From Acidimicrobiales bacterium (GTDB lineage Bacteria > Actinomycetota > Acidimicrobiia > Acidimicrobiales > Aldehydirespiratoraceae), in NCBI GenBank assembly GCA_965214945.1, contig OZ244029.1, forward strand, positions 872,533 through 936,532: a DNA stretch of 64,000 nucleotides. Reading direction: 5' to 3'. Position 1 is the stretch's first letter, and each line of letters opens with the position of its first letter. The position numbers were made by a program, and so were the translations under genes. This document shows positions 1 to 64,000 of this stretch, in pieces. The notes below the pieces were generated by a model. That model was not told the DNA's origin. It worked only from the letters and a program-made list of their open reading frames with translations, and did no database searches.

Positions 1-1290
1 AAGGATCATGAAGGTGCCGTAGCATCGCTCGGAGGCTTTCTAGAAGCACCATCTCTTCTCGCCAAGCTTGCACACTCTCACGTGGATGCCGCCGTTGATT
101 TCCTGCGTCCAATGCACGACAGTGGACAGATCCCACAACGCTACGTTGGATTCGTCCGCGAGCTCCTTGAGGCTGAGCAGTGTATTTGCGGCGAAGATCT
201 CTCCCAACCAAGTGTACATCGCAGGCATGTCGAGGAAAGGCTTGCTGCTTCCGAAGCAAATGCCAAGCACGCGAACCATCTAGGATATGTGTTCGATGCA
301 GCTCGGGATCTCATGCACCTTGCCAATAACTCAGACTGGGCCGTCGAGTCAGTGGACGCAGAGAAACGACTGGCAGAAGTCGAGGAGCGATTGATGGAGC
401 TCAAAACAGACCGGGCGGATATCGACAAGAAATTGCGCACCATCGAAGATTCTGAGATTGGGCTGATCCAGGAGGAGATCGACGCCCTCGATGTACAGGT
501 GGAGAGATTCATCGCTGATAACTCTGAGTACTCGAACCGGCTTCCAGATCTCCAGCGCGAAGCGGACGCCCTGAACAAGCAGATCCACGCCCGACAGAAC
601 AGCGAGATAGCCGCTGCTAGCCACCGTCGTTCCGAAGACTTAGCGGGTGTAATCCATCGGATTCTGACAAGTGCCTACAAGACCATTCAGAAAGACCAAG
701 TCGCGGAGCTCTCCAATGAGATGAATCGGCTGTTCGCAACGATGGTCGACAACGTAACCGAATACGATACTAACACCGACCAGGCCGGTAAGGAAACAAT
801 CCGAACTATTGTGCAAGTGGGTGTGCGCTCAGCCTCAGGCGGCGGCTTCGAGATCTTTGCCATCAACAACCACGGACGCGACAAGCCGCACATAGAGATC
901 AATGGGGCCAGCCGCCGAGTGATCGCTCTAGCCTTCGTGCTCGCGCTCTGCAATGAGTCAAAAACCCGTGCGCCGCTGATAGCTGACTCACTGCTCAATA
1001 TGATGTCCGGCGCTGTCCGCCGAAACACTCTCGTGGCGACGGCTGAGAAGTCAGGGCAACCGATCCTCCTGTTGACTGGAGCGGATCTTGAGGCTGAGAG
1101 CGAGGCGGAAACCATCGCGAGTAGGTGCGGAGCGACCTACACCCTGACCGCTCAGTGGCACAAAGAGGTAGTGAACCTAACCGACGCTCGGGCAATCTCC
1201 CTTATTTGCGAATGCGGACCTCGTCAGTACTGCGATGTGTGCGAGCGGATTGGTCAAGCAAACCGCCGGGGCTGGTCAAGGAGGAGGTAG
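1..1290 (+). CDS. SMC/ABC-type coiled-coil ATPase, DndD-like; 5-prime end lies outside the window
   Basis: Frame 1 is open from nt 1, with no stop before the first listed Met at 82. Long coiled-coil stretch (EKRLAEVEERLMELKTDRADIDKKLRTIEDSEIGLIQEEIDALDVQ), a CxCG motif (EQCICGEDL), an ABC-signature/Walker-B-like C-terminus (INGASRRVIALAFVLAL, APLIADSLLNMMS, QPILLLT) and a terminal Cys cluster (CECGPRQYCDVC). Family assigned by motif recall only. Confidence 0.5.
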   Translation, partial: KDHEGAVASLGGFLEAPSLLAKLAHSHVDAAVDFLRPMHDSGQIPQRYVGFVRELLEAEQCICGEDLSQPSVHRRHVEERLAASEANAKHANHLGYVFDAARDLMHLANNSDWAVESVDAEKRLAEVEERLMELKTDRADIDKKLRTIEDSEIGLIQEEIDALDVQVERFIADNSEYSNRLPDLQREADALNKQIHARQNSEIAAASHRRSEDLAGVIHRILTSAYKTIQKDQVAELSNEMNRLFATMVDNVTEYDTNTDQAGKETIRTIVQVGVRSASGGGFEIFAINNHGRDKPHIEINGASRRVIALAFVLALCNESKTRAPLIADSLLNMMSGAVRRNTLVATAEKSGQPILLLTGADLEAESEAETIASRCGATYTLTAQWHKEVVNLTDARAISLICECGPRQYCDVCERIGQANRRGWSRRR

Positions 1291-1297
1291 GACTCAC

Positions 1298-1762
1298 ATG
1301 AGCTTTGCCCATCTCCTAACTGCCCGCCGCCACTCTCTCTACCTGCCGAAGGATGCGCGTGATGATGTCGCTCGGCTCGTGTCCGTACATCAGCAAACGA
1401 AGACTACACGCAAGATGACACCATTCCGTCGCCAAGTCGACTTCTGGCTCCTGTGTCTAGGGGTCGCCTTAGCGAAAGGTCTACCGCAGCGAGACGGCTT
1501 GCCGTCAGCATGGGGATATAAGTTCGTAGACACGACGCAGGTACAACTACCAACTGAGATATACAACCTACTGGTAGTGATCGCGTTCGAAGAGTTGGGG
1601 CACGATGCCGACGCGATCGACGACCCTGCTCAGATCATCGACACCGCAAATCGGTTGTCCGGTGCGGCATGTTCTCAGGTGCTTGGCGAGCTGACGAGCA
1701 AGGATCTCCGCATCACCCCGCTGGACAAGGCACTTCGCCTGGCGCGTCGGGCACTAGGTTAG
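1298..1762 (+). CDS. Small protein coupled to the upstream ATPase; possibly DndE-like (uncertain)
   Basis: The ATG at 1298 sits just downstream of AAGGAGGAGG, which lies in the last codons of the upstream gene. The 154-aa product has loose resemblance to DndE-type small helical proteins (FRRQVDFWLLCLGVALAKG, EIYNLLVVIAFEELG). Family call is weak. Confidence 0.4.
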   Translation: MSFAHLLTARRHSLYLPKDARDDVARLVSVHQQTKTTRKMTPFRRQVDFWLLCLGVALAKGLPQRDGLPSAWGYKFVDTTQVQLPTEIYNLLVVIAFEELGHDADAIDDPAQIIDTANRLSGAACSQVLGELTSKDLRITPLDKALRLARRALG

Positions 1763-1923
1763 AGCCTGCTGACGGTGGGCCGTGCCGAGACCAACTCTCG
1801 TTCAAGAAGAGGCCGTTCGGTTGCCAGCTAGTCCAGCAGCCCAGCGCTGAGGTGTAGCTCAGCCTCGGCATCGGACCCAGAAAGAAGGCAGTTGTGCGCA
1901 GGGTCACACCTTGCCTGGTTCGG

Positions 1924-2805
1924 TCATGACATGATCTGGAATCGGCGGACGAGGTCCAGGTTGAGTTCGAGTCCGAGCCTTGGTGAGGAACTCGATCATG
2001 GTGATCTGCCTGCTGGCGGTCTGCATGTGGATGTTGTAGAAGTCCGAGATGGCCGAGGCGTAGATATAGGCAATCAGCAGAGCCCCGGCTAACTCGCACA
2101 TCACCGATATCTGGGTGATCTCGGTGAAGCCGCCGGCTCGGCTGATGTCGCAGTGCTGCAACAGCACCTTGGCGTTGTCGAGTCATTCCTTGGTCTCCCA
2201 GTGGCCGGTCGAGATTTCGCCTGTGTCGATGAGCAGCGGGCCGCCAGCTGGCGGTACCCCTCCATATCGTCGTGGCGCAGCGGGACCCTCGGCGAAGTAC
2301 ACCCGGTGGTCGTCCAGGTGGTTGGGGACCCACAGCGCCTACTGCCAGTGGGCCCAGCGATATCCGGGGTCGGTGCTGAGCACGATGTCGTCGCCGATCA
2401 TGGCCCGAGCCGGCCGACAAAGTCGACCACCTGGTGGTCGGCCATCTCGGTGAGCCCGACGATCGCCTCCATCTTTGCGAGGATGGCGTCGGTCGGCTCA
2501 CCTCTAGTGTCGCCGGGATACAGGGTCACATAGGGGTGGGCGCCGCTCTGGCGGGCGCCTCCCAGCAGCTGCCAAACCGGTCTCCAAGTTGCTTGCCGTC
2601 AGGTCGTACAAGGTGATGTCGACCGCGTACAGGGCGTTGATTAGCAGTCCTCTGTGGCCGTGGTAGAAGCTCGAGTGATAGATGATGTCGTAGATGCCCA
2701 GCATGTCTATCGGGTCCTTGCCGATGACGTGCCCTGGGTCGCTGTGCGGAGCTAGCGCAATCCCGACGGTTCGGAGTTCAGCGTGTGGGAGTGCTGGGTA
2801 GCCAT
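1924..2805 (-). pseudogene. Enolase-superfamily (mandelate racemase/dehydratase-like) pseudogene, repeat copy A
   Basis: The minus-strand translation gives family-typical blocks spread over several frames: INALYAVDITLYDLTGKQLG, then QLLGGARQSGAHPYVTLYPG in a shifted frame, IDTGEISTGHWETKE followed by a TGA, LLQHCDISRAGGFTEITQI, and the C-terminal LGLELNLDLVRRFQIMS-stop. Multiple frameshifts and in-frame stops. Confidence 0.7.
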
Positions 2806-3015
2806 CTCGACCGACCGCTGTACCTGGCGCTGTTTGCGCGCTGGGATCCGGGCATGATCGTGCGCCGACACAGCCACTACAGCCCGCACGTGTTGATAGT
2901 GCTTTTGGGCGAGTTCACCTGCTGCGATGTCCTCTGCGGGCCAGGCACCCACCTCGAACTGTCTTTCGGGGCGGACTTCGGGCCGTTCGCGGCCGGACCC
3001 GACGGAGTGGAGTTC
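1945..3015. repeat. Direct repeat copy A (enolase pseudogene + cupin segment), left flank of the DISARM operon
   Basis: By-eye alignment to 17406-18181. Shared runs include tccaggttgagttcgagtccgagccttggtg, gcatgtggatgttgtagaagtccgaga, gtacacccggtggtcgtccaggtggttggg, gtgctgagcacgatgtcgtcgccgatcatggccc and gctgtttgcgcgctgggatcc. Each copy has private deletions. Confidence 0.8.
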
Positions 3016-3099
3016 TACGAGGTGATGATGGGCGATCCCCGATCCTGGAGCGACTCGCCCGAATCTATGGCCCGGGTCCTGGTCGAGCAGGGCGTCTAG
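2785..3099 (+). CDS. Cupin-domain protein (possibly N-terminally truncated)
   Basis: Cupin-like core ALFARWDPGMIVRRHSHYSPHVLIVLLGEFTCCDVLCGPGTHLELSFG. The annotated start overlaps the divergent enolase pseudogene start by about 20 nt, which suggests an old junction. Confidence 0.5.
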   Translation: MGVLGSHLDRPLYLALFARWDPGMIVRRHSHYSPHVLIVLLGEFTCCDVLCGPGTHLELSFGADFGPFAAGPDGVEFYEVMMGDPRSWSDSPESMARVLVEQGV

Positions 3100-3341
3100 C
3101 AGTTGCCCGACCCGCCGGTCCAGCTGCCCGCTGGCCTGGCCGACCTGCGCCGCCGTCTTCACCGCCGGCAAACGACAGGACACGGGGGCCTGACCAACCC
3201 CGACACATCCGAATCGATCCCCGAGGGGGACGTGACATCCAACGGGCGGAGCATGGCTGCTCATGGGGAATACCGGTGCGTTCCCGTCCTTCGGACGATC
3301 GTTCCTACACTCATTCTCGTGCTGACCCTGCGCATAGAGCG

Positions 3342-6300
3342 ATGAGCGTTGTCGAGGTGCGGGCACCAATGCCCGAGCTGCCTGATCCTGGGCAGGTGGT
3401 TGAGGTCCGGGGCTCGACTTGGGCTGTCGCCGACGTTCGTCCGCAGGGGCTGCCGCGTAGTCCGGCCGATGAGGCCACTGCGCAGCTCTCGCACGTGGTC
3501 GATCTCCAGTCGCTCGATGAGGACCGCTTCAATGAGATGTTGAGCGTCGTGTGGGAGCTGGAAGTTGGCCATACCGTCACTCCGGCTCAGGGTCTTCCGG
3601 AGCGAATATCGCCGGAGGCCTTCGATGATCCGGACACGCTTGCGGGGTTCATCGACGCGATGCGGTGGGGCGCCGTCACTTCTGCGGACCCGAACCGCTA
3701 CCAGGCGCCCTTCTGGTCGGGCGTGAACATCGAGGCGTATCAGATGGAACCGCTCCGTCGTGCGCTCAGTGCGCCGCGGACGAACCTGCTCTTGGCCGAC
3801 GACGTGGGCCTTGGCAAGACGATCGAAGCCGGACTCGTCATCCAGGAGCTATTGCTTCGCCACCGAGCCCGAACCGCAATAGTCGTGTGCCCTCCGAGTC
3901 TTCGGCTGAAGTGGCAAGACGAGATGCGGGAGAAGTTCGGCCTCGAGTTCGTCATCGTCGACAGCAGCCTGATGGCGCAGGTGCGCCGAACGCACGGTCT
4001 GCACGCCAACCCGTTCCTGATGTACCCCAGGGTCATCGTGTCTATGGCGTGGCTGCCGAAGATTCGAGCTCAGCGGCTCCTACGCGACCTGTTCTCACAG
4101 GCGGGCAATCCGAAGACGGGCAAGCGATTCGCGTTCGACATTCTCGTCGTGGACGAAGCCCACCACGTGGCACCTTCGAGTCCTTCAGCGGGCGCAGGTG
4201 GTCGTGGGTACGCAGTCGACACGCAGCGAACAGTTGCGGTCCGTCACCTCGCCGACAGATGCGAACACCGGCTGTTCCTGTCAGCCACTCCGCACAACGG
4301 CCATCCAGAATCGTTCACGGCCCTCATGGAGATGATAGATCCTCGGCGATTCTCACGGGGTGCACTGCTGGACAGCAACGCGCTGAAGGACGTGGCAGTC
4401 CGCCGGCTCAAGCGGGAACTCACCGGCAAGGGATTCAGGAGGCGATCTGTCGAGTCGCTCACGTTCACTCCCGCCGACGATGAGCAGGAGAAATTCACCA
4501 TTCTCGACGCGATCGTTTCGAAGAGCGCGAAGCTGAACGGGAGCAAGCCTGGTGGTGACATCGTGACGATGCTCCTCAAGAAGCGGTTCCTGTCCAGCCC
4601 CTTTGCCTTCGGCCAGACCCTCAGCCACTACCTCAGTTCCCGATTAGGCCGCGGCCTGAGCTACGACGACTACGACGACATCTTCGGTGAAGGCCAAGCC
4701 GACGAGGAGGAAGGGCTTTGGGAACAAGACGAGTCCGAGCGTCTTCACGAATCGAAGACGTCCGATCCTCTTAGCGCCGCCGAGCCCGGGCAGCTCGACT
4801 CGCTGATGGAGTGGGGCTTGAGCTACGAAAGCCGCCCGGACTCACGGCTCGAGGCTCTGCGCTCGTTCTTGAACGAGGTCTGCCGTCCCGATGGTCAGCA
4901 CTGGTCGCAAGAGCGGGTCGTGGTGTTCACCGAATACGCGCACACGGTCGACTGGCTGACGAGAGTGCTAATTCAGCAGGGATACGGTGACGTCATCGCC
5001 GTCATCCAGGGCTCGACCCCGCCGGAGGACCGCGAGTACATCCGCGCACAATTCACGGCGGACCCTTCGAAGGAGCCGGTGAGGGTGCTCCTGGCGACCG
5101 ACGCAGCTGGCGAAGGGATCGATCTGCAGGCTCATTGCCACCGGCTGGTCAACTTCGACATCCCGTTCAATCCCTCCCGGCTAGAGCAGAGGATCGGTCG
5201 CATCGACCGGTACGGGCAGACTCGTGATCCGCAGGTGTTCCATTTCGTGCCCACTTCGGATTCCTCCCTCTACGCAGCAGCCGCTGATTTCATGGCCCGA
5301 ATCGCAAGGAAGGTCGCCAACGTCGAAGCTGACCTTGGCTCGGTCAATCCGGTGATCGGCGGGGAGATCCACGAGCACTTCGCAGGGCGGACCCCGTCGA
5401 TACGCAAGGCGAGAGCCGTTGACGCCAATGAGGTGATCAACGCTGCGCTTGCAGGTGGCATCGAACTCAACGCACGACTGACCCAACTCGAACAGGGCTT
5501 TGACGAGTCGCGGACCGAAATGCATCTCGAACCCGGCAATCTGCGGCGCGTTGTCGACACTGCCTTGCGGATCGATCGCCAACCCCCGCTCATCTCCATC
5601 CCATACGATGAAGGCGATCCACAGGGTGTACGTGCCGACGAGTTTGCCGTGCGTCTCCTTCCTGACCGGGGTGAACAACCAGGGCCGCTAGCGTTTGCCG
5701 CGTACGAGGTCCCACAGGTATCTCGCCCCTGGCATGCCACCTTGAAGGGCCTGTACACGCGGCTCGCGCCGAACATAGCGCGTCCGATCACCTTCGACCA
5801 GGCTGTAGCAGAAGGTCGAGACGATCTGGTCTACGTCCACCTCGGCCACCCGCTGGTCCAGAAGGCGCAGAGGCTGCTGCGTAGCGCCCTGTGGAGCACA
5901 TCCTCGCCTCTGAACCGCGTGACAGCAGTCGTCGTAGACGATCTGCCGGAATCATTCGTCGCGGCAGTGACCCGAATGGTTCTCGTCGGTCGTGGTGGAG
6001 TCCGCCTGCATGAGGAGGTCTTCCTCGCAGGTGTACGTCTCCGAGGACGTCGAGCCATGGCCGAGGAGAAAGCCGAGGCCGCCCTCGACCAAGCGCTGGA
6101 CGCATCGCGCCTGACGTTCGCGGAGGACTCCGTGCGCTCACAGCTCTGCGTGCTTTGGAACACGCCCGACGCGCCCCTGCGAATCCGCCTTGAGGAATCG
6201 ATGCGAGCACGAGCCGCACGCCGACACGAGACAGTGATGGAGCAGCTCGCGCGTCGTAAAGCGGCCGATGCCCAACGGGCTCACGAGATCTATGCGGCAT

Positions 6301-6563
6301 TTCGAGCCAATCTGCGAGAGTCGCTCGACGCGCTCCGTAAAGCCGAGGAAGAGGAGGCGGCCAAGCTCTTCACCGATGACCAGCAGCACCAGCGACGGCG
6401 CGACATCGATGCGATGGGGCGACGGCTTGAGGAAATAGACGACGAAGAGGCCCGTGAGATCGAGGCGATCAGTGAGCGATACGCAGAGGTTAAGCCCCAT
6501 ACCACCGCTGCCGCAGTTGTCTTCGCGCTCACTCGTGCCGACGCTGCCGGATGGGGGAACTAA
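3342..6563 (+). CDS. drmD: SNF2-family helicase, DISARM class 1 DrmD
   Basis: SF2/SNF2 motifs: LLLADDVGLGKTIEAG (I), DILVVDEAHHVAP (II), LFLSATPHNGHPESF (III), VLLATDAAGEGIDLQ (V), FNPSRLEQRIGRIDRYGQT (VI). Start placed at ATG 3342 (MSVVEVRAP); the ORF track opens at 3276. First gene of the coupled five-gene operon. Confidence 0.8.
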   Translation: MSVVEVRAPMPELPDPGQVVEVRGSTWAVADVRPQGLPRSPADEATAQLSHVVDLQSLDEDRFNEMLSVVWELEVGHTVTPAQGLPERISPEAFDDPDTLAGFIDAMRWGAVTSADPNRYQAPFWSGVNIEAYQMEPLRRALSAPRTNLLLADDVGLGKTIEAGLVIQELLLRHRARTAIVVCPPSLRLKWQDEMREKFGLEFVIVDSSLMAQVRRTHGLHANPFLMYPRVIVSMAWLPKIRAQRLLRDLFSQAGNPKTGKRFAFDILVVDEAHHVAPSSPSAGAGGRGYAVDTQRTVAVRHLADRCEHRLFLSATPHNGHPESFTALMEMIDPRRFSRGALLDSNALKDVAVRRLKRELTGKGFRRRSVESLTFTPADDEQEKFTILDAIVSKSAKLNGSKPGGDIVTMLLKKRFLSSPFAFGQTLSHYLSSRLGRGLSYDDYDDIFGEGQADEEEGLWEQDESERLHESKTSDPLSAAEPGQLDSLMEWGLSYESRPDSRLEALRSFLNEVCRPDGQHWSQERVVVFTEYAHTVDWLTRVLIQQGYGDVIAVIQGSTPPEDREYIRAQFTADPSKEPVRVLLATDAAGEGIDLQAHCHRLVNFDIPFNPSRLEQRIGRIDRYGQTRDPQVFHFVPTSDSSLYAAAADFMARIARKVANVEADLGSVNPVIGGEIHEHFAGRTPSIRKARAVDANEVINAALAGGIELNARLTQLEQGFDESRTEMHLEPGNLRRVVDTALRIDRQPPLISIPYDEGDPQGVRADEFAVRLLPDRGEQPGPLAFAAYEVPQVSRPWHATLKGLYTRLAPNIARPITFDQAVAEGRDDLVYVHLGHPLVQKAQRLLRSALWSTSSPLNRVTAVVVDDLPESFVAAVTRMVLVGRGGVRLHEEVFLAGVRLRGRRAMAEEKAEAALDQALDASRLTFAEDSVRSQLCVLWNTPDAPLRIRLEESMRARAARRHETVMEQLARRKAADAQRAHEIYAAFRANLRESLDALRKAEEEEAAKLFTDDQQHQRRRDIDAMGRRLEEIDDEEAREIEAISERYAEVKPHTTAAAVVFALTRADAAGWGN

Positions 6564-9500
6564 TGGCTGCTGCTAACCGCCGACGCATCCCTGCCACCAG
6601 CAACGTGTCGGAACTTCATCGACGGTGGCTGGAGCTGGTCGACATCGAAGGTCCTTTTCTGGCCATCCCGCCACTCAAGAGAGTTTGGCCCAACGGGATC
6701 CCCAACTTTCGGTCCACCCACCCAGACCGGTTTGAAGTACTCAACCACGCCCTCAAAGACTTCGAAGCGGCTTGGGAGTCCCTGGACCGAGCTGAGGACA
6801 GCAGTAGCACGCTTGACGCGTACCGAGTGGCACGCGACAAGTGGGTCGAGACCGTATTGCGTGACGTGGTTGGTTGGGCCGAGTCCCTCGAATGGGGGGC
6901 CATTCCGGGCGTCGAGGCGCAGTCGCCGAACCGGGCAGTGACCGTGACTGCGCAAGGAGCCATTGTTGGTGCCGACGGCACGAGAGCGTTGGTACACGTC
7001 ACCGATGCGACGGAGTCGCTCCGCCAAACTCCGAACGATCTGTGGGCTGCGACACCAATAGATCGCCTCGATGCGCTTCTGCGAGAGAACGATGTCGAGA
7101 TCGGCATCGTCACTGACGGTCGATGGTGGGGACTCGTGTACGCCGGTGAGGGCCGCATGACGGCCTCCGGAGTGGTCGACGCGCTGACCTGGGTCGAGGA
7201 ACCCCGCACTCGCGATGCGTTCTTCACCCTCGCCGGGCGCCAGCACATCATCGGCGGAGATCCGACTGAGAGACTCCCGGTGCTGTTTGCCGAGTCCGTC
7301 GCCGCTGCCGAGGAGATTACCGAGGCGCTTGGTTCCCAGGTCCGCCGCGCGGTCGAGTTGCTCATCCAGTCGTTCTCCGAATCGGCCTCAGAAGCTCGTC
7401 GACTCGGCAAACCAGATCCGTTACCAGATCGAACCCACGACACCTACGAGGCTGCGGTCACCGTGATGATGCGCGTGGTTTTCCTCCTCTTCGCTGAGGA
7501 GCGAGGTCTACTTCCCTCAGGCGAGCTGTTCGAACAGGGTTACGGCATCTCCAGAGAGCTAGACCGGCTCGACGCCGAGAGCACGCCCGGCGAGGAAGTG
7601 CTCGAAGCAACATCCCTGACCTGGCACCGGTTGCTAGCCACCAGCGGCGCGCTGTACAAGGGTGCGTCCCTTGAGAACCTGCGCATGCCCGCCTATGGAG
7701 GATCACTCTTTGACCCTGACCGGTTTGCCTTCCTCACCGCAATCACGGACGAAGGCACACTCGCCGTGGTGGTGTCAGATCGGGTGATGCTCCACGTCCT
7801 CCGGTCCGTCCAAGTGGCGACCGTGAGAGGCGAAGCTCGCCGTATCTCCTTTCGCGACATCGATGTCGAGCAGATCGGCTACATCTACGAAGGCCTCCTC
7901 GGATACACTTGCAAATCGGTTGATGAGACATATCTGGGCATTCTCGGAACGATGGGCGAGGAGCCTGAAATCCCGCTCGGGACCATCGAGCAGCTCGCTA
8001 GGGAGAACACGACGCCAGAGAAGCTGGCCGGTGCGATCCGCAAGTGGGTTAAGGAGAATCAGCCTTCAGCAAAGCCTGCAACCGCTGCCAAGATCGCCAA
8101 AGCCCTCCAGGCCGATGCCGACCCGTCAGTGGTCAGTGCGCTAGCCCAGACCGTTGCCGACAACTCAGAGCTTCTCAATCGCATCGCGCCCTGGCTAGGC
8201 CTGATCCGTCGCGATCTGCGAGGCCACCCCTTCGTCTTACGGGGGGGGGGGGGTCTCCTGGTCGCAGAGACCCCGTCACGGAGGAATGCAGGGGCGCATT
8301 ACACCCCGAAGTCGCTGGCTGAAGAGGTCGTTTTCCACACGCTCGAGCCTCTCTGCTACTCGCCTGGTCCGCACCAGACGAGCGACGAAGCGTCATGGCA
8401 GCTCCGGAGTTCTGACGAGCTGCTCAATCTCAAGGTCGCCGACATCGCTTGTGGCTCTGGCGCCTTCCTTGTGGCCGCAACTCGCTACTTGGCAGATCGA
8501 GTTGTCGAAGCCTGGATCAGTGAGGAACCGGCCAACGCTCAGCGGATGGATCTCCATACGCGGGCCAAGCGTCAGGTCGTCGCGAATTGCCTCTATGGAG
8601 CTGACATCAACGACATGGCCGTCGAGATGTGCAAGCTCTCCCTCTGGCTCGTCTCCCTCGATCGCGATCTGCCCTTCTCCTTCGTCGACGACAAAATCTT
8701 CCTAGGCAACTCGCTCTTGGGGCTCACCAGCCTCGATCAGCTTCGGAAGCTTCACATTGATCCGACGCGAGTCCCTATGGACCGCAGGTTCGACATCTTT
8801 GACGTCGATGTCGATGAGATCATTCACAAAGCTGTCAGTCTTCGAGAGCATCTATTGGGCGAGATTGACGACAACGACCCGGCGCGGAGCAGCGCGACTA
8901 AGCGCCGCCAGCATAATGAGTCGAAGAGTGTTACCTCCCCACTCCGCCAGATAGCGGATGGCATCATTGCTGCGGGTCTCCCTCTAGGCGGCAAGCCCGG
9001 TAGGGAACTTGACGCAGCCTATGTAAGCCTCCGGTGCGCCGTTAGGAATGCCTATCCTGATGATGACACTCACAAGGATGCAAGAGAGTTGGAGGCTCTG
9101 ATTGTGAGAGGTCTTACTCCGGCTGTCAAGACCGACTTCAAGCGATGGCAACCGCTCCATTGGCCAATCGAGGCCCCCGACGTGATCGTTGATCGCAGTG
9201 GCTTCGATGCAATTATCGGCAATCCTCCATTCCTGGGGGGCCAGAAACTCAGCGGGGCAATGGGCAGTGAGATCAGGGACTGGTTCGTTCACGTGCTGGC
9301 GAATGGAAAACGAGGTAGCGCCGACTTAGTTGCCTACTTCTTCCTTCGGATACTTGGTCTTCTCGCAGACAATGGCACCATTGGGCTAATCGCGACCAAC
9401 ACCATTGCTCAGGGGGTCACGAGGCAAGTTGGCCTTGACCAGATTGTGGATCAGGGATTGACCATCATGCGTTCGATCCAGAGCAGGCCATGGCCGGCAA

Positions 9501-10636
9501 CAAGCGCGAGCCTGGAGTTCGCCGCGGTCTGGGGTACCCAAAGCTCTGTTCTTTCAAGTGGGCTCCGCGTCAGTGACGGCGTACCGGTTGCCAAGATCTC
9601 GACATTCCTTGAGCCTGCAGGTCGGATTGAACAGGGGCCCGAGAAGCTTGTTCAGAACAAGAATGTTGTGTTCCAAGGATGCATCGTTTTGGGCAGCGGA
9701 TTTATTGTCGATCCGGAGGAGGCTATGGGATGGATCCAGAACGATCCATCCAACAAGGAAGTTCTCTTTCCTTACCTCAGCGGCGATGATCTTAATTCCC
9801 GGCCCAACTGCTCTGCATCTCGCTGGGTCATAGACTTTGCTGAAAGGACGGAGGAAGCGGCGCGCAAGTATGAAGGGCCGTTCAATAGAGTGGCTGAGAC
9901 CGTCCTGCCTGAGCGCAAAGGCAAGAACGATTCTGGAGCTCGGAAGTATTGGTGGCGCTTTCTTCGGCCACGACCAGCCCTCCGCTCGGCGATCGACGGA
10001 CTCAATGAAGTCATCGTCATTGCAGGTGTCAGCAAGACGGTCATGCCCGGAAGAGTGAATACTGGGACGGTCTTCCCCCACCACCTTGTAGTGTTCGCAT
10101 CTGAGTCATATTCGTTGCAGGCCTGCTTGTCGTCAAGCATCCACCAGATGTGGGCAATCATGTATGGGTCGACGATGGGATCCGGTCCGAGATACACCCC
10201 GGAACGCTGCTTCAAGCCCTTTCCATTGCCACCCGAGTCGGAAGCGTTGGCATCTATGGGAAGGATTCTTCATGGGGAGCGACGTGAGATCATGTTGCGC
10301 CGCCAATTGGGACTCACCGGTCTCTATAACTTGGTCAACAGTCCTGAGATCGGTGCCGAAGCTGACCCCGATGTTGCCCGAATGCGCCAGATCCACATCG
10401 AGCTTGATGAGGTTGTGATGGATGCCTACGGGTGGCCAGATGTCGCACTCGATCATGGCCATCACACGTATCGGCAGATGGAGCGGTGGACTGTCAGTCC
10501 GACTGCCCGGGTCGAGATACTCGACCGTCTCCTGGAGGAGAATCACCGTCGGGCTTCTAAGGAGTCGCCGAAGCCCAGAGCGATGAGCCACCACTCCAAG
10601 AAGGGTCGGAATGTAACAGAAGAGCTTTTCTCATGA
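6551..10636 (+). CDS. drmMI: Large Eco57I-like N6-adenine DNA methyltransferase, DISARM DrmMI
   Basis: GAHYTPKSLAEEVV, VADIACGSGAFLVAA (AdoMet motif I), YGADINDMAVEMCKLSLWL, FDAIIGNPPFLGGQK (catalytic NPPF). The start at 6551 (alternative ATG 6563) overlaps the drmD stop at 6561-6563. 1361 aa. Confidence 0.8.
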   Translation: MGELMAAANRRRIPATSNVSELHRRWLELVDIEGPFLAIPPLKRVWPNGIPNFRSTHPDRFEVLNHALKDFEAAWESLDRAEDSSSTLDAYRVARDKWVETVLRDVVGWAESLEWGAIPGVEAQSPNRAVTVTAQGAIVGADGTRALVHVTDATESLRQTPNDLWAATPIDRLDALLRENDVEIGIVTDGRWWGLVYAGEGRMTASGVVDALTWVEEPRTRDAFFTLAGRQHIIGGDPTERLPVLFAESVAAAEEITEALGSQVRRAVELLIQSFSESASEARRLGKPDPLPDRTHDTYEAAVTVMMRVVFLLFAEERGLLPSGELFEQGYGISRELDRLDAESTPGEEVLEATSLTWHRLLATSGALYKGASLENLRMPAYGGSLFDPDRFAFLTAITDEGTLAVVVSDRVMLHVLRSVQVATVRGEARRISFRDIDVEQIGYIYEGLLGYTCKSVDETYLGILGTMGEEPEIPLGTIEQLARENTTPEKLAGAIRKWVKENQPSAKPATAAKIAKALQADADPSVVSALAQTVADNSELLNRIAPWLGLIRRDLRGHPFVLRGGGGLLVAETPSRRNAGAHYTPKSLAEEVVFHTLEPLCYSPGPHQTSDEASWQLRSSDELLNLKVADIACGSGAFLVAATRYLADRVVEAWISEEPANAQRMDLHTRAKRQVVANCLYGADINDMAVEMCKLSLWLVSLDRDLPFSFVDDKIFLGNSLLGLTSLDQLRKLHIDPTRVPMDRRFDIFDVDVDEIIHKAVSLREHLLGEIDDNDPARSSATKRRQHNESKSVTSPLRQIADGIIAAGLPLGGKPGRELDAAYVSLRCAVRNAYPDDDTHKDARELEALIVRGLTPAVKTDFKRWQPLHWPIEAPDVIVDRSGFDAIIGNPPFLGGQKLSGAMGSEIRDWFVHVLANGKRGSADLVAYFFLRILGLLADNGTIGLIATNTIAQGVTRQVGLDQIVDQGLTIMRSIQSRPWPATSASLEFAAVWGTQSSVLSSGLRVSDGVPVAKISTFLEPAGRIEQGPEKLVQNKNVVFQGCIVLGSGFIVDPEEAMGWIQNDPSNKEVLFPYLSGDDLNSRPNCSASRWVIDFAERTEEAARKYEGPFNRVAETVLPERKGKNDSGARKYWWRFLRPRPALRSAIDGLNEVIVIAGVSKTVMPGRVNTGTVFPHHLVVFASESYSLQACLSSSIHQMWAIMYGSTMGSGPRYTPERCFKPFPLPPESEALASMGRILHGERREIMLRRQLGLTGLYNLVNSPEIGAEADPDVARMRQIHIELDEVVMDAYGWPDVALDHGHHTYRQMERWTVSPTARVEILDRLLEENHRRASKESPKPRAMSHHSKKGRNVTEELFS
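8241..8253 (+). repeat. G13 homopolymer tract inside drmMI (currently in frame, encodes GGGG)
   Basis: Counted directly: ttcgtcttac + 13 g + tctcctg. Translation across it is FVLRGGGGLLVAETPSRRNAGAHYTP. Confidence 0.9.
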
Positions 10637-13600
10637 CTGATGCGTCTGCTTCGGTGGGTTCTCAGACCAGTTACGACTTGCGATTCGAGTTAGACGGTTC
10701 GTCCTTCGCTGTGCGAGAGAATCTTGTCGACATCCTGGAACGCGAGCTGCTAGGGCCGATTCACGGATCAGAGGAGGTGCTTCCTATCAGCCCTCGGTCC
10801 CAATACCTGGTTGGTCACGTTGCTCCGGTGAAGCTCACCTCCGACGCAGCCAGTGAGGCGGTTGATTCTGGCTCAGAGGATCGCGGCGAGCTGATCGAGG
10901 TTCGTCTGGACACAACCGCGTTGGCCGAAGTTCCCGGTGTGCCAGCGTTTGCAGCTGATGACCAGAAAGCCGAGACCGAGGACGATGATGCCGAGGACCG
11001 CGCACCGAAGCAAGGCCTCATGATCCCGGCGTCGATGGGAATGCGCTTCCAGGTTCCCGCCGATTTGGAGTCGTTCACGGTATCGGCCTCATGGGGAACG
11101 TACGAGACCATTGAGACGGATCAGGTGACCAAGTCGGGACGTCCTGTTCGCCATTACAAGCGGATCCCGGTGGAGGAAGCGAGGTTAATTAGGTTGGCGG
11201 ATCTGGTTGCTGGCAGAACGAAGATCGTGGAGCTTCAGGATTCTGTTTGCCTTCGCCTTGACCGTTATGACGACAAGATACACGATCGGGTGCTAGTCGA
11301 GATCGCCCTGTGCAACGATCGCGAGACCCCGGACTCCATCCCGATAAGCATGTGGATGTTTCAGACCAAGCTCCGGGTAGACGCTGGCGGGGCGGAAGTG
11401 TTTTTGCCGGTGCGTGACGTGCTCGAACAGGACTGGCCAGAGCCCGACGACGAGGTGCAACAGCTCGACCTCCAATATCGAGACCGTCTGGAGTATGCGG
11501 TTGGGCGCACCTGCTCCGTGGACTGGGAGGTGCGCCAAGGATCGCGGCGGGCGACCGAAGTGTCGACGACCTGGCTCCCGATAGCTGAGACACCGCAGAC
11601 GCGGGCTCCGGACCGTGACAGGTCCATGTTGTCGATGGACGAGCTCGCCACCGTCACGCCGGCCAAGTTGCGCACCGGCCTAAGACCGCTGGTGGACGGC
11701 TATTGTGAATGGCTCGATCAACAGGAATCGAGAGCTAAGAAGCTGCCCGAGCACTGGCACGAGACCTGTGAGCAGGTCCTTTTGGAAGCTCGTCAGGCTC
11801 ACCAACGTCTTGCCGACGGGTTGGAGCACGTTGCGACCGAGCCCGAAGCGCTGCGTTGCTTCCGATTCATGAACCGGGTGATGCGTGACCAACGGATCGC
11901 TTCGCAAGTTGCCGAAGAGCGAGCGTCGGACTCATCGGTCACGATCGAGCAGGCCAGGCAAAGGGTGGACGCGCTGAGTGCCGGCGTGGCTTCGTGGCGC
12001 CCTTTCCAGTTGGCCTTCATTCTCATGCAACTCGAAGCGCTCACCGAGCCCACGACCGCCATCCGCAGCGCAGAGCATCAGGCCCGAGTCGAGTTGCTGT
12101 TCTTTCCGACGGGAGGCGGCAAAACCGAGGCCTACCTGGGTCTCGCTGCCTATGCCTTCGCGACCCGCCGCCGGCAGGGAGTTGTCGAGTCGGCCGAGGG
12201 ACCGCTGGACGGAGGCCTTGGTGTTGCGGTGCTGATGCGCTACACGCTGCGGCTGCTGACTGCGCAGCAGTTTCAGCGGGCAACGGCGCTTGTGTGCGCA
12301 GCAGAGCTAGCTCGCCGCGAGGACGAAGCGACCTGGGGCACAGAGCCATTCCGCATCGGTCTGTGGGTCGGGACCGATGTGAGCCCTAAGTGGTTCGAGG
12401 AAGCAGACAAGCAGCTCACCAGGGCCAACGAGTACGGCTCGCATCGCTTGACTGTCCTGCAGATTCAGCGCTGCCCGTGGTGCGGAACCCCGATCGCGGC
12501 AGCCCAGATCAAGGCCGACGCCACGCAGCGGCGGGTGTTCGTGTACTGCGGAGACGAGCTCGCCCGATGCCCGTTCGCCAAGGGCGGGGCCGTCGACGAG
12601 GGCCTGCCGGTGCTCACTGTCGACGAGGAGATATACCGTCTCGCTCCCGCGTTCGTCATCGCGACGGTGGACAAGTTCGCCCGCTTGGCCCGCGAGGGTG
12701 CAGCAGCGTCCCTGTTCGGCTATGTCGCCCGCCGCTGCGGTCGCCACGGCTACGTCCATCAGGACTATGCTGGGTGCAGCATCAGCAGAGCGCACCCGGC
12801 GGTCAAGGACGGTGATCGCATCGTCCATCCGCAGGCCACTGTGCGGCCTGTGGGGCGACTGCGGCCGCCGGACCTCATCATCCAGGACGAGCTGCACCTC
12901 ATCACCGGTGCGCTCGGCACGTCAGTCGGCCTGTTCGAGGTCGCGGTCGAGACTCTCGCCTCGTGGGAGACCGCCGACGGCAAGCCTGTGCGACCGATGA
13001 TCGTCGCCTCGACGGCAACGGTGCGCAATGCCCACGAGCAGGTGCGAGGCCTCTATGGGCGCCAAGTCCAGATCTTCCCGCCCCAGGTGCTCGATGCTGC
13101 CGACACCTACTTCTCCCAAGAGGTGCCGATCGACCGCGCCAACCCTGGGCGCCGCTATCTGGGCGTCAGCGCTCAAGGAGTCCGCCTTTCGAGCGCCGAG
13201 ATCCGCGTGGCCGAGGTCTTGCTCTCCGCGGGGCAACTGCTCTTCGACGAAGCCGGCGAGGCAGCCGACCCGTACATGACGCTGGTCGGGTACTTCAACG
13301 CAACCCGGGAGCTGGCGGGCATGGCCCGCTACATGGCTGATGACGTCGCCAACCGAGTCGGCAACCCGCGTATGGGCTCCGGCTTTCCCCGCAGGTACGG
13401 CACCGGCTTTGGAAGTTTGTCCATCGCGGAGCTCACCTCACGCATCGCTTCCGCCGAGATCGGCCGCACCCTCGACCGACTCGGGCTCGAGTTCGATCCC
13501 GACTTCGACGCTACCCAGCAACGCCTGGACCGCATCAAAGCCGCAAACGCCGGCAAGAAGCGGCCCATCCGCACGAACATCCCCTTCGACGTGGTGCTGG

Positions 13601-14367
13601 CAACCTCGATGCTCGGGGTCGGCGTCGACGTCCAGCGGCTCGGCCTCATGCTGGTGGTCGGCCAGCCGAAGAACACCGCCGAGTACATCCAGGCGTCCTC
13701 CCGCGTGGGACGCGAAGCATCCGGTCGCCCCGGCCTTGTGGTGGCGCTGGGCAACTGGGCGCGGCCGCGAGACCTTGCGCACTTCGAGCAGTTCCGGCAC
13801 TACCACGAGACGTTCTACGCCCAGGTCGAGGCTCAGTCGGTCACACCGTTCTCGACGACCTCGCTCGATCGGGGCCTTGATGGCCTGCTCGTGAGCGTCG
13901 CTCGCGTGGTGCAAGCGACCGAGGCCAAGGGTCTGTCGCCCGAGCAGGACGCCTGGCGGATCCGCGACCAGCGGGCCTCAATCGACGCCATCTGCGATCG
14001 GCTCAGGAAGCGGATCGCCGTGGCGGCCCGAGACGACGCCGCCTCCAACCATGCCGGCGATGTGCTCGTCAACCGCATCGATCGATGGAACGAGCGCGCC
14101 AAGCGAGCAACGGAGATGAACAAGACTCTGGTGTACGAACGGATCGGGCAGGGAGAGGAGTTCCTCCCTCTGATCATCAGCCCCGAGAACGCCAAGGCCA
14201 GCGCCGGCGATTCCCTCCAAGCCCCGTTCGTGATCGCGAACTCCATGCGCGAAGTGCAGCCTGAGATCAATGTGCTCGTCAGCCCCCTAGCGGAGCGGCT
14301 GTTCATGCTGAGGCCTGATGGCGCGCCCGAGTGGACCCTCCCGGTTGGAGAGGACGACGATGACTGA
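10633..14367 (+). CDS. drmA: DExH helicase, DISARM DrmA
   Basis: LLFFPTGGGKTEAYLGL (Walker A), DLIIQDELHLITGALGT (DExH), ATSMLGVGVDVQRLGLMLVVGQPKNTAEYIQASSRVGR (motifs V-VI), and a Zn-ribbon-like CPWCGTPI...YCGDELARCPF. ATGA overlap with the drmMI stop. Confidence 0.8.
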   Translation: MTDASASVGSQTSYDLRFELDGSSFAVRENLVDILERELLGPIHGSEEVLPISPRSQYLVGHVAPVKLTSDAASEAVDSGSEDRGELIEVRLDTTALAEVPGVPAFAADDQKAETEDDDAEDRAPKQGLMIPASMGMRFQVPADLESFTVSASWGTYETIETDQVTKSGRPVRHYKRIPVEEARLIRLADLVAGRTKIVELQDSVCLRLDRYDDKIHDRVLVEIALCNDRETPDSIPISMWMFQTKLRVDAGGAEVFLPVRDVLEQDWPEPDDEVQQLDLQYRDRLEYAVGRTCSVDWEVRQGSRRATEVSTTWLPIAETPQTRAPDRDRSMLSMDELATVTPAKLRTGLRPLVDGYCEWLDQQESRAKKLPEHWHETCEQVLLEARQAHQRLADGLEHVATEPEALRCFRFMNRVMRDQRIASQVAEERASDSSVTIEQARQRVDALSAGVASWRPFQLAFILMQLEALTEPTTAIRSAEHQARVELLFFPTGGGKTEAYLGLAAYAFATRRRQGVVESAEGPLDGGLGVAVLMRYTLRLLTAQQFQRATALVCAAELARREDEATWGTEPFRIGLWVGTDVSPKWFEEADKQLTRANEYGSHRLTVLQIQRCPWCGTPIAAAQIKADATQRRVFVYCGDELARCPFAKGGAVDEGLPVLTVDEEIYRLAPAFVIATVDKFARLAREGAAASLFGYVARRCGRHGYVHQDYAGCSISRAHPAVKDGDRIVHPQATVRPVGRLRPPDLIIQDELHLITGALGTSVGLFEVAVETLASWETADGKPVRPMIVASTATVRNAHEQVRGLYGRQVQIFPPQVLDAADTYFSQEVPIDRANPGRRYLGVSAQGVRLSSAEIRVAEVLLSAGQLLFDEAGEAADPYMTLVGYFNATRELAGMARYMADDVANRVGNPRMGSGFPRRYGTGFGSLSIAELTSRIASAEIGRTLDRLGLEFDPDFDATQQRLDRIKAANAGKKRPIRTNIPFDVVLATSMLGVGVDVQRLGLMLVVGQPKNTAEYIQASSRVGREASGRPGLVVALGNWARPRDLAHFEQFRHYHETFYAQVEAQSVTPFSTTSLDRGLDGLLVSVARVVQATEAKGLSPEQDAWRIRDQRASIDAICDRLRKRIAVAARDDAASNHAGDVLVNRIDRWNERAKRATEMNKTLVYERIGQGEEFLPLIISPENAKASAGDSLQAPFVIANSMREVQPEINVLVSPLAERLFMLRPDGAPEWTLPVGEDDDD

Positions 14368-16429
14368 CCCGCTCACCGGTCCAGAAGCTCCGAGCATGAT
14401 GCTGCATGATCCAGGTCAGACGCTCGACCCGCTGGCGGACGCCGAAGACGCGGCAGTCAAGAATCGGGCCAAGGTCGGTTCAGCTCGGCCTTCCTCGCTC
14501 CTCTACACCTACGGGCCGGGCGCCATCATGGATCTTCCGGGCTTCTCGGTCATGCCCGCCGGGCTTGGCGACTGGGAGCCCATCTGGCAGCGACGAGAGT
14601 CGGTCCCCACGATCACCGAGCCCCGTCTGCTCGACGTGGTGCGACTCCACCTGGGACCGCAGGTAGACGCTCTGCGCCCTTTCCCGTGGCAGCCGAAGAC
14701 GAGCCCCTCGTCTTCTGACGGCAGTGATCTCGGGATACCAGCCCGTGTCTTTCCCCAGTGGCTGCGGTGCACCGGCTGTGACTACCTCGGCCCGATTTCA
14801 CGCTTTCGCTACACCAACACCCACCCATTCCGTCCCGACCTGGCCCAGTTCACCCACGCCCCCTGCCCCGGCCGCGGCGGACAACGCCGCACCTCGAGCC
14901 GGAAGGAGCGCGGGAGGCCGGCGGTTCCGGCCCAACACCTGCTGACCTGCGTCAACGGCCATCTCGACGAGTTCCCCTACGACCTCTGGGTCCACCAAGG
15001 CGACAGATGCCCGAAAGTCGAAGTGCCGAGCCTGAAGATGCGCGACGCCAATGTCGGCGGCTCCAATGTCGGCTCCACCATCATCTGCGAAGCCTGCAGA
15101 GCGAGGCGGGGAATGGCGGAGGCACAAGGACGGGCAGGCCGCGAGAAGCTCCCGCAGAAGTGCCGCGGGCGCCACCCTCACCTGAACGCCTTCGACGGCT
15201 CCTGCGATGCGCAGCCGGCGCTGATCATGATGGGTGCGTCGAACCTCTGGTTCCCTTCGATCCAGTCGATCATCGTTATGCCCCGGACTGAGGCCGAAGG
15301 GCAGTCCGCCCTCGCTGACAGCTTGCGGCTCCAACTGGACGTTGAGCAGATTCGCCGATCTGGCCAGGATCTTGACTGCATCGTGGCGCTTGCCAGGGCT
15401 ATGCGGGGCCTTGACACGGCTGACATCACCGACCAGGAGCTCAAGGAGGCGATTTCGGAAGTACTGGCACCGGCAGACACCGAGGAGGATCGACAGGAGA
15501 AGCTGGCGGCCTGGGATCCCATCGAACTGCTCGTGCCGGAGTGGGACTACCTGCAGAAGCCGGCCCTGTTCCCGCAGCAGGAGAACACCAGCGGCCTGAT
15601 GGTCACCGAGGAGCAGCGCCACGCAGACCTCGACACCCGCATCACACGGGTGGTCGCCGTCAACCAGATGAAGAAGGTCAACGCCGTCCTCGGTTTCACG
15701 AGGCTCGACGAGATGGACCGGGTCAATGATCTGGCGAGCCGCCTGGTCAAGCTGACCCGCGACGCCCGACCGACCTGGGTACCGGCGACCGAAGACCGCG
15801 GCGAGGGTGTCTTCCTGCAGCTCGACCCCGAGAAGGTCGCTGCCTGGGAGGAGAAGATTCTCGTCTCGGACTTGTGGGACGCCCATCGCAAGGCACACCG
15901 GCGCAATTTTCAGCGGCGATTCTCCGAGACCGCGAAGCTCGTCGACCCCGACGTGCGCCTGGCCGCGCCGCGGTATTGGCTGCTGCACACCCTCGCTCAC
16001 GTGCTGATCCGCGAGATGGCCATGTCGTGCGGCTACGGCGCTGCGAGCCTCACCGAGCGCATCTATGGTTGGGCTTCATCGCCGCAGCGAGACGCGGCGG
16101 CAGGCCTCCTGATCTGCACGACCGCTTCGGACAGCGAAGGGACCCTTGGCGGTCTGGTCGCCCTGTCTGAGCCTTCTAGGCTGCAGGGGCTCATCAGATC
16201 GGCACTGCGGCGAGCCGGCAGATGCTCGTCTGATCCGGTCTGTGCCATGCGCACTCCGAGCGACCCCGAGGACTTTCTGCACGGAGCGGCTTGTCACTGC
16301 TGTGCGTTCGCATCGGAGACCTCGTGCGAGAGGGCCAACCGGTTCCTCGACCGCCGCCTGCTGCTGACCCTCCCATCCGCCGATGGCGCCACCGTGCCGG
16401 GCTTCTTCGGGACGGTCGATGCCATCTGA
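14360..16429 (+). CDS. drmB: DUF1998-domain protein, DISARM DrmB
   Basis: C-terminal DUF1998-type motif HGAACHCCAFASETSCERANRFLDRRLL, plus Cys clusters CTGCDY and CPGRGG...CVNGH. The ATG at 14360 overlaps the drmA stop (14365-14367); the ORF track opens at 14318. Confidence 0.75.
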   Translation: MTDPLTGPEAPSMMLHDPGQTLDPLADAEDAAVKNRAKVGSARPSSLLYTYGPGAIMDLPGFSVMPAGLGDWEPIWQRRESVPTITEPRLLDVVRLHLGPQVDALRPFPWQPKTSPSSSDGSDLGIPARVFPQWLRCTGCDYLGPISRFRYTNTHPFRPDLAQFTHAPCPGRGGQRRTSSRKERGRPAVPAQHLLTCVNGHLDEFPYDLWVHQGDRCPKVEVPSLKMRDANVGGSNVGSTIICEACRARRGMAEAQGRAGREKLPQKCRGRHPHLNAFDGSCDAQPALIMMGASNLWFPSIQSIIVMPRTEAEGQSALADSLRLQLDVEQIRRSGQDLDCIVALARAMRGLDTADITDQELKEAISEVLAPADTEEDRQEKLAAWDPIELLVPEWDYLQKPALFPQQENTSGLMVTEEQRHADLDTRITRVVAVNQMKKVNAVLGFTRLDEMDRVNDLASRLVKLTRDARPTWVPATEDRGEGVFLQLDPEKVAAWEEKILVSDLWDAHRKAHRRNFQRRFSETAKLVDPDVRLAAPRYWLLHTLAHVLIREMAMSCGYGAASLTERIYGWASSPQRDAAAGLLICTTASDSEGTLGGLVALSEPSRLQGLIRSALRRAGRCSSDPVCAMRTPSDPEDFLHGAACHCCAFASETSCERANRFLDRRLLLTLPSADGATVPGFFGTVDAI

Positions 16430-17122
16430 TCCGTTCGCTGATCTGGGGACCTTCCTCACCGCAACCGAGGCAGTCGGGATCGCAGTCCAGCTCTCCACCG
16501 GTCAGCACTCATCAGTCGCTCTCCGGGAGGTGAATCCAGCCCGTCGCGAGAAAGCCAAGGAACTGATGAGCACCGCCGGACTCGGACACGATGACGTCGA
16601 CCGATCCTCAGCCGTCCTTCATGCGATCGCGAGAGCCAAGAGTCTCGGGAGTCAGTTGACACCGGTGTGGATGATGCCCGGGAACGAGGCAACAGCCGGC
16701 CGTCTCACCGGTGAGTTCACCGGCTCATCCAAGCAGCTAGCCAGTCGGTGACGTGCGCGACTTATAACTTCGAGCCCACGTCGCAGATGTGGACAGCGCT
16801 TCGGGAAGCGGCCGATCAGCCTGGGATCGTCGTCGCCGTCTACCTCGACGCCGACAAAGCGGACGCTGGGAAAGTCAAGAGCCAGCTTGGCCGCGCATCC
16901 GTATACCAATCCGCCGTCTTGCCTGATGGCAACCAGGTAGTCAGCCACGCCAAGTTCGTCGTCATCGACCATGAGATCGTCCTCGTCACGAGCGCGAACT
17001 TCTCATTCAGCGCCGAGAACCGCAACGTCGAGTTCGGCTTGCTCGTCCAAGATGCCGGACTTGCTCGTTCAGTTGAAATGACGATGGAGTCGAAGCAGGG
17101 CACCCTCTACGAATCAGCGTAG
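16419..17122 (+). pseudogene. drmC: PLD-family nuclease DrmC, split by one frame change
   Basis: HxK(x)4D motif in SHAKFVVIDHEIVLVTSANFS. The N-terminal half reads in the frame of ATG 16419 and stops at 16749-16751. The C-terminal half reads in another frame that is open from 16715 (VHRLIQAASQSVTCATYNFEPTS). The switch lies between 16715 and 16748, near the short repeat tcaccgg-tgagt-tcaccgg. The start overlaps the drmB stop by 11 nt. Confidence 0.7.
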
Positions 17123-17244
17123 AGAGCTTGGGGGTCCGGGAGGCTGTCAACAAGGAGAGCTGTCGGTCCAGGCGATCGTCTCCGAGGCGTCGCATGTGGC
17201 CTCCACACCCGACGGGTGGCGACGCTGAAGCCGAGGAGCGGCAC

Positions 17245-17360
17245 CAACTCGCCGCCGCAGTGGGTGGAGGTCGCGCAATGCAGAAGGTGGATCCCGGGAG
17301 GATCGTGCCGGTAGGCCTCGTCGGTATGAGGCACTACCGGTATGAGGCACCACCGGCTCG
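17245..17360 (-). pseudogene. Remnant of a TauD/gamma-butyrobetaine hydroxylase-type Fe(II)/2OG dioxygenase
   Basis: The minus-strand translation PHTDEAYRHDPPGIHLLHCATSTHCGGEL matches the HxD facial-triad block of that family. Only about 35 codons are recognisable. Confidence 0.4.
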
Positions 17361-17405
17361 GTGTCGGTCAAGGCATCACCGGGTCGGGCCACACGTCAGC
17401 TGGCT

Positions 17406-18181
17406 GCGGAGGAGATCCAGGTTGAGTTCGAGTCCGAGCCTTGGTGCGGTTGGGGGTGTGATCCAGCCATCGATGATCTCGGGCATAGCAAGGTGGATGA
17501 GGTCGCGTCGCAGGATCTAGGTGACCGCTTCGATGGTGCGGAACTCGATGCTGGGGATCTGCATGCTGGTGATCCGCATGTGGATGTTGTAGAAGTCCGA
17601 GACGGCCGAGGCGTAGTTGTGGGGCATCAGCCCATATCGCCGTGGCGCAGCGGGGCCTGGCGAAGTACACCCGGTGGTCGTCCAGGTGGTTGGGAACCCA
17701 CAGCGCCTCCTGTCAGTGGGCCCAGCGGTATCCGGGGTCGGTGCTGAGCACGATGTCGTCGCCGATCATGGCCCGGAGCCGGCCGACAAGGTCGACTAAC
17801 TGGTGGTCGGGTGTTTGGTGAGCTCGACGATCGCTCCCATCTTGTCGAGGATGGCGTCGTCGGCTCACCTATAGTTTCGCCGGGATACAGGGTCACATAG
17901 GGGCGTGCGCCGCTCTGGCGGGCGCCTCCGGTTCGGTGTCCAGCGTGTGGGAGCAGTGGGCGGTCTTCTCGACCGACCCGCTGTACCGGGCGCTGTTTGC
18001 GCGCTGGGATCCCGGCATGATCGTGCGACGGCACGGCCACTACAGCCCGCACGTGCTGATAGTGCTTTCGGGCGATTTCACCTGCGGCGACGTCCTCTGC
18101 GGGCCAGGCACCCACCTTGAACTGTCTTTCGGGGCGGACTTCGGGCCGTTCGTGGCCGGATCCGACGGGTCGGTGGAATCG
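17406..18181. repeat. Direct repeat copy B (degenerate enolase + cupin remnants), right flank of the DISARM operon
   Basis: Same orientation as copy A. It lacks about 210 nt that copy A has (around 2560-2770). It retains about 90 nt that A has lost but copy C (34.5 kb) has. The cupin remnant reads ALFARWDPGMIVRRHGHYSPHVLIVLSGDFTCGDVLCGPGTHLELSFG. Confidence 0.8.
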
Positions 18182-18353
18182 CCCTCGCTGACGCTGCCAT
18201 TGAGAACAGGACGCGCATCGCGACTGGCCGATCGTCTCGCAGCTCATGAACCGGTTTACTGGCGAGCCGAATCCGGCAGCCCTGCCTGGAGGAGTCGCTG
18301 TGGCCGAACAGCCCGCGTCATCGAGGATGGGGACGCCTCGCGCCCATCAGGCA

Positions 18354-18476
18354 ATATATCGTTGAACGTATATACCAATAAAGCTGAACATATATGCCTA
18401 TAAATTTGTGGCTGGAGATTAAAATTCAGATTCAGGCCTGATATAGTGCATGTATGCTTACGATATATGAGATTTT
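18354..18476 (+). promoter_or_regulatory. AT-rich putative promoter/operator region of the RHH-GHKL module
   Basis: Composition is strikingly AT-rich against a GC-rich background. Two direct repeats, tgaacgtatatacc (18363-18376) and tgaacatatatgcc (18385-18398). Distal inverted pair atatatcgt / acgatatat. TATAGT at 18442-18447, about 30 nt upstream of the start codon. Confidence 0.4.
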
Positions 18477-19526
18477 TTGATGGCTCCGACTGATCGACGC
18501 ATTATGCGTATTCCCATCCCCGTCCCCTTGATCAGGCAGATGGACGCTGTGATCCTGGGCGGTCTCGGCGGCTACACGACCCGTGCTGAGTTCATCGTCG
18601 ATGCCATCCAGGAGCGGATCCTCGAACTGTCGGTCGGGGTGGTTGAGGACGCTGGAGTTCCGCCGGACCCGCTTCTGGCGCCCGATACCACGACCCCGAA
18701 CATGACCGAGACAACCCTGCCTCCTCGGGCTACGCCCACACTTGCGGCGACCGTTCTCGAAGCGCCGTTGTCGGGTGCCACTGTGGATTGCGACTCGGAT
18801 CTGAGCCGCCCGGAGGGACGGCCCATCTTTGGGCTGCACAACCGCGACTACCCGTCGCTGTGGGCTCTCGCTGAACTTGCGAAGAGCACGGTGAACGGAG
18901 CCATCCCTGCCGAGACCTTCTACAACGAGACGCTCCGCAAGGCGTGGACCTTCGGAGAGGTGCTCCTCGCGGTTAAGAAGCACACAGGGATCAAGTGCAC
19001 CGTCTTGTTTCCCACGAATCCGGCTAAGCGAAAGGCTGCCGAGAACCGGTTTCGCTCCTCCGCCATCGGGACCCTTCGCACTGTTGGTGGCACCTGGACC
19101 ACTAGAGGACCGCTTTTTGAATGGCGGCTCGCCGGGCTGATCGAAGGCGACGAGTCTGGTCCGCTCATCGGCGTGACTCCTGGCGGGTGGAACATTCTCC
19201 AAGCGGTAAACGGGATCTCGGTCGAGGAACCCCACCCCGAGAACATGAGAGCCAAGTTCTTCGCTCACCTAGCCGAGTACGCCCCCGCTGATGAGCGGGG
19301 CTTCAGAGAGATCGTGGCTGCAATCGGACCAGATGGTGCCACCCGCCGAGATGTCCACGATCACTTAACGACGGCTTGGCCCGACTGGAACGGTAGCGAG
19401 GTTGCCACGAATTCCTCTGGCTATATCGCCCGAGCACGTGAATGGGGTCTCGTTAAACCGAAGCAGACCAAAAGCCATTACCACCTGACCGCACTCGGAC
19501 ACCAATACGCAAACGGAGGAAAGTGA
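18477..19526 (+). CDS. Ribbon-helix-helix (CopG/MetJ-like) DNA-binding protein with a large uncharacterised C-terminal region
   Basis: The N-terminus RIMRIPIPVPLIRQMDAVILGGLGGYTTRAEFIVDAIQERILEL fits the RHH pattern (beta strand, then two helices). The C-terminal end resembles a winged helix (SSGYIARAREWGLVKPKQTKSHYHLTALG). Its stop overlaps the next start (GTGATGA). Confidence 0.55.
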   Translation: MMAPTDRRIMRIPIPVPLIRQMDAVILGGLGGYTTRAEFIVDAIQERILELSVGVVEDAGVPPDPLLAPDTTTPNMTETTLPPRATPTLAATVLEAPLSGATVDCDSDLSRPEGRPIFGLHNRDYPSLWALAELAKSTVNGAIPAETFYNETLRKAWTFGEVLLAVKKHTGIKCTVLFPTNPAKRKAAENRFRSSAIGTLRTVGGTWTTRGPLFEWRLAGLIEGDESGPLIGVTPGGWNILQAVNGISVEEPHPENMRAKFFAHLAEYAPADERGFREIVAAIGPDGATRRDVHDHLTTAWPDWNGSEVATNSSGYIARAREWGLVKPKQTKSHYHLTALGHQYANGGK

Positions 19527-21850
19527 TGAGCAACATTGTCGAGAAGGCCCTTGCTGCCCGCACTGTCAAGGAGGCTGAGGCGGTGCAGAAACTCATCGCC
19601 CGTATTATCGGGGCTCGTCATCAGCGCCCGCTCGGCGACCGCTGGAACAACCAAGGCATCCTTACCGGCAGCGGTTCCAGCTACGACCACAAGGCCCTCG
19701 AGGTTGTGACGAATATGCAGGACGCAGTTCTTGAACGTTACGCGCTTCAGAAGTACGGCAGCCGTGCGGCGGTGCAGTTCTCCACTCCTCAGGCTGCTGC
19801 CGCGTCTCTGCTCGCGGACCTCGGCCCCAAACAGCAAGCAGACCTCGCCACTGTCACCATCGACCGGGCAGAGGCTGGCACGAACAAGAAATGCATCACC
19901 CTCGTGATGCGCGACCGGGGGTGCGGGATCACTGACGCAGAGGTTCCTAACGGGATCTTCTGGCTCGGTGCCAAGCACAAAGATGGCATCGACTGGCAGC
20001 AGGGAACCTTCGGACTTGGCGGTGCCACCACCTACCTCAATGCGAAGGCTGTAGTGCTGATTTCGCGCCGCCATCCCGATCTTCTCGTTAGCGGGCAGGC
20101 CGACAAGATCACGGTTGCAGTCGTGCAGTGGGAGCGGGAGCGCACCACCACCAACGCGTATTATCTCGTAAGCCGCCACTGGGATGAAAACGACCCCAGG
20201 AGTTGGGCAGCTGCCACGCCGTTGTCGGTTCCTGCTAGCGATTTCCCCGACTTCGAGGCTGGTACCCACCTGGCGCTCATTGCCTACGACACGAAAGGTC
20301 TCGGCCAGCGCTCCGGCTCGGAGAAGTCGTTTGACACCGTCTTCAACACTCGCCTCTTTCAGCCTGTTCTACCCATCAGGTACCGCAACAACATAACTGG
20401 CGCTTACCGGCCCAATACACTCCGCGGCCTTGCTCGTCGCCTCCTCGACAACCCTGGAGACGACCGTACCGAGGGCGAGGAGACTCTGCCGTTCAATCAC
20501 CGAGGCACCACCTACCATCTCCCGATCTTGTTCTGGCTGTTTGCCAAACCCGGCGAAAAAGGCGGGCGACGCAACTTCGTCGCGCAAGGGCACGCTCTGC
20601 TCATTACATCCAACGGCCAGGTTCACTCCCACTGGACCCCGCGGGACTTCAAACTGCGCACCACGCTCAACAAGCTCTACGACCGGATCCTCGTTGTCGT
20701 CGAGACTGACGCCCTCCCCATACGAATCCGTACCGAGCTGTTCACTGCGGACCGTGCCCAATTTGTCCAAAGCGAAGTCGCTATGCGCCTGGAGAAGGAG
20801 ATTGCCGCCTTCCTTGATACTTGTAGAGAGCTGCAGGATGCCAATAAAGCCCTTATCCGCGAGGCGATCACCGGTGACAACAACGACCGCCCGACCCGGG
20901 CTATCGCCGAGCAGATCGCCCGATCCATTAAAGCCAAAGGATTCTCTCGCCGGCCCGCGGGCACCGGGACGGGGGTAAGACGCAGCCCAAAGCTCCCCGA
21001 TACAATTGCGCCTGAGGATCTTCACGATAATCCCACCCACTTCGAGGGACCCGAATCAGTCCAAGCGCTGCTCAGCGAGGTCACGAGTGTCTACTTAAAG
21101 TTGAATGCCACTGATGATTTCATCCCCAGGCGTGCTCAGCTCAAGGTCACCTGCGATCACCCCGATATCGGTGCCTCCGAGATTACGGTCGGCAACCTCC
21201 ACTCAGGATCCGTACGTGTCGCCATCGCCGTTCCCGAGAACGCTGACCTAGGTACCTACAAGCTCACAGCTGAGATCCCTGAGTGGGCCAAGACCTCTGG
21301 CGGCCTTGGCCCACGCTTTGAGTGGACGACCAAGGTCGAGGTCGTTGAGGAGATCAAACCCAGGCTGTCCGGATCAAAGTCCGGTTCAAGCCAAGGCAAG
21401 TTGGGGCCTCGAAAGTACGGAATTCCAGCGCTTGTTTGGAAGAGCGAGACCGACGACGGAATGGATGACTGGGACGCCTCTACCGTCGGCCACGTCGAGA
21501 TGGTCCAGGGCAGGGATCTCGCCGAAAAAATGGACGAGTACGCAGAGTTGTCCGAAGTCGATTCCGAGGTCTCCACTATCTTTCTCAACCGCACGTACTC
21601 GCCGCTCAAGTCCTATGTGCAAGCTCGCGCTGCCGAACTCACCAACGAAGGTAAGGAGAAGGCCCGGGATCGCTATGCGGTCGGGGCTGGGGTTGCCCTC
21701 CTCATGCTCGATCAAGAAGAGCGCAAAGCAAAGAAGGCTGGCAAACAGTTCGACGATGCCCTGGTCGCTTTGGCCCTACAGGCAGCGGCACGGGCCGTGC
21801 TCAGCGTCCTGCCTGCCTACGACCGCCTCGCGAGGGAGCTTAAGAACTGA
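19523..21850 (+). CDS. GHKL (Bergerat-fold) ATPase, 775 aa, uncharacterised family
   Basis: N-box EVVTNMQDA (aa 60-68), G1 box DRGCGI (aa 131-136), G2 box GTFGLGGA (aa 161-168), in canonical order and spacing. The rest of the protein has no motif I recognise. Confidence 0.6.
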   Translation: MMSNIVEKALAARTVKEAEAVQKLIARIIGARHQRPLGDRWNNQGILTGSGSSYDHKALEVVTNMQDAVLERYALQKYGSRAAVQFSTPQAAAASLLADLGPKQQADLATVTIDRAEAGTNKKCITLVMRDRGCGITDAEVPNGIFWLGAKHKDGIDWQQGTFGLGGATTYLNAKAVVLISRRHPDLLVSGQADKITVAVVQWERERTTTNAYYLVSRHWDENDPRSWAAATPLSVPASDFPDFEAGTHLALIAYDTKGLGQRSGSEKSFDTVFNTRLFQPVLPIRYRNNITGAYRPNTLRGLARRLLDNPGDDRTEGEETLPFNHRGTTYHLPILFWLFAKPGEKGGRRNFVAQGHALLITSNGQVHSHWTPRDFKLRTTLNKLYDRILVVVETDALPIRIRTELFTADRAQFVQSEVAMRLEKEIAAFLDTCRELQDANKALIREAITGDNNDRPTRAIAEQIARSIKAKGFSRRPAGTGTGVRRSPKLPDTIAPEDLHDNPTHFEGPESVQALLSEVTSVYLKLNATDDFIPRRAQLKVTCDHPDIGASEITVGNLHSGSVRVAIAVPENADLGTYKLTAEIPEWAKTSGGLGPRFEWTTKVEVVEEIKPRLSGSKSGSSQGKLGPRKYGIPALVWKSETDDGMDDWDASTVGHVEMVQGRDLAEKMDEYAELSEVDSEVSTIFLNRTYSPLKSYVQARAAELTNEGKEKARDRYAVGAGVALLMLDQEERKAKKAGKQFDDALVALALQAAARAVLSVLPAYDRLARELKN

Positions 21851-22056
21851 ATTACATGCCAGCCACGTTCGCGATCAGCTCCCGTTTGCCAAGGAGCGGG
21901 ACGGCCGTTTGCCCAGCAGTCCGTCACTGAGGTATTGCTCGGGCTTCGAGGCAACGGTCGCCTACCGGGGTTCAGTGCTCCAACCTGTGTGGGAGAGGAG
22001 GCGCTGCTTGAGCAGGGTGACGGATCCCTTGGAGGCTCGGGCGTTTGGGTTCGGCT

Positions 22057-22860
22057 TTATTGGATGACCCAGCCGCCGTCGATGTGGATCATCTGCCCGG
22101 TCATGTAGTCGCTGTCGTCGCTGACGAGGAAGGCAGCGGTGCCCTTGATGTCATCGGGACTCGAGACCCGCTTCAGCGCCAGGATCTCGGCGAGATCCTC
22201 GAATGCCTGACCCTCCCGCTCCTTGAAGCCCATCTCGACCAGATCCTTGTCGAGTTGCGCCCACAATGGCGTCTTCACCACGCCAGGTGCGTAGCCGTTG
22301 ACGGTGATGTTGTGTTCGGCCAGCGCCACCGCGCCGCAATGTGTTAGGGCGAGGCAGCCGTACTTCGAGGTGCAGTAGACGGTGACGTCGATGAGCGGCT
22401 TGCGTGAGGCGACAGACCCGACGCAGATCAGCTTGTAGGGATACTCCTGGGGCCCCTGCTGGATCATCTGTCGGGCGGTCTCTTGCATGCCCAGCCACAT
22501 GCCCTTGGTGTTGACGTCCATGATGAAGTCCCAGTTGTCCTCATCGATGTCCATGAAGAATCGGGGTTTGTTCAGGCCTGCGTTGAAAAGGCCGACATTG
22601 ATCATGCCGAAGGCGTCGACGGTTGCCGCGACCGCTGCAACGTTATCTTCTCGCTTGGTCACATCTGCGCGCACAGCGATGGCCGAGCCGTTGCCGGCTT
22701 CGTTGATTCGGTCGGCGACGGCACGAGCTTCGTCCACGTCGATGTCGGCGACGCAGACGTTGGCGCCGAGCTGGGCGAAGTATTCGGCGTTGGTGGCACC
22801 CATGCCGCTGGCGGCACCAGTGATGAGGATGTTCTTTCCCTTGAGGCGGTTGGGATCCAC
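22057..22860 (-). CDS. Short-chain dehydrogenase/reductase (acetoin/diol dehydrogenase-like)
   Basis: TGAASGMGAT Rossmann motif, YCTSKYG catalytic YxxxK, NGYAPGVVKTPLW, C-terminal IHIDGGW. Confidence 0.8.
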   Translation of the reverse strand: MDPNRLKGKNILITGAASGMGATNAEYFAQLGANVCVADIDVDEARAVADRINEAGNGSAIAVRADVTKREDNVAAVAATVDAFGMINVGLFNAGLNKPRFFMDIDEDNWDFIMDVNTKGMWLGMQETARQMIQQGPQEYPYKLICVGSVASRKPLIDVTVYCTSKYGCLALTHCGAVALAEHNITVNGYAPGVVKTPLWAQLDKDLVEMGFKEREGQAFEDLAEILALKRVSSPDDIKGTAAFLVSDDSDYMTGQMIHIDGGWVIQ

Positions 22861-22974
22861 GGCAAGCGCCCTCCTGTTTTTTGTGCTGTCGTGTGAGCGT
22901 CGGTCGCCGCGCAGGCAACGGGTGGTCGCCGCGCGAAGGCGTCGTTACGACCCTAGCTGTTCTCAGCAGAGGTA

Positions 22975-22988
22975 TGCAAACGATTGCA
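22975..22988. promoter_or_regulatory. LacI/GalR-type operator palindrome TGCAAACGATTGCA
   Basis: Near-perfect 14-bp palindrome in the divergent SDR / ABC-ATPase intergenic region. One of four related sites. Confidence 0.6.
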
Positions 22989-23040
22989 GGGTCTGGTCTG
23001 TTGACGTGTTGAAGATGCCTTACGGTAGAACCCAGTAACC

Positions 23041-23054
23041 TGCAATCGATTGCA
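23041..23054. promoter_or_regulatory. LacI/GalR-type operator palindrome TGCAATCGATTGCA
   Basis: Perfect 14-bp palindrome, 82 nt upstream of the ABC ATPase start. Confidence 0.65.
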
Positions 23055-23135
23055 GCACCGGTGTTGATCGCTCGGTCGTCCATGCGTGACCGTGGTCAGC
23101 GCTTACCGGCCTCGGCGCAACGGGAAGGAGCCGGA

Positions 23136-24656
23136 ATGAACAACGACATCCTGGAGGCGCACAACATATCGAAGCACTTCGGCGGTGTCTTCGCCGTCGA
23201 CGACGTGAGCCTCTCGGTCCCTCGCGGGGAAATCCACGGGTTGGTCGGGGAGAACGGCGCAGGCAAGTCGACGCTCATGCGCGTGCTGGCCGGGATTCTG
23301 AAACCCGATCAGGGCCGTGTGATCGTCGACGGGAACGAACTCAGCGGAGGTGCCGCGGAAGCGATCGACGCCGGGATCTCGCTTGTCCATCAGGAACTCA
23401 GCCTGGTGCCCGAGATGACGGTTGCCGAGAACATCCTCCTCGGGTCCACTCCCACGCGGGGAGGATTCATCGACCGGCGCGAGCAACGCCGTATCGCGGC
23501 GGAGGCGCTCAAGGAGATCCACGTGAAAGTGGACCTGGACGAGCCGGTGGTGAGGCTGTCCGTAGCGCTGCGTCAGTTCGTCGAGATCGCCCGAGCGGTA
23601 GCTCGTCGGCCCCAGGTGCTGATTCTCGACGAACCCACGGCCACCTTGACTCCTGCCGAGACCGACTACCTGCTCGACATGCTGCAGCGACTCGCTGCCC
23701 GCGGGCTCGCGATCATCTACATCTCGCATCGGATCCCGGAGATTTTCCGCATTTGCGACCGGGTCACCGTGCTGCGCGACGGCAAGCACATCGACACCGT
23801 CGCCATCGAAGACACCCAGTCCGACGAACTCGTCGAGATGATGGTGGGCCGCGAGTTGAAGCAGACGCTCGGAGAGCACCGAGAGGACACAACGCCGGGC
23901 GAGGTTCTGCTCAGCGCTCGAGGGATTCGGTCTAAAGGGGTTAACGACGTCGACCTCGACGTCCGCGCTGGCGAGATCGTCGGGCTCGGCGGACTCGTCG
24001 GCGCGGCGCGGACAGAGCTGGTCCGCGTCATGATTGGCGCTGACGATCGGTCGGCCGGCGACACGACCCTGAATAACGGCGAAGAGCTGGTGCGCCTCAC
24101 GAGCTACCGCAAGGCGGTCTCCAACGGACTGGCGTATATCCCTGAAGAACGCCGATCCGATGGTTTGGCCCTCACGATGACCGTGGCCGAAAACATCACC
24201 TTGCCCAACCGCCACGAACTGTCACGTGGCGTTGTGCTCGCGTTCCGCAAGATCGCCCGCTTCTCCCAGGAGCTGGCCGACCGGGTCGGTCTCCGTCCTC
24301 CAGAGATCCGGCGCGATGCCGGTGACTTCAGCGGCGGCAACCAACAGAAGATGGTGCTGGCCAAGTGGTTGGGGCGTGAGCCTAGGGTCATCGTGCTCGA
24401 CGAGCCGACCCGAGGGGTCGACGTCGGCGCTAAGGCCGAGATCCACCGCCTGATCCGGGATCTCGCAGACCGGGGAACGGCGGTTCTCGTCGTGAGTTCC
24501 GACCTCCCGGAACTGCTCGAACTCGCCGATGTCATCCATGTGATGCGTGATGGACGAATCGTGGGGACGCTCGAAGGTGACGCCGCAGACGAGAAATCGG
24601 TGATGTCGTTGGCGGCCGGCGAAGCAGCCGCAGCCAGCGCCGGCGCTTCGTCGTGA
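23136..24656 (+). CDS. Sugar ABC transporter ATP-binding protein (tandem ABC domains, RbsA/MglA-like)
   Basis: Two ABC cassettes: GENGAGKST and GLVGAARTEL Walker A regions, FSGGNQQKMVLAKWL signature, VLILDEPT and VIVLDEPTRGVDV Walker B. RBS GGAAGGAG lies 5 nt upstream of ATG 23136. Confidence 0.85.
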   Translation: MNNDILEAHNISKHFGGVFAVDDVSLSVPRGEIHGLVGENGAGKSTLMRVLAGILKPDQGRVIVDGNELSGGAAEAIDAGISLVHQELSLVPEMTVAENILLGSTPTRGGFIDRREQRRIAAEALKEIHVKVDLDEPVVRLSVALRQFVEIARAVARRPQVLILDEPTATLTPAETDYLLDMLQRLAARGLAIIYISHRIPEIFRICDRVTVLRDGKHIDTVAIEDTQSDELVEMMVGRELKQTLGEHREDTTPGEVLLSARGIRSKGVNDVDLDVRAGEIVGLGGLVGAARTELVRVMIGADDRSAGDTTLNNGEELVRLTSYRKAVSNGLAYIPEERRSDGLALTMTVAENITLPNRHELSRGVVLAFRKIARFSQELADRVGLRPPEIRRDAGDFSGGNQQKMVLAKWLGREPRVIVLDEPTRGVDVGAKAEIHRLIRDLADRGTAVLVVSSDLPELLELADVIHVMRDGRIVGTLEGDAADEKSVMSLAAGEAAAASAGASS

Positions 24657-24790
24657 TAACCGGAGGCTCGTCGTGATAATCGGGGGCGTTGTCTCCGGCG
24701 ATTATCTGCCGACCAACCGCCGTTATCTGCCGATCCAACCGCCGTCAACGGTCAGCACGGAACCGTGCCTGTAGTCGGACGTGGTCGTGG

Positions 24791-25774
24791 TCACTGGTGA
24801 GCTGCCCTGCTGACCGTCTCGACGATGCGGTCGACCGAGGGGATCGTCGCGTCCTCTAGCGAATCGGCTGCCGGAAGCGGAACGTGGGGAGTGGTGATGC
24901 GCACCACCGGGCCGTCGAGGTCCCAGAAGGCTTCATCGGCGACGATGGAGGCGATCTCGGCGCCCCAGCCGCACAGTCGAGGGTTTTCCTCAACCGTGAT
25001 CAGCCGGCTGGTCTTGGTGACGGATGCGAGGATGGTCTGGGTGTCGAGCGGGACCAGCGAGCGGACGTCGATGACCTCGGCGTCGATCCCTTCCGCGGCC
25101 AGCTGCTCAGCGGCGTCGAGAGTTCGATGGACCATGAGCGCGAGCGCCACGATCGTGACGTCGCTGCCAGGCCGGACCACCTTGGCGACCCCCAGCTCGT
25201 CGACGATGTCCCCGTCGTGGTCTGGCAGGTCGAACTTCATCGGGTAGCACGACTTGTGTTCGAAGAACATCACCGGGTCCGGATCGCGAACCGACGCAGC
25301 CAGCAGACCGATCGTGTCCTGGGCCGTCGACGGCGCAACCACCTTGAGGCCGGGAACAGCCATCGCCCAATTCTCCACGCTCTGAGAGTGCTGGGCCCCG
25401 AAGCGGGATCCCCCGCCGTTGGCCGTGCGGATCACGAGCGGGAACGACAGCTGGCCGGCGGTCATGTAGCGACTCTTGGCGATCTCGTTGGCGACGATGT
25501 CCCAACACACGGCAAGGAAGTCGCTGAACATGATCTCGGCGATCGGGCGGAGGCCGGTCATCGCCGCACCCATCGCCGCGCCCAGAATCGCCTGCTCAGA
25601 GATCGGGGCGTCACGCACACGCTCGGGTCCGAACTGCTCGAGCAGGCCGGTGGTGGTCTTAAACACCCCACCCGCGCCGGCGACGTCCTCGCCCAAGAAC
25701 ACGACGCGAGGGTCGTTCGCCAGCTCTTGGGCAATGCCTCTGCTGACGGCTTCTCGGTAAGTCAGTTGCGCCAT
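24791..25774 (-). CDS. 2-oxoacid (pyruvate/acetoin) dehydrogenase E1 component beta subunit
   Basis: LGEDVAGAGGVFKTTTGLLEQFGPERVRDAPISEQAILGAAMGAAMTGLRPIAEIMFSDF, typical of E1-beta. Overlaps the upstream alpha-subunit stop. Confidence 0.85.
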   Translation of the reverse strand: MAQLTYREAVSRGIAQELANDPRVVFLGEDVAGAGGVFKTTTGLLEQFGPERVRDAPISEQAILGAAMGAAMTGLRPIAEIMFSDFLAVCWDIVANEIAKSRYMTAGQLSFPLVIRTANGGGSRFGAQHSQSVENWAMAVPGLKVVAPSTAQDTIGLLAASVRDPDPVMFFEHKSCYPMKFDLPDHDGDIVDELGVAKVVRPGSDVTIVALALMVHRTLDAAEQLAAEGIDAEVIDVRSLVPLDTQTILASVTKTSRLITVEENPRLCGWGAEIASIVADEAFWDLDGPVVRITTPHVPLPAADSLEDATIPSVDRIVETVSRAAHQ

Positions 25775-26826
25775 GACGAGCCTCCGTCAGCCCAGACGTC
25801 AGTGAATATCGTCTTGAGATCGGGAATGGCCCCACCGACCGCTTCCTGGGTGGCGACGTCAACCGCCTGGGCTGTCTCGGTGGCGATTCGGGTGAGGTCA
25901 CCCTCCGGCACCCCCAGCTGAAGCAGCCGCTGGTGATACATGGGGATCGGGTCGCGCTCGAGCCAGGCCTCGATCTCCTCGTCGGGCCGGTAGGTCCCCG
26001 GGTCGGCCCGACTGTGGCCGCCGTGGCGGTAGGTCTGAGCCTCGATAAGGGATGGTCCGCCACCCGACCGTGCACGGTCGAGCGCGTCCGATGCCACCGC
26101 GTAGACAGCGTCGGCGTCGTTGCCGTCCACGATGATCGAATCCAGTCCGTAGGCGGGTGCTCGGTCGGCAGCAGGGTTCGGCACGGCCGTGACCTGGCCG
26201 ATGGCGGTGTATTCCATGTAAAGGTTGTTCTCGCAGACGAAGACTGTGGGCAGGTTCCACACCTTGGCGAAGTTGATCGCCTCGTGGAACGCTCCGATGT
26301 TGGTAGTGCCGTCGCCGAAGAACGCCACGGCGACCTGGCCCGTCTGCAGGAGTTGGGCGGTCCACGCCGCGCCGTTGGCCACGCAGAGGTGGGCGCCGAT
26401 GATGGCGTAGCTGCCCATCACCCCGTGATCGACGCTCGTGAGGTGCATCGACCCGCCTTTGCCACCCAACAGGCCGTTGGCTCGCCCGAGGAGTTCGGCC
26501 ATCACCGGCGTCATCGGGACACCGCGGGCCAGCGTGTGTGCGTGACCGCGGTAGGTGGCGAATGTCCAGTCGTCCGGTCGCATGGCTGCGCCGAAGCCCG
26601 CGGCGATGGCCTCCTGACCCAGCGAGAGGTGACTAGTCCCCTTGACGAGACCGCGCAGGAAGAGGTCGTAGGCGCGCTTTTCGAAGAGCCGGATCTCTTG
26701 CTGCAGGCGATAGAGGCGAAGCCGGACATCGGAGGCGATCGGCAGCTCGGCGTTGGCATGGTCGACCGGATCGGGGAGGATCGGCTCGTGATGGCCATAC
26801 TCCTCGAACGAGGGCATGGTGGTCAT
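25762..26826 (-). CDS. 2-oxoacid (pyruvate/acetoin) dehydrogenase E1 component alpha subunit
   Basis: TPP-binding region GDGTTNIGAFHEAINFAKVWNLPTVFVCENNLYMEYT, plus YRGHAH and GKGGSMH. Start placed at MTTMPSFEEY (26826) so that it does not overlap the upstream convergent stop. Confidence 0.8.
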   Translation of the reverse strand: MTTMPSFEEYGHHEPILPDPVDHANAELPIASDVRLRLYRLQQEIRLFEKRAYDLFLRGLVKGTSHLSLGQEAIAAGFGAAMRPDDWTFATYRGHAHTLARGVPMTPVMAELLGRANGLLGGKGGSMHLTSVDHGVMGSYAIIGAHLCVANGAAWTAQLLQTGQVAVAFFGDGTTNIGAFHEAINFAKVWNLPTVFVCENNLYMEYTAIGQVTAVPNPAADRAPAYGLDSIIVDGNDADAVYAVASDALDRARSGGGPSLIEAQTYRHGGHSRADPGTYRPDEEIEAWLERDPIPMYHQRLLQLGVPEGDLTRIATETAQAVDVATQEAVGGAIPDLKTIFTDVWADGGSSWRN

Positions 26827-26834
26827 TGGGCGCC

Positions 26835-28085
26835 TCAGTATTGGTTGGCGACGAAGAGTTCTTCGGCAGGGAAAAGCGTGATGACGTCGCACCCGTCGGG
26901 GGTCACGACCACCTCTTCTTCGATTCGGGCGGCGGACACACCGTCGGTGGCGGGGCAGTAGGTCTCAAGAGCGAACACCATGCCTTCCTTGATCTCCATC
27001 GGATGATCGAGTGAGTTAACCCGGCTGATGATGGGCCGCTCGTGCAGGCCGAGCCCGAGGCCGTGGCCGAACTGAAGTCCGAACGCCTCGAACTCGCTGT
27101 CGAAGCCGAACTCGTGACAGGCAGGAAAACCCTCGGCGACGTCCTTGGTGCTGATCCCCGGTTTGATCATCTCTATCGCGGCGTCGATCCACTCGCGAGC
27201 CTTGCTGTACGCCTGGTGTTGGGCTGAGGTGGCCCGCCCCACGTTCAGGGTGCGGTAGTAGCAGGTTCGGTATCCGTTGAACGACTGGATGATGTCGAAG
27301 AATGCCTGATCGCCGGGCCTGAGGAGACGATCCGAGAAATTGTGCGGGTGGGGGCTGCAGCGTTCACCCGAGACGGCGTTCACCGCCTCCACGTCGTCGG
27401 AACCCATCTCGTACAGCCGCTTGTTGACCAGCGCGACGATCTCGTTCTCCCTGATGCCGGGTTTCAGCACCTCGGAGATCATCTGGTAAGCGCCATCCAC
27501 CATCGAGGCAGCGGTGGTCAACAGCATGATCTCGTCCGGGGACTTGATCTCGCGCGCGTCGAGCATGATCTGTTGGCCGTCGATCACCGTGATGCCCTCG
27601 TCTTGGAGCGCGAACAACATCGGAGGTTCAACGATGTCGACGCCGAGCGGCATGCCCGCCACGCCCTGTTCTCGCAGAATGCTCGCGATCTCCTTCGCCG
27701 TTCGGACGAAGAGCCCATTGTCTGGGGGGATGGCGCCGCGCAGTCCGTTGAGGCCGGCGCGGCAGTTGTCCGGATCGAGCCAGGGGGCATAGAGCCGGTG
27801 GTGCGCCGCCGCGGATCCGAAGTCCCAGACCATCGGCTCGTTCTCGCGCGCCAGCAAGGAGAACCGTGTCATCTTGTCGCGGGCCCACTCGCCGATCTGT
27901 GTGCTCGTCGTGTAACGAATGTTGTTGGTGTCGAAGCAAAGGAGCGCACCAGCCCGGGAAGCGTCGAGGGCCTGGCGGACGCGAGCGAGTCGGTACTCAC
28001 GCAACCGTTGAAAGTTGACCCGCTCCTCGAAGTCCACGGCCATGGATCCGGGCGACGGGGTCACGGCAATTGCGAATTCGGCCAT
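26835..28085 (-). CDS. M24-family (creatinase/Xaa-Pro peptidase fold) hydrolase
   Basis: HGLGLGLHERPII, MVFALETYCP and IEEEVVVT are pita-bread fold metal-site blocks. Start placed at MAEFAIAV (28085); the ORF track extension to 28247 looks non-coding. Confidence 0.7.
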   Translation of the reverse strand: MAEFAIAVTPSPGSMAVDFEERVNFQRLREYRLARVRQALDASRAGALLCFDTNNIRYTTSTQIGEWARDKMTRFSLLARENEPMVWDFGSAAAHHRLYAPWLDPDNCRAGLNGLRGAIPPDNGLFVRTAKEIASILREQGVAGMPLGVDIVEPPMLFALQDEGITVIDGQQIMLDAREIKSPDEIMLLTTAASMVDGAYQMISEVLKPGIRENEIVALVNKRLYEMGSDDVEAVNAVSGERCSPHPHNFSDRLLRPGDQAFFDIIQSFNGYRTCYYRTLNVGRATSAQHQAYSKAREWIDAAIEMIKPGISTKDVAEGFPACHEFGFDSEFEAFGLQFGHGLGLGLHERPIISRVNSLDHPMEIKEGMVFALETYCPATDGVSAARIEEEVVVTPDGCDVITLFPAEELFVANQY

Positions 28086-28224
28086 CTCGTCCTTTTGCGT
28101 CTGTGTCTGCCACTGGTTCGTCTGCCACGCGCCTATTCGTGGGCGACATAGCGCTGCTGTGGCCGGCGGCGACTGGGGCTTGGCCGGCGGCGACCGGCAC
28201 CATGCCCAGATAATAGGCGAATTA

Positions 28225-28238
28225 TGCAACCGATTGCA
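28225..28238. promoter_or_regulatory. LacI/GalR-type operator palindrome TGCAACCGATTGCA
   Basis: Lies in the divergent M24 hydrolase / permease intergenic region. Confidence 0.6.
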
Positions 28239-28311
28239 AACCATCACAACGCACGTATCGGCTACTTCTTACCGAAGTTTGGCCGATATCGCTCACATGT
28301 GGATGATAATT

Positions 28312-28325
28312 TGCAATCGATTGCA
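28312..28325. promoter_or_regulatory. LacI/GalR-type operator palindrome TGCAATCGATTGCA
   Basis: Perfect palindrome identical to the site at 23041, about 60 nt upstream of the permease start. Confidence 0.65.
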
Positions 28326-28385
28326 TAACCTATTAGGTTCGGGCTCCGATGGAGTCGACCCGCTGGAGGGAGGTGTCTGCTGCAC

Positions 28386-29402
28386 ATGATCCGTGAGACA
28401 GTTGACGCGACACCTGGCGGAGCGGACCTCGGTGCGCCGAGCGACGACGCCGCTGAGCCGTTCCAGCTGCTGGATTGGATGGCAGACCGCGGCATCTTCC
28501 TGTTCACCGCCCTGCTCGTCGCGGCGTCAGCGATCTTCGTCGACGGGTTTGCGACCGTCGACAACATCACAGACGTCTTCAATCGAGCCGCCCCGATCGG
28601 GATCGTGGCTGTCGGCATGACGTTCGTGGTGATCAGCGCCAACTACCTCGACCTCTCGGTCGTGGCCCAGGTGGCAACGTCGGCCGTTCTCCTCATCGCT
28701 GTTAGCAACGAATCGAACATCTTGGTGGCCATGGCCCTCGCTCTGCTCGTCGCGATCGCCTACGGGCTCGTGAATGGCACGGCTGTGGGCGTGTTCGGCG
28801 CTAACGCGGTCATCGTCACCCTGTCGACGACGTTCATCGGGCTCGGCATACTCCGATGGGCAAGCGGCGGAAGTATCTACTTCGGCTCGAACGACGGCTT
28901 CATCCGTGACTTCGGGACGTCGGAGATCGGACCGTTCCCGCTGTCGATGCTCCTGTTGATAGTGGTAGCGCTGATCCTCCAGTTGGTCTTGAACAACACC
29001 ACCTTCGGCTTCCTGGTGAAGTCCTACGGCTCGAATCGGGAGGCAACGCGGCTGGCCGGTGTCAGCACATCGTGGGTTGTCATCGGCGCGTTCACGTTCT
29101 CCGCGTTCGGGGCGATGCTTGGCGGCTGGGTCCTCGCCGCGTTCTCCAACACGGCGGTCTCGGCGATGTCGCAAGGCTTCGACTTCGAAGCGCTGGCGGC
29201 CATCATCGTCGGTGGCACCAGCGTGTTCGGTGGCAAGGGGAGCGTGCTTCGGACGCTCCTCGGGGTGGTGTTCGTGAGTGTGCTCACCAACATCATGGTG
29301 TTGTCCGGATTCGGGTTCGGGTACCAGCAGATGGCGATCGGGGCACTGATCGTCCTCGCGGTCTCGGTCGACGCGCTCGCCCGAAGGCTGGTGAGAACAT
29401 GA
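28386..29402 (+). CDS. Sugar ABC transporter permease (RbsC/AraH family)
   Basis: Polytopic hydrophobic protein with family-typical blocks (YGSNREATRLAGVS, IVGGTSVFGGKGSV). Stop overlaps the next start (ATGA). Confidence 0.8.
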   Translation: MIRETVDATPGGADLGAPSDDAAEPFQLLDWMADRGIFLFTALLVAASAIFVDGFATVDNITDVFNRAAPIGIVAVGMTFVVISANYLDLSVVAQVATSAVLLIAVSNESNILVAMALALLVAIAYGLVNGTAVGVFGANAVIVTLSTTFIGLGILRWASGGSIYFGSNDGFIRDFGTSEIGPFPLSMLLLIVVALILQLVLNNTTFGFLVKSYGSNREATRLAGVSTSWVVIGAFTFSAFGAMLGGWVLAAFSNTAVSAMSQGFDFEALAAIIVGGTSVFGGKGSVLRTLLGVVFVSVLTNIMVLSGFGFGYQQMAIGALIVLAVSVDALARRLVRT

Positions 29403-30478
29403 GTCAGTCGGCCGGTCTCCACCTCGGGATCGCCCAGACCGATCTGATCGGTCGGATCAAGACCACCATCGCTCGCCGCACGGAAGGACGCGCCATCGTC
29501 CTGCTCATCGGCGTGGCCATCTGGGCCTGGATCGAAGACGACACGGTCTTCACCGCCTATGAGGTCACGCTCGGCCGGATCGCGCTGATAGGCCTCGTGG
29601 CCCTGGGGTTGACGGCCGTCATCCTCATGGGCGAACTCGACCTCAGCATCGCTAGCACCCTCGCTGTCGCCGGCGTCGTCATGGCCAGTATCGACAACAT
29701 GGCGCTGGGGATCGTTGCTGCGCTCGTTGTTGGGCTCGCGATCGGCGCGTTGAACGCTTTCTTCGTGGTGATCGTCGGGATCAACTCCTTCATCGCGACA
29801 CTCGGCATGCTTTTCTTCCTGCGCGGTCTCGCTTTCGTCATCTCCGACGAGGAGCCGGTCCGCATCTCCGACGTCGACGCCGGCATCGCGTTCGGCAAAC
29901 CGCTCATCGGAGACTTCACGCCTCGTGTCCTGATCTTTTTGTTGACCTTCGTGGCGATGCAGGTCTTCTTGAGTCGCGTCCGTGTCGGCCGCGAGTTCTA
30001 TGCGGTCGGCGGCAACCGGGAAGCGGCTCGCGACGCAGGGATCCCCGTCCGCCGACGGGTTTTCACCGGCTTCATGATCTCCGGATTCATCGCTGCTGGC
30101 GCTGGTGTGATCAACACGCTCGAGCGTACGGCCGCCGATCCGACGGCTGGCGGCACCGTCCTGTTGTCTAGCTTCGCCGCCGCGATCGTCGGCGGAATCC
30201 TGCTAACTGGCGGTCGTGGCTCGGTGGTCGGGACACTTCTCGGCGCAGCTTCGCTTGGCATCCTGCAGATCGCGCTGACTCTCACAGCGGTCGAGGTCGA
30301 CGTCCAGAACATCATCATCGGCCTTGTGCTGTTCGTGGCCGTGGTGACCGATCCGACGACTCTGCGGTCGGTTATCTCGAGCGCACGGTCTGCCATCCGC
30401 GCTCGCCGCTCCGGTGGTGCGAACACATTACCACGACCCACATTACCGCGACCGGGCTCCTCGCAAACCAGTCACTGA
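29399..30478 (+). CDS. Sugar ABC transporter permease (second subunit)
   Basis: AVGGNREAARDAGIPV and IVGGILLTGGRGSV blocks, paralogous to the previous permease. Start at ATG 29399 (MSQSAGL). Confidence 0.8.
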   Translation: MSQSAGLHLGIAQTDLIGRIKTTIARRTEGRAIVLLIGVAIWAWIEDDTVFTAYEVTLGRIALIGLVALGLTAVILMGELDLSIASTLAVAGVVMASIDNMALGIVAALVVGLAIGALNAFFVVIVGINSFIATLGMLFFLRGLAFVISDEEPVRISDVDAGIAFGKPLIGDFTPRVLIFLLTFVAMQVFLSRVRVGREFYAVGGNREAARDAGIPVRRRVFTGFMISGFIAAGAGVINTLERTAADPTAGGTVLLSSFAAAIVGGILLTGGRGSVVGTLLGAASLGILQIALTLTAVEVDVQNIIIGLVLFVAVVTDPTTLRSVISSARSAIRARRSGGANTLPRPTLPRPGSSQTSH

Positions 30479-30554
30479 CCTCAACCATTACTGAGACCTC
30501 AACCATTACAGATCACTGACCCCCCAACCATTACAGAAAGGACCCAGTGAACCT

Positions 30555-31604
30555 ATGAGCAAGACAGATACCACCGACAGGCGATGGAGGCCGCTTATCG
30601 GCCTGTTCCTGGCAGTCACTCTGGTCGCTGCCGCGTGTGGCGGTGACGACGATGACGAATCTGCAGCGGAACCCGCCCCCGCGTCCGACGATGACGGTGG
30701 TGCCTCTGGCGATGGAGAGACCTTCGAGGTATTCGCCCTCCTGCCGCAGGGCAACGACCAGCCGTACGGAACCACCTACCTGCCGCCGTTCGAAGCCAAG
30801 GCTGCGGAGCTCGGCCTGAACCTCAACATCACGAACTCGCAGTACGACGCCGACAAGCAGGCGAGCGAGTGTGAGGTCGCGGTTGCTGCTGAACCGGACC
30901 TGATCATCCTTTGGCCCGCGGTCGGCGACACGGTGCGTCCATGTCTCGAAGCGGCAAGGGACGCGGGAATCCCGGTGACGGTGACGAACTCCGACGTGAA
31001 CCCCGAAGACAAGGACCTGACTGCCGCCTACTCCGGCCCCGACACTTACGGGCAGGGCGCGGCGTCAGGTGAGCTGATGTGCGAGTTCGCCGACGGGCAG
31101 GAGATCGGCATCATCATGGTTAATGGCCTCACCGGCAACTCCACCGCGATCGACCGAGAAAACGGCTTCGAGGAGACGATCGACGAGCAATGCCCGAACG
31201 TGGAGATCCTGGCCCGCCAACCGGGCAACTGGAACAAGGACGACTCGCAACTTGCTGCATCCGAGATGATCACGGCCGTTGGCGCCGAGAACATCCAGGG
31301 CGTCTACGCAGCGGACGACACCATGGTGGCCGGGGTGATTGATGCGCTGAAGGCCCGTGACATCGATCCGGCTGGACTCATCATCACCTCGATCGGGAAC
31401 ACATTCCTCGGGAACCCGCTCGTGAAGAACGGCGAGCTCGACGGCACGATCTTCCAGTCGTCGTCGTGGGACGGCGAGAACGCCGCAGTGACTGCCTACG
31501 AGATCCTGACCGGCGTTACCTCCGAGCGCATCGTCAAGTTCATGCCCTCTGTCAAGGTGACTGTCGATAACGCCGACGACCCGTCGGTCGCTCCCGAGTG
31601 GTAA
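30555..31604 (+). CDS. Sugar ABC transporter substrate-binding lipoprotein
   Basis: Signal peptide with lipobox LVAAACGG, an acidic linker, then a periplasmic-binding-protein type I pattern (alternating beta-alpha blocks, GIIMVNGLTGNSTAIDRENGF). Confidence 0.75.
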   Translation: MSKTDTTDRRWRPLIGLFLAVTLVAAACGGDDDDESAAEPAPASDDDGGASGDGETFEVFALLPQGNDQPYGTTYLPPFEAKAAELGLNLNITNSQYDADKQASECEVAVAAEPDLIILWPAVGDTVRPCLEAARDAGIPVTVTNSDVNPEDKDLTAAYSGPDTYGQGAASGELMCEFADGQEIGIIMVNGLTGNSTAIDRENGFEETIDEQCPNVEILARQPGNWNKDDSQLAASEMITAVGAENIQGVYAADDTMVAGVIDALKARDIDPAGLIITSIGNTFLGNPLVKNGELDGTIFQSSSWDGENAAVTAYEILTGVTSERIVKFMPSVKVTVDNADDPSVAPEW

Positions 31605-31748
31605 CCCGCAACCGCAGGTAACCCGCAACCGCAACTAACGGTCGGACGCGGGACCCGGGGGAGTGGTTCCCCTCCGCACAGCCCTTGGGTCCCGCGTGCC
31701 CGACTTGTCACCCGCGTGCTCGGCTTGTAATTAGCAAAATATGCAGAG

Positions 31749-32774
31749 ATGAGCGTCACCCTCAAAGATGTGGCCGACCGAGCGGGTGTGACTGTTTCCA
31801 CCGCATCACGCGCCCTGAGCGTCGACAAGAACACCTTGGTGAAACGCTCCACCCGACTCCGCGTAATAGAAGCCGCCGAGGCGCTGCGCTACCGAGGGAA
31901 TCTCCAAGCCTCGGCGCTTCGGAGGGGGCGGACGGGGACGATCGGCGTGATTGTCGCCGACCTCAGCAACCCGTTCGTCGGCCCCGTCTTGCGGGGCATC
32001 GCGAACGGGTTGAGCAGCAGAGATCTCCTGCCGATCATTACCGAGTCCAGGGATTCGTCGCAAGACCTGGCGACGATTTGCAACAAACTGTTGGCGCAGC
32101 GGGTCGATGGGTTGATCGTGGCCTCCGGTCGATACCGCGATCGCTCGCTGCTGCGGCGGGTCGCGGCCGAACTGCCCACGGTGCTAGCAGTGCGCGAGCT
32201 GCCCGGCAGCGGCATCCGGGCGGTCGCCCACGACGACGTGTCCGGAGGCCGCCTGGCAGCGGAACACCTGCTGGGACTCGGGCACACCCGACTCGCCCAA
32301 CTCACAGGCCCCCAGGACATCTGGTCGTTCGAGGGGCGCGGGCAGGGCTTTCGCAACGCCGTTTCGGCGGGCGGTGCGACCTGCATCGACATCGATGCTT
32401 CGGTACAGCTGCCGACCGTCGAGGCCGGTCAGAGGCTGGCCGCCAGTCTGTTGGATCTGCCCGACGATCTCCCCACCGCGGTCTTTGCCCACAACGACAG
32501 CATCGCGATCGGGGCTATCGCCATGCTGCGAGCCCGCGGCTTTGACTGTCCCCGTGACGTCTCGGTAGTCGGGTACAACGACGTTCCCCTGGCCGACCAG
32601 ATACAACCACCGTTGACAACGATCCGGCTCCCTGGCTACGAACTCGGCCGGCTCGCCGCAGAACTCGTGCTCTCGGGCATTGAAGGAACGGAACCGACGA
32701 CCGACAAGGTCATGTTGGCGCCCGTGTTGGTCGTGCGGGAGTCCACGGCAGCACAGCGGCACAGCGGCGAATGA
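31749..32774 (+). CDS. LacI-family transcriptional regulator
   Basis: N-terminal HTH VTLKDVADRAGVTVSTASRALS, followed by a sugar-binding core (IGVIVADLSNPF, VVGYNDVPLA). Confidence 0.9.
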   Translation: MSVTLKDVADRAGVTVSTASRALSVDKNTLVKRSTRLRVIEAAEALRYRGNLQASALRRGRTGTIGVIVADLSNPFVGPVLRGIANGLSSRDLLPIITESRDSSQDLATICNKLLAQRVDGLIVASGRYRDRSLLRRVAAELPTVLAVRELPGSGIRAVAHDDVSGGRLAAEHLLGLGHTRLAQLTGPQDIWSFEGRGQGFRNAVSAGGATCIDIDASVQLPTVEAGQRLAASLLDLPDDLPTAVFAHNDSIAIGAIAMLRARGFDCPRDVSVVGYNDVPLADQIQPPLTTIRLPGYELGRLAAELVLSGIEGTEPTTDKVMLAPVLVVRESTAAQRHSGE

Positions 32775-33664
32775 CACGGCGGCATGGAGCTGGTGTGACC
32801 CGCGTCGGCGTCGCCGGTCTCGGCCGGATGGGCACCCCGATGGCCGCCAACTTGATCCGAGCCGGGTTCTCCGTCGGGTTGTGGAACCGCAGTCGTGACA
32901 AAGCGGAGACGCTGGCGGCGAGCACGGGCACCAAGATCCACGACACCCCGCGGGTGTTGGCCGAGACCTCCGATGTCGTCGTCACCATGCTCGCTGACGA
33001 TGCGGCTTCCACGGCGGTGCACAAAGGCGATGATGGCCTGTTCGCTGCCTCTGACGGTGCTCGGGTCTTCCTGGAGATGGGAACGCTGAGCGTCGGCCAT
33101 TTTCGGGACCTTGTCGCTGTCGGTGGCGATCGTCTTGTCATCGATGCCCCGGTCTCGGGTTCGATAGACGCGGCGAGCGCGGCCCAGCTCCTCGTTATGG
33201 TCGGAGCTGAGGCCCACACGATTGACCCGTTTCGGCCTGTGCTCGAGGCGATCAGCCGCCAGATCATCTGCCTGGGGCACCGCGGTGCGGCCGCCAGGAT
33301 GAAACTGGCGGTCAACCTCGTCATACACGGTTTGAATCAGTCAATCGCCGAAGCTCTAGTGCTGGCGGAGGGCGGTGGCATCGACCCAGACCTGGCCTAT
33401 GAAGTGCTCGAGAACTCCGCGGCGGCTGCCCCGATGGTCGGCTACCGGAAACCGCAGTACCTGGACGAGGCCGCGAGCCCGGTGTCCTTCGCCCTCTCCC
33501 TTGCACGCAAAGATCTTGAGCTAGCGCTCGAGTGCGCTGGCAACACCGGTGTGCGGATGCCGCAGACCGCGCTGAACGTAGCCCAGCTGCGAGCGGCCGA
33601 GGCCGCCGGTCTCGGCGACCGCGACATGGCCGCCATGGTGTCCCATCTGAGAGGGAACCCATGA
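32771..33664 (+). CDS. NAD(P)-dependent oxidoreductase, 3-hydroxyisobutyrate/6-phosphogluconate dehydrogenase-like
   Basis: VGVAGLGRMGTPMAANLIRAGFSVGLWNRS dinucleotide-binding motif. ATGA overlap with the lacI-family stop (alternative GTG start at 32795). Confidence 0.75.
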   Translation: MTRRHGAGVTRVGVAGLGRMGTPMAANLIRAGFSVGLWNRSRDKAETLAASTGTKIHDTPRVLAETSDVVVTMLADDAASTAVHKGDDGLFAASDGARVFLEMGTLSVGHFRDLVAVGGDRLVIDAPVSGSIDAASAAQLLVMVGAEAHTIDPFRPVLEAISRQIICLGHRGAAARMKLAVNLVIHGLNQSIAEALVLAEGGGIDPDLAYEVLENSAAAAPMVGYRKPQYLDEAASPVSFALSLARKDLELALECAGNTGVRMPQTALNVAQLRAAEAAGLGDRDMAAMVSHLRGNP

Positions 33665-34413
33665 CCGAGAACCGATCCATGACCGAGAACCAGTCCAAGA
33701 CCGCCGTCTTGTTTGTCGGAGGCTGGGAGGGACATAAGCCCCAGGTCTTCTGCGACTGGACCCAGGAACTCCTCGAGAGCGAGGGGTTCAAGGTTGTTAC
33801 CCACGAAAGCCTCTCGCCGCTGGCTCGCCCGGAGCAGATGGCAGAGGTCGACCTCGTGGTGCCTATCTGGTCGAGCGCCCGTTCCGCGCATCAGCCGGAG
33901 TTCGGCAACATGACGAAGGCTGAAGAGGATGGTCTGCTCGCCCTCATCGCCGACGGATGCGGGATCGCCGGGTGGCACGGCCACATGGGGGACGCATTCA
34001 GGGACCGCCCGACGTACCACTTTCTCATCGGTGGCCAGTTCGTCGCCCACCCGCCGGGTTGGCCCGACAACCCGATCCCGTCCGATGACTTCGTCGAGTA
34101 CGACGTCACCATCACCAAGCCCTACGACCCCATCGTTCGTGGCATCAAGAGTTTCCGGCTCACTTCGGAGCAGTACTACATGCTCGTCGACCCGTCGAAC
34201 GAGGTTCTGGCCACCACCACCTTCTCGGGAGAGCATCTTTGGTGGATCGAAGGGACGAGGATTCCGGTTGTGTGGAAGCGTCGGTGGGATCGGGGTCGGG
34301 TGTTCTACTGCTCGGTCGGTCACGCGATCGAAGACCTTCGGATCCCGCAGGTGACCGAGATCATGCGTCGCGGCATGTTGTGGGCAGCCGCGGGACGCTC
34401 CGAGGCTCTATAA
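33661..34413 (+). CDS. ThuA-like (trehalose-utilisation domain) protein
   Basis: AVLFVGGWEGHKP, IAGWHGHMGDAFR and RVFYCSVGH blocks. The start carries an 18-nt tandem duplication (atgaccgagaaccgatcc / atgaccgagaaccagtcc). Confidence 0.6.
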   Translation: MTENRSMTENQSKTAVLFVGGWEGHKPQVFCDWTQELLESEGFKVVTHESLSPLARPEQMAEVDLVVPIWSSARSAHQPEFGNMTKAEEDGLLALIADGCGIAGWHGHMGDAFRDRPTYHFLIGGQFVAHPPGWPDNPIPSDDFVEYDVTITKPYDPIVRGIKSFRLTSEQYYMLVDPSNEVLATTTFSGEHLWWIEGTRIPVVWKRRWDRGRVFYCSVGHAIEDLRIPQVTEIMRRGMLWAAAGRSEAL

Positions 34414-34419
34414 CCCGTC

Positions 34420-34634
34420 ATCTGGTCGGTCAAGTCGTGATCTAGAATCGGCGGACGTGGTCCAGGTTGAGTTCGAGTTCGAGACGTTGAGTTCGAGCCC
34501 GAGACCGGGCGCAGTCGGCGGCACACCCCAGCCGTCGACGATCTCGGGCATGGCCGGGTGGATGAGGTCGCGTCGCAGGATCGAGGTGACCGGTTCGATA
34601 GTGCGGAAATCGATCATCGGGATCTGCATGCTTG
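34420..34634 (-). pseudogene. 3-prime fragment of the enolase-superfamily gene (repeat copy C), truncated at about 34634
   Basis: The minus-strand translation ends ...APGLGLELN...LNLDHVRRF-stop (stop complement at 34442-34444). It aligns to copy B (ccagcc.tcga.gatctcgggcat.gc..ggtggatgaggtcgcgtcgcaggatc) and shares the downstream flank with copy A. Confidence 0.75.
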
Positions 34635-34685
34635 TCGAGGACAATGCTGAGAAGGCGCAAAAGCTGATGGCGAAAGCTGACAGAA

Positions 34686-35894
34686 TTAAGGCAAGAGCGC
34701 AACAACGACCTGGTCGGCTACTTGGCGCGCCAGCAGGGGCGGTACTGCGTTCCCTAGCTGAGACTGGACCGACGCTCGCTTTCCTGCGAAGGCATAGCTG
34801 TCGGGGAAGGTGAACAGGCTCCGCAGTTCGGGTACCCGCAGTCGCCGGTTTTTCAGTGGAATGGCCCGACGTTGGGGCCCAGTTGGGCCTGGATGGTCGG
34901 TGAGGGTCTGTCGGGGTCGAGCTTCAGCAGGAACGACCAGTACCGTGACCGTCAATCGAAGATGGGTTCGGGATGGCCGCGTCTGGCGGTGAAGTGCAGG
35001 TAGTTGTCTCCGGGCGGGATCTGCGGGAGCAGATGACCCCACGATCCGCGTACGACTTCTTCTGGTTCGGGCTCGGTGACCAGGCCGTTGAGAACCTCGC
35101 CTGACGTGACATGCGGAACAACGCCTCGCGATCTGCTCCTACGTTCCCATTGGCCGAAGTGCGTCGGTGAGGGCAGCCTGGGAAGGCGTTCCCGTTTGCG
35201 GCTGCCGACAACGAAGAGGCGGCGCCGGGCTTGGGGCACGCCATAGTCGGCGGCGTTGAGCACCTTCCCGAGCTGCCCGCGCCTACCAGCGGCAGCGGTA
35301 GCCGGCGGCTTCGATCTCAGATAGCAGCCGGTTGAAGACCGGGCGGCTTGCGCCTTGTTGTCAAAGGTCAGCGCGTGGACGTTCTCAAAGATGAAGAGGC
35401 GGGGCCGGGCCTCTGACAGCACACGGGTGTAGGCCTGCAGCAGGCTCGCTGCCGGATCGATGCCGTCGCGCTTCCAGCCCAGCCAGAAGCCGGACTTGGA
35501 GAAGGCGACGCAGGGAGGGCCCGCCGATCAGCAGGTCGGGCTGTTCACGGCCTCTGAGGCCTGCGGCTCGCGGGATGTCCTTGGTCAACAGCCCCGAGGA
35601 CTGCCCGTTGGCCAGGGGGAACAGGTCACCGCGCACCACCTTGCGAAGCGAGGGAAAGTACGTAGGCGCGTTCTTCTCCATCGTGTCGGCAGCGGCGTCG
35701 TCCCACTCGATAGCAGCCAGCACCGCGAAGCCCGCGGCCTCCACCCCGAGATCAAGACCCCCGGCACCCGAGAACAACGAGATCGCAGAACCGGCGGACA
35801 CCCTGGCATTATTGCGGATCCGGCGGACACCCTCACATCTGCCCGCTCGCAGCCTCTTAGCGGCGCTCCCTTGTGTCGGAACTCTGGGTAGCAC
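34686..35894 (-). pseudogene. DNA (cytosine-5) methyltransferase pseudogene with three inactivating lesions
   Basis: Motifs FSGAGGLDLG (I), GGP then PCVAFS in a shifted frame (IV), FIFENV (VI), GVPQARRRLF (VIII), QLGNAVPP (X). Lesions: a frameshift inside the GGPPC motif near 35,510; a TGA in place of Trp in FD-W-RSRYW at 34952-34954; a 1-nt loss in HW-KNRRL near 34,855. Confidence 0.8.
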
Positions 35895-36073
35895 GACTAT
35901 CCACAGCAGGTCAATACTCCGAGCAGCGATCTCATCCAGAACCGAGGGGGCCGACAGTCGTGGGTCTCGACCCCCGACGTCGGCGTCGCACCAGACTCAC
36001 TGGGGTCTGTCACACCTGCCGAATACCATAAGAGTGTTGGTACTCAAGCGCGAGCACCTCCGCCGCTATACTG

Positions 36074-39000
36074 ATGTGTAGCGAATCGAAAGGTATGTGG
36101 GTCTTGGATTCGACCGGCCCGTGGCAACGCTACTTCCGCTGGAATGAGGCGATTGCTGACGTCGTCTTCAGCAGTGATCATGCTGGAAGTCCGGTCTATT
36201 TGGACCTCGAAGACCACATCATGAGCGAGGTCGCATCGAAAGCCGAACCGGGAGGCACGGGAGGTGCTAGCGGCCTAATCAAGGCGGTGAAGGACACGCT
36301 AGTTCTCGAACGTGGCCCTTCCCAGGTCTTCGCAGGGCACTTCAACCATCTGCGCGCATGGCGCAACGGCTCGAGGCTGAACCCGCCACCGGTCCTTGGC
36401 CTGCTGGGGATGCTGAGCCTGGTGGCAGAGGTGATGCACGAGGGCGAAGGCATGAAGGCGAACAACTTCTGGGGCCGGATGGCGCAGCTGCTAGATCTTG
36501 AACCGGGCGGTCTGAAGGCGTTTCAACAAGCCTTTTGGCACAAGGTCGACGGTCGCCCAGTGTCGGCACAGCTCTACGACTCCCTCAACGTCTGGTTGGA
36601 GATGCTCGAAGGCAATCGTGGGCTTCCGACAGCTATCGCCGCTGGACACCAGCATATCGGGTGGCCACTCTCTCAGGCCCTCGTTCGTGAGACGGATCGA
36701 GACCGATTTGGCGACCTGTTTGCACTCAACGCGTTGCCGCCAAGGAGTTCGCTACCGACATTCGAGATGGAGGGGCTGATCGAGGAGTGGATCTCGCACC
36801 GGCCATGTCCAGCGAGCAACTCCCTTGTACGTCTATGGAAGACAGGTTCGGAGGCACGAGCACGCATCACGGATGTGGCTGTGCTCACGCTCGGGTCGTG
36901 GGACGGCACTTCCGAGCGTATGTCCGAGCGGAGTAGCGCAAGTCGTCCTGTGGACGTTGTGCGTGCCACGGTTGTTCTGCGCACGTTTCCGTCTCGGAGC
37001 ATTCACGTCGGACTGGTTGTGCCCGGCCAATCTTCTGGTTCAGCGGATATTGTCGAGGTCGTTGACCGCGATGGTTCGGCTGTCAAGACGTTCGAGATGA
37101 CGGCCGCATCTTCCGCCTACCTGAGTCTGGCTGAGTCCGGATCCATCGATCCGGCCAGCTTCTTGGCTGGCGAAGTACTCCTGCGAAGGCGTGGGGATGA
37201 AGCTCTGCTGCGTCGCCGCGCTCGTAGGGTGATACCGATGCGGCACGATGACTTGCTGCAGGCATGGGTGGAGTGCGAGAGAGTTCAGCTTGCTGAGGAA
37301 TCTCTGGTTCTTGTCCGGTGCGAATTGGAACCGAAAGCCAAGAATGTGCTCAAGAAGATTGCGAGGCCTGGATTTAAGGTCGAAGGCGCGATGCTGGGGC
37401 TTCCTGAAGGCTGGATTGCAGTGTCCAGAGTTCAGGTCGTATCGTCGGTTCCGATCGAATTGCGTGAGAAAATTCGCGTGGAACTCAACGTTCTTCAGCC
37501 GCTTGCCACGTCACAGGCAGTGCTGGAGGGCGGTCTGCAGATTCCTGGAAACATTCAGAAGTGGTCCACTCTTCTTCCGCCGGAGTTCCGCGCTACTACT
37601 GATAGCGAACAGAGCCAGACGGCGTTGCTCACCTGTACCCGTGTGCTGACCTCGCTGCGTCCAGAGGATCGAAGGATCGTTGGTCAGGGGCAAGTGCTGG
37701 TTTGGGACTTGGCTCATGAGAGTCTCGGAGATGGCGACTACAAGCTCACTGTGCTTCAAGACGAAGAGCCAATCCGAATCGTGACTCTTCGCCTGCGTTC
37801 TGCCGATACTCCGGCTGTTCGTGGCGACGAGGCTGGGCTGCCGATTGTCCACGATCCAGAAGCCATCGGATTCGGGCTCGTTGCCTGCCCAAGTGACAAG
37901 CCGGGCGGTTTCCGCGGTGCACGCTCGACCCGTGCCCAAGTACCACACCAGCCTCTGCCAGCAGTCCCTGATTGGTACTCCGCACGTAGAGAACGGCCAG
38001 AGGCGCCCCAGAGTGCGGCTTGCGGCCAGTTTCGATTCCCCGCCGCCGATGACAGCTCCTGCATGGTAACCGGATATCACGTGATGAGCCTTGAGACTGC
38101 TCAAAAGGGGATGAAAAATGTCGAGGGTGTGTGCAAGGGCTGTGGTCTAGTGAAGCGCTACCCGGCTTGGCGAGGGAAGCCGAAGTCTGCCTGTCGGTCG
38201 TCGAGCAGGACGGCCTTGGCTCCCCGAATCGACGTAAAGGCCCTCGCCCCTGTTCGGGTAGCAGAAGGCATCGATTGGAGCGCAGCCTTCGACGTTGTCT
38301 GTCATGTCGGCTCAGGTCCAGCGTCTTCTCTCGCCCGCATCGCAGCTCAGCTAGAGGGCACCAGCTTATTCGGCAACATATTCGAACGACGGCTTGAAGC
38401 GCTCAGCCACATCGAGATCGAACGCACCAGCAGCCAGATGATTGCCAGTTGGGAAGTGGTAGAGCCTCTTATCCTCGGCCTCGGCGACGGATCTGCTGTT
38501 CTTGCTGGCTTCAGGAGCGCGAAGATGCTAGATGCCATCAGAGACTATGTAAAGGATTGCCAAGGCTTCCTTGAAATCGAGGAAGTTGATGCACCTCCGG
38601 TCGTGTACATCCGCAACCTGACCTCGGACCAACTCGGCAACCTGACCGCCGTCATGAGCGTTGTCGTCCAACGAGAGGCTCGGTATGTGCCACGGGCATC
38701 TGAGCAACTCTGCGCAGAACTACCGCCGTTGAGCCGAGCCCGCCGTGGACTGCCCACAACAACCACCACCAGGGCTCGGAGCTACGAGAGGTGGGATCCG
38801 GTTACTGCGCGCTTTGTACAAGTCGATAATGCGTCCTCTGCAGGGGCGTTTCGGCTCAGTGGCTTCACCCGCCAGTACATCTACAGGACTACCAATGACG
38901 TCGCCAAGATGCGAGCGGTTATCGGCGATGCCCGAATTGTGAAGTATCTCGCCGCCGCAGATGCTGGACTGGCAATCGTTGGCTACGACGTCGCGGCCAA

Positions 39001-39166
39001 GGTACTGTACGTACCCCTAGGCGCTGATCTGCCAGGCCTCTACGGACGCGCGGCAACCCTTTGTTCTGGAAGGCTGCCTCACGAGAATCGCAATGAACAG
39101 ATACTCGAGTATCGGAACATCCCCGCAGACGTAGCCGCACACCTCTCGCGCCTACTCATGAACTAA
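36074..39166 (+). CDS. Large uncharacterised protein, DruH-like by position and size (Druantia type III partner)
   Basis: A 1030-aa ORF with coding-like composition and no motif I recognise. It sits immediately upstream of the DruE-like gene (13-nt gap). The start is uncertain (ATG 36074 or ATG 36095). Confidence 0.45.
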
Positions 39167-39179
39167 GGATAGGACTCGT

Positions 39180-42100
39180 TTGACGATTACCACCCCGCAG
39201 AGCGTGTACGACGACATCAAGCAGGCGTACCTCCGTTATGTCGACACGACGTTCTGGCTCCGGTCATCCGCGCTCAGATCCGAACGAAGACGCCTACTCG
39301 AGGAGACTGATCTGCTCTTCACAGATGTACTGGTCGAGCCCGTTCTTCCCTACGACGCAACGGTTCCCCTTGATGAAGTCGTAGGCGACCTAGGCATTGA
39401 TCCACAGGTGGGCGAACTCGTCGGCCAGGCACTGTTCGGGGTGTTCACGAAGCCTGGCTGTCCCTACCTGCTGCGTTCACATCAAGCAGAGGCTCTTCGG
39501 CAGTCCCTCCAGTCTGGGGTTGCAGATGGCCGCAACGTCGTAGTGACCTCCGGCACAGGTTCCGGCAAGACAGAATCCTTTCTGCTTCCCGTGCTCACCA
39601 GGCTCGTAGACGAAGCCCTTGCATGGCTGCAGGATCCCCCTATCCATCCCTGGTGGGACCAGACCCGGGAGCCTTGGATTGGCTCTCGGCATGGCTCCTT
39701 CCGCCAGGCCGCAATCAGAGCTGTCGTTCTCTACCCGACCAATGCGCTAGTCGAGGATCAAGTGACTCGTTTGCGAAGAGCCATCAGGTCGATCAGAGGC
39801 TCTGGCGGTCCGCAGCTCTGGTTCGGACGCTACACGAGCGCAACACTCGGCTCGGGGAATCCTCCGGCAACGTCGCGAGATCGTAGAAAGGTGGAAGAAG
39901 CCGGCCGTGAGCTTCGCGCAATGACGAGCGAGTACGACGTCCTCATCAACGTAGATGGGATCGATCTCGCGGAGTTTCCTGATCCGCGCCAAGGCGAGAT
40001 GCTGACCAGATGGGACATGGTTACAAGCCCGCCAGACGTGCTTGTAACGAACTACTCGATGCTCAACGCTATGCTCATGCGCGATATCGAGGAACCGATG
40101 TTCGAGGCCACCCGACAGTGGCTTCGTAGCGATGAGGGCAACGTGTTCTCCCTGGTTGTCGACGAACTCCATCTCTACCGCGGGACGCAGGGGTCAGAAG
40201 TCGCGATGATCGTCCGCAACCTTCTGAGCCGTCTCGGACTTAACCCAGAATCGCCACAGCTGCGGTGTCTGGCGACCTCGGCGTCATTAACCGACAACCC
40301 GAGCAGCCTTGACTACCTTGAGCAGTTCTTTGGTGTTCCACGCTCTTCATTCTTCGTCACGGCAGGATCTCCCCGTTCTGTTGACACTGATCTGCCGATC
40401 AGTGGGTCTGACTTGCTCCACACATGGCAGAGCACTCCCGCAGCTGACCGAGGCATCGCAGTAGTCGAGCAGTTCTCGCTTCCTGAAGCTGTTGCATCGG
40501 CTTGCCAAGATCACGAAGGGCATGTGCGCGCTACACGCCTTGATGAACTCGCTGTGAAGCTGTTTGGCAACAATTCAGACCCATGTGCGTTTCAAGTCGC
40601 CCTTGAAGCACTGGGAGGCCTGAAGGCGGGAGCAGACTCAATACCACTTCGGGCACACATGTTCGCCCGTACTATGCGCGGGCTCTGGGCTTGCTCCAAT
40701 CCTTCATGCGACCAGGTGAGCCGCCAAGAAGATCTGGGTATCGGACGCATATTCGGTATCGCCACATCGACCTGCGGATGTGGCGGCCGAGTCCTCGAGC
40801 TCCTCTATTGTTTCGAGTGCGGCGACGTCAGCCTCGGCGGATACGTGGCCACGGAAGAGGAAGGCGTCACATTCCTCACCTCGACACCCGCCGACGTGCT
40901 CGCGGGCAAGGCCGCCCCCGTTTTCAAGCGATTGCACAATGCCTACCGGTGGTACCGTCCAGGCCCCGAACGCAGCTGGCGGACGTGGGGTCCGACGACC
41001 CCGTGTGGCAAGAAGATCAAGATCGGCTTCGCAGCCACCGACTACGACCCACTGCTAGGCGCTCTGATCACGCCACCGGAGGGATCCGGCACTGGAATGC
41101 TCCTCGCGGGCATTCCAGCAGACGAGAACCTGCGGACGCCATCCCTGCCAGTGCACTGTCCACGCTGCGATCAACGAACCGGAGTCCTTGATGGTCACAC
41201 CTACTTCGTAGGCGAGGTTCGCAGCCCAATTCGTGCACACATGTCCGGTATCGACCAGGCAACTCAGCTGCTGATGACTCAGCTTCACCGGTCTATGGGA
41301 GACACGGTCGAGGAATCCCGCACGATCGTCTTCACGGACAGCCGTGAAGGTGCAGCACGCACCGCCAGCGGCACCGAACTCAACCAATTCCGTGATCTCG
41401 TCCGGCAGCTCACCCGGCGAGTTCTCCAGCAACAGGAAGACCACATCGACATCATGCGGCGCGGTTCTGCAGATATCGACGCTCTAGAGCCAGAAGAGCG
41501 AGTGCTCTACGATCAGATCGCTGCAGGAGATGCGGCACTTGCCCAAGCCTTTCTCCGTGACCATCTCGGCGCAGCAACACCTGTAGATATTGAGCGCATC
41601 GCTGCGTTCGAGGCCCAACATAGCGGATCCAAGCAATTCGTATCATGGGGTTCTATCATACATCGCCTGAGCAAAGAATTGCTCCAACTTGGCCTGAACC
41701 CTGCAGGCCCTGACGCTTCCCTCCGAACATTTGACAACGCTGATGACGTCCCTTGGTATCGTGCCTGGGAGCCACCCAAACCCGGTCTTTGGCATCAGGT
41801 CGAGTTCGACCTCGCTCAGCAGGCCCAGCAACGGCAGAAGGAACGCCTCACGATCAGAGTCGCTGAGGGTGCCTTCGATCGCGCAGGACGAGACCTGGAG
41901 TCGATCGGCCTCGGGATCGTTGAGCCCAGCATCGCCAATCCTTTATCTTGGCCACTCGGCAACGACGAAGCACAAGAAGTCGTCAGGTCCGTAACCCGAA
42001 TCCTGGGCACCATGGGCCGATACGACGGCAGCTACTACCGGCATCCCAGCGACAACCCTCCAAAGAATGTCAAGGACTATCTCGTTGCGGTATCAGCCGG

Positions 42101-44546
42101 GCGATGTGACGAAGAAGCACTGATAAAGCATGTGTCGACTCTCTTCTTAGGCAGTATCGCGCCAGACTGGATTCTTGCAACAAACCCAGTTCGATCTACC
42201 CTGCGGGTCATCAGTCCCACCTCTTCATCCCGCTGGGTCTGCTCAAACTGCGCACGTGTGCATCTTCATCCGTCTGCCGACGTGTGCTCTGGTACCGGCT
42301 GCAACGCGCGTGGACTCATCGAACAAGAAATAACACCCGACAACTTCGAGGACTACTACTCATGGCTTGCCCAGTTGCCCCCGCGTCGACTTCGCGTTCG
42401 CGAATTGACAGGACAAACGAAGCCTCTCGACCTTCAACGCCAACGCCAACGCATCTTCAAGGGAGCGGTTCTTCCGCCACCGAGAGAAGAAGCCACGTGT
42501 GACGGCATCGACGTGCTCAGTGTGACGACAACGATGGAGGTCGGCGTGGACATCGGCTCGCTTCGATCCGTCATGATGGCCAACGTCCCGCCCCAGCGTT
42601 TCAACTACCAGCAGCGCGTTGGACGCGCTGGCCGCATGGGTCAAGCCTTCTCGTACGCACTCACCCTTGTACGCGATCGCACACACGACGACTACTACTA
42701 CAAGCACACCCACAAGATAACCGGGGATGCGCCACCCCAGCCCTTTCTCGACACGAGGCGAGACCGAATTCTCAAGCGAGTAGCCAGCGCCGAGCTGCTT
42801 CGGCGAGCCTTTTTGTCTCTGCCCAATCCGCCCAAGCGGACTGCGGACTCGATCCACGGTGTTTTTGGACGAACGGATGAATGGGAGGGCCTACATCGGA
42901 GCGGAGTCCGCTCCTTCCTCGAACAGGCTCCCGACGTTGACGAGGTCGTAGGGCGCCTTAGTGCCTTCACGGGTATGCCCCACGACACACTTGGCGATAT
43001 CGTTCTCTGGCAGCGCAGCAACCTGGTGCTCAAAATCGACGAGGCGGTGCAAAGCCCCTACTACCGACAGCCAGAACTCTCCGAACTGCTAGCGAATGCA
43101 GGTCTACTGCCCATGTTTGGGTTTCCAACCCGGGTCCGCAACCTCTACGGGAGGTGGATCAAGTTGCGCGAAGATCTTGACGCTTACACAGTGAGCACCC
43201 GTCCGCTCGACCAAGCCATAGCGCACTTCTCGCCAGGCTCTGAGGTCACACACGAGGGGTCTATCTACACGTGTGTTGGATTCGCCGCATATGACATCAA
43301 GGCGGGCCGGCCCTTCCCAGTAGATCCACTGAGTGAGAGAATCGAGTTCAGCCGATGTGTTGGGTGTGATCGCACGGAAGTGTCCGGGAACGATATATTG
43401 CACGCCTGCCCTGCCTGTGACAGCGAACTTGAGATCGTTCCGTTGCACCAGCCTCTGGGCTTCAGGACCTCTTACTCGCCTAGGAACTATGATGACATCG
43501 TTGAGGGTGTGGGGTCCATTGGATTTCCTCAACTCGCCATGCGTCCAGGCACGGGTGACTCGGAGACGGTTGGCGCAATGGTTGTCGAAAGATGGGAAGA
43601 GCCGGTCTCGGTGGTGCGCATCAACGACAATGAGGGAAGACTTTTTTCGCTCCTCCGCGAACGCGACGGCACCGTTGTTTGCGATGACGACTCGCTTTAT
43701 AGGAAGCAGAAGAGTTTCGAATCCGCTGGTTCGACTAGACTCGAATCAGCGGCGATAGGAGAGATTAGGCCGACCGATGTCGTGACACTCTCCCTTGAGC
43801 AGGTCGCGTTGCACGGAGGTGTCATACCCACGGCCGGCTATCTGGCGCCCGCCGGAATGAGTGCGATGTGGTCATTCGCAGAGCTCATGCGGCGAGGGTG
43901 TCAGGTCGCGCTTGACCTCCAACCGGATGAGATTCAGGTCGGCCTGCAGCCGATCCGAATTGGGGACTTTGAGACTCGCCTGATCTTTCTCGCGGATCGC
44001 CTTGAGAACGGCGCTGGCTACGCGCCGGAACTCGGCCAGAGCAAGCACCTCAAGCAGGTGTTGGATGGCATTCTCGGAGAGCTAGCTGACGAGTATGAGG
44101 GACCCGGTCATGCCGACGACTGTGGCCAATCATGCCCCGACTGCCTCCGCAGCTGGGACAACCGTCGATTGCACGGTTTGCTCGATTGGCGTCTGGCGCT
44201 GGACGTGGCAACCCTCGCCACTGGCTTGTCGCTTCGTACCGACCGGTGGCTGAGCCGCGCTGAGGGGCTTGCCGATCAGTTCGTCCGCGCGTACCACCAG
44301 GCCTTGCCATGCCGGATCGCTTTGGCTGGCGATTTGTTCGCTATCATCCGGCAAGACAACAAGGCTGCAGCGATCCTCGGCCATCCGCTATGGATGCAAG
44401 ATGAGAGATATCTCAACACCCAGCAATCCGAGGCTTACAACATCGTTCGATCAGACCTCGGTGTTCGGAATGCGTCCCTCACTGACCTCTGGGTGCTTGA
44501 CCGCATTCCGGCGAGGATCTTCAGAGTTCTCCGTGAAGCCGACTGA
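39180..44546 (+). CDS. druE: Giant DExH helicase fused to a DUF1998 domain, DruE-like (Druantia)
   Basis: [20 protein letters not shown] (I), [12 protein letters not shown] (Ia), [16 protein letters not shown] (II), [37 protein letters not shown] (V-VI). Several Cys4 clusters. C-terminal DUF1998-type [26 protein letters not shown] start with AGGA upstream. 1788 aa. Confidence 0.7.
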
Positions 44547-44557
44547 CTTCCCAATAG

Positions 44558-44662
44558 GATGACGTTCTCGACGACATGGAACGACTTGCCTGGCACACCG
44601 AGGCAGACGTGGATCTTGAACTCGGTATGCCTCTTCAACCCAAGGGGATTGATCCCCGGTAA
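44558..44662 (+). pseudogene. 34-codon scar of a paralogue of the gene at 50329-51306
   Basis: Translation DDVLDDMERLAWHTEADVDLELGMPLQPKGIDPR-stop, against DPDVLDDIERLARYDEADVDLVLGMPLQPKGIDPRY inside the 50329-51306 product. It begins 12 nt after the druE stop, preceded by an in-frame TAG. Confidence 0.75.
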
Positions 44663-44718
44663 TGGTGCTCACAGGCAGAGTCAACAGGCTCGACCGAGAA
44701 AAGGAGCACTGTCGTATC

Positions 44719-45333
44719 TTGTCCGCCTTTGAGCCGGTTCTCTTGGAGCAGTATCGACCGCAAGGCCGGCTTCGCCTTGGTAGCTTGCTGCTCGTCGGTG
44801 TTATCGCTCTGGCGCTGTTGTTCGCAGGATGTTCAAGTGACTCTGATGATTCCGACGACGCAGACACCGAGTCAGACAGCAGCACTGAACAGGACTCCGG
44901 CTCAGGTGCCGCATTCGATGCTGATCGCGAAGCGGCAATCGCGGTGTTGGTCGAGTTGTACACCGCGACGGCCGACGAGCCGTACCAATTCTTCAGCCCC
45001 GTCGAGGCTCGCTGCATCGCCGAGGGGGTCGTCTCCGAACTCGACCTCTCTGAGCTGCCCACTGACCTCACAGACCTGGCGACCGCCGACCCCACCAGTC
45101 AACCTGACATCGACTTCTTCGCCCTCCAACGCAGTTGCATCAACGGCCCTGCCCGCCTCGAGCAGCTTCTCGCGCCGGGCATCGGTGCCGAGGCAGCAGC
45201 CTGCGTGGCAGAGCAGGTCAGCGCCGAGTCGGCTTACGCCTACGCAGTCGGGCCGTTCCTGGAAGATGCAGATATCCCGCCTGAGGACCAAGCCGCCGTC
45301 GTAGGCCACATTGAGGCCTGTCAGACCGGCTGA
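44719..45333 (+). CDS. Acidic secreted lipoprotein, unknown function
   Basis: Signal peptide with lipobox (RLRLGSLLLVGVIALALLFAGCSS), then a D/S-rich linker. Start uncertain: TTG 44719 follows AAGGAG (44701-44706); the ORF track opens at 44662. Confidence 0.5.
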   Translation: MSAFEPVLLEQYRPQGRLRLGSLLLVGVIALALLFAGCSSDSDDSDDADTESDSSTEQDSGSGAAFDADREAAIAVLVELYTATADEPYQFFSPVEARCIAEGVVSELDLSELPTDLTDLATADPTSQPDIDFFALQRSCINGPARLEQLLAPGIGAEAAACVAEQVSAESAYAYAVGPFLEDADIPPEDQAAVVGHIEACQTG

Positions 45334-45618
45334 ACGGCAACCGAGATCCGTTGCCAACCCAGAGCACCAAATCGGATGAGGCCTGAGGCGTCATGACCAC
45401 GGATCCCGCGGCCGTGCCGCCCATCAAATTACGCAGAGGGTTACGGCTACGTCGACCAGCCCAATAGGGTTAGCCGTCCTCCTGGCCTGAGTCTGAGGCG
45501 GGTACTGATGATGTGAACCTATAGCGGAGCGGGCCAGGCACACATACCCACATCAATCCCGGGTGTCACAGCTCAGCGGTACGGTCGCACTCATCTATTC
45601 AATGTGAGAGGGATACCT

Positions 45619-47040
45619 ATGGTTAAACATGATCTTTCGCTCAGCCAGCTGCCAAATGGAGGCACTGCTCAAGCGATTCCTCTTCCCGGGAGCGAGTTGT
45701 GGTCTACGGTGGGGGACATGGCTGCTGCTACGCGTCCACGCACCAATGCCAGAATGAACATGCTCTTGGCGCGAGACGCCCCCGCACACGACTGGTACCG
45801 GTTCGTGTTGTCGTTCCCTCCTCACCTTGTGCGTGATTACGCTCAGCGATTCGGTCTCACCACCAAGAGTCGCCTTCTTGACCCGTTCGCCGGAACGGGT
45901 ACAACCCTCGTCGAAGCGAAGAAGCTTGGCTTGCCCAGTTATGGTCTTGAAGCGGTGCCTGTGTCCAGGCTCGCGGCTTCCACAAAGGTCAATTGGAGTC
46001 CTGATCCTGACAAGTTTATCAAGCATGCTGATCTTGTGGCCGAGAAGACCCTCACGATGTTGGCTGTGGACGGCATCTCTGATGAGCCGGCATCATCTGA
46101 CCCGCGAGGAGTGAGGCTACTGACGCTTCCTTCCGCCAGCGCGAAGTTGCTGCTCAAGAACTCCATCAGCCCGCTGCCGCTTCACAAGGTGCTTGTCTTG
46201 CGTGACACCATCGACAGTGAACACAAAGCGGCCTTTGCTGACCACGAACGGCTCGCATTGGCTCGCATCTTGCCTGTAGAGGTTGGCAATTTGCGGTTCG
46301 GGCCGGAGGTGGGTCTCGGAAGTGTCAAGCAAGATGCGCCGGTGGTGTCCGCGTGGCTCAACCGCGTCCGTGCAATGTGTTCTGATCTCCATCAGCTCCG
46401 GCCTCAGGCCGCAACCCCGGCGGCAGCCCTCGACGGAGACGCTCGAGCCGTTGATGAGCACCTGACACCGCGCAGTGTTGATGCAGTCATCACATCCCCG
46501 CCATACCCGAACGAGAAGGACTACTCGCGCACCGTGCGCCTCGAATCGGTCATTCTGGGTTATCTCAGCAGCCGAGCGGACTTGCAAGCGATGAAGAAGC
46601 GACTCGTTAGGTCCAATTCTCGGGGCGTCTACCGCGACGACGGCGACGACTCCTGGGTTCGAGACAACAGCGAAGTCAACCGTGTCGCTGCAGCGATAGA
46701 GGCCCGCCGCATTGAACTCGGTAAGGACTCCGGATTTGAGCGCATGTACCATCGGGTTACCAAGCTGTACTTCGGCGGGATGGCACGTCATCTGACTTCC
46801 TTGAGCCATGTCCTCACACCGGGAGCACGGCTGGCGTATGTTGTCGGAGACCAGGCCTCTTACCTGAGAGTCATGATTCGCACCGGTAAAATGCTGGCTG
46901 AGATAGCGGAGCGCGCCGGATACGAAGTTGAGTCAATCGACCTGTTTCGCACCCGCCATGCAACTGCCACACGAGAGCAACTCCGTGAGGAAGTACTCGT
47001 TCTGCGCTGGCCAGGTAGCGGGCGGGACGGCCAACCATAA
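45619..47040 (+). CDS. DNA methyltransferase (amino-MTase; SPPY motif suggests N4-cytosine or N6-adenine)
   Basis: AdoMet motif LDPFAGTGTTLVEAKKLG (aa about 90) precedes the catalytic AVITSPPYPNEKDY (aa about 295), i.e. motif I, then a variable region, then motif IV. ATG 45619 is preceded by GAGAGGG. Confidence 0.75.
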   Translation: MVKHDLSLSQLPNGGTAQAIPLPGSELWSTVGDMAAATRPRTNARMNMLLARDAPAHDWYRFVLSFPPHLVRDYAQRFGLTTKSRLLDPFAGTGTTLVEAKKLGLPSYGLEAVPVSRLAASTKVNWSPDPDKFIKHADLVAEKTLTMLAVDGISDEPASSDPRGVRLLTLPSASAKLLLKNSISPLPLHKVLVLRDTIDSEHKAAFADHERLALARILPVEVGNLRFGPEVGLGSVKQDAPVVSAWLNRVRAMCSDLHQLRPQAATPAAALDGDARAVDEHLTPRSVDAVITSPPYPNEKDYSRTVRLESVILGYLSSRADLQAMKKRLVRSNSRGVYRDDGDDSWVRDNSEVNRVAAAIEARRIELGKDSGFERMYHRVTKLYFGGMARHLTSLSHVLTPGARLAYVVGDQASYLRVMIRTGKMLAEIAERAGYEVESIDLFRTRHATATREQLREEVLVLRWPGSGRDGQP

Positions 47041-47079
47041 TGCAGTCACAATCTCGAACATCCAGAGGACTGACCTGAC

Positions 47080-47910
47080 ATGCCAACGACGAGCCTGGCA
47101 CAACAGATCATCGAGAGAATCTTCAGCAAAAAGCACGCTGAGGGCATTGAAAAGGTCACATTCACCAGGGAGGACTTGGGTCGTGCCGCTGAAGCGTTGG
47201 GGGCATCTCAACCCAAGAACCTTGGCGACATCGTGTACTCGCTGCGCTATCGACAGCCACTACCTGACTCCATCAGACAAACCGCACCTCCAGGACGTGA
47301 ATGGGTTATCTTCCCCGGCGGCAATGCCGTGTACACACTGCGGACCGTGCCATTTAGCTCTATTGAACCAAGACAAGGCCTTGCCACAATTCGCCTACCC
47401 GACGCCACACCCGGCGTCATCTCAAAGTACTCTCTCACAGATGAACAGGCCCTCCTGGCCGAGGTACGGTACAACAGACTGCTGGATGTGTTCACAGGCC
47501 TTACTTGTTACCCTCTTCAAAGCCACTTGCGCACAAGTATCACCATCACCAGTGATATCGACGGGACACCAAGCAGCTCACAGGTTGAAACGGACGACCT
47601 ATATGTTGGTCTGGACGAACACGGAGCACATTATGTGCTGCCGGTCCAGGCCAAACGTGGCTCTGATTTCTTGAGCGTCATCCAGATTTGGCAGGATTTC
47701 CGGGTCGCCAACCAGAAGTTCCCTCGCTTGATTGCCAGGCCGATTGCAGCACAATTCATGGGCCACGGTGCGATAGCACTCTTCGAATTTCGGGAATTCA
47801 ATGATCAGATCACCATTGCTAAAGAGCACCATTACAGCCTGGTTCTGCCTGAAGAACTTACGCGTGAGGAAATCGCAGAGTATTCAACCGCTGCCCAGCG
47901 ATCTCGCTGA
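47080..47910 (+). CDS. Putative type II restriction endonuclease (PD-(D/E)xK-like)
   Basis: Sits 39 nt downstream of the methyltransferase. Candidate catalytic block ETDDLYVGLDEHGAHYVLPVQAKRG (D...QxK). No other recognisable domain. Confidence 0.5.
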   Translation: MPTTSLAQQIIERIFSKKHAEGIEKVTFTREDLGRAAEALGASQPKNLGDIVYSLRYRQPLPDSIRQTAPPGREWVIFPGGNAVYTLRTVPFSSIEPRQGLATIRLPDATPGVISKYSLTDEQALLAEVRYNRLLDVFTGLTCYPLQSHLRTSITITSDIDGTPSSSQVETDDLYVGLDEHGAHYVLPVQAKRGSDFLSVIQIWQDFRVANQKFPRLIARPIAAQFMGHGAIALFEFREFNDQITIAKEHHYSLVLPEELTREEIAEYSTAAQRSR

Positions 47911-47941
47911 GAATTGTGACCATACCCATTAGTCCGTCCAA

Positions 47942-48015
47942 ATGGCGATGAATGGGCCAGGTGACTCATTCGACCTTGAAGGCCTTGTGGCCATGGTGAC
48001 CGGCGGCAGCCGATG
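47942..48015 (+). pseudogene. N-terminal stub of an SDR gene
   Basis: FDLEGLVAMVTGGSR is the start of the SDR Rossmann motif. The reading frame then degenerates into short tandem repeats (ggcgacgcctcagaga twice, 48034-48067). Confidence 0.35.
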
Positions 48016-48108
48016 CAGCGGAGTCCGGGATCAGGCGACGCCTCAGAGACCGGCGACGCCTCAGAGATCAGACCGGCGAAGCCTCGATGATCGAGACCGG
48101 CAGGGATT

Positions 48109-48732
48109 CTACAGACCGAACGACGGGTAGTGGGTGGTGACCATGCTGACGTAGACCCCGACGCGGTACAAGTAGTTGGCGAAGGCCACCAGGAAGTTGC
48201 GCATGCCCTTGGGCCAGCGTCCCGTGAACAGCACCGCGAACCAGGCGAGGATCACGACCACAAGGGCGCCGATGCCGATCACCACGATCACGATGTAGTG
48301 TGGTATCGCCAGCAGGAAGTTGAACAGCGCCCTTCTCGGAGTGCGCTCCGGCACGTCCGGGAGGTTGAAGCGCAGAGGCGAGTAGGCGCCGTTGTCGTCG
48401 ACGGAGAAGTTGAAGTCGAAGGGCGCGTACTTCTCGCTGTAGCCGAAGAGAAAGGCATCTGCTCGGGCCTCGTAGCGCAAGCAGCCGGCCTGGGCTGCCC
48501 AGAGCCCAGAGTTGAGACGGCCGGTGAACAACAGGTGAAACCAATTGAGGAGCAGCACGACCTGGCTTAGCACATTCAGCGTGTAGCCCACAAGGCCGTG
48601 CGGAATGTACATCAGCCAATGCACGAGCGGCCGCCAGTTGGCAACCTCATAGGGGCTGTCGAGCACGTAGATGTCGCCATCGGCGGCCACCGGCGAGGAC
48701 TGGATTGAGGTGTTGTTGTCCATGGCCGCCAA
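48109..48732 (-). CDS. DUF4389-like membrane protein
   Basis: Two hydrophobic hairpins with the repeated signature WFHLLFTGR / WFAVLFTGRWP, as I recall for DUF4389. TTG at 48732 or ATG at 48723 as start. Confidence 0.5.
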   Translation of the reverse strand: MAAMDNNTSIQSSPVAADGDIYVLDSPYEVANWRPLVHWLMYIPHGLVGYTLNVLSQVVLLLNWFHLLFTGRLNSGLWAAQAGCLRYEARADAFLFGYSEKYAPFDFNFSVDDNGAYSPLRFNLPDVPERTPRRALFNFLLAIPHYIVIVVIGIGALVVVILAWFAVLFTGRWPKGMRNFLVAFANYLYRVGVYVSMVTTHYPSFGL

Positions 48733-48887
48733 CCGTAGCAGTTGCTGCCGATGCGTCAGGGGGTCTGGTATGACCTCCTGCGCCTATGCCGACTGGCGCG
48801 GCCCTGACGCCACCGTGGTGGGCCTCGGCAATGCGCCCGGCGCGTCTGCCGATACCCTGGCCGGCCTGGCCGCCAGTGATGCCCGAG

Positions 48888-49367
48888 ATGGCTATGGTCG
48901 ACTTCTCCGGCGACCTGCATCCTCCCACCCGGCTCGCCGCTGCGGTGTGGGCGAGCGTTCCGGTGAGTGGCGACGAAGACGCTCCGAAGGTTTGGGGCGA
49001 AGAGGAGGACGATGTGGGTGCGGATGCCCCAAGACCTGGAGACTGGTTTGTCGTTCCGAATGCCGTCACCGGGCTGCGTGCACCCGAACAGGGTGGCGTT
49101 CACCCTCTGATAGTCGCGTCAGCGTGGCCTGGCCCCCCGGTCATGCTTTTCCCGAGGTCGGCCAGTCGGGGTAGCTGGCACAAGGCCCATCAAGGCTCCT
49201 GCGGATTTGCATCCTGTCGCATTGACAAGGACGGCGAGATCGGCTTAGATCCCTGCATCGTCGACCCCTGTGATCTGACCGATTATTCCTGCAAGGAACC
49301 GGACGAGGAGATCATCGAATGGGTGATGGGTGGTGCTCACGCGAGTCGGAAACGAGGTCGGCGGTGA
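48888..49367 (+). CDS. Hypothetical protein, first gene of a four-gene coupled operon; possible MazF/PemK-like barrel (weak)
   Basis: RPGDWFVVPNAVTG...HPLIVASAWPGPPVMLFPRSAS resembles the GD-x-hydrophobic / RP-x-hydrophobic-V pattern of PemK-fold proteins. Start uncertain (48786, 48876 or 48888). Stop overlaps the next start (GTGA). Confidence 0.35.
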   Translation: MAMVDFSGDLHPPTRLAAAVWASVPVSGDEDAPKVWGEEEDDVGADAPRPGDWFVVPNAVTGLRAPEQGGVHPLIVASAWPGPPVMLFPRSASRGSWHKAHQGSCGFASCRIDKDGEIGLDPCIVDPCDLTDYSCKEPDEEIIEWVMGGAHASRKRGRR

Positions 49368-50332
49368 GCGACGCTCGACTCAAGCGTCTACGCCATGAAG
49401 CGGCCACGGCGCGGCTCGGCAGAGAATGGCTGAGAGAGATTCGAGCCGCGTGTGCAGAGGTCAGCAGGCGTTTCGACCCGACAATATATGGAGTTTCCGA
49501 ACCATCTTGGACCGGAGCAGAGATCGACAACCTCGTCCGGGACGTCACAACCGAACGTCTCTTGGGGCAAGGCCAGCTTGCTTACATTCTCGACGTCGCC
49601 GAGACGATCGGTGGCGTGCATCGCCTGCTTTGCCACCAGGTCCGTCGGGCGCTCGTTGCACGACACCACTGCACAGTCATCGATCGGCTCTTGACCCGGA
49701 TCACTACGCTCCTTGACGGCATCGAAGCCTACGAACGTGTCCCTGCCACCTCTCCGGTGCGCTACCGTCCCGTGGGCTCCGACTGGGGTGTTGTGGGGCC
49801 GTCGGCTGAAGATCTTCGTCGCGCTAGTGCCCGTGTCCGGTTGCTGCCGATATCAGCGGCGAGCAGGGATCGTGCTCCAGCCATTTTCCGCAGTGAAGTC
49901 CTCGACAGAGTGGTGGCGGATTGCTTCGACGCGTGCGAGACTAGTCTGTCGATCGACGACTTTGGCCGGATTCTTCGTGAGGCATTGACATCTTGGTTTC
50001 CCGTCGTCCTTGAACTGGAGGAGGAGATCGACGTGGAGTCTCCGGATACCGTCGACCTCCTCAGCGAACTGGAGCAGACCGTGACCCTGATCATCGATGA
50101 CCTCAAAGAGACACACAGGTCGGTCTTGGTGACCAAGCTGCGAGGAGCGCCAGATTCGGCACTGGCCGAGCAGCTGTCAGTCAGTCGCCCGACCGCCGTG
50201 AGCGCTAAGCTTGACGCGTTCGCTGAACTCCAGAGTGCTTGGCAGCGGTGCGCTTCCGATCTTGCGCCAGCTCACCACGCTACGCTTGCCCAAGTCCTCT
50301 ACTTGCGCCTCAAAGAGCAGGTTGGCCAATGA
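49364..50332 (+). CDS. Hypothetical protein with a C-terminal sigma-70 region-4-like HTH
   Basis: The C-terminus LKETHRSVLVTKLRGAPDSALAEQLSVSRPTAVSAKLDAFAELQ matches the region-4/LuxR-type HTH pattern. GTG 49364 overlaps the upstream stop; the ORF track opens at 49319. Confidence 0.45.
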   Translation: MSDARLKRLRHEAATARLGREWLREIRAACAEVSRRFDPTIYGVSEPSWTGAEIDNLVRDVTTERLLGQGQLAYILDVAETIGGVHRLLCHQVRRALVARHHCTVIDRLLTRITTLLDGIEAYERVPATSPVRYRPVGSDWGVVGPSAEDLRRASARVRLLPISAASRDRAPAIFRSEVLDRVVADCFDACETSLSIDDFGRILREALTSWFPVVLELEEEIDVESPDTVDLLSELEQTVTLIIDDLKETHRSVLVTKLRGAPDSALAEQLSVSRPTAVSAKLDAFAELQSAWQRCASDLAPAHHATLAQVLYLRLKEQVGQ

Positions 50333-51306
50333 AAGATCAACAAATGCCCGACTGGCTTACGGAAACGCTGTCGATGACTGAGCCGTACACACGGACGGCG
50401 GAAACTCAAGCACCAGCCGAGATCCGGCCTGGCGATGTGTGCGTCGTATACTCCTCCACGAGATCGGATGCTGTCGTTAGGCTGCTCCTCGCGCGACACG
50501 CCGAAGATGGTTGGTGCGACGGAATGCTCATCAGCGCAGAGACAGAGTTGGCAACGGAGGTCGACGCCATTCTTCCCGGAGAGCAAACCAGGCTTGGTTA
50601 TCGAGTTGCCGTCCACTCTCGTTTCCATGGTCCGATCTGGATCACCCAGATTGCCCGACGTGTGGGGGCAGTCGATCCAGATGTTCTCGACGATATAGAG
50701 CGACTCGCAAGGTATGACGAGGCAGACGTGGACCTCGTGCTCGGCATGCCACTTCAGCCCAAGGGGATCGATCCTCGGTATCCGGCTCTCGAAGCGCTCT
50801 TCGCCGAACTCAAGGTGCTTACCAACCATTGTCGCCGCCTACGCTACGATCTGAGTCCACCGGTCCTTGATCCTTACCTCGCAGAGATCCATGTTTTCCG
50901 CCAACTGCTCACCGAACCCGGATGGGAAATAAAGCTGGCAAACGCAGTAAGCACGCCCGACTTCCAAGATCGGCTGCTGGCGTCGCTGCGAGAACTCTCC
51001 AAAACCGAACGCCGAGGAGCGATGCTCTTCATTGAACGTGCCCTTCATTGTGAACCTACCGCAGTGTCTATATCGGTATCGAAGCAAGCGACAGCCCCTG
51101 GCGAAGTCATGGCAGACCATCGAGACCAGCACGCTCTGGCCGGTGCCATAGCTAGTCGTTCGGATCCGTCGGTCACGCTTTTTTCGCATTCGAGTTGTTG
51201 GGAGCGATCGCCCAGCTTTGCCTTCCGCGCGTACCTCGGAAGCATCGAGGAGAAACACATCAAGATTGACTCGATCGGTGAGCTCCTCATGAAGGATGCT
51301 GCATGA
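50329..51306 (+). CDS. Hypothetical protein; N-terminal MazF/PemK-like pattern (weak) with an unknown C-terminal extension
   Basis: IRPGDVCVVYSS...VVRLLLARH...GMLISAETELATEVDAIL...RRVGAVDPDVLDDI. ATGA overlaps at both ends. A paralogous scar lies at 44558-44662. Confidence 0.4.
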   Translation: MKDQQMPDWLTETLSMTEPYTRTAETQAPAEIRPGDVCVVYSSTRSDAVVRLLLARHAEDGWCDGMLISAETELATEVDAILPGEQTRLGYRVAVHSRFHGPIWITQIARRVGAVDPDVLDDIERLARYDEADVDLVLGMPLQPKGIDPRYPALEALFAELKVLTNHCRRLRYDLSPPVLDPYLAEIHVFRQLLTEPGWEIKLANAVSTPDFQDRLLASLRELSKTERRGAMLFIERALHCEPTAVSISVSKQATAPGEVMADHRDQHALAGAIASRSDPSVTLFSHSSCWERSPSFAFRAYLGSIEEKHIKIDSIGELLMKDAA

Positions 51307-53120
51307 TGTCGTCACGCTTTGGCTTCCGGGCACCACGTCGAACGCGATTGAGCGGAATTGAACTCCGTAACTTCAAGTCTGTTGCTTCGACCGATGTTCC
51401 CCTCACTCCACTGACAGTCGTCGCAGGATCCAATTCTTCTGGGAAGAGTTCACTCCTTCAAGCAGTCCTTGCCCTGACGCAGGTAGCCCGGCGCCGCATT
51501 GACGGACGACGGTTTCCGCTCAACGCCGAACTCACACGTCTTGGCACATTCACATCACTGCGTCATCAGGACGCTGATCCTAATGCGCCTGTCGTGATCG
51601 GAACGCAATTCAACGTTGACCCATGGGACCTGGGAATCCCGTGGCAGCGCCGTCGAGCCTTCAGTGTTGGCCAGACGTCTCATATGGAGCGATTCAAGAA
51701 GTACCCGGTGTCTGTTCGTTGGTCGATTGAGATGGACTTACCCGTCGAGGATCAGATCGGATCTGCCCAGATCTTAGCTGTTGATGTATCTGTCAGCAGT
51801 GACTCTCTAGACTATTCGTGCCGAATTAGGCGGACGTCTGAGCTGTCGAAGGTCCGCGGTCCGCGGATCGATATTGACGATGCTCGGACCTTCAAGGGCT
51901 CTATCAAATCGGGCGATACCGATACAGAAGTACTAGATGCGCGGCTCTTCAGCGGGCAGGTGGCTTCTTTCTTCGGCCAGCTGCCTGAGCCAGCGATCCG
52001 TGTCCGTGAGTGGCTTCAGGCGCTGCTGGAGAGCCACGAAGTTGACGACGGGAAGGAAGTGGCCTCATCGATCGATCGAGAGCGGGCCATCCAGCGTGCA
52101 GTGTGGGCAATCGACAGGGGCCGCGAAGAGGCCTCGGAGTTTGCGGCGTTGTATCTCGCTCAAGACGAAGCCGGTCGTAAGACGTTGGAGGAAGATTTAA
52201 TCAGGGCCTTGAAGGAAGATTTGTCCAGGGCGTCGAAGCGAAACTTCAGGAGGAGGGTACGTGCTGGTGGCGATGGCTCGATCGAGCTACTGACAGGGCA
52301 CACGCCCGCTGCGCTTGTCGGAGCGCAGCGGGCGTGTGCTCAGTATTTGTCGTCGCAGGTCAGATACGTCGGCCCTCTCCGTCACCCGCCTGATCAGCCC
52401 TTCAGCACAGCTCCAGATCCAGATGCTGGAGATGTCGGCGTGGCTGGGCAGCACGTGGCTGCCGTTCTACAGGCCAAAGGAAACGTCAAGAGCAGTTATC
52501 CGTTGCCTCCCGACGTGTCGGCAATGACAGCTTCTGACGACACGACTCTCGAGCATGCCGTCAATCTATGGCTCACGTACTTGGATCTTGCCGAGACACT
52601 GAGTGTGCGAGAGGACACGCCTCTTGTGCTAGGAATCGACTTAGTACCTCCGGGCCTCGCAAGGCCAGTCGGGCTCGGTGCTGTTGGTGTTGGCGTGAGT
52701 CAGGTACTTCCAGTGTTGGTGCAGTGTCTGGTCGCAGGTCCGGGAGCCCTTGTGGTGCTGGAGCAGCCAGAACTCCATCTGCATCCGGGGGCTCAGCAAC
52801 TCCTTGCTGACTTTCTGCTTGCGTGCGTGGACTGGGGCCAGAATTTCCTCATCGAATCGCACAGTGAATATCTGGTTCTCAGGCTTCGTCGTAGGATTGC
52901 TGAGGACGACTCCGGTTCCCGGCTAGAGCAGATCTCGATCTTGTTCGCTGAGCGCAACGGTGGTGCGACTACATACCGCCCGGTCGAGATGACCCCGACC
53001 GGAGGCGTTGTCGATTGGCCTGATGGGTTCTTCGATCAGGGCCCTGACGAGGCATACAAGCTCCTGGTCGCTGCTGCTGACCGCCAGCGTCGAGCACAGG
53101 CAGACAGCGATTCTGGCTAA
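51303..53120 (+). CDS. AAA/ABC-type ATPase with a DUF3696-like C-terminus
   Basis: N-terminus LSGIELRNFKSVASTDVPLTPLTVVAGSNSSGKSSLLQAVLAL (Walker A). LVVLEQPELHLHPGAQQLLADFL (Walker B). ESHSEYLVLRLRR. C-terminal DWPDGFFDQ, which I recall as the DUF3696 signature. Confidence 0.65.
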   Translation: MMSSRFGFRAPRRTRLSGIELRNFKSVASTDVPLTPLTVVAGSNSSGKSSLLQAVLALTQVARRRIDGRRFPLNAELTRLGTFTSLRHQDADPNAPVVIGTQFNVDPWDLGIPWQRRRAFSVGQTSHMERFKKYPVSVRWSIEMDLPVEDQIGSAQILAVDVSVSSDSLDYSCRIRRTSELSKVRGPRIDIDDARTFKGSIKSGDTDTEVLDARLFSGQVASFFGQLPEPAIRVREWLQALLESHEVDDGKEVASSIDRERAIQRAVWAIDRGREEASEFAALYLAQDEAGRKTLEEDLIRALKEDLSRASKRNFRRRVRAGGDGSIELLTGHTPAALVGAQRACAQYLSSQVRYVGPLRHPPDQPFSTAPDPDAGDVGVAGQHVAAVLQAKGNVKSSYPLPPDVSAMTASDDTTLEHAVNLWLTYLDLAETLSVREDTPLVLGIDLVPPGLARPVGLGAVGVGVSQVLPVLVQCLVAGPGALVVLEQPELHLHPGAQQLLADFLLACVDWGQNFLIESHSEYLVLRLRRRIAEDDSGSRLEQISILFAERNGGATTYRPVEMTPTGGVVDWPDGFFDQGPDEAYKLLVAAADRQRRAQADSDSG

Positions 53121-53195
53121 GAACGTGACCCCGACGGATGACGCCCGCTTAGCGGTCGGAGATGCTGCGCCGCTGGCAGTACTGCGCCCAGCGGC

Positions 53196-55622
53196 TTACA
53201 GGCTTCTGACTGGCTCGGGGTTGTCCATGTCGGCACGCCACTTGTGGTAGGCGGCCCACACGATCAGCATTGGTGGCACCAAGAGGATCGAGGCGCCTAG
53301 CGCGTACAGGATTGTGATGCCGGTGACGAGGCCGAACTGCTGAAACGGCAGAATCGGGCTGAAGAGCAGCACCGCGAAGGCGAGCGCTGTGGTGAGCGCC
53401 GATCCGATCAGCGCCGAGCCTGTGGTAGTCAGAGTCGTCGTGGTTGCCTCGAGGAGCGACTTTCCGCTGTCGAGTTCCTCGGTAAAACGGTGGATCACAT
53501 GGATCGTATAGTCGACGCCGATGCCGATCGACAGGGCAGTGATCAGCGCGGTGACGACGTTGTATGGAATCCCGAGAATCGTCATCGACCCGAGCACCCA
53601 AATCAGCACCAGCAGGATCGGCACCACCGCAATGACTGCCAGCATCGGCTTGAACTCGGTGGCCCAGAAGAAGAGCATCAGCACGATCAGGGCAGCGACG
53701 ATCGTGATCGCGATTGACGTGGTCTGACCTGCGGTCATTGCGCTGGTTACTTCGAGGCTGATGATTTCGGCCGAGTTGGCGGTGATCTGGTCGCGGTCGC
53801 CGTACCAGAGTCCTTCGAGGTCGTCGACAAGGGCTTGGGTTCGGTTCTGGTCGCCTGTGAGGGCGTTGAACTGAACCAGCGTGAGGTCTGTGCTGTCGGG
53901 GTTGTCGACTGCGACCTGCCCGAACGCGACCGGGTCGAGTTCTTCGAGCCGGTCGAGAACGGCTTGGACGCCGGCGGCGTCGACTGTCAGGCCCTGGTCG
54001 ATGTCGGAGGTCAGGGTCAGCAGCGCGGCGTCGTACTTGTCGCCCGGCTCGCCCGATTCGGTGACCCAGTCCCTAAACAGAGTGCCGAGCGAGAGGGTGA
54101 TGTCGCTGGCTGCACCGGTCGGGCGGGTCAGCTCGTCGGCGAACGCCTCGGTGAGAGTCAACAGGTTGCGCAGGATGCGATCATCAGTGAGTTCGGCTTC
54201 GACCAGCACCGTGACGACTTCGGTTCTGCCGCCGATTGCTGCGTCGAGGGTCTCGATGTCCTCGAGCGAATCACCGCCCGAAGGCAGGAAGTCCGATGAG
54301 TCGAAGCGGGTGCTGATCTGTGAGGCCGCAACGACGAAGACGATCGCGGAAATGCCCGCAACGGCGAGCACTTGCATCGGCCTGGTGGCGACGAACCGAC
54401 CGATGCGCCCGATGAGCGGGCCGGCACCGGGTATTGCGTCGCCCATGAGGCGGCTCTCGCGGAGCCGGCCCTTGGCCTGCTTGCGCTGATCGAAGATCGT
54501 TCGTGCGGCGGGGACGAGCACGAGCATGGTCAGCAGGCCGAAGAACACGCCGAAGGCAGCGACGACACCGAAGTCACGGTTGGCCGGGAGGCTGGAGGTG
54601 AGGTTGGTGAGGAAACTGATGATCGTCGTGCCAGCGGCGAGCCCCAGAGGGAGCAGCACTCCTGCGAGCCCATGGCGGGCCGCATCGCTGATTGAGCGTC
54701 CTTCGGCGCGCATTTCGCGGTAGTGCGAGACGCTTTGTATCGAGTAGTCGACGACGAGCCCGATCAACATGATCGGAACCATCGTGGTGATCGAGTTCGG
54801 CAGGCCGATGAGCCCGAAGCCTTCGGGGCCGGCAAGACCCTGGAAGCCGATAGTGCCGACAATCGTGATGGCCAGACCGGCTAGCGAGAGCGCCATGTCG
54901 GAACCGCTGCGGAAGAACACAAACAGCAACAAGGCAATGACGACCAGCGCGATCAGCATCAGCGTCGACATCGAAGACTGAGACGTCTCGGAGGACTCCT
55001 CGTTGATGGTGGCGTTGGACAGGCTCCGAACGTCGAGGGGGCCGTCTGCGGCCTCGACGAGGTCGGCGACCACAAGCTCGGCCTCGACCAGGGCGTCGGG
55101 ATCGCCGAGTTCGCGCAGCTTGATGCTGGAAACGGCGACGGGCATGCCGTCTTCTTGGCCGCTCAGGCTGTCGAGCAGGGCCGCGAGTCGGGGCTGGGCC
55201 GCGGCCGCGTCGATGCGAGCTTGGCTTACCGTCGCAAGCTCGTCGACGCCGAGTGCCTGCTTGAAGGCTCCTGCGATCGAGACAACCGGATTTGTGAGAG
55301 CGAGTCGGTCGGCGACCTCTGGCTCGGCCACGACCGCGGCGATTGCCCTGTCGATCTGAGACAGGCCTTCGGGCGTGAGGAACTCGCCTCGGTGAAGCAC
55401 CGTGACGTTTGTCAAGCCTGCGGAGTCGGGGAAGGCGTCACTGAGGGTCTCGCTGGCTTCGGCGACGTCGCTGTCGCCCGGCAGGAACGCCTCGTTACCG
55501 GCCTGCGGGCCGAGAAGAGTGGTGCCGTAGAGCAGCACGCCTGTCAGCACCGCGAGCGTCAGCAGCGCGGTTCGGGGCCGGTTCGTCACCAAGCCGGCTG
55601 TGGTCGTGAATCGTGCGGTCAT
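53196..55622 (-). CDS. MMPL/RND-superfamily membrane transporter
   Basis: 808 aa with two repeated halves. Each half has a large soluble loop followed by a cluster of TM helices (e.g. LMLIALVVIALLLFVFFRSGSDMALSLAGLAITIVGTIGF and IAITIVAALIVLMLFFWATEFKPMLAVIAVVPILLVLIWVLG). Confidence 0.7.
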   Translation of the reverse strand: MTARFTTTAGLVTNRPRTALLTLAVLTGVLLYGTTLLGPQAGNEAFLPGDSDVAEASETLSDAFPDSAGLTNVTVLHRGEFLTPEGLSQIDRAIAAVVAEPEVADRLALTNPVVSIAGAFKQALGVDELATVSQARIDAAAAQPRLAALLDSLSGQEDGMPVAVSSIKLRELGDPDALVEAELVVADLVEAADGPLDVRSLSNATINEESSETSQSSMSTLMLIALVVIALLLFVFFRSGSDMALSLAGLAITIVGTIGFQGLAGPEGFGLIGLPNSITTMVPIMLIGLVVDYSIQSVSHYREMRAEGRSISDAARHGLAGVLLPLGLAAGTTIISFLTNLTSSLPANRDFGVVAAFGVFFGLLTMLVLVPAARTIFDQRKQAKGRLRESRLMGDAIPGAGPLIGRIGRFVATRPMQVLAVAGISAIVFVVAASQISTRFDSSDFLPSGGDSLEDIETLDAAIGGRTEVVTVLVEAELTDDRILRNLLTLTEAFADELTRPTGAASDITLSLGTLFRDWVTESGEPGDKYDAALLTLTSDIDQGLTVDAAGVQAVLDRLEELDPVAFGQVAVDNPDSTDLTLVQFNALTGDQNRTQALVDDLEGLWYGDRDQITANSAEIISLEVTSAMTAGQTTSIAITIVAALIVLMLFFWATEFKPMLAVIAVVPILLVLIWVLGSMTILGIPYNVVTALITALSIGIGVDYTIHVIHRFTEELDSGKSLLEATTTTLTTTGSALIGSALTTALAFAVLLFSPILPFQQFGLVTGITILYALGASILLVPPMLIVWAAYHKWRADMDNPEPVRSL

Positions 55623-55894
55623 GCCGAACCTCGGGTGCTGCCTGCCATGCCGGTCAGCAAGGTAGCGAATTGATCGATGGGCTCCGTGTCCACCCGAACG
55701 AATAGCACTTGGCCGCCGTGGGGTTGACCCCCTCCACGGCTCATTGTCACACCCCAGCTCAATGATTGAGCGATGACCAATCAGACGAATCGAGGCGAAC
55801 GCCGATCGCCCCAGGAATGCCGATCGCTCCAGGAATGGTGTACGGCGGCGGTAGCGGTGCTCCGCAGCAGACCGGTCGTGCGAGGTGGTGACCT

Positions 55895-56557
55895 ATGCCA
55901 GTGACAAGCGAAGCTCTCCTCATCTTACTGGCGTTCGTCGTTCCCGGAGCGCTCTACGAATGGGCATATGAGCGCCAGACTGGGCGATGGAACGATGCAG
56001 CGACGGATCGGCTGATTCGCTTCGTCGCCAGCGCGAGCGTCTTCCACGCTCTGGCGTTCCCGCTGTCATTCGCTGTCTGGCGCGATCACCTGAGGGGCTG
56101 GGAACCGGGGACGGGTAGGTCCATTCCATGGTTCCTCTGGCTGGTTCTCTCGGTTGCGGTGGTCGTGCCGACGCTCCTCGGTTGGCTCGTCGGCTGGGGC
56201 ACACGCTCGGCCAAGCGCTGGGCGCGACCTCTCACTGGCGCTGACCCAGCGCCACGAGCCTGGGACCACCTGTTCTTCCGTAGAGGTGCAGCCTGGGTCC
56301 GCCTCAAACTCAAGTCTGGTCCCTGGGTGGCAGGGAAGTTCGTGGCCAATGACCACAACCCATCGCTTCGCTCCTATGCCGGCGGCTACCCCAATCCTGC
56401 CGACCTCTATCTGCTCTACCGTGTCGAGGTCGACCCTGATTCGGGAGCTTGGCAATTCGATGAGAACGGCCGGATTGTCAAGCTGGAGTCTGGCCTCTTG
56501 GTCCGCTGGGACGAGGTAGAGTTCCTGGAGCACTTCCCGACACGGAGCGAGGACTGA
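55895..56557 (+). CDS. Membrane-anchored hypothetical protein (possibly DUF6338-like)
   Basis: N-terminal TM segments (ALLILLAFVVPGALYEW, FLWLVLSVAVVVPTLLGWLVGW) followed by a soluble domain. The family guess is from memory only. Confidence 0.35.
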   Translation: MPVTSEALLILLAFVVPGALYEWAYERQTGRWNDAATDRLIRFVASASVFHALAFPLSFAVWRDHLRGWEPGTGRSIPWFLWLVLSVAVVVPTLLGWLVGWGTRSAKRWARPLTGADPAPRAWDHLFFRRGAAWVRLKLKSGPWVAGKFVANDHNPSLRSYAGGYPNPADLYLLYRVEVDPDSGAWQFDENGRIVKLESGLLVRWDEVEFLEHFPTRSED

Positions 56558-56767
56558 ATGGGCAAGCACATGAGCAATGAGGGCGTGTAGACGATGACGC
56601 AGCGGGATCGCGAGAGGTTTGTGAAGCGAGGCGGATATGGGGCGACCGAACCTGAGAGTTCGCTGACTCCGCCTCCGCCTTCGACAGGGGCTGGCTACAA
56701 GCCGCCATCGGACTCTGGTCCGAGTTCGGGCTCCGACGCTGAAAAGTCGGGTTCAGACGGAACCTGA

Positions 56768-57010
56768 GGGCCGAGTGGTCTCAACTACGGCCTCGGTGAT
56801 CTCGACGAGCGGATTGCTCTGCGCTGCGGCGGTCTGTCGCTTAGCTATGGGCAGACGCTTGCTGCGGCGGACGGCGCCGCTACGGAGCTTTGTGCCCAAG
56901 GCGTGGCGCCCGGATCGGTGGTGATGTACCGGTGAGGCATCCCGATCGACGTTGTTGTGGGCTTCTTCGCCGCTCGGCTGGCGGGGCTGTGTGGGCAGCG
57001 GTTCGCGCCG
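56768..57010 (+). pseudogene. N-terminal remnant of an AMP-dependent synthetase/ligase
   Basis: IALRCGGLSLSYGQTLAAADGAATELCAQGVAPGSVVMYR, then an in-frame TGA, then GIPIDVVVGFFAARLAG. This is the typical substrate-announcing N-terminus of acyl-CoA ligases. No downstream AMP-binding motifs. Confidence 0.4.
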
Positions 57011-57409
57011 GCGTGCGCGGCGGCGAGTCGACGCCCTTGTCACCTCCTCGATCCCAGGGTGCTGGTCCGACGGTGTGCGCATCACGGGCGGCTCGGGAAT
57101 CGTCGCTGCGCCTGCGCTGTTAGGCGACGGACATCCAGCAGCCTGCAGGGACCGCACACACATCGGGATTGTGGTCATCTAGGAGATCCAGGTCGGAACG
57201 CTGGGCACGCCCGACCGCTAGGCGATCCTGGCCTGGCTGGCGTCGGGGCAAGCCTCGCCTTCATTATCGTGGCGGCATGCGTAGGCTATTATCGTGCTGC
57301 TGAGTGAGGTACCGGCCTCATCTCGACCCAAGACCTCCCGAAATGACGCAGCAGGCACGGAACTCAAGGCGCCTGACCGCGGTCGTCGTGTGGGCAGCTT
57401 TCTGAGGTT

Positions 57410-57428
57410 GGGGGGGGGGGGGGGGGGG
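57410..57428 (+). repeat. G19 homopolymer tract
   Basis: Counted directly (1+10+8 g). It encodes GGGGGG in the frame of 57294. It is flanked by an imperfect 36-nt duplication (ggcacggaactcaaggcgcctgaccgcggtcgtcgt / ggcacagagttcaaggcgcctgactgcggtcatcgt). Confidence 0.9.
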
Positions 57429-58358
57429 TACCTGACGGCACAGAGTTCAAGGCGCCTGACTGCGGTCATCGTTGCCATCGCCGCTGTCGGCACGGCCTGG
57501 ATTCTCGTGCAGACGTACCACGGTGCCTGCGTCACTTCCGACTCCGTCTTCTACTTATCCGCGGCCGAAAATCTTGCGGCCGGTAAGGGCCTGGTCGGCT
57601 TCAGAGGAAACGAGCTGTATTGGTTTCCGCCCGGATACTCGATTAGTCTGGCCGGATTCGAGCTTGCCGGCATCGGAGCACAGGAAGGCGGACGCTACCT
57701 GAACGCAGTCCTGTTTGGCGCCACGATCCTTATCTCGGGCCTGTGGCTCAAGACACTGTGCCGGTCGGGCACGGTTGTGCTGGCGGGCGTGCTCACGACC
57801 GCCAGCACCAAGACATTCTACCACAGCGCTGGCTGTCTCCACTCCGAGCCCTTGTATCTGCTGCTCACGCTCAGCTCTTTGATCCTGGTCAGCGAGGCTG
57901 TCAAGCATGACAGAGCAGGCCGTCGGACGCAGTGGATGCTGCTGGCAGCAGGCCTGCTGTCAGGGCTGTCAGTAGCAACCCGCTACGTCGGCATTGTGAC
58001 CACAGTGAGCAGCTTCTTGCTCCTCCTGTTCTGGCGCCCGTCGCGCACAGCTCTGCGGACCCGGCTGCAGGCTGCGACTATGTTCGGCTTGGCAGCATCG
58101 CTGCCGGTCGTGGCCGTCTTGATCCGCAATCTGGCCGGCACAGGCAGACTTCTCGCAGATCGCCTATATGATAGCACCGGTCGCACCGGTCACTCCATGC
58201 TGGACGCAATCGAGACCATCATCAGGTTTCATTTTATTAGGTTTCAAGTTCATCCCACTTTCACGATCAGTCATCCCACTTTCGCGATCGGATGGATCAT
58301 GCTGTTCACAGCCGTTCTGGCCTACTGGGTGGCTGGAGGACGGCCAACTCCTCACCCT

Positions 58359-58372
58359 CCCCCCCCCCCCCC
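58359..58372 (+). repeat. C14 homopolymer tract at the frame break of paralogue 1
   Basis: Counted directly: ctcaccct + 14 c + gctggctcgg. Confidence 0.9.
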
Positions 58373-59082
58373 GCTGGCTCGGCATCGAGCGCAGCGCCCC
58401 ATTAGCGGCATTTGTTCTGCTCTATGTCGTCACCCTCGTCCTTACTCAGCCATGGAACTCCGGACCGGTTGTCCCTCGTCTTTATATGCCGGCTGCGATT
58501 GCCTTGGTCTTCGTGGGCTGCGAGTCACTGGACGCAGCAATCAGACGCAGCAGCCCCTCGAGGGCACTACGCGAGCCAAGGCTGAACCTTCTGTTGGCCT
58601 ACACGGGCGCTATAATCGTTCTCGTGCTGGCTGCTTCGTTTTACGTCAACGTGAACAGAGCGCGCTACGGGCTCGCTCAGGGCCATCCCGCCGGCGACGT
58701 TGTCGCCGGAATTGTTGAGTCGCCTGTGATCGCTCATCTCCAGCACCACGCCACAGACGCCCGCCTCTACAGCAACCGACCGGCGGGCGTCTACTTGCTG
58801 ACAGGCATCCAGCCGTTGCTACACTTGCCGGCGTGGTGGCCCTGGACTTCGCCGTTGACGGATTCGGACTGTTTCGATCACCTCACCGCCTTCTCGAACC
58901 GTGCAGGCCAGTCAGAGAGCAGAAAGCTCCAAATCGCATGGTTCGACGAACTCAGGAGAGGCGATGCCAGGTTCTATTGCGACATCCCGGCCCTCGCATC
59001 CGGCTCCTCGGAGCTGGAGCTGGTCGAGGAGTTCCCCGACGGAGCGATCTACCGATTCGAGCCCTCCACCTGAGATGCAGAG

Positions 59083-59460
59083 ACGGACTGTATCGGTTTC
59101 TGCCTGGATACTCGATCAGTCTGGCCGGATTCGAGCTTGTCGACATCGGGACACAAGAAGGCGGCCGCTGACTGAACGCGGCCATGTTCGGCACTACGAT
59201 CGTCGTCGTTTTGGCCCGCAATCTCGCCGAGACAGGTAAGCTTTTCAGAGTTCGCATGGATGACAACTCCGGCCACTCTATGCTCGATGCAGTCGAAGAT
59301 CATCATCAGGCTTCACGGTCCGAGTCAGCCCACCTCCGCGATCACATGGATTATGCTGCTCGCAGCCGCTCTGACCTGCTGGACAGCTGGAGGCAGCCAA
59401 ATTCTGCCCCCCCCCCTCTCTCTCGCAGTAAGCTAGGCATATACTGCAGCGCGCCGTTCG
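59083..59460 (+). pseudogene. Internally deleted fragment of the same membrane-protein family (paralogue 2)
   Basis: Aligns to paralogue 1 at LYRFLPGYSISLAGFELVDIGTQEGGR (then a stop). It then jumps about 400 nt to LARNLAETGKL...GHSMLDAVE, and carries a C10 tract at the homologous position. Confidence 0.65.
59407..59416 (+). repeat. C10 homopolymer tract in the fragment
   Basis: Counted directly: attctg + 10 c + tctctc. Confidence 0.9.
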
Positions 59461-59673
59461 TGGTGGTTCGTGGCCCTGGAACGCTGCTGCCAGTCCCAGC
59501 TGCGGCCGAAGCCTCCGGCGAGCCGATCGAGATTCCCGAGTATCTCTGCCAGGAGGGCTACGACGCCCAGGGGCACGATCTGGCGGGCTGGTTCCAGTTC
59601 CAGCCTTGGTGGGACGAACTGACCGAGAGGAGCCAGAGTTCCTGGAGAGCCAGAGTTCCTGGAATAGACTCCC

Positions 59674-61270
59674 ATGCTTAGACCGGCACCTGCTTCGAGG
59701 TTGCCTGCGTTCGTCTCAAGAGCACTGCCCCTCCTCATAGGGGGCATAGCTCTTTTGGCAACGATCGTGATCCTGATCCGCACGCGCTATGGGCCGGTAA
59801 TCACCTACGATTCTTTTAGGTACATTTCGACAGCGGAGAATTTGGCTAATGGTCAAGGCTTGATCCACTTTCACGGGGGGCCGCTTGTCAAGTTTCCTCC
59901 TGGCTATCCGATGATGCTGGCGCCGTTTGAGTTGTTTGGGATTGGTGCTAGGGAGACCAGCCGCTTTCTTAATGCTCTGCTTTTCGGCTCGACTGTGCTG
60001 ATTTCGGGGCTTTGGCTTAGAAGCGTCTGTAGATCCGTCGGTCTTGTGATTGTGGCTACCCTCGCAATCGCAGGTCCGACGACATATCACAGGGTTGCCA
60101 GTGCATACCTCTCTGAGCCGTTGTACATGTTTGTCACGGTCGGCTCGCTGATCTTGATCTGCGAGTTGCTCAGACGTAGCGGAGACCCAGCTTCTGAGAT
60201 ATCCCCCCCCCCCCCTAGGGATGTTGCTGGCAGCCGGGCTCCTGGCGGGCCTCGCTGCCTTGACTCGCTACGTCGGCGTGGCACTGATCGTCAGCAGCAC
60301 CTCTGTTCTCTTGCTGGCCTATGCCCGCAGAAAAGCATCTTGGATGCAGCGCCTGCTGCCTGCGGTCCTCTTCGGTGCGGTCGGTATTCTGCCGATCAGC
60401 GCCGTTCTGGTTCGCAATTTGGCTGTCAGTGGCACCTTGACGGGAGATCGCTCGAACGAAAGCACCGGCCTTTCGTTCCCGGAAGCAGCTCAGGAGCTGC
60501 TCGCTCTGTTCGCACACTCGGAGTTTAGGGTTGCGACGATTCTCGTGTTGTCCGCGGTCTTGGCTGCGATCGGATTTCGCACGCGGATACTGTGGCGAGC
60601 GCTCACAGCTGCCCGCACCATACCGTTCGCCGCTTTTGCGGTGGTCCACTCGCTGGCGATCTTGGCCACCCAGACATGGACCAGCGAGCCTCCGAGCCCT
60701 CGGTTCTTCCTGCCTGCCTATGTGGCGCTGCTGTTCGTGTTCAGCGAAGCCTTGGATGCTGCGCTTCGACAATCAAAGAGACCTGAGGCAGCCACTTCGC
60801 TTGCTCACAGGTTTGCGTTGATAGCAGTTGTCTTGTTGTGCATGATTCCGCTCAGGAGCATGTGGAACGACAATTATCAGGAGGCTCGCAAAGGATGGGA
60901 GCATGACTCTCTCATGAGCGACTTCCCCGACCTTCGCGACTCGCCGATGGTCGACTATTTGGGGCAGAACGTTCTTGATTGTGAACAGGATTGCGATAGA
61001 GTGATCACCAATAGCCTGTGGGCCGCATTTTGGATATTGGGTTTGCAGCCGCTGGAACTTCTTGTTTCTGGTGATGAAGACTATTGCTTAGACTGGCTGA
61101 GTCAGTATCAGTATTCTCGCCCTCGCTACGTTGTCTGGTTTGCCAATGTTGGCCCGCATGATACCGGTGAATACTGCGATATTCCGTCTCTCGCGTCCAG
61201 CAGTCCGAAGCTGGAGCTGCGTCAGGAGTTCTCTGACGGAGCGGTCTATTGGTTCGACCCTTCTGCCTAG
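59674..61270 (+). pseudogene. GT-C-like membrane protein, paralogue 3; frame broken at a C13 tract
   Basis: YDSFRYISTAENLANGQGL and FPPGYPMMLAPF. The frame of 59674 enters the C13 tract (60203-60215). The conserved continuation MLLAAGLLAGLAALTRYVG...EFSDGAVYWFDPSA is in the frame of ORF 60221. C12 or C15 would give one ORF. Confidence 0.6.
60203..60215 (+). repeat. C13 homopolymer tract at the frame break of paralogue 3
   Basis: Counted directly: gagatat + 13 c + taggg. It sits at a different position in the protein from the tract shared by paralogues 1, 2 and 4. Confidence 0.9.
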
Positions 61271-61598
61271 ACCGTCTGCCATCAGATGGTGCCCAAAGGA
61301 GTGCGTGATGGCACCACAGAGAAAGCCATAACCGACTACCTGACCGTTCACCAACCTGGTGACCTCGGAGATCCGCCGCAGGTTCTCCGAGCGGTCCGGG
61401 GCGCTTGAGGGTGTGGGCGTTCGCCGGATGCGGCCATGCTCGCGCGAACGCCCTACCCGCTGGAGCGCAGGGGTGCAGGCGCGACTGCCCAGAGGAACGC
61501 GACAGCCCGGACGAGCACAACAGCGCGACAGCCCGGACGAGCAGAGGCAGGGCCGCCCGCAAAGGCCCGGCGGGCGCCCTGGCGTAGAATCTGCGCTG

Positions 61599-61998
61599 AT
61601 GTGCGCAGCGGCGACGACCGATTATCGGCTCAGCCATATCGAGCAGCTCGAGTCCGAGAGCATCGAGATCATCCGCGAGGTCGTCGCCCAGTCCGACCGC
61701 CCGGTGATGATGTACTCGATCGGCAAGGACAGCTCGGTGATGCTGCACCTCGCCCGCAAGGCCTTCTACCCGGCCCGGCCGCCGTTCCGCTGCTGCACAT
61801 CGACACCACCTGGAAGTTCCGCGAGATGATCGACTTCCGCGACCGCACAGCCTCGAAGACCGGCCTGGAGCTGATAGTGCACACCAACCCCGGGCCTGGC
61901 CGCAAGGCGTCAACCCCTTCGACCACGACCCCGCCTACTACACCGGCGTGCTGAAGACCCAGGCCCTCAAGCAGGGCGGCTTCGATGCGGCATTCGGG
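61599..61998 (+). pseudogene. cysD: Sulfate adenylyltransferase subunit 2 (CysD) pseudogene
   Basis: [48 protein letters not shown], then [18 protein letters not shown] in a second frame, then [31 protein letters not shown] in a third. The remainder of cysD is deleted. Confidence 0.8.
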
Positions 61999-62890
61999 TG
62001 GTTCGACGGCCCGCCGCTGCTGGAGCACCTGGAGACGGTCGACGTGGCCGCCGATGCCGATCTCGGCGTCTTTCGCATGGCGGTCCTGAACGTGATCCGA
62101 GCCGACGGCGACTTCCGCGGGCTGGCAGGCACGGTCGCCTCGGGGGTGGTCCGCCCCGGCGACGAGCTGGTGGCGCTATCCTCGGGAGTGGAGTCTGCCG
62201 TGGAGCGGATCGTGACCTTCGACGGCGACCTCGATGCCGCCGGGCCGGGTCGTGCGGTCGCCTTGTCGTTGAGCGGCGAGATCGACGTGAGCCGCGGCGA
62301 CTGGCTGGTGTCGGATCGCAGTGCGCCGCTGCGCTCCCACGACGTAGAGGCCATGGTCGTGTGGATGAGCGCGGCGTCTCCGCTGACCGCAAGCTGCTGT
62401 TCGACCCGTACGCGGTCAACCGCCGGACCGGCTCGTTCATCTTCGTAGACCGCCTTAGCAACGCCACCGTCGGCGCGGGCATGATCCTGGGCGCCTTGTT
62501 GTCGTGGGACCGCACGCCGCAGTCCAGCCTGGTGCGCCGGGTGTCGGGCATCGAGGCCCAGGAGCGCTCGATCGCCACGGCCAGCAGCCCTGCACGGTGC
62601 TGATCACCGGCCTGACCGCGGCGGGCAAGTCGACCATCGCCACGGCCCTGGAGCGCGAGCTCTTCGACCGGGGCAAGGTGACGGTGCGCCTCGACGGCGA
62701 GAACGTGCGCCTGGGCATCAGCCGCGACCTCGGCTTCAGCGCGCCGGAGAGATCGGGAGAACCTGCGGCGCATATCGGAGGTCGCCAGGCTGGTCAACGG
62801 CCAGGGGCTGATCGCCATCGCCGCCGTGGTCGCCCCGGACGCCGAGGTGCGCTCGCGTGCCAGGGACCTGCTCACGCCGGAGCGCTTCAT
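61999..62890 (+). pseudogene. cysNC: CysN/CysC (sulfate adenylyltransferase subunit 1 / APS kinase) pseudogene remnant
   Basis: Joined directly to the cysD stub at FDAAFG|WFDGPPLLEHLETV; the GTPase domain is missing. FRMAVLNVIR...FRGLAGTVASGVVRPGD. APS kinase P-loop CTVLITGLTAAGKSTIATALE. At least three further frame changes. Truncated at about 62890 (LLTPERF). Confidence 0.75.
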
Positions 62891-62903
62891 GACTTGCATT
62901 CTT

Positions 62904-64000
62904 TCAGCGCGAGGAGTCGAAGCGGTAGATCGCCCCGTCTCCGAACTCCTGGGTCAGCTCCAGCTCTGAGGAGCCCGCTGCCAGGGCCGGGATGTCGCAG
63001 GAGGTCCTGCTGCTGCCAGCCCTGGGCTCGTCGAACCAAGCGATTTGGAGACTCCTGCTCTCCGACCCGTTTGCGTAGCTTGCGAAAGCAGTGAGCCGGT
63101 CGAGACAGTCTGCTTCCGTCAACGGCGAATTCCCGGGCCACCATCCCGGCAGGTTTCTCGTCGGCTGGATGCCCGTCAGCAGGTAGACGCCCATCGCCCG
63201 GTTGCTGTAGAGGCTCTCGTCTGTGGCGTGGTTCTCCAGGTGAGTGATCACAGGCGATTCGGCGATTCCCTCGATGATGGCGCCGGGATAGTGGCCGAGA
63301 GCGAGCGACTCGCGTGCCCTGAGCACGTTGTCGTATGACGAGGAGGCCAGAGCGAGGACGACAGTCGCGCTCACGCCTGTCAACAGCAAGTTCCTCGCAA
63401 GACCGCTCGACCCTTCCTGCCGCGCTGTGCTGTGCATTGCGGTGTCCAGCGCCTCGCAGCCCACGAAGACCAAGGCGATCGCGGCGGGCAGGTACAGGCG
63501 GGCATTGACCGGCCCTGGGTGGAAGGGTTGGATGAGCACGAGAGTCGCCGCATAGAGCAGCGCAAACGTGGCGAACGGGGCACTGCGCTCGATGCCGTGC
63601 TTGTTTCCGGGGGGGGGTCTGGCGATGTGGTGCCTTCCGGCTGTCAAGCCGATCAGGGCGGCGGCGAGCAGCATGATCAATCCAATTGAGAGGGTGGGCC
63701 TGCTCGGACCTTGAAGAGTGATGATGGTCTCGAGTGCGTCCAGCATGGTATGGTCGGTGCCGCGGCCCAGGCGATCCCCGAGGAGTCGGCCCGTTACTGC
63801 TAGGTTGCGGGCCAGGACGGCCACTACCAGGACGGCGACGACCGGCAGAGATGCTGCCAGGCCGAACACCGTCGCCGCCTGCAGCCGGGACCACATCGAT
63901 GTTCGCCCCGGTCGCCAAAGCAGAAGGAGCCCGAAACTGCTTGCTACGGCCACGACGCCTACGTAGCGAACGACTTCGGACAACCCCGCCAGCAGCCCTG
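62904..64000 (-). CDS. GT-C-like membrane protein, paralogue 4; 5-prime end outside the window, reads through a 9-nt tract in frame
   Basis: The minus-strand frame is open to nt 64000 (GLLAGLSEVVRYVGVV...). The tract encodes the RPPPG region in TAGRHHIARPPPGNKHGIERSAPFATFALLY, homologous to the paralogue 1 junction. The C-terminus EFGDGAIYRFDSSR matches the other copies. Confidence 0.65.
   Translation of the reverse strand, partial: GLLAGLSEVVRYVGVVAVASSFGLLLLWRPGRTSMWSRLQAATVFGLAASLPVVAVLVVAVLARNLAVTGRLLGDRLGRGTDHTMLDALETIITLQGPSRPTLSIGLIMLLAAALIGLTAGRHHIARPPPGNKHGIERSAPFATFALLYAATLVLIQPFHPGPVNARLYLPAAIALVFVGCEALDTAMHSTARQEGSSGLARNLLLTGVSATVVLALASSSYDNVLRARESLALGHYPGAIIEGIAESPVITHLENHATDESLYSNRAMGVYLLTGIQPTRNLPGWWPGNSPLTEADCLDRLTAFASYANGSESRSLQIAWFDEPRAGSSRTSCDIPALAAGSSELELTQEFGDGAIYRFDSSR
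63609..63617 (-). repeat. G9 (C9 on the coding strand) homopolymer tract in paralogue 4
   Basis: Counted directly: ttgtttcc + 9 g + tctgg. Confidence 0.9.

Follow-up and report, generated by a model that had tools for sequence, protein, structure and literature searches.

The locus examined here raises the question of why a short piece of an enolase-superfamily gene stands between the last gene of a sugar-utilisation operon and a block of defence genes in an Acidimicrobiales genome. The piece, 215 nt at positions 34420-34634 of a 64,000-nucleotide stretch of DNA (hereafter, the window; GC content 61.7%), had been described in the initial annotation as the third copy of the 3' end of a native enolase gene, cut at the left edge of the second defence block. 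We refer to this piece as copy C and to the two others as copies A and B. Our analysis led to a reading that we regard as probable, namely that copy C is the deletion stub of a border gene at a core-gene-flanked defence hotspot, whose relics were multiplied by homologous recombination. The features of copy C are as follows.

34422-34634, minus strand: copy C, 3'-terminal relic of an MR/MLE enolase-superfamily gene (approximately codons 329-389 plus about 8 nt of shared flank)
34430-34432, minus strand: ancestral TGA stop codon of the enolase gene, placed by alignment with copy A and the related contigs L081 and L082
34442-34444, minus strand: premature TAG in copy C, a CAG codon in copy A and intact homologues
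34466-34505, no strand assigned: 20-nt tandem duplication in copy C that frameshifts the relic

The presence of a third, truncated enolase-family copy was confirmed by its matches to copies A and B and to intact homologues. In a self-BLAST search of the window, positions 34486-34635 aligned with 17421-17570 of copy B (82% over 150 nt, E 5e-36) and positions 34422-34483 with 1915-1977 of copy A (89% over 63 nt, E 8e-15). A tblastn search with the intact homologues P0001 and P0002 placed the fragment at approximately codons 320/329-384 of a 388-389-aa protein (E 1e-24, the value for P0002), and the minus-strand reading was colinear, codon by codon, with the C-terminus of intact MR/MLE proteins of this length. 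The nucleotide identity to intact homologues on related metagenome contigs was 84-87%. A stitched translation of copies A and C matched Pfam MR_MLE_C at E 1.5e-25 and no other domain, and the intact homologues P0001-P0019 carried both MR_MLE_N and MR_MLE_C. By descent, copy C therefore belongs to the MR/MLE enolases, as its similarity to members of the family is significant and colinear. It resembles the MR/MLE subgroup, as defined by the Pfam pair MR_MLE_N and MR_MLE_C, in its colinearity with the C-terminal end of MR_MLE_C proteins, and differs from the intact homologues with both domains in being reduced to the last ~61 codons. As a gene it does not qualify: codons 1-328 are absent, and there is no ORF of approximately 360-400 aa with both domains. 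No full-length enolase was found anywhere in the 64-kb window by tblastn with the intact homologues.

The abrupt end of similarity that had been noticed at about 34634 is real, because every nucleotide alignment, with copy B as well as with homologues from seven other contigs, ended at 34632-34635. A tblastn match in which protein similarity reached 34719 was rejected, since the extension falls on the C-terminal codons of the adjacent methylase gene, read in a different frame, and has no counterpart in the DNA alignment. At the other end, the fragment had been read as closing with LNLDHVRRF and a stop codon. The minus-strand reading holds; the stop, however, is the premature TAG at 34442-34444, and the ancestral TGA lies beyond it, 16 nt from the stop codon of the convergent thuA gene (34411-34413). 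The flank of about 35 nt thought to be shared with copy A shrinks accordingly: ~12 nt of former coding sequence come first, then the stop codon, and only ~8-10 nt are true flank. Judged from its sequence, copy C is a dead, non-functional remnant of an MR/MLE gene that cannot encode an enzyme, because codons 1-328 have been lost, a 20-nt tandem duplication has arisen and a CAG codon has become TAG.

Three copies within 64 kb might also be expected of a dispersed short repeat of the MITE or REP type that merely resembles a gene end. We consider this extremely improbable, as copy C is colinear with the C-terminus of intact MR/MLE proteins, copies A and B extend over most of the gene, and the fragment has no terminal inverted repeats, no match in the plasmid database and no Rfam family. 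Rfam, terminator and promoter scans around copy C also gave nothing meaningful. A metagenome scan with an enolase profile returned two short close relatives, all other hits being paralogues at no more than 54% identity; the gene contexts of P0022 (53% identity) were unrelated.

On its right-hand side, copy C adjoins what had been called a dcm pseudogene followed by Druantia-like genes, and this arrangement was confirmed.

34635-34689, no strand assigned: spacer of 55 nt from the break of copy C to the druM stop, without similarity to relatives
34690-35804, minus strand: druM, C5 cytosine methylase gene of type II Druantia, a pseudogene with two frameshifts
36074-39166, plus strand: druF (PADLOC DruF2, E 2e-223)
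39180-44546, plus strand: druE (PADLOC DruE2, E 0)

The coding end of druM, at ~34690, lies 55 nt past the break of copy C, with druF and druE beyond. The best PADLOC matches of the dcm pseudogene were to DruM2, in three ORF pieces, and tblastn with the intact relative P0028 located the two changes of frame near 35539 and 34856. The druF and druE reading frames are open, unlike that of druM. Type II Druantia was reportedly described by Doron et al. in 2018 as druM-druF-druG-druE. The block shares with it strong matches to the DruM2, DruF2 and DruE2 models, and its druM is divergent from druF, as in the related contigs L090-L092; it differs in that druM is frameshifted twice and that no match to DruG was detected among the window ORFs scanned, a difference that concerns the neighbour and not copy C itself. 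The second defence block is thus predicted to be type II Druantia, its methylase gene being broken. Druantia would stand here without an intact methylase, unless the druM shifts are sequencing errors; such errors could account for the frameshifts in druM and in drmC of the DISARM system described below, and cannot account for the large deletions in the enolase copies. Further defence genes were observed to the right of Druantia, namely a pair of type II methyltransferase and restriction enzyme at 45604-47910 and, within 49319-53120, an NsnB/AAA_15-type ATPase preceded by two ORFs with no match. Near the right end of the window, between 57607 and 64000, there are diverged repeats (70-83%), some of them inverted (57949-59066 versus 62911-64000; 57607-57728 versus 59080-59201), which resemble paralogous genes with weak glycosyltransferase (PMT) similarity.

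The relationship between copy C and the Druantia block was clarified by relatives in which the enolase gene is intact. In contig L081, druM is followed by ~9 kb and then by an intact enolase gene on the druM strand. The intervening DNA contains a 46-aa ORF and genes for an AAA_14/DUF4143 protein, an SDR, an APH, a radical-SAM protein, an aldehyde dehydrogenase and an AAA_16 protein. Three more contigs with this order (L090-L092) were found by a look-up with the L081 DruM protein, and their first ~190 nt match the start of the window druF, divergent from druM as in the window. The ~9-kb intervening genes of L081, L090 and L091 do not occur anywhere in the window. The window druM is 81% identical at the nucleotide level to the intact druM of L081 and L090 (34715-35689 being the part aligned to L081), and copy C (~81-87%) and druM are similarly diverged from the relatives, as expected if the two were inherited together.

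These observations are most simply explained by a single deletion of ~9.95 kb, with one end ~55 nt beyond the stop codon of druM and the other inside the enolase gene at codon ~329; the size is the sum of the 9,023 nt that separate the two genes in the relatives and the 987 nt at the start of the enolase gene, minus the 55-nt spacer. Such a deletion would have joined two existing neighbours, the Druantia block and the 3' end of the enolase gene. The spacer at the junction has no match to the relatives, and the exact breakpoints are therefore uncertain; the ancestral state of the window genome is reconstructed from metagenome contigs at ~80-87% identity. The claim that the native enolase gene was cut here is thus upheld as far as the truncation at codon ~329 is concerned, and the order of genes in L081, L090 and L091 points to a deletion, not to insertion of a defence block, as its cause. 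Since druF and druM are neighbours of an intact enolase gene in the relatives, ~9 kb apart, the Druantia block was not inserted into it. We infer that copy C is probably a deletion scar rather than an insertion target, and that it historically belongs with the right-hand block.

To the left of copy C lies ordinary metabolism.

22057-34413: sugar-utilisation operon of 12 kb, terminated by thuA
33661-34413, plus strand: thuA, the last gene of this operon, convergent with copy C

The operon comprises genes for an SDR, an ABC ATPase, E1 alpha and beta subunits, an M24 peptidase, two permeases, a binding protein, a LacI protein, a 3-hydroxyisobutyrate-dehydrogenase-type protein and ThuA, and is conserved, in rearranged form, across many Acidimicrobiales and alphaproteobacterial genomes. 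The window ThuA protein is at most 86% identical to those of Acidimicrobiales/Ilumatobacteraceae MAGs. It had been expected that relatives would carry thuA followed by an intact enolase gene; this expectation failed. None of the 80 thuA loci examined in species-representative genomes had a copy C-type enolase within 10 kb, and no thuA stood beside any of the enolase loci examined. As neither set of loci pairs the two genes, the thuA/copy C junction is itself evidently derived. The operon sits between a pair of 349- and 775-aa genes, described below, and copy C; as metabolism rather than defence inside the presumed hotspot interval, it counts against the reading that we favour.

The operon itself has been rearranged. 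In four relatives, an SDR gene 88-89% identical to the one at 22057-22860 comes immediately after thuA, in the same orientation. The window SDR gene is inverted and lies at the opposite end of the operon; the gene for the ABC ATPase has been displaced too. In L007, a complete Acidimicrobiales chromosome, ~7 kb downstream of thuA (~12100-19600) are without the usual codon-position GC pattern, which suggests foreign DNA beside thuA there as well.

The other two enolase copies are found with further defence genes in the left part of the window, where each is joined to a relic of a second gene, here termed orfX.

82-1290, plus strand: C-terminal half of a PbeC/DndD-like gene, of defence type, beyond the 3' end of copy A
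1915-2732, minus strand: copy A, frameshifted enolase relic (codons 72-340 and ~376 to the end)
2723-3200, plus strand: orfX relic A (codons 22-171, one frameshift), head-to-head with copy A
3276-17122, plus strand: class 1 DISARM (drmD, drmMI, drmA, drmB and drmC, the last split into two ORFs)
17406-17932, minus strand: copy B, enolase relic with internal deletions (approximately codons 128-167, 183-236 and 309 to the end)
17921-18169, plus strand: orfX relic B', head-to-head with copy B (codons 34-116; the hypothetical gene has a length of 176 aa)
18477-21850, plus strand: two uncharacterised genes, of 349 and 775 aa, with homologues directly upstream of orfX in locus L173

The three copies derive from the same enolase-family gene; on alignment, copy A matches copy B at 90% identity, and copy C matches either of the two at 81-83%. 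Copy C is no closer to A and B than to enolase genes on other contigs, and is therefore not a recent copy of either. The idea that A and B are simple cuts of the native gene did not survive, as both are head-to-head fusions to orfX, 10% apart from each other and ~18% from copy C. Copy A lacks the N-terminal 71 codons and copy B the first 127, and both copies are frameshifted. Each is joined 5'-to-5' to an orfX relic, and the promoter region has been lost together with the 5' ends of the two genes. The stretch common to A and B beyond the enolase gene (2767-3005 versus 17929-18168, 90%) is part of orfX on the plus strand. Because copy B has an extra 204-nt deletion that spans the position of the joint in copy A, a single origin and two independent 5'-5' deletions are indistinguishable. 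A and B share an identical run of 47 bp, presumably long enough for RecA-dependent recombination. Both copies are probably older relics of the same border gene.

DISARM is bracketed by orfX relic A and enolase copy B. The two overlapping ORFs of drmC (16383-17122) cover model positions 2-102 and 113-239, as a result of a frameshift or a sequencing error, and the drmMI/drmA region (8785-13450) is 75% identical at the nucleotide level to the DISARM of Nocardioides sp. JS614 plasmid NC_008697. At the left edge of the window (82-1762), the C-terminal half of the PbeC/DndD-like ATPase is followed by a 175-aa ORF without assignment, and a further defence system probably continues past this edge. The 349/775-aa pair has no Pfam or PADLOC match and is 75% and 72% identical in amino acid sequence to the pair at 5785-9158 of L173. 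A description of orfX as cupin-like was rejected, as it rested on a motif seen by eye and PF12973 matches in few homologues; the gene is kept as hypothetical, and Pfam gave no match for the orfX protein of contig L083 or for the window orfX relics. The same gene does serve as junction for three cassettes, as the initial annotation had it, in that a Pbe/Dnd-like gene lies left of copy A, DISARM between A and B, and Druantia right of copy C; the junction of copy C is attributed to a deletion, and those of A and B are orfX fusions.

Such a series of relics might have arisen by in-situ segmental duplication of a dead locus followed by neutral decay, with no horizontal input and an incidental association with defence. 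In favour of this explanation, the nearest relative of copy A is copy B and vice versa (90%), possibly with one enolase::orfX joint in common, and all copies are heavily decayed. Each unit, however, contains a different island (Pbe-like; DISARM; the 349/775 pair and the operon), so that replacement would be needed too, the similarity of copy C to A and B is no greater than to the genes of other genomes, and relatives have other defence-type content, including drmD relics, in the same interval. We therefore consider it unlikely. An assembly artefact, in which a metagenome assembler strung together the versions that different strains have of a single variable locus, appears very improbable. The source is apparently an uncultured Acidimicrobiales genome, several genes (druM, drmC) are frameshifted, and a related long-read contig has a suspicious 9-kb duplicate 58.7 kb apart; against this, the copies differ from one another by 10-18% and in their large internal deletions, and they are joined to orfX at particular points of truncation for which an intact allele of another strain could not be the source. 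Head-to-head joints of truncated genes are not something that an assembler can create. The contig in question is ERZ25070786:ctg149805l, of which both L081 and L173 are parts: ~9 kb of island genes occur twice (L081 12524-21167 versus L173 20531-11676), as a 99/71/96.5% mosaic, and may represent a real duplication or a strain-chimeric assembly.

The reading that we favour, a stub at a hotspot border, draws on the corresponding interval in relatives. In L083, an enolase gene cut at codon ~191 is fused by deletion to a remnant of the AAA_16 gene; there, too, a deletion has joined the enolase 5'-to-5' with the gene upstream of it. This is followed by a three-gene cassette (a GHKL ATPase with weak restriction-enzyme matches and two unknowns), a second enolase 3'-end copy of 118 nt that is 97.5% identical to the first, a 639-aa gene, a methylase gene and then orfX, convergent with the enolase. 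The direct repeats (1221-1338 and 6142-6259) flank the 4.9-kb cassette, in which no recombinase was called. The orfX protein on the L081 contig, P0148, is 92% identical to that of L083, and its gene is likewise convergent with the enolase. The interval between orfX and enolase holds a PLD-SNF2 helicase and a 1,400-aa type IIG-like protein in L081/L173, the GHKL-ATPase/restriction-like cassette in L083 and DISARM in the window. Directly after orfX, at 11045-11293, L173 also contains drmD relics (codons 18-48 and 175-212), which are evidence of the loss or replacement of DISARM; no enolase relic was found between the 776-aa gene and orfX there.

The same flanks, enolase and orfX, thus surround variable DNA in the window (from orfX relic A to enolase copy B), in L083 and in the L081/L173 contig, a small sample. 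The right part of the window is colinear with L173/L081 in the 349/775 pair, the interval, enolase copy C, druM and druF, and differs from it in the loss of orfX, the 9.95-kb deletion and the thuA operon inside the interval. The comparison shows that the content of the interval bordered by the enolase 3' end and orfX changes from one genome to another, and that several of the genes in it are of predicted defence type. A defence-island hotspot, as had been proposed, is supported by this variation and by the duplicated enolase 3' ends around the L083 cassette; the support comes from four or five relatives, and several of the island genes there have no defence-model match.

Because the 3' end is the part of the gene that is always retained, integrative elements that each brought a replacement 3' end might have targeted it by means of a site-specific recombinase, tandem accretion leaving a single fragment for every element. 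The 4.9-kb L083 cassette inside its near-identical 118-nt direct repeats resembles the tandem accretion of integrase-borne islands at a gene 3' end (tRNA/tmRNA or protein-gene att sites), as do the repeated 3' ends that separate successive islands. In addition, homology between the copies ends on the 3' side at closely spaced points, all ~10 nt or less from the stop codon, and the breakpoint at codon ~341 recurs in the internal deletion of copy A and in the second L083 fragment. Several findings nevertheless argue against site-specific insertion. No integrase, transposase or recombinase Pfam domain was present in any window ORF scanned, nor was an integrase or recombinase among the precomputed calls for L083; no tRNA gene was found in a scan of the window; and comparison of the far ends of the islands with the enolase 3' ends gave no repeated att-like core, only chance matches of 7-10 nt. 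The 5' extents of the fragments are very different (codons 72, 128, 191, 329 and 341) and their sizes range from 118 nt to 0.8 kb, one junction, the 5' break of copy C, is demonstrably accounted for by deletion relative to L081, and the restored full-length gene required at the end of such an array is missing here. Duplication of an attachment site is thus distinctly unlikely.

Homologous recombination through the border genes, as in the favoured reading, could account for the head-to-head enolase::orfX joints, the two genes normally being convergent on either side of an island. Tandem duplication would create such joints, and Campbell-type insertion of a circularised [orfX-island-enolase] unit through homologous border genes would give the same ones and would let several islands accumulate with no need of an integrase. 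The sequence of events, and the origin of the extra units from other strains or in place, can be given only as an inference from the present arrangement. The stubs are inert as genes today and at most provide homology for further recombination. A stronger version, in which the enolase and orfX stubs are portable homology arms, is a minor possibility: circles such as [orfX-DISARM-enolase stub] would be excised by recombination between stub copies in direct orientation, and could re-insert by RecA-dependent single crossover at any site with these border genes; if true, it would mean integrase-free, cassette-like stacking and exchange of whole defence systems in Acidimicrobiales.

Many hotspots are without mobile-element genes, and homologous recombination is raised in their flanking core genes (PMC5635113). 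Core defence hotspots are marked by constant flanking genes, e.g., cDHS1 and cDHS2 of Pseudomonas aeruginosa, and how hotspots are built is still open in the hotspot literature (PMC10250203). The window interval resembles these core-gene-flanked hotspots in having variable defence systems between the same two genes, the enolase-family gene and orfX, and in having no integrase, transposase or tRNA markers at the locus; this likeness is judged on a handful of metagenome relatives, in which the flanks are candidate core genes. Turnover at such hotspots is attributed to homologous recombination in the flanks, which is likewise proposed for the window. The window differs in that its flanks are dead and multiplied (three enolase and two orfX relics, head-to-head) and in that its islands are stacked in tandem, not one allele replacing another. 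The locus is an unexceptional case of genome decay at a hotspot of a familiar type; its tandem-accretion architecture is of modest interest.

As a marker, copy C indicates that the enolase gene already had the Druantia block as its neighbour when the deletion brought the two together. Seen alongside the other two enolase copies and the orfX relics, it also directs attention to the interval between enolase and orfX, where DISARM, restriction-like cassettes and helicase-nuclease systems of uncultured Acidimicrobiales appear to interchange without recognisable mobile-element genes. The conserved 349/775-aa pair at the border of the hotspot is a candidate uncharacterised module for study. If the stub joints arose from circular intermediates, the locus would be a natural case of defence-island accretion by housekeeping recombination alone.

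Follow-up and report, generated by a model that had tools for sequence, protein, structure and literature searches.

A probable Druantia locus of the type II/IV lineage with an intact druF-druE pair beside a decayed methylase gene

Type II Druantia is composed of DruM, DruF, DruG and DruE (Doron et al., 2018, as in PADLOC-DB), and the complete system has been found solely in Proteobacteria in the PADLOC survey (PMC8565338). Type IV consists of DruF, DruL and DruE and by definition lacks DruM (PADLOC; Payne et al., 2021, PMC8565338). Types I and II, also termed “Type IV CoCoNuT”, encode an inactivated McrB-like GTPase (a CnuB homologue) with a long coiled coil, according to a preprint from the Koonin laboratory (PMC12458937). 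In type III, the partner of the DruE helicase is DruH, which contains Ig-like domains (PMC13192584). The searched literature holds no published experiment on any type II or type IV Druantia. Here, we describe a locus in a window of 64 kb (the whole stretch of DNA that was analyzed) that is in all likelihood an anti-phage Druantia system from the type II/IV lineage, made up of a two-gene operon, druF-druE, and a divergent druM, which is now a pseudogene:

34686..35809, minus strand: druM pseudogene, an inactivated C5 cytosine DNA methyltransferase gene, divergent from druF-druE (Pfam, PADLOC, tblastn, DNA alignment)
36074..39166, plus strand: druF, ATG start, 1030 aa (ORF list)
39180..44546, plus strand: druE, TTG start, 1788 aa (ORF list)

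The positions of both large reading frames and the 13-nt gap between them are exactly those given in a preliminary description of this DNA. These are no chance ORFs; GC content by codon position is coding-like in both (0.66/0.47/0.63-0.64), a homologue search returned 107 relatives of the 1030-aa protein, a profile search of its family yielded 4628 cluster representatives, and 441 sequences were found with a C-terminal query of DruE. A scan for a promoter and terminator of druF-druE gave a result no better than chance. For each gene, the best PADLOC profile belongs to the type II model, i.e., DruE2, the long DruF2 and, for the methylase fragments, DruM2. PADLOC matched DruG to none of the ten ORFs that flank the pair (35.0-36.1 and 44.7-53.1 kb), to none of eight ORFs at 0.1-21.9 kb and to no neighbor in related loci; the ORFs at 22-34 kb have Pfam matches to transport and sugar-metabolism families. 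PADLOC requires DruG for type II, and under its strict rules the locus is not a complete type II system, nor does it qualify as type IV: it is type IV-like in present gene content and type II-like by descent. Neither a DruK gene nor a McrB-like CnuB homologue with a coiled coil (PMC12458937) was seen at the locus. The pair is a further representative of an already known, experimentally uncharacterized Druantia lineage, and a natural methylase knockout.

The preliminary description had recognized the 1788-aa protein as DruE and the locus as Druantia, and this is borne out by a full-length match to PADLOC DruE2 (PDLC00015, 1531.5 bits, aa 4-1786 against positions 3-1882 of 1887). Other PADLOC scores are 1292 bits for DruE4 (full length), 539 for DruE1 and 220-356 for the DruE3 profiles, the best of which (356 bits) is split over six separate stretches. 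The following elements are recognizable:

39477..39788, plus strand: start of RecA1 with Walker A (GTGSGKT, aa 125-131); Pfam DEAD aa 100-203, G125-T131 kept in at least 19 of 20 homologues
40161..40172, plus strand: DELH box (aa 328-331), from the translation; D328, E329, L330 and H331 conserved
42504..42641, plus strand: RecA2/Helicase_C and 11-residue motif; Pfam Helicase_C aa 1109-1154, QQRVGRAGR in the translation, Q1144-R1152 conserved
43878..44147, plus strand: MZB/DUF1998 zinc-binding domain (aa 1567-1656); Pfam MZB 21.3 bits, slightly below the 24.2-bit cut-off, and Foldseek of the AF2 model

Five sets of Cys/His residues are likewise kept in at least 19 of 20 homologues (C505/C510/C532/C534/C544/C547, C660/C663, C1021/C1024/C1036/C1041, C1393/C1396/C1410/C1413 and H1644/C1648/C1652/C1655), and DruE deviates at none of the 261 columns in which 19 homologues are identical. 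By sequence, it matches the PDB entries 9wae_A (E=2.9e-146), 9tu7_Y (type III-A DruE, 2.4e-43) and, restricted to the RecA2 part, MrfA (6znp, 1.7e-9). The AF2 model of aa 1180-1788 (pLDDT 89.1) resembles MrfA (6znp, E=3.6e-7) and DrmB in DrmAB (7s9v_B, E=5.8e-4) in Foldseek, which revealed no nuclease fold in this C-terminal model; Pfam found no PLD domain in DruE. Profiles, motifs and model together describe DruE as an SF2 helicase of the YprA family that is full-length and has the complete set of ATPase/helicase motifs, several conserved Cys clusters and an MrfA/DrmB-like C-terminal MZB module. The earlier observation that helicase core, Cys clusters and DUF1998 are combined in one 1788-aa polypeptide thus agrees with Pfam, the motifs and the conserved Cys sets. 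Two other identities were considered for this protein and rejected: a DrmA-DrmB fusion (DrmA profiles reach 38-39 bits across only about 70 residues) and an MrfA/YprA repair helicase (by sequence, PDB MrfA matches the RecA2 part only, and DruE has 1788 aa).

The 1030-aa protein had been described as free of recognizable motifs. This is true for Pfam and NCBIfam, which gave no match, but not for PADLOC, where the DruF2 models PDLC00023 (E=1.9e-223, aa 14-1029 against 3-1010 of 1011) and PDLC00016 (E=4.4e-217) match over the full length. The short DruF2/DruF4 models span aa 17-494 only, with an N-terminal DruF4 match at 3.9e-38. Because the C-terminus (about aa 773-1027) also matches DruL4 (PDLC00057, E=1e-24; PDLC00056, E=1.1e-11), the protein is, as judged by these profiles, a DruF+DruL fusion. 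An Anaerolineae locus (L024) has a separate 690-aa DruF4 gene, followed by a 295-aa gene that matches DruL4 at 1e-34. The AF2 model of DruF, which is of high confidence (pLDDT 91.4, pTM 0.92), and the profile matches predict a multidomain protein whose N-domain is helical and is followed by Ig-like beta-sandwiches, then a Cys-His-Cys-Cys motif and finally a C-domain that resembles DruL:

36116..36898, plus strand: N-terminal all-helical domain (about aa 15-275); helices 15-275 by DSSP on the AF2 model
36956..37873, plus strand: central beta-sandwich (Ig-like) region (about aa 295-600); all-beta segment of the AF2 model
38060..38143, plus strand: Cys-His-Cys-Cys motif (C663, H669, C687, C690); four residues invariant in 90 family members
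38390..39154, plus strand: DruL-like C-terminal alpha/beta domain (aa 773-1027); PADLOC DruL4 and the split genes of L024

The Cys-His-Cys-Cys motif is a probable zinc knuckle and would bind zinc. DruF contains no known enzymatic motif, and Foldseek gave no enzyme-like structural match for the model; the whole protein has only weak matches, to Ig-like/fibronectin-like structures (3n6y, E=7.6e-3; IL-17 receptor chains), and the N-terminal domain, in which P105, P106, W174, Q201, R205, D208 and W239 are invariant, has no Foldseek match in PDB or BFVD. DruF likewise deviates at none of the 48 columns in which 17 homologues agree.

The third component lies on the minus strand as methylase fragments in at least two frames, which have Pfam DNA_methylase matches. 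In PADLOC, the fragments score best with DruM2 (PDLC00026; 93.6 and 66.7 bits vs. at most 57.7 for generic MTase_II), and so does an intact orthologue (338 vs. 278 bits). A tblastn search with the intact 363-aa orthologue of locus L002 covers residues 2-359 in two frames. Because it scores best with DruM2 and lies at the same place, also divergent, in its closest relatives, the methylase is, on profile and positional grounds, the system's own DruM and not an unrelated neighbor. Its lesions were mapped by DNA alignment to four orthologues taken as intact (L002, L004, L005, L006), of which L005 represents a second genome with a nonsense codon in druM and intact druF and druE. The alignment bears out the earlier impression that the methylase beside the pair is decayed: druM carries five disabling lesions, namely +1 nt directly ahead of the GPPC motif, +2 nt, +19 nt with a TAG, a TGG>TGA nonsense mutation and -1 nt. 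These five lesions fall within 1.1 kb, vs. none in the 8.46 kb of druF and druE, for which about 38 would be expected at the per-base rate of druM (probability of zero about 5e-17, assuming equal neutral rates). As all invariant residues of DruF and DruE are kept as well, the pair has been maintained without its methylase. Another C5 methylase that shares the specificity of DruM could substitute for it, if one lies elsewhere in the genome, beyond the visible 64 kb.

In 24 related loci that were examined, DruE comes immediately after DruF (or DruF+DruL) wherever both genes are present (21 of 21 genome and 2 of 2 plasmid loci), and a divergent DruM is placed likewise in the seven closest loci (7/7, Acidimicrobiia MAGs). 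Among the clustered sequences, 18 of 22 (the window counted) have a C5 methylase at most 10 kb away, and some relatives carry an additional PD-(D/E)xK gene, DruK. The locus itself is embedded in what appears to be a defense island. Downstream of druE follow a lipoprotein-like ORF, a type II methyltransferase and a restriction enzyme, and the window holds DISARM, a type II R-M pair and an AAA ATPase system. As had been stated before, no PLD gene is found among the ORFs downstream of the helicase, and neither this nor the short DrmA match fits a class 2 DISARM with its fused DrmA-DrmB, DrmMII and the PLD protein DrmC, a system that the preliminary description had also set aside. The DISARM of the window is a complete class 1 system, separate from druF-druE and situated 20 kb upstream of it. 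Third-position GC is lower in the island genes (0.58-0.71) than in the flanking host genes (0.77-0.88), which suggests a horizontal origin of the island. A role of the locus in anti-phage defense, as predicted from its sequence, is consistent with these surroundings.

It is unlikely, though worth weighing, that the locus is a PADLOC type IV system, i.e., DruF, DruL and DruE without a methylase, beside an orphan methylase or R-M remnant that is unrelated to it. The DruL4 and DruF4 matches at the two ends of the 1030-aa protein and the full-length DruE4 score would fit this reading, as would the lack of DruG and of a working methylase; moreover, several relatives, L017, L023 and L024 among them, lack a nearby methylase, and in L024 F and L are split. 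However, the DruE2 and long DruF2 profiles outscore those of type IV, DruM2, not a generic methylase, is the top-scoring profile for the methylase fragments and for their intact orthologues, and the divergent methylase position is shared by all closest loci. A small sample further suggests that DruE and DruF belong to a clade whose members all carry DruM. Scores and methylase position point to type II, and the distinction from type IV is therefore largely a question of naming. A second alternative, that the system became non-functional after the loss of druM and that druF-druE is merely not yet visibly broken, appears very improbable. Relatives are often interrupted by insertion sequences (IS481 in druE of L001/L003; IS21 in druM and IS4/5 in druF of L007) or multiply broken (L020), which suggests frequent loss; against this stand the concentration of all five disabling lesions in druM and the retention of all 261 (DruE) and 48 (DruF) invariant positions.

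The assignment to type III that had been made in the preliminary description, with a sensor DruH of about 1000 aa, a DruE helicase and no methylase of its own, is scarcely credible: the layout of a 1030-aa unannotated protein closely followed by a large DruE-like helicase resembles type III, an actinobacterial example is known (M. smegmatis, DruH 1132 aa and DruE 1667 aa; PMC13316683) and DruE3 profiles match partially, but the helicase fits DruE2 and DruE4 far better, lacks PLD domains (Pfam) and has a cognate DruM2-type methylase at the orthologous position, while the upstream protein is a full-length DruF2. PADLOC, which had been proposed as a check, recovered DruE over its full length and no DruH profile at E<=0.01. 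The NCBIfam YjiT/STY4851 family (YjiT_fam), with which E. coli DruH scores 979 bits, did not match the 1030-aa protein either, and a profile of its 90-sequence family is unlike E. coli DruH (hhalign probability 0.1%, E=0.54; BLASTP E>1). Because the upstream protein shows no relationship to DruH profiles, an outcome that had been named beforehand as speaking against type III, this assignment is rejected.

For the type II/IV locus, a putative mechanism can be drawn by analogy with type III DruE (2026 preprints, 10.64898/2026.05.13.724758, PMC13192584), although the type III partner, DruH, has no sequence kinship to DruF. DruE may load on phage DNA that is exposed in single-stranded or forked form, and unwind it in the 3'-to-5' direction, driven by ATP. 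DruF could be a non-enzymatic partner that senses infection or gates DruE, as DruH does in type III, with its Ig-like repeats as candidate recognition surfaces. Because this copy lacks a gene for an active nuclease, clearance would rest on unwinding itself or on host nucleases. The ancestral DruM probably placed a 5mC mark on host DNA; the pair would now work, or at least be tolerated and selected, without this mark, as in PADLOC type IV. The resulting hypothesis, which we put forward tentatively and hold to be possible rather than probable, is that in the type II/IV lineage self-tolerance of DruF-DruE is independent of the system's own cytosine methylation, and that DruM is an accessory that can be lost, turning a type II-like into a type IV-like system while the pair stays under purifying selection. 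If this is true, type II/IV systems would not be restriction-modification-like at their core, phage DNA would be told apart by structure or by a protein trigger, as in type III, and the fused DruF-DruL would act as a sensor whose fold has no counterpart in the PDB.

Compared with the described systems, DruE has its SF2 core and, at the C-terminus, its OB/MZB (DUF1998) module in common with MrfA/YprA and DISARM DrmA-DrmB. However, it is more than twice as long as MrfA (about 750 aa) and has extra zinc modules, and its neighbor is not the exonuclease MrfB but DruF, in every locus that holds both genes; unlike in DISARM, the druF-druE locus has no DrmC/PLD gene, and the DrmA match is confined to about 70 residues. 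With types III-A and III-B, known from E. coli and M. smegmatis, the locus has in common a two-gene core, in which a large non-enzymatic partner precedes a YprA-family DruE, with III-A the homologous helicase core (9tu7_Y), and with type III the Ig-like domains of the partner, which for DruF are predicted from the model and weak Foldseek matches. In contrast to type III, the partner has no detectable sequence relationship to DruH, the C-terminal PLD domains of III-A DruE are absent, and a methylase belongs to the lineage. The best profiles, DruE2 (1531 bits), long DruF2 (E=1e-223) and DruM2, are those of type II, but the locus lacks DruG, its DruF carries a fused DruL-like domain, its druM is divergent and a pseudogene, and its host belongs to the Acidimicrobiia, whereas the PADLOC survey found complete type II in Proteobacteria only (PMC8565338). 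Type IV is matched by the DruF core and the DruL domain (fused here, separate in L024), by DruE4 (1292 bits) and by a gene content without DruG or a functional methylase; unlike type IV, the lineage possesses a DruM, dead here and intact in relatives, and F and L are joined in one polypeptide.

Two large genes, druF and druE, and the remains of a divergent C5 methylase gene, druM, make up the locus:

34686-35809, minus strand: druM, pseudogene
36074-39166, plus strand: druF, 1030 aa, ATG start
39180-44546, plus strand: druE, 1788 aa, TTG start

The ORF coordinates and the 13-nt spacing between druF and druE reported in the preliminary description are exact according to the ORF list. In both ORFs, GC by codon position (0.66/0.47/0.63-0.64) follows the pattern of real genes, and third-position GC is well under that of the host flanking genes (0.77-0.88). 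From 36 to 53 kb, GC content is lower than in the surroundings across the whole stretch, as expected of an acquired island. A scan for promoters and terminators between 34.3 and 45.7 kb gave nothing better than shuffled sequence, and no tRNA marking an integration site was found anywhere in the window. Starting 115 nt after druE, an ORF of 223 aa (44662-45333, plus strand) shows GC by codon position typical of coding sequence and encodes a lipoprotein-like signal (LFAGC) along with a Ser/Asp-rich, very acidic region; no family matches it, and the related loci all lack a counterpart.

The helicase features initially ascribed to the 1788-aa protein are real: Pfam DEAD, Helicase_C and MZB/DUF1998 match (the last slightly under the Pfam cut-off), the translation contains Walker A, DELH and motif VI, and five cysteine sets are conserved across 20 homologues. 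Among the PADLOC profiles, DruE2 matches over the whole length (PDLC00015, 1531 bits; PDLC00014, 1423 bits), followed by DruE4 (1292 bits), DruE1 (539 bits) and DruE3 (356 bits), the DruE3 match being broken into six stretches; DrmA profiles cover only ~70 residues (38-39 bits). The nearest solved structure by sequence is 9wae_A (E = 2.9e-146), a chain of 1970 aa that carries just the name “Helicase” (7 entries), and the next is the type III-A DruE 9tu7 (2.4e-43). A model of the C-terminal third (pLDDT 89.1) matches MrfA (6znp, E = 3.6e-7) and also DrmB within DrmAB (7s9v_B, E = 5.8e-4). No nuclease fold is among its structure matches, which agrees with the published view that DruE of types I and II lacks an active nuclease.

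The 1030-aa protein has no match in Pfam or NCBIfam, and an exact-sequence look-up of it matched no record. Two long PADLOC DruF2 profiles align with it over the full length (E = 1.9e-223 and 4.4e-217). Shorter DruF2/DruF4 profiles (~690 positions) span only residues 17-494, and a PADLOC DruL4 match covers residues 773-1027 (E = 1e-24). In L024, a related locus from an Anaerolineae MAG (9986-12942), DruF4 (690 aa) and DruL4 (295 aa) are separate, overlapping genes with no methylase within 10 kb, which is the PADLOC type IV layout; the 1030-aa protein is the fused form of such a pair. This fused family is a large one: among 1.84 billion cluster representatives, a search with its profile returned 4628 at E ≤ 1e-3, of which 1205 reach E ≤ 1e-30, and length is ~1000-1060 aa in nearly all of the best 150 matches. 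The very confident structure model (pLDDT 91.4, pTM 0.92) divides into four parts:

~15-275: helical N-terminal domain
~295-600: beta-sandwich run
C663, H669, C687, C690: small segment whose Cys-His-Cys-Cys residues are invariant
735-1030: alpha/beta C-terminal region, the DruL part

A Foldseek search of the model against PDB and BFVD returned nothing under E = 1e-3, and a profile search of PDB sequences gave a chance match only.

The preliminary description had assigned the locus to type III Druantia, reading the pair as druH-druE. The family assignment stands and the subtype does not: the upstream protein is matched over its full length by DruF2 and by no PADLOC DruH profile. As a reference, DruH of a chromosomal E. 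coli Zorya-Druantia-ARMADA island was used (L029:2309-5668; 979 bits on NCBIfam YjiT_fam); hhalign of a 90-sequence profile of the 1030-aa family against it gave a probability of 0.1% (E = 0.54), with E > 1 in BLASTP. The absence of any relationship to DruH in all three comparisons therefore refutes the type III reading on the terms that the preliminary description itself had set. E. coli plasmid matches to DruE, followed as a route to DruH, proved to be ARMADA type II. The locus is neither type III nor class 2 DISARM nor an MrfA-type repair helicase. By profile and descent (DruM2, DruF2, DruE2) it belongs to type II Druantia, and its present gene content is type IV-like, with DruF, DruL and DruE and without a working methylase or DruG.

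The decayed methylase noted earlier is genuine. Two overlapping minus-strand ORFs in different frames, just upstream of druF, match C-5 DNA_methylase, and their best PADLOC model is DruM2 (PDLC00026), above generic type II methylases. A DNA alignment with four intact orthologues reveals five lesions:

+1 nt directly ahead of the catalytic GPPC motif
+2 nt
19-nt insertion carrying a TAG
TGG>TGA nonsense change
1-nt deletion

These lesions are unlike homopolymer sequencing errors, and long-read errors as the cause of the frameshifts are ruled out by the 19-nt insertion with its stop codon and by the TGG>TGA change. The closest relatives, MAGs of Acidimicrobiales, Microthrixaceae and Aldehydirespiratoraceae (identity 47-68% for DruF, 65-79% for DruE), carry an intact methylase of 363-396 aa in the same divergent position; that of the related locus L002 reaches 338 bits with DruM2 vs. 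278 for the highest-scoring generic profile. The methylase is a component of the Druantia system.

Five disabling lesions in the ~1.1 kb of druM stand against none in the 8.46 kb of druF and druE. At the per-base rate of druM, ~38 would be expected in the two large genes, and under equal neutral rates the probability of finding none is ~5e-17. In leave-one-out comparisons, 261 DruE columns are invariant among the other 19 homologues, and DruE of the window departs from none of them; for DruF the count is 0 of 48 otherwise invariant columns. Likewise, druM of the related locus L005 has one Trp-to-stop change, while druF and druE are intact. The methylase was thus destroyed at least twice independently with the large genes conserved, and selection has kept druF-druE at least twice without a methylase of its own; a substitute could sit outside the window. 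Such a pair agrees with the existence of type IV systems lacking a methylase. Among Acidimicrobiia MAGs, Druantia of this lineage is often broken: apart from L005, in which only druM is affected, insertion sequences disrupt the system in L001/L003 (IS481 in druE) and L007 (IS21 in druM, IS4/5 in druF), and L020 is broken at multiple places.

Scanning with a 10-sequence DruF alignment, one genome per species, yielded 22 loci, and two plasmids from Alphaproteobacteria extended the set. In every locus with both genes, DruE directly follows DruF (or split DruF and DruL), and a C5 methylase lies ≤10 kb away in 18 of the 22 clustered sequences, the window included. In Actinomycetes the methylase represents another DruM2 subfamily (PDLC00034, 448 bits), usually with a Vsr gene alongside. 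DruK (370-440 aa, PD-(D/E)xK, Cas4-like, Pfam PDDEXK_1) directly follows druE in L004, L006, L007, L019 and L020, is present in L023 as no more than a fragment, and is absent from L002, L005 and the window, in which no DruK or Vsr remnants were found. DruG was never found among the ORFs scanned in the window or among the neighbors in related loci. In L009, L011, L013, L014 and L018, a GmrSD_N protein of 630-680 aa (NsnA-like in PADLOC) is encoded directly upstream of druF on the opposite strand, which suggests that a type IV restriction component is linked to the system in the Actinomycetes relatives. In both plasmids, an NTPase-like protein of 655-733 aa is encoded after DruE. In two metagenome contigs (L030:6034-11364, L031:9001-14331), DruF carries a UvrD-type helicase fused to its N-terminus (1776 aa) and is followed by DruE and a C5 methylase, with a TrwC relaxase and an integrase fragment adjoining. 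For comparison, the relatives offer a ready set of loci: complete trios, loci with DruK or Vsr, DruF and DruL both split and fused, and fusions to UvrD.

Other defense genes occur in the window. A class 1 DISARM operon (3276-17122) comprises:

3276-6563, plus strand: DrmD, 1267 bits
6551-10636, plus strand: DrmMI, 1612 bits
10633-14367, plus strand: DrmA
14318-16429, plus strand: DrmB
16748-17122, plus strand: DrmC ORF, C-terminal half of the profile only

The DrmC gene may be a truncated one, or else its start may lie farther upstream. With DISARM and Druantia, the window therefore holds two different YprA-family helicase defense systems, ~20 kb apart. Two ORFs that overlap each other, 349 and 775 aa long (18477-21850, plus strand), lie between DISARM and sugar-transport genes and have no Pfam or PADLOC match; at the start of the window, the match of a 402-aa ORF (82-1290, plus strand) to PbeC/DndD profiles is limited to their C-terminal half. 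Directly downstream of Druantia, a type II restriction-modification pair (45604-47910, plus strand) encodes a methyltransferase of the N6/N4 type (478 aa) together with a 276-aa restriction enzyme (PADLOC REase_II PDLC03404, E = 1.4e-96). A host-like DUF4389 gene (48109-48732, third-position GC 0.88) divides this block from three co-directional genes (49319-53120, plus strand), which probably form another defense module: proteins of 337 and 355 aa without family matches, and a 605-aa ATPase (AAA_15/AAA_21/DUF3696; best PADLOC match NsnB, E = 3.9e-58).

The analysis itself speaks to domain content, conserved adjacency and conservation pattern; recent mechanistic work on Druantia is all on type III (10.64898/2026.05.13.724758; PMC13192584; 10.64898/2026.05.12.722862), and the searchable literature holds no experimental test of type II or IV. 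By analogy, DruE would bind exposed ssDNA or 3'-tailed DNA and unwind it 3'-to-5', and its partner would sense infection or regulate the helicase. DruF has no sequence homology to type III DruH, but resembles it in size, in Ig-like modules and in lacking enzyme motifs; the most economical reading is therefore that DruF might play an analogous role as sensor or regulator. DruM would presumably have supplied the 5mC self mark originally, and is dispensable or replaced in this genome. As a natural methylase knockout, the locus bears on whether type II Druantia acts like a restriction-modification system. PADLOC already covers each of the three protein families, and the combination of DruM, fused DruF-DruL and DruE without DruG was not found described in the literature searched. 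In the PADLOC paper (PMC8565338), complete type II Druantia was reported from Proteobacteria alone; the locus and its relatives represent a compact three-gene version of DruM, fused DruF-DruL and DruE.
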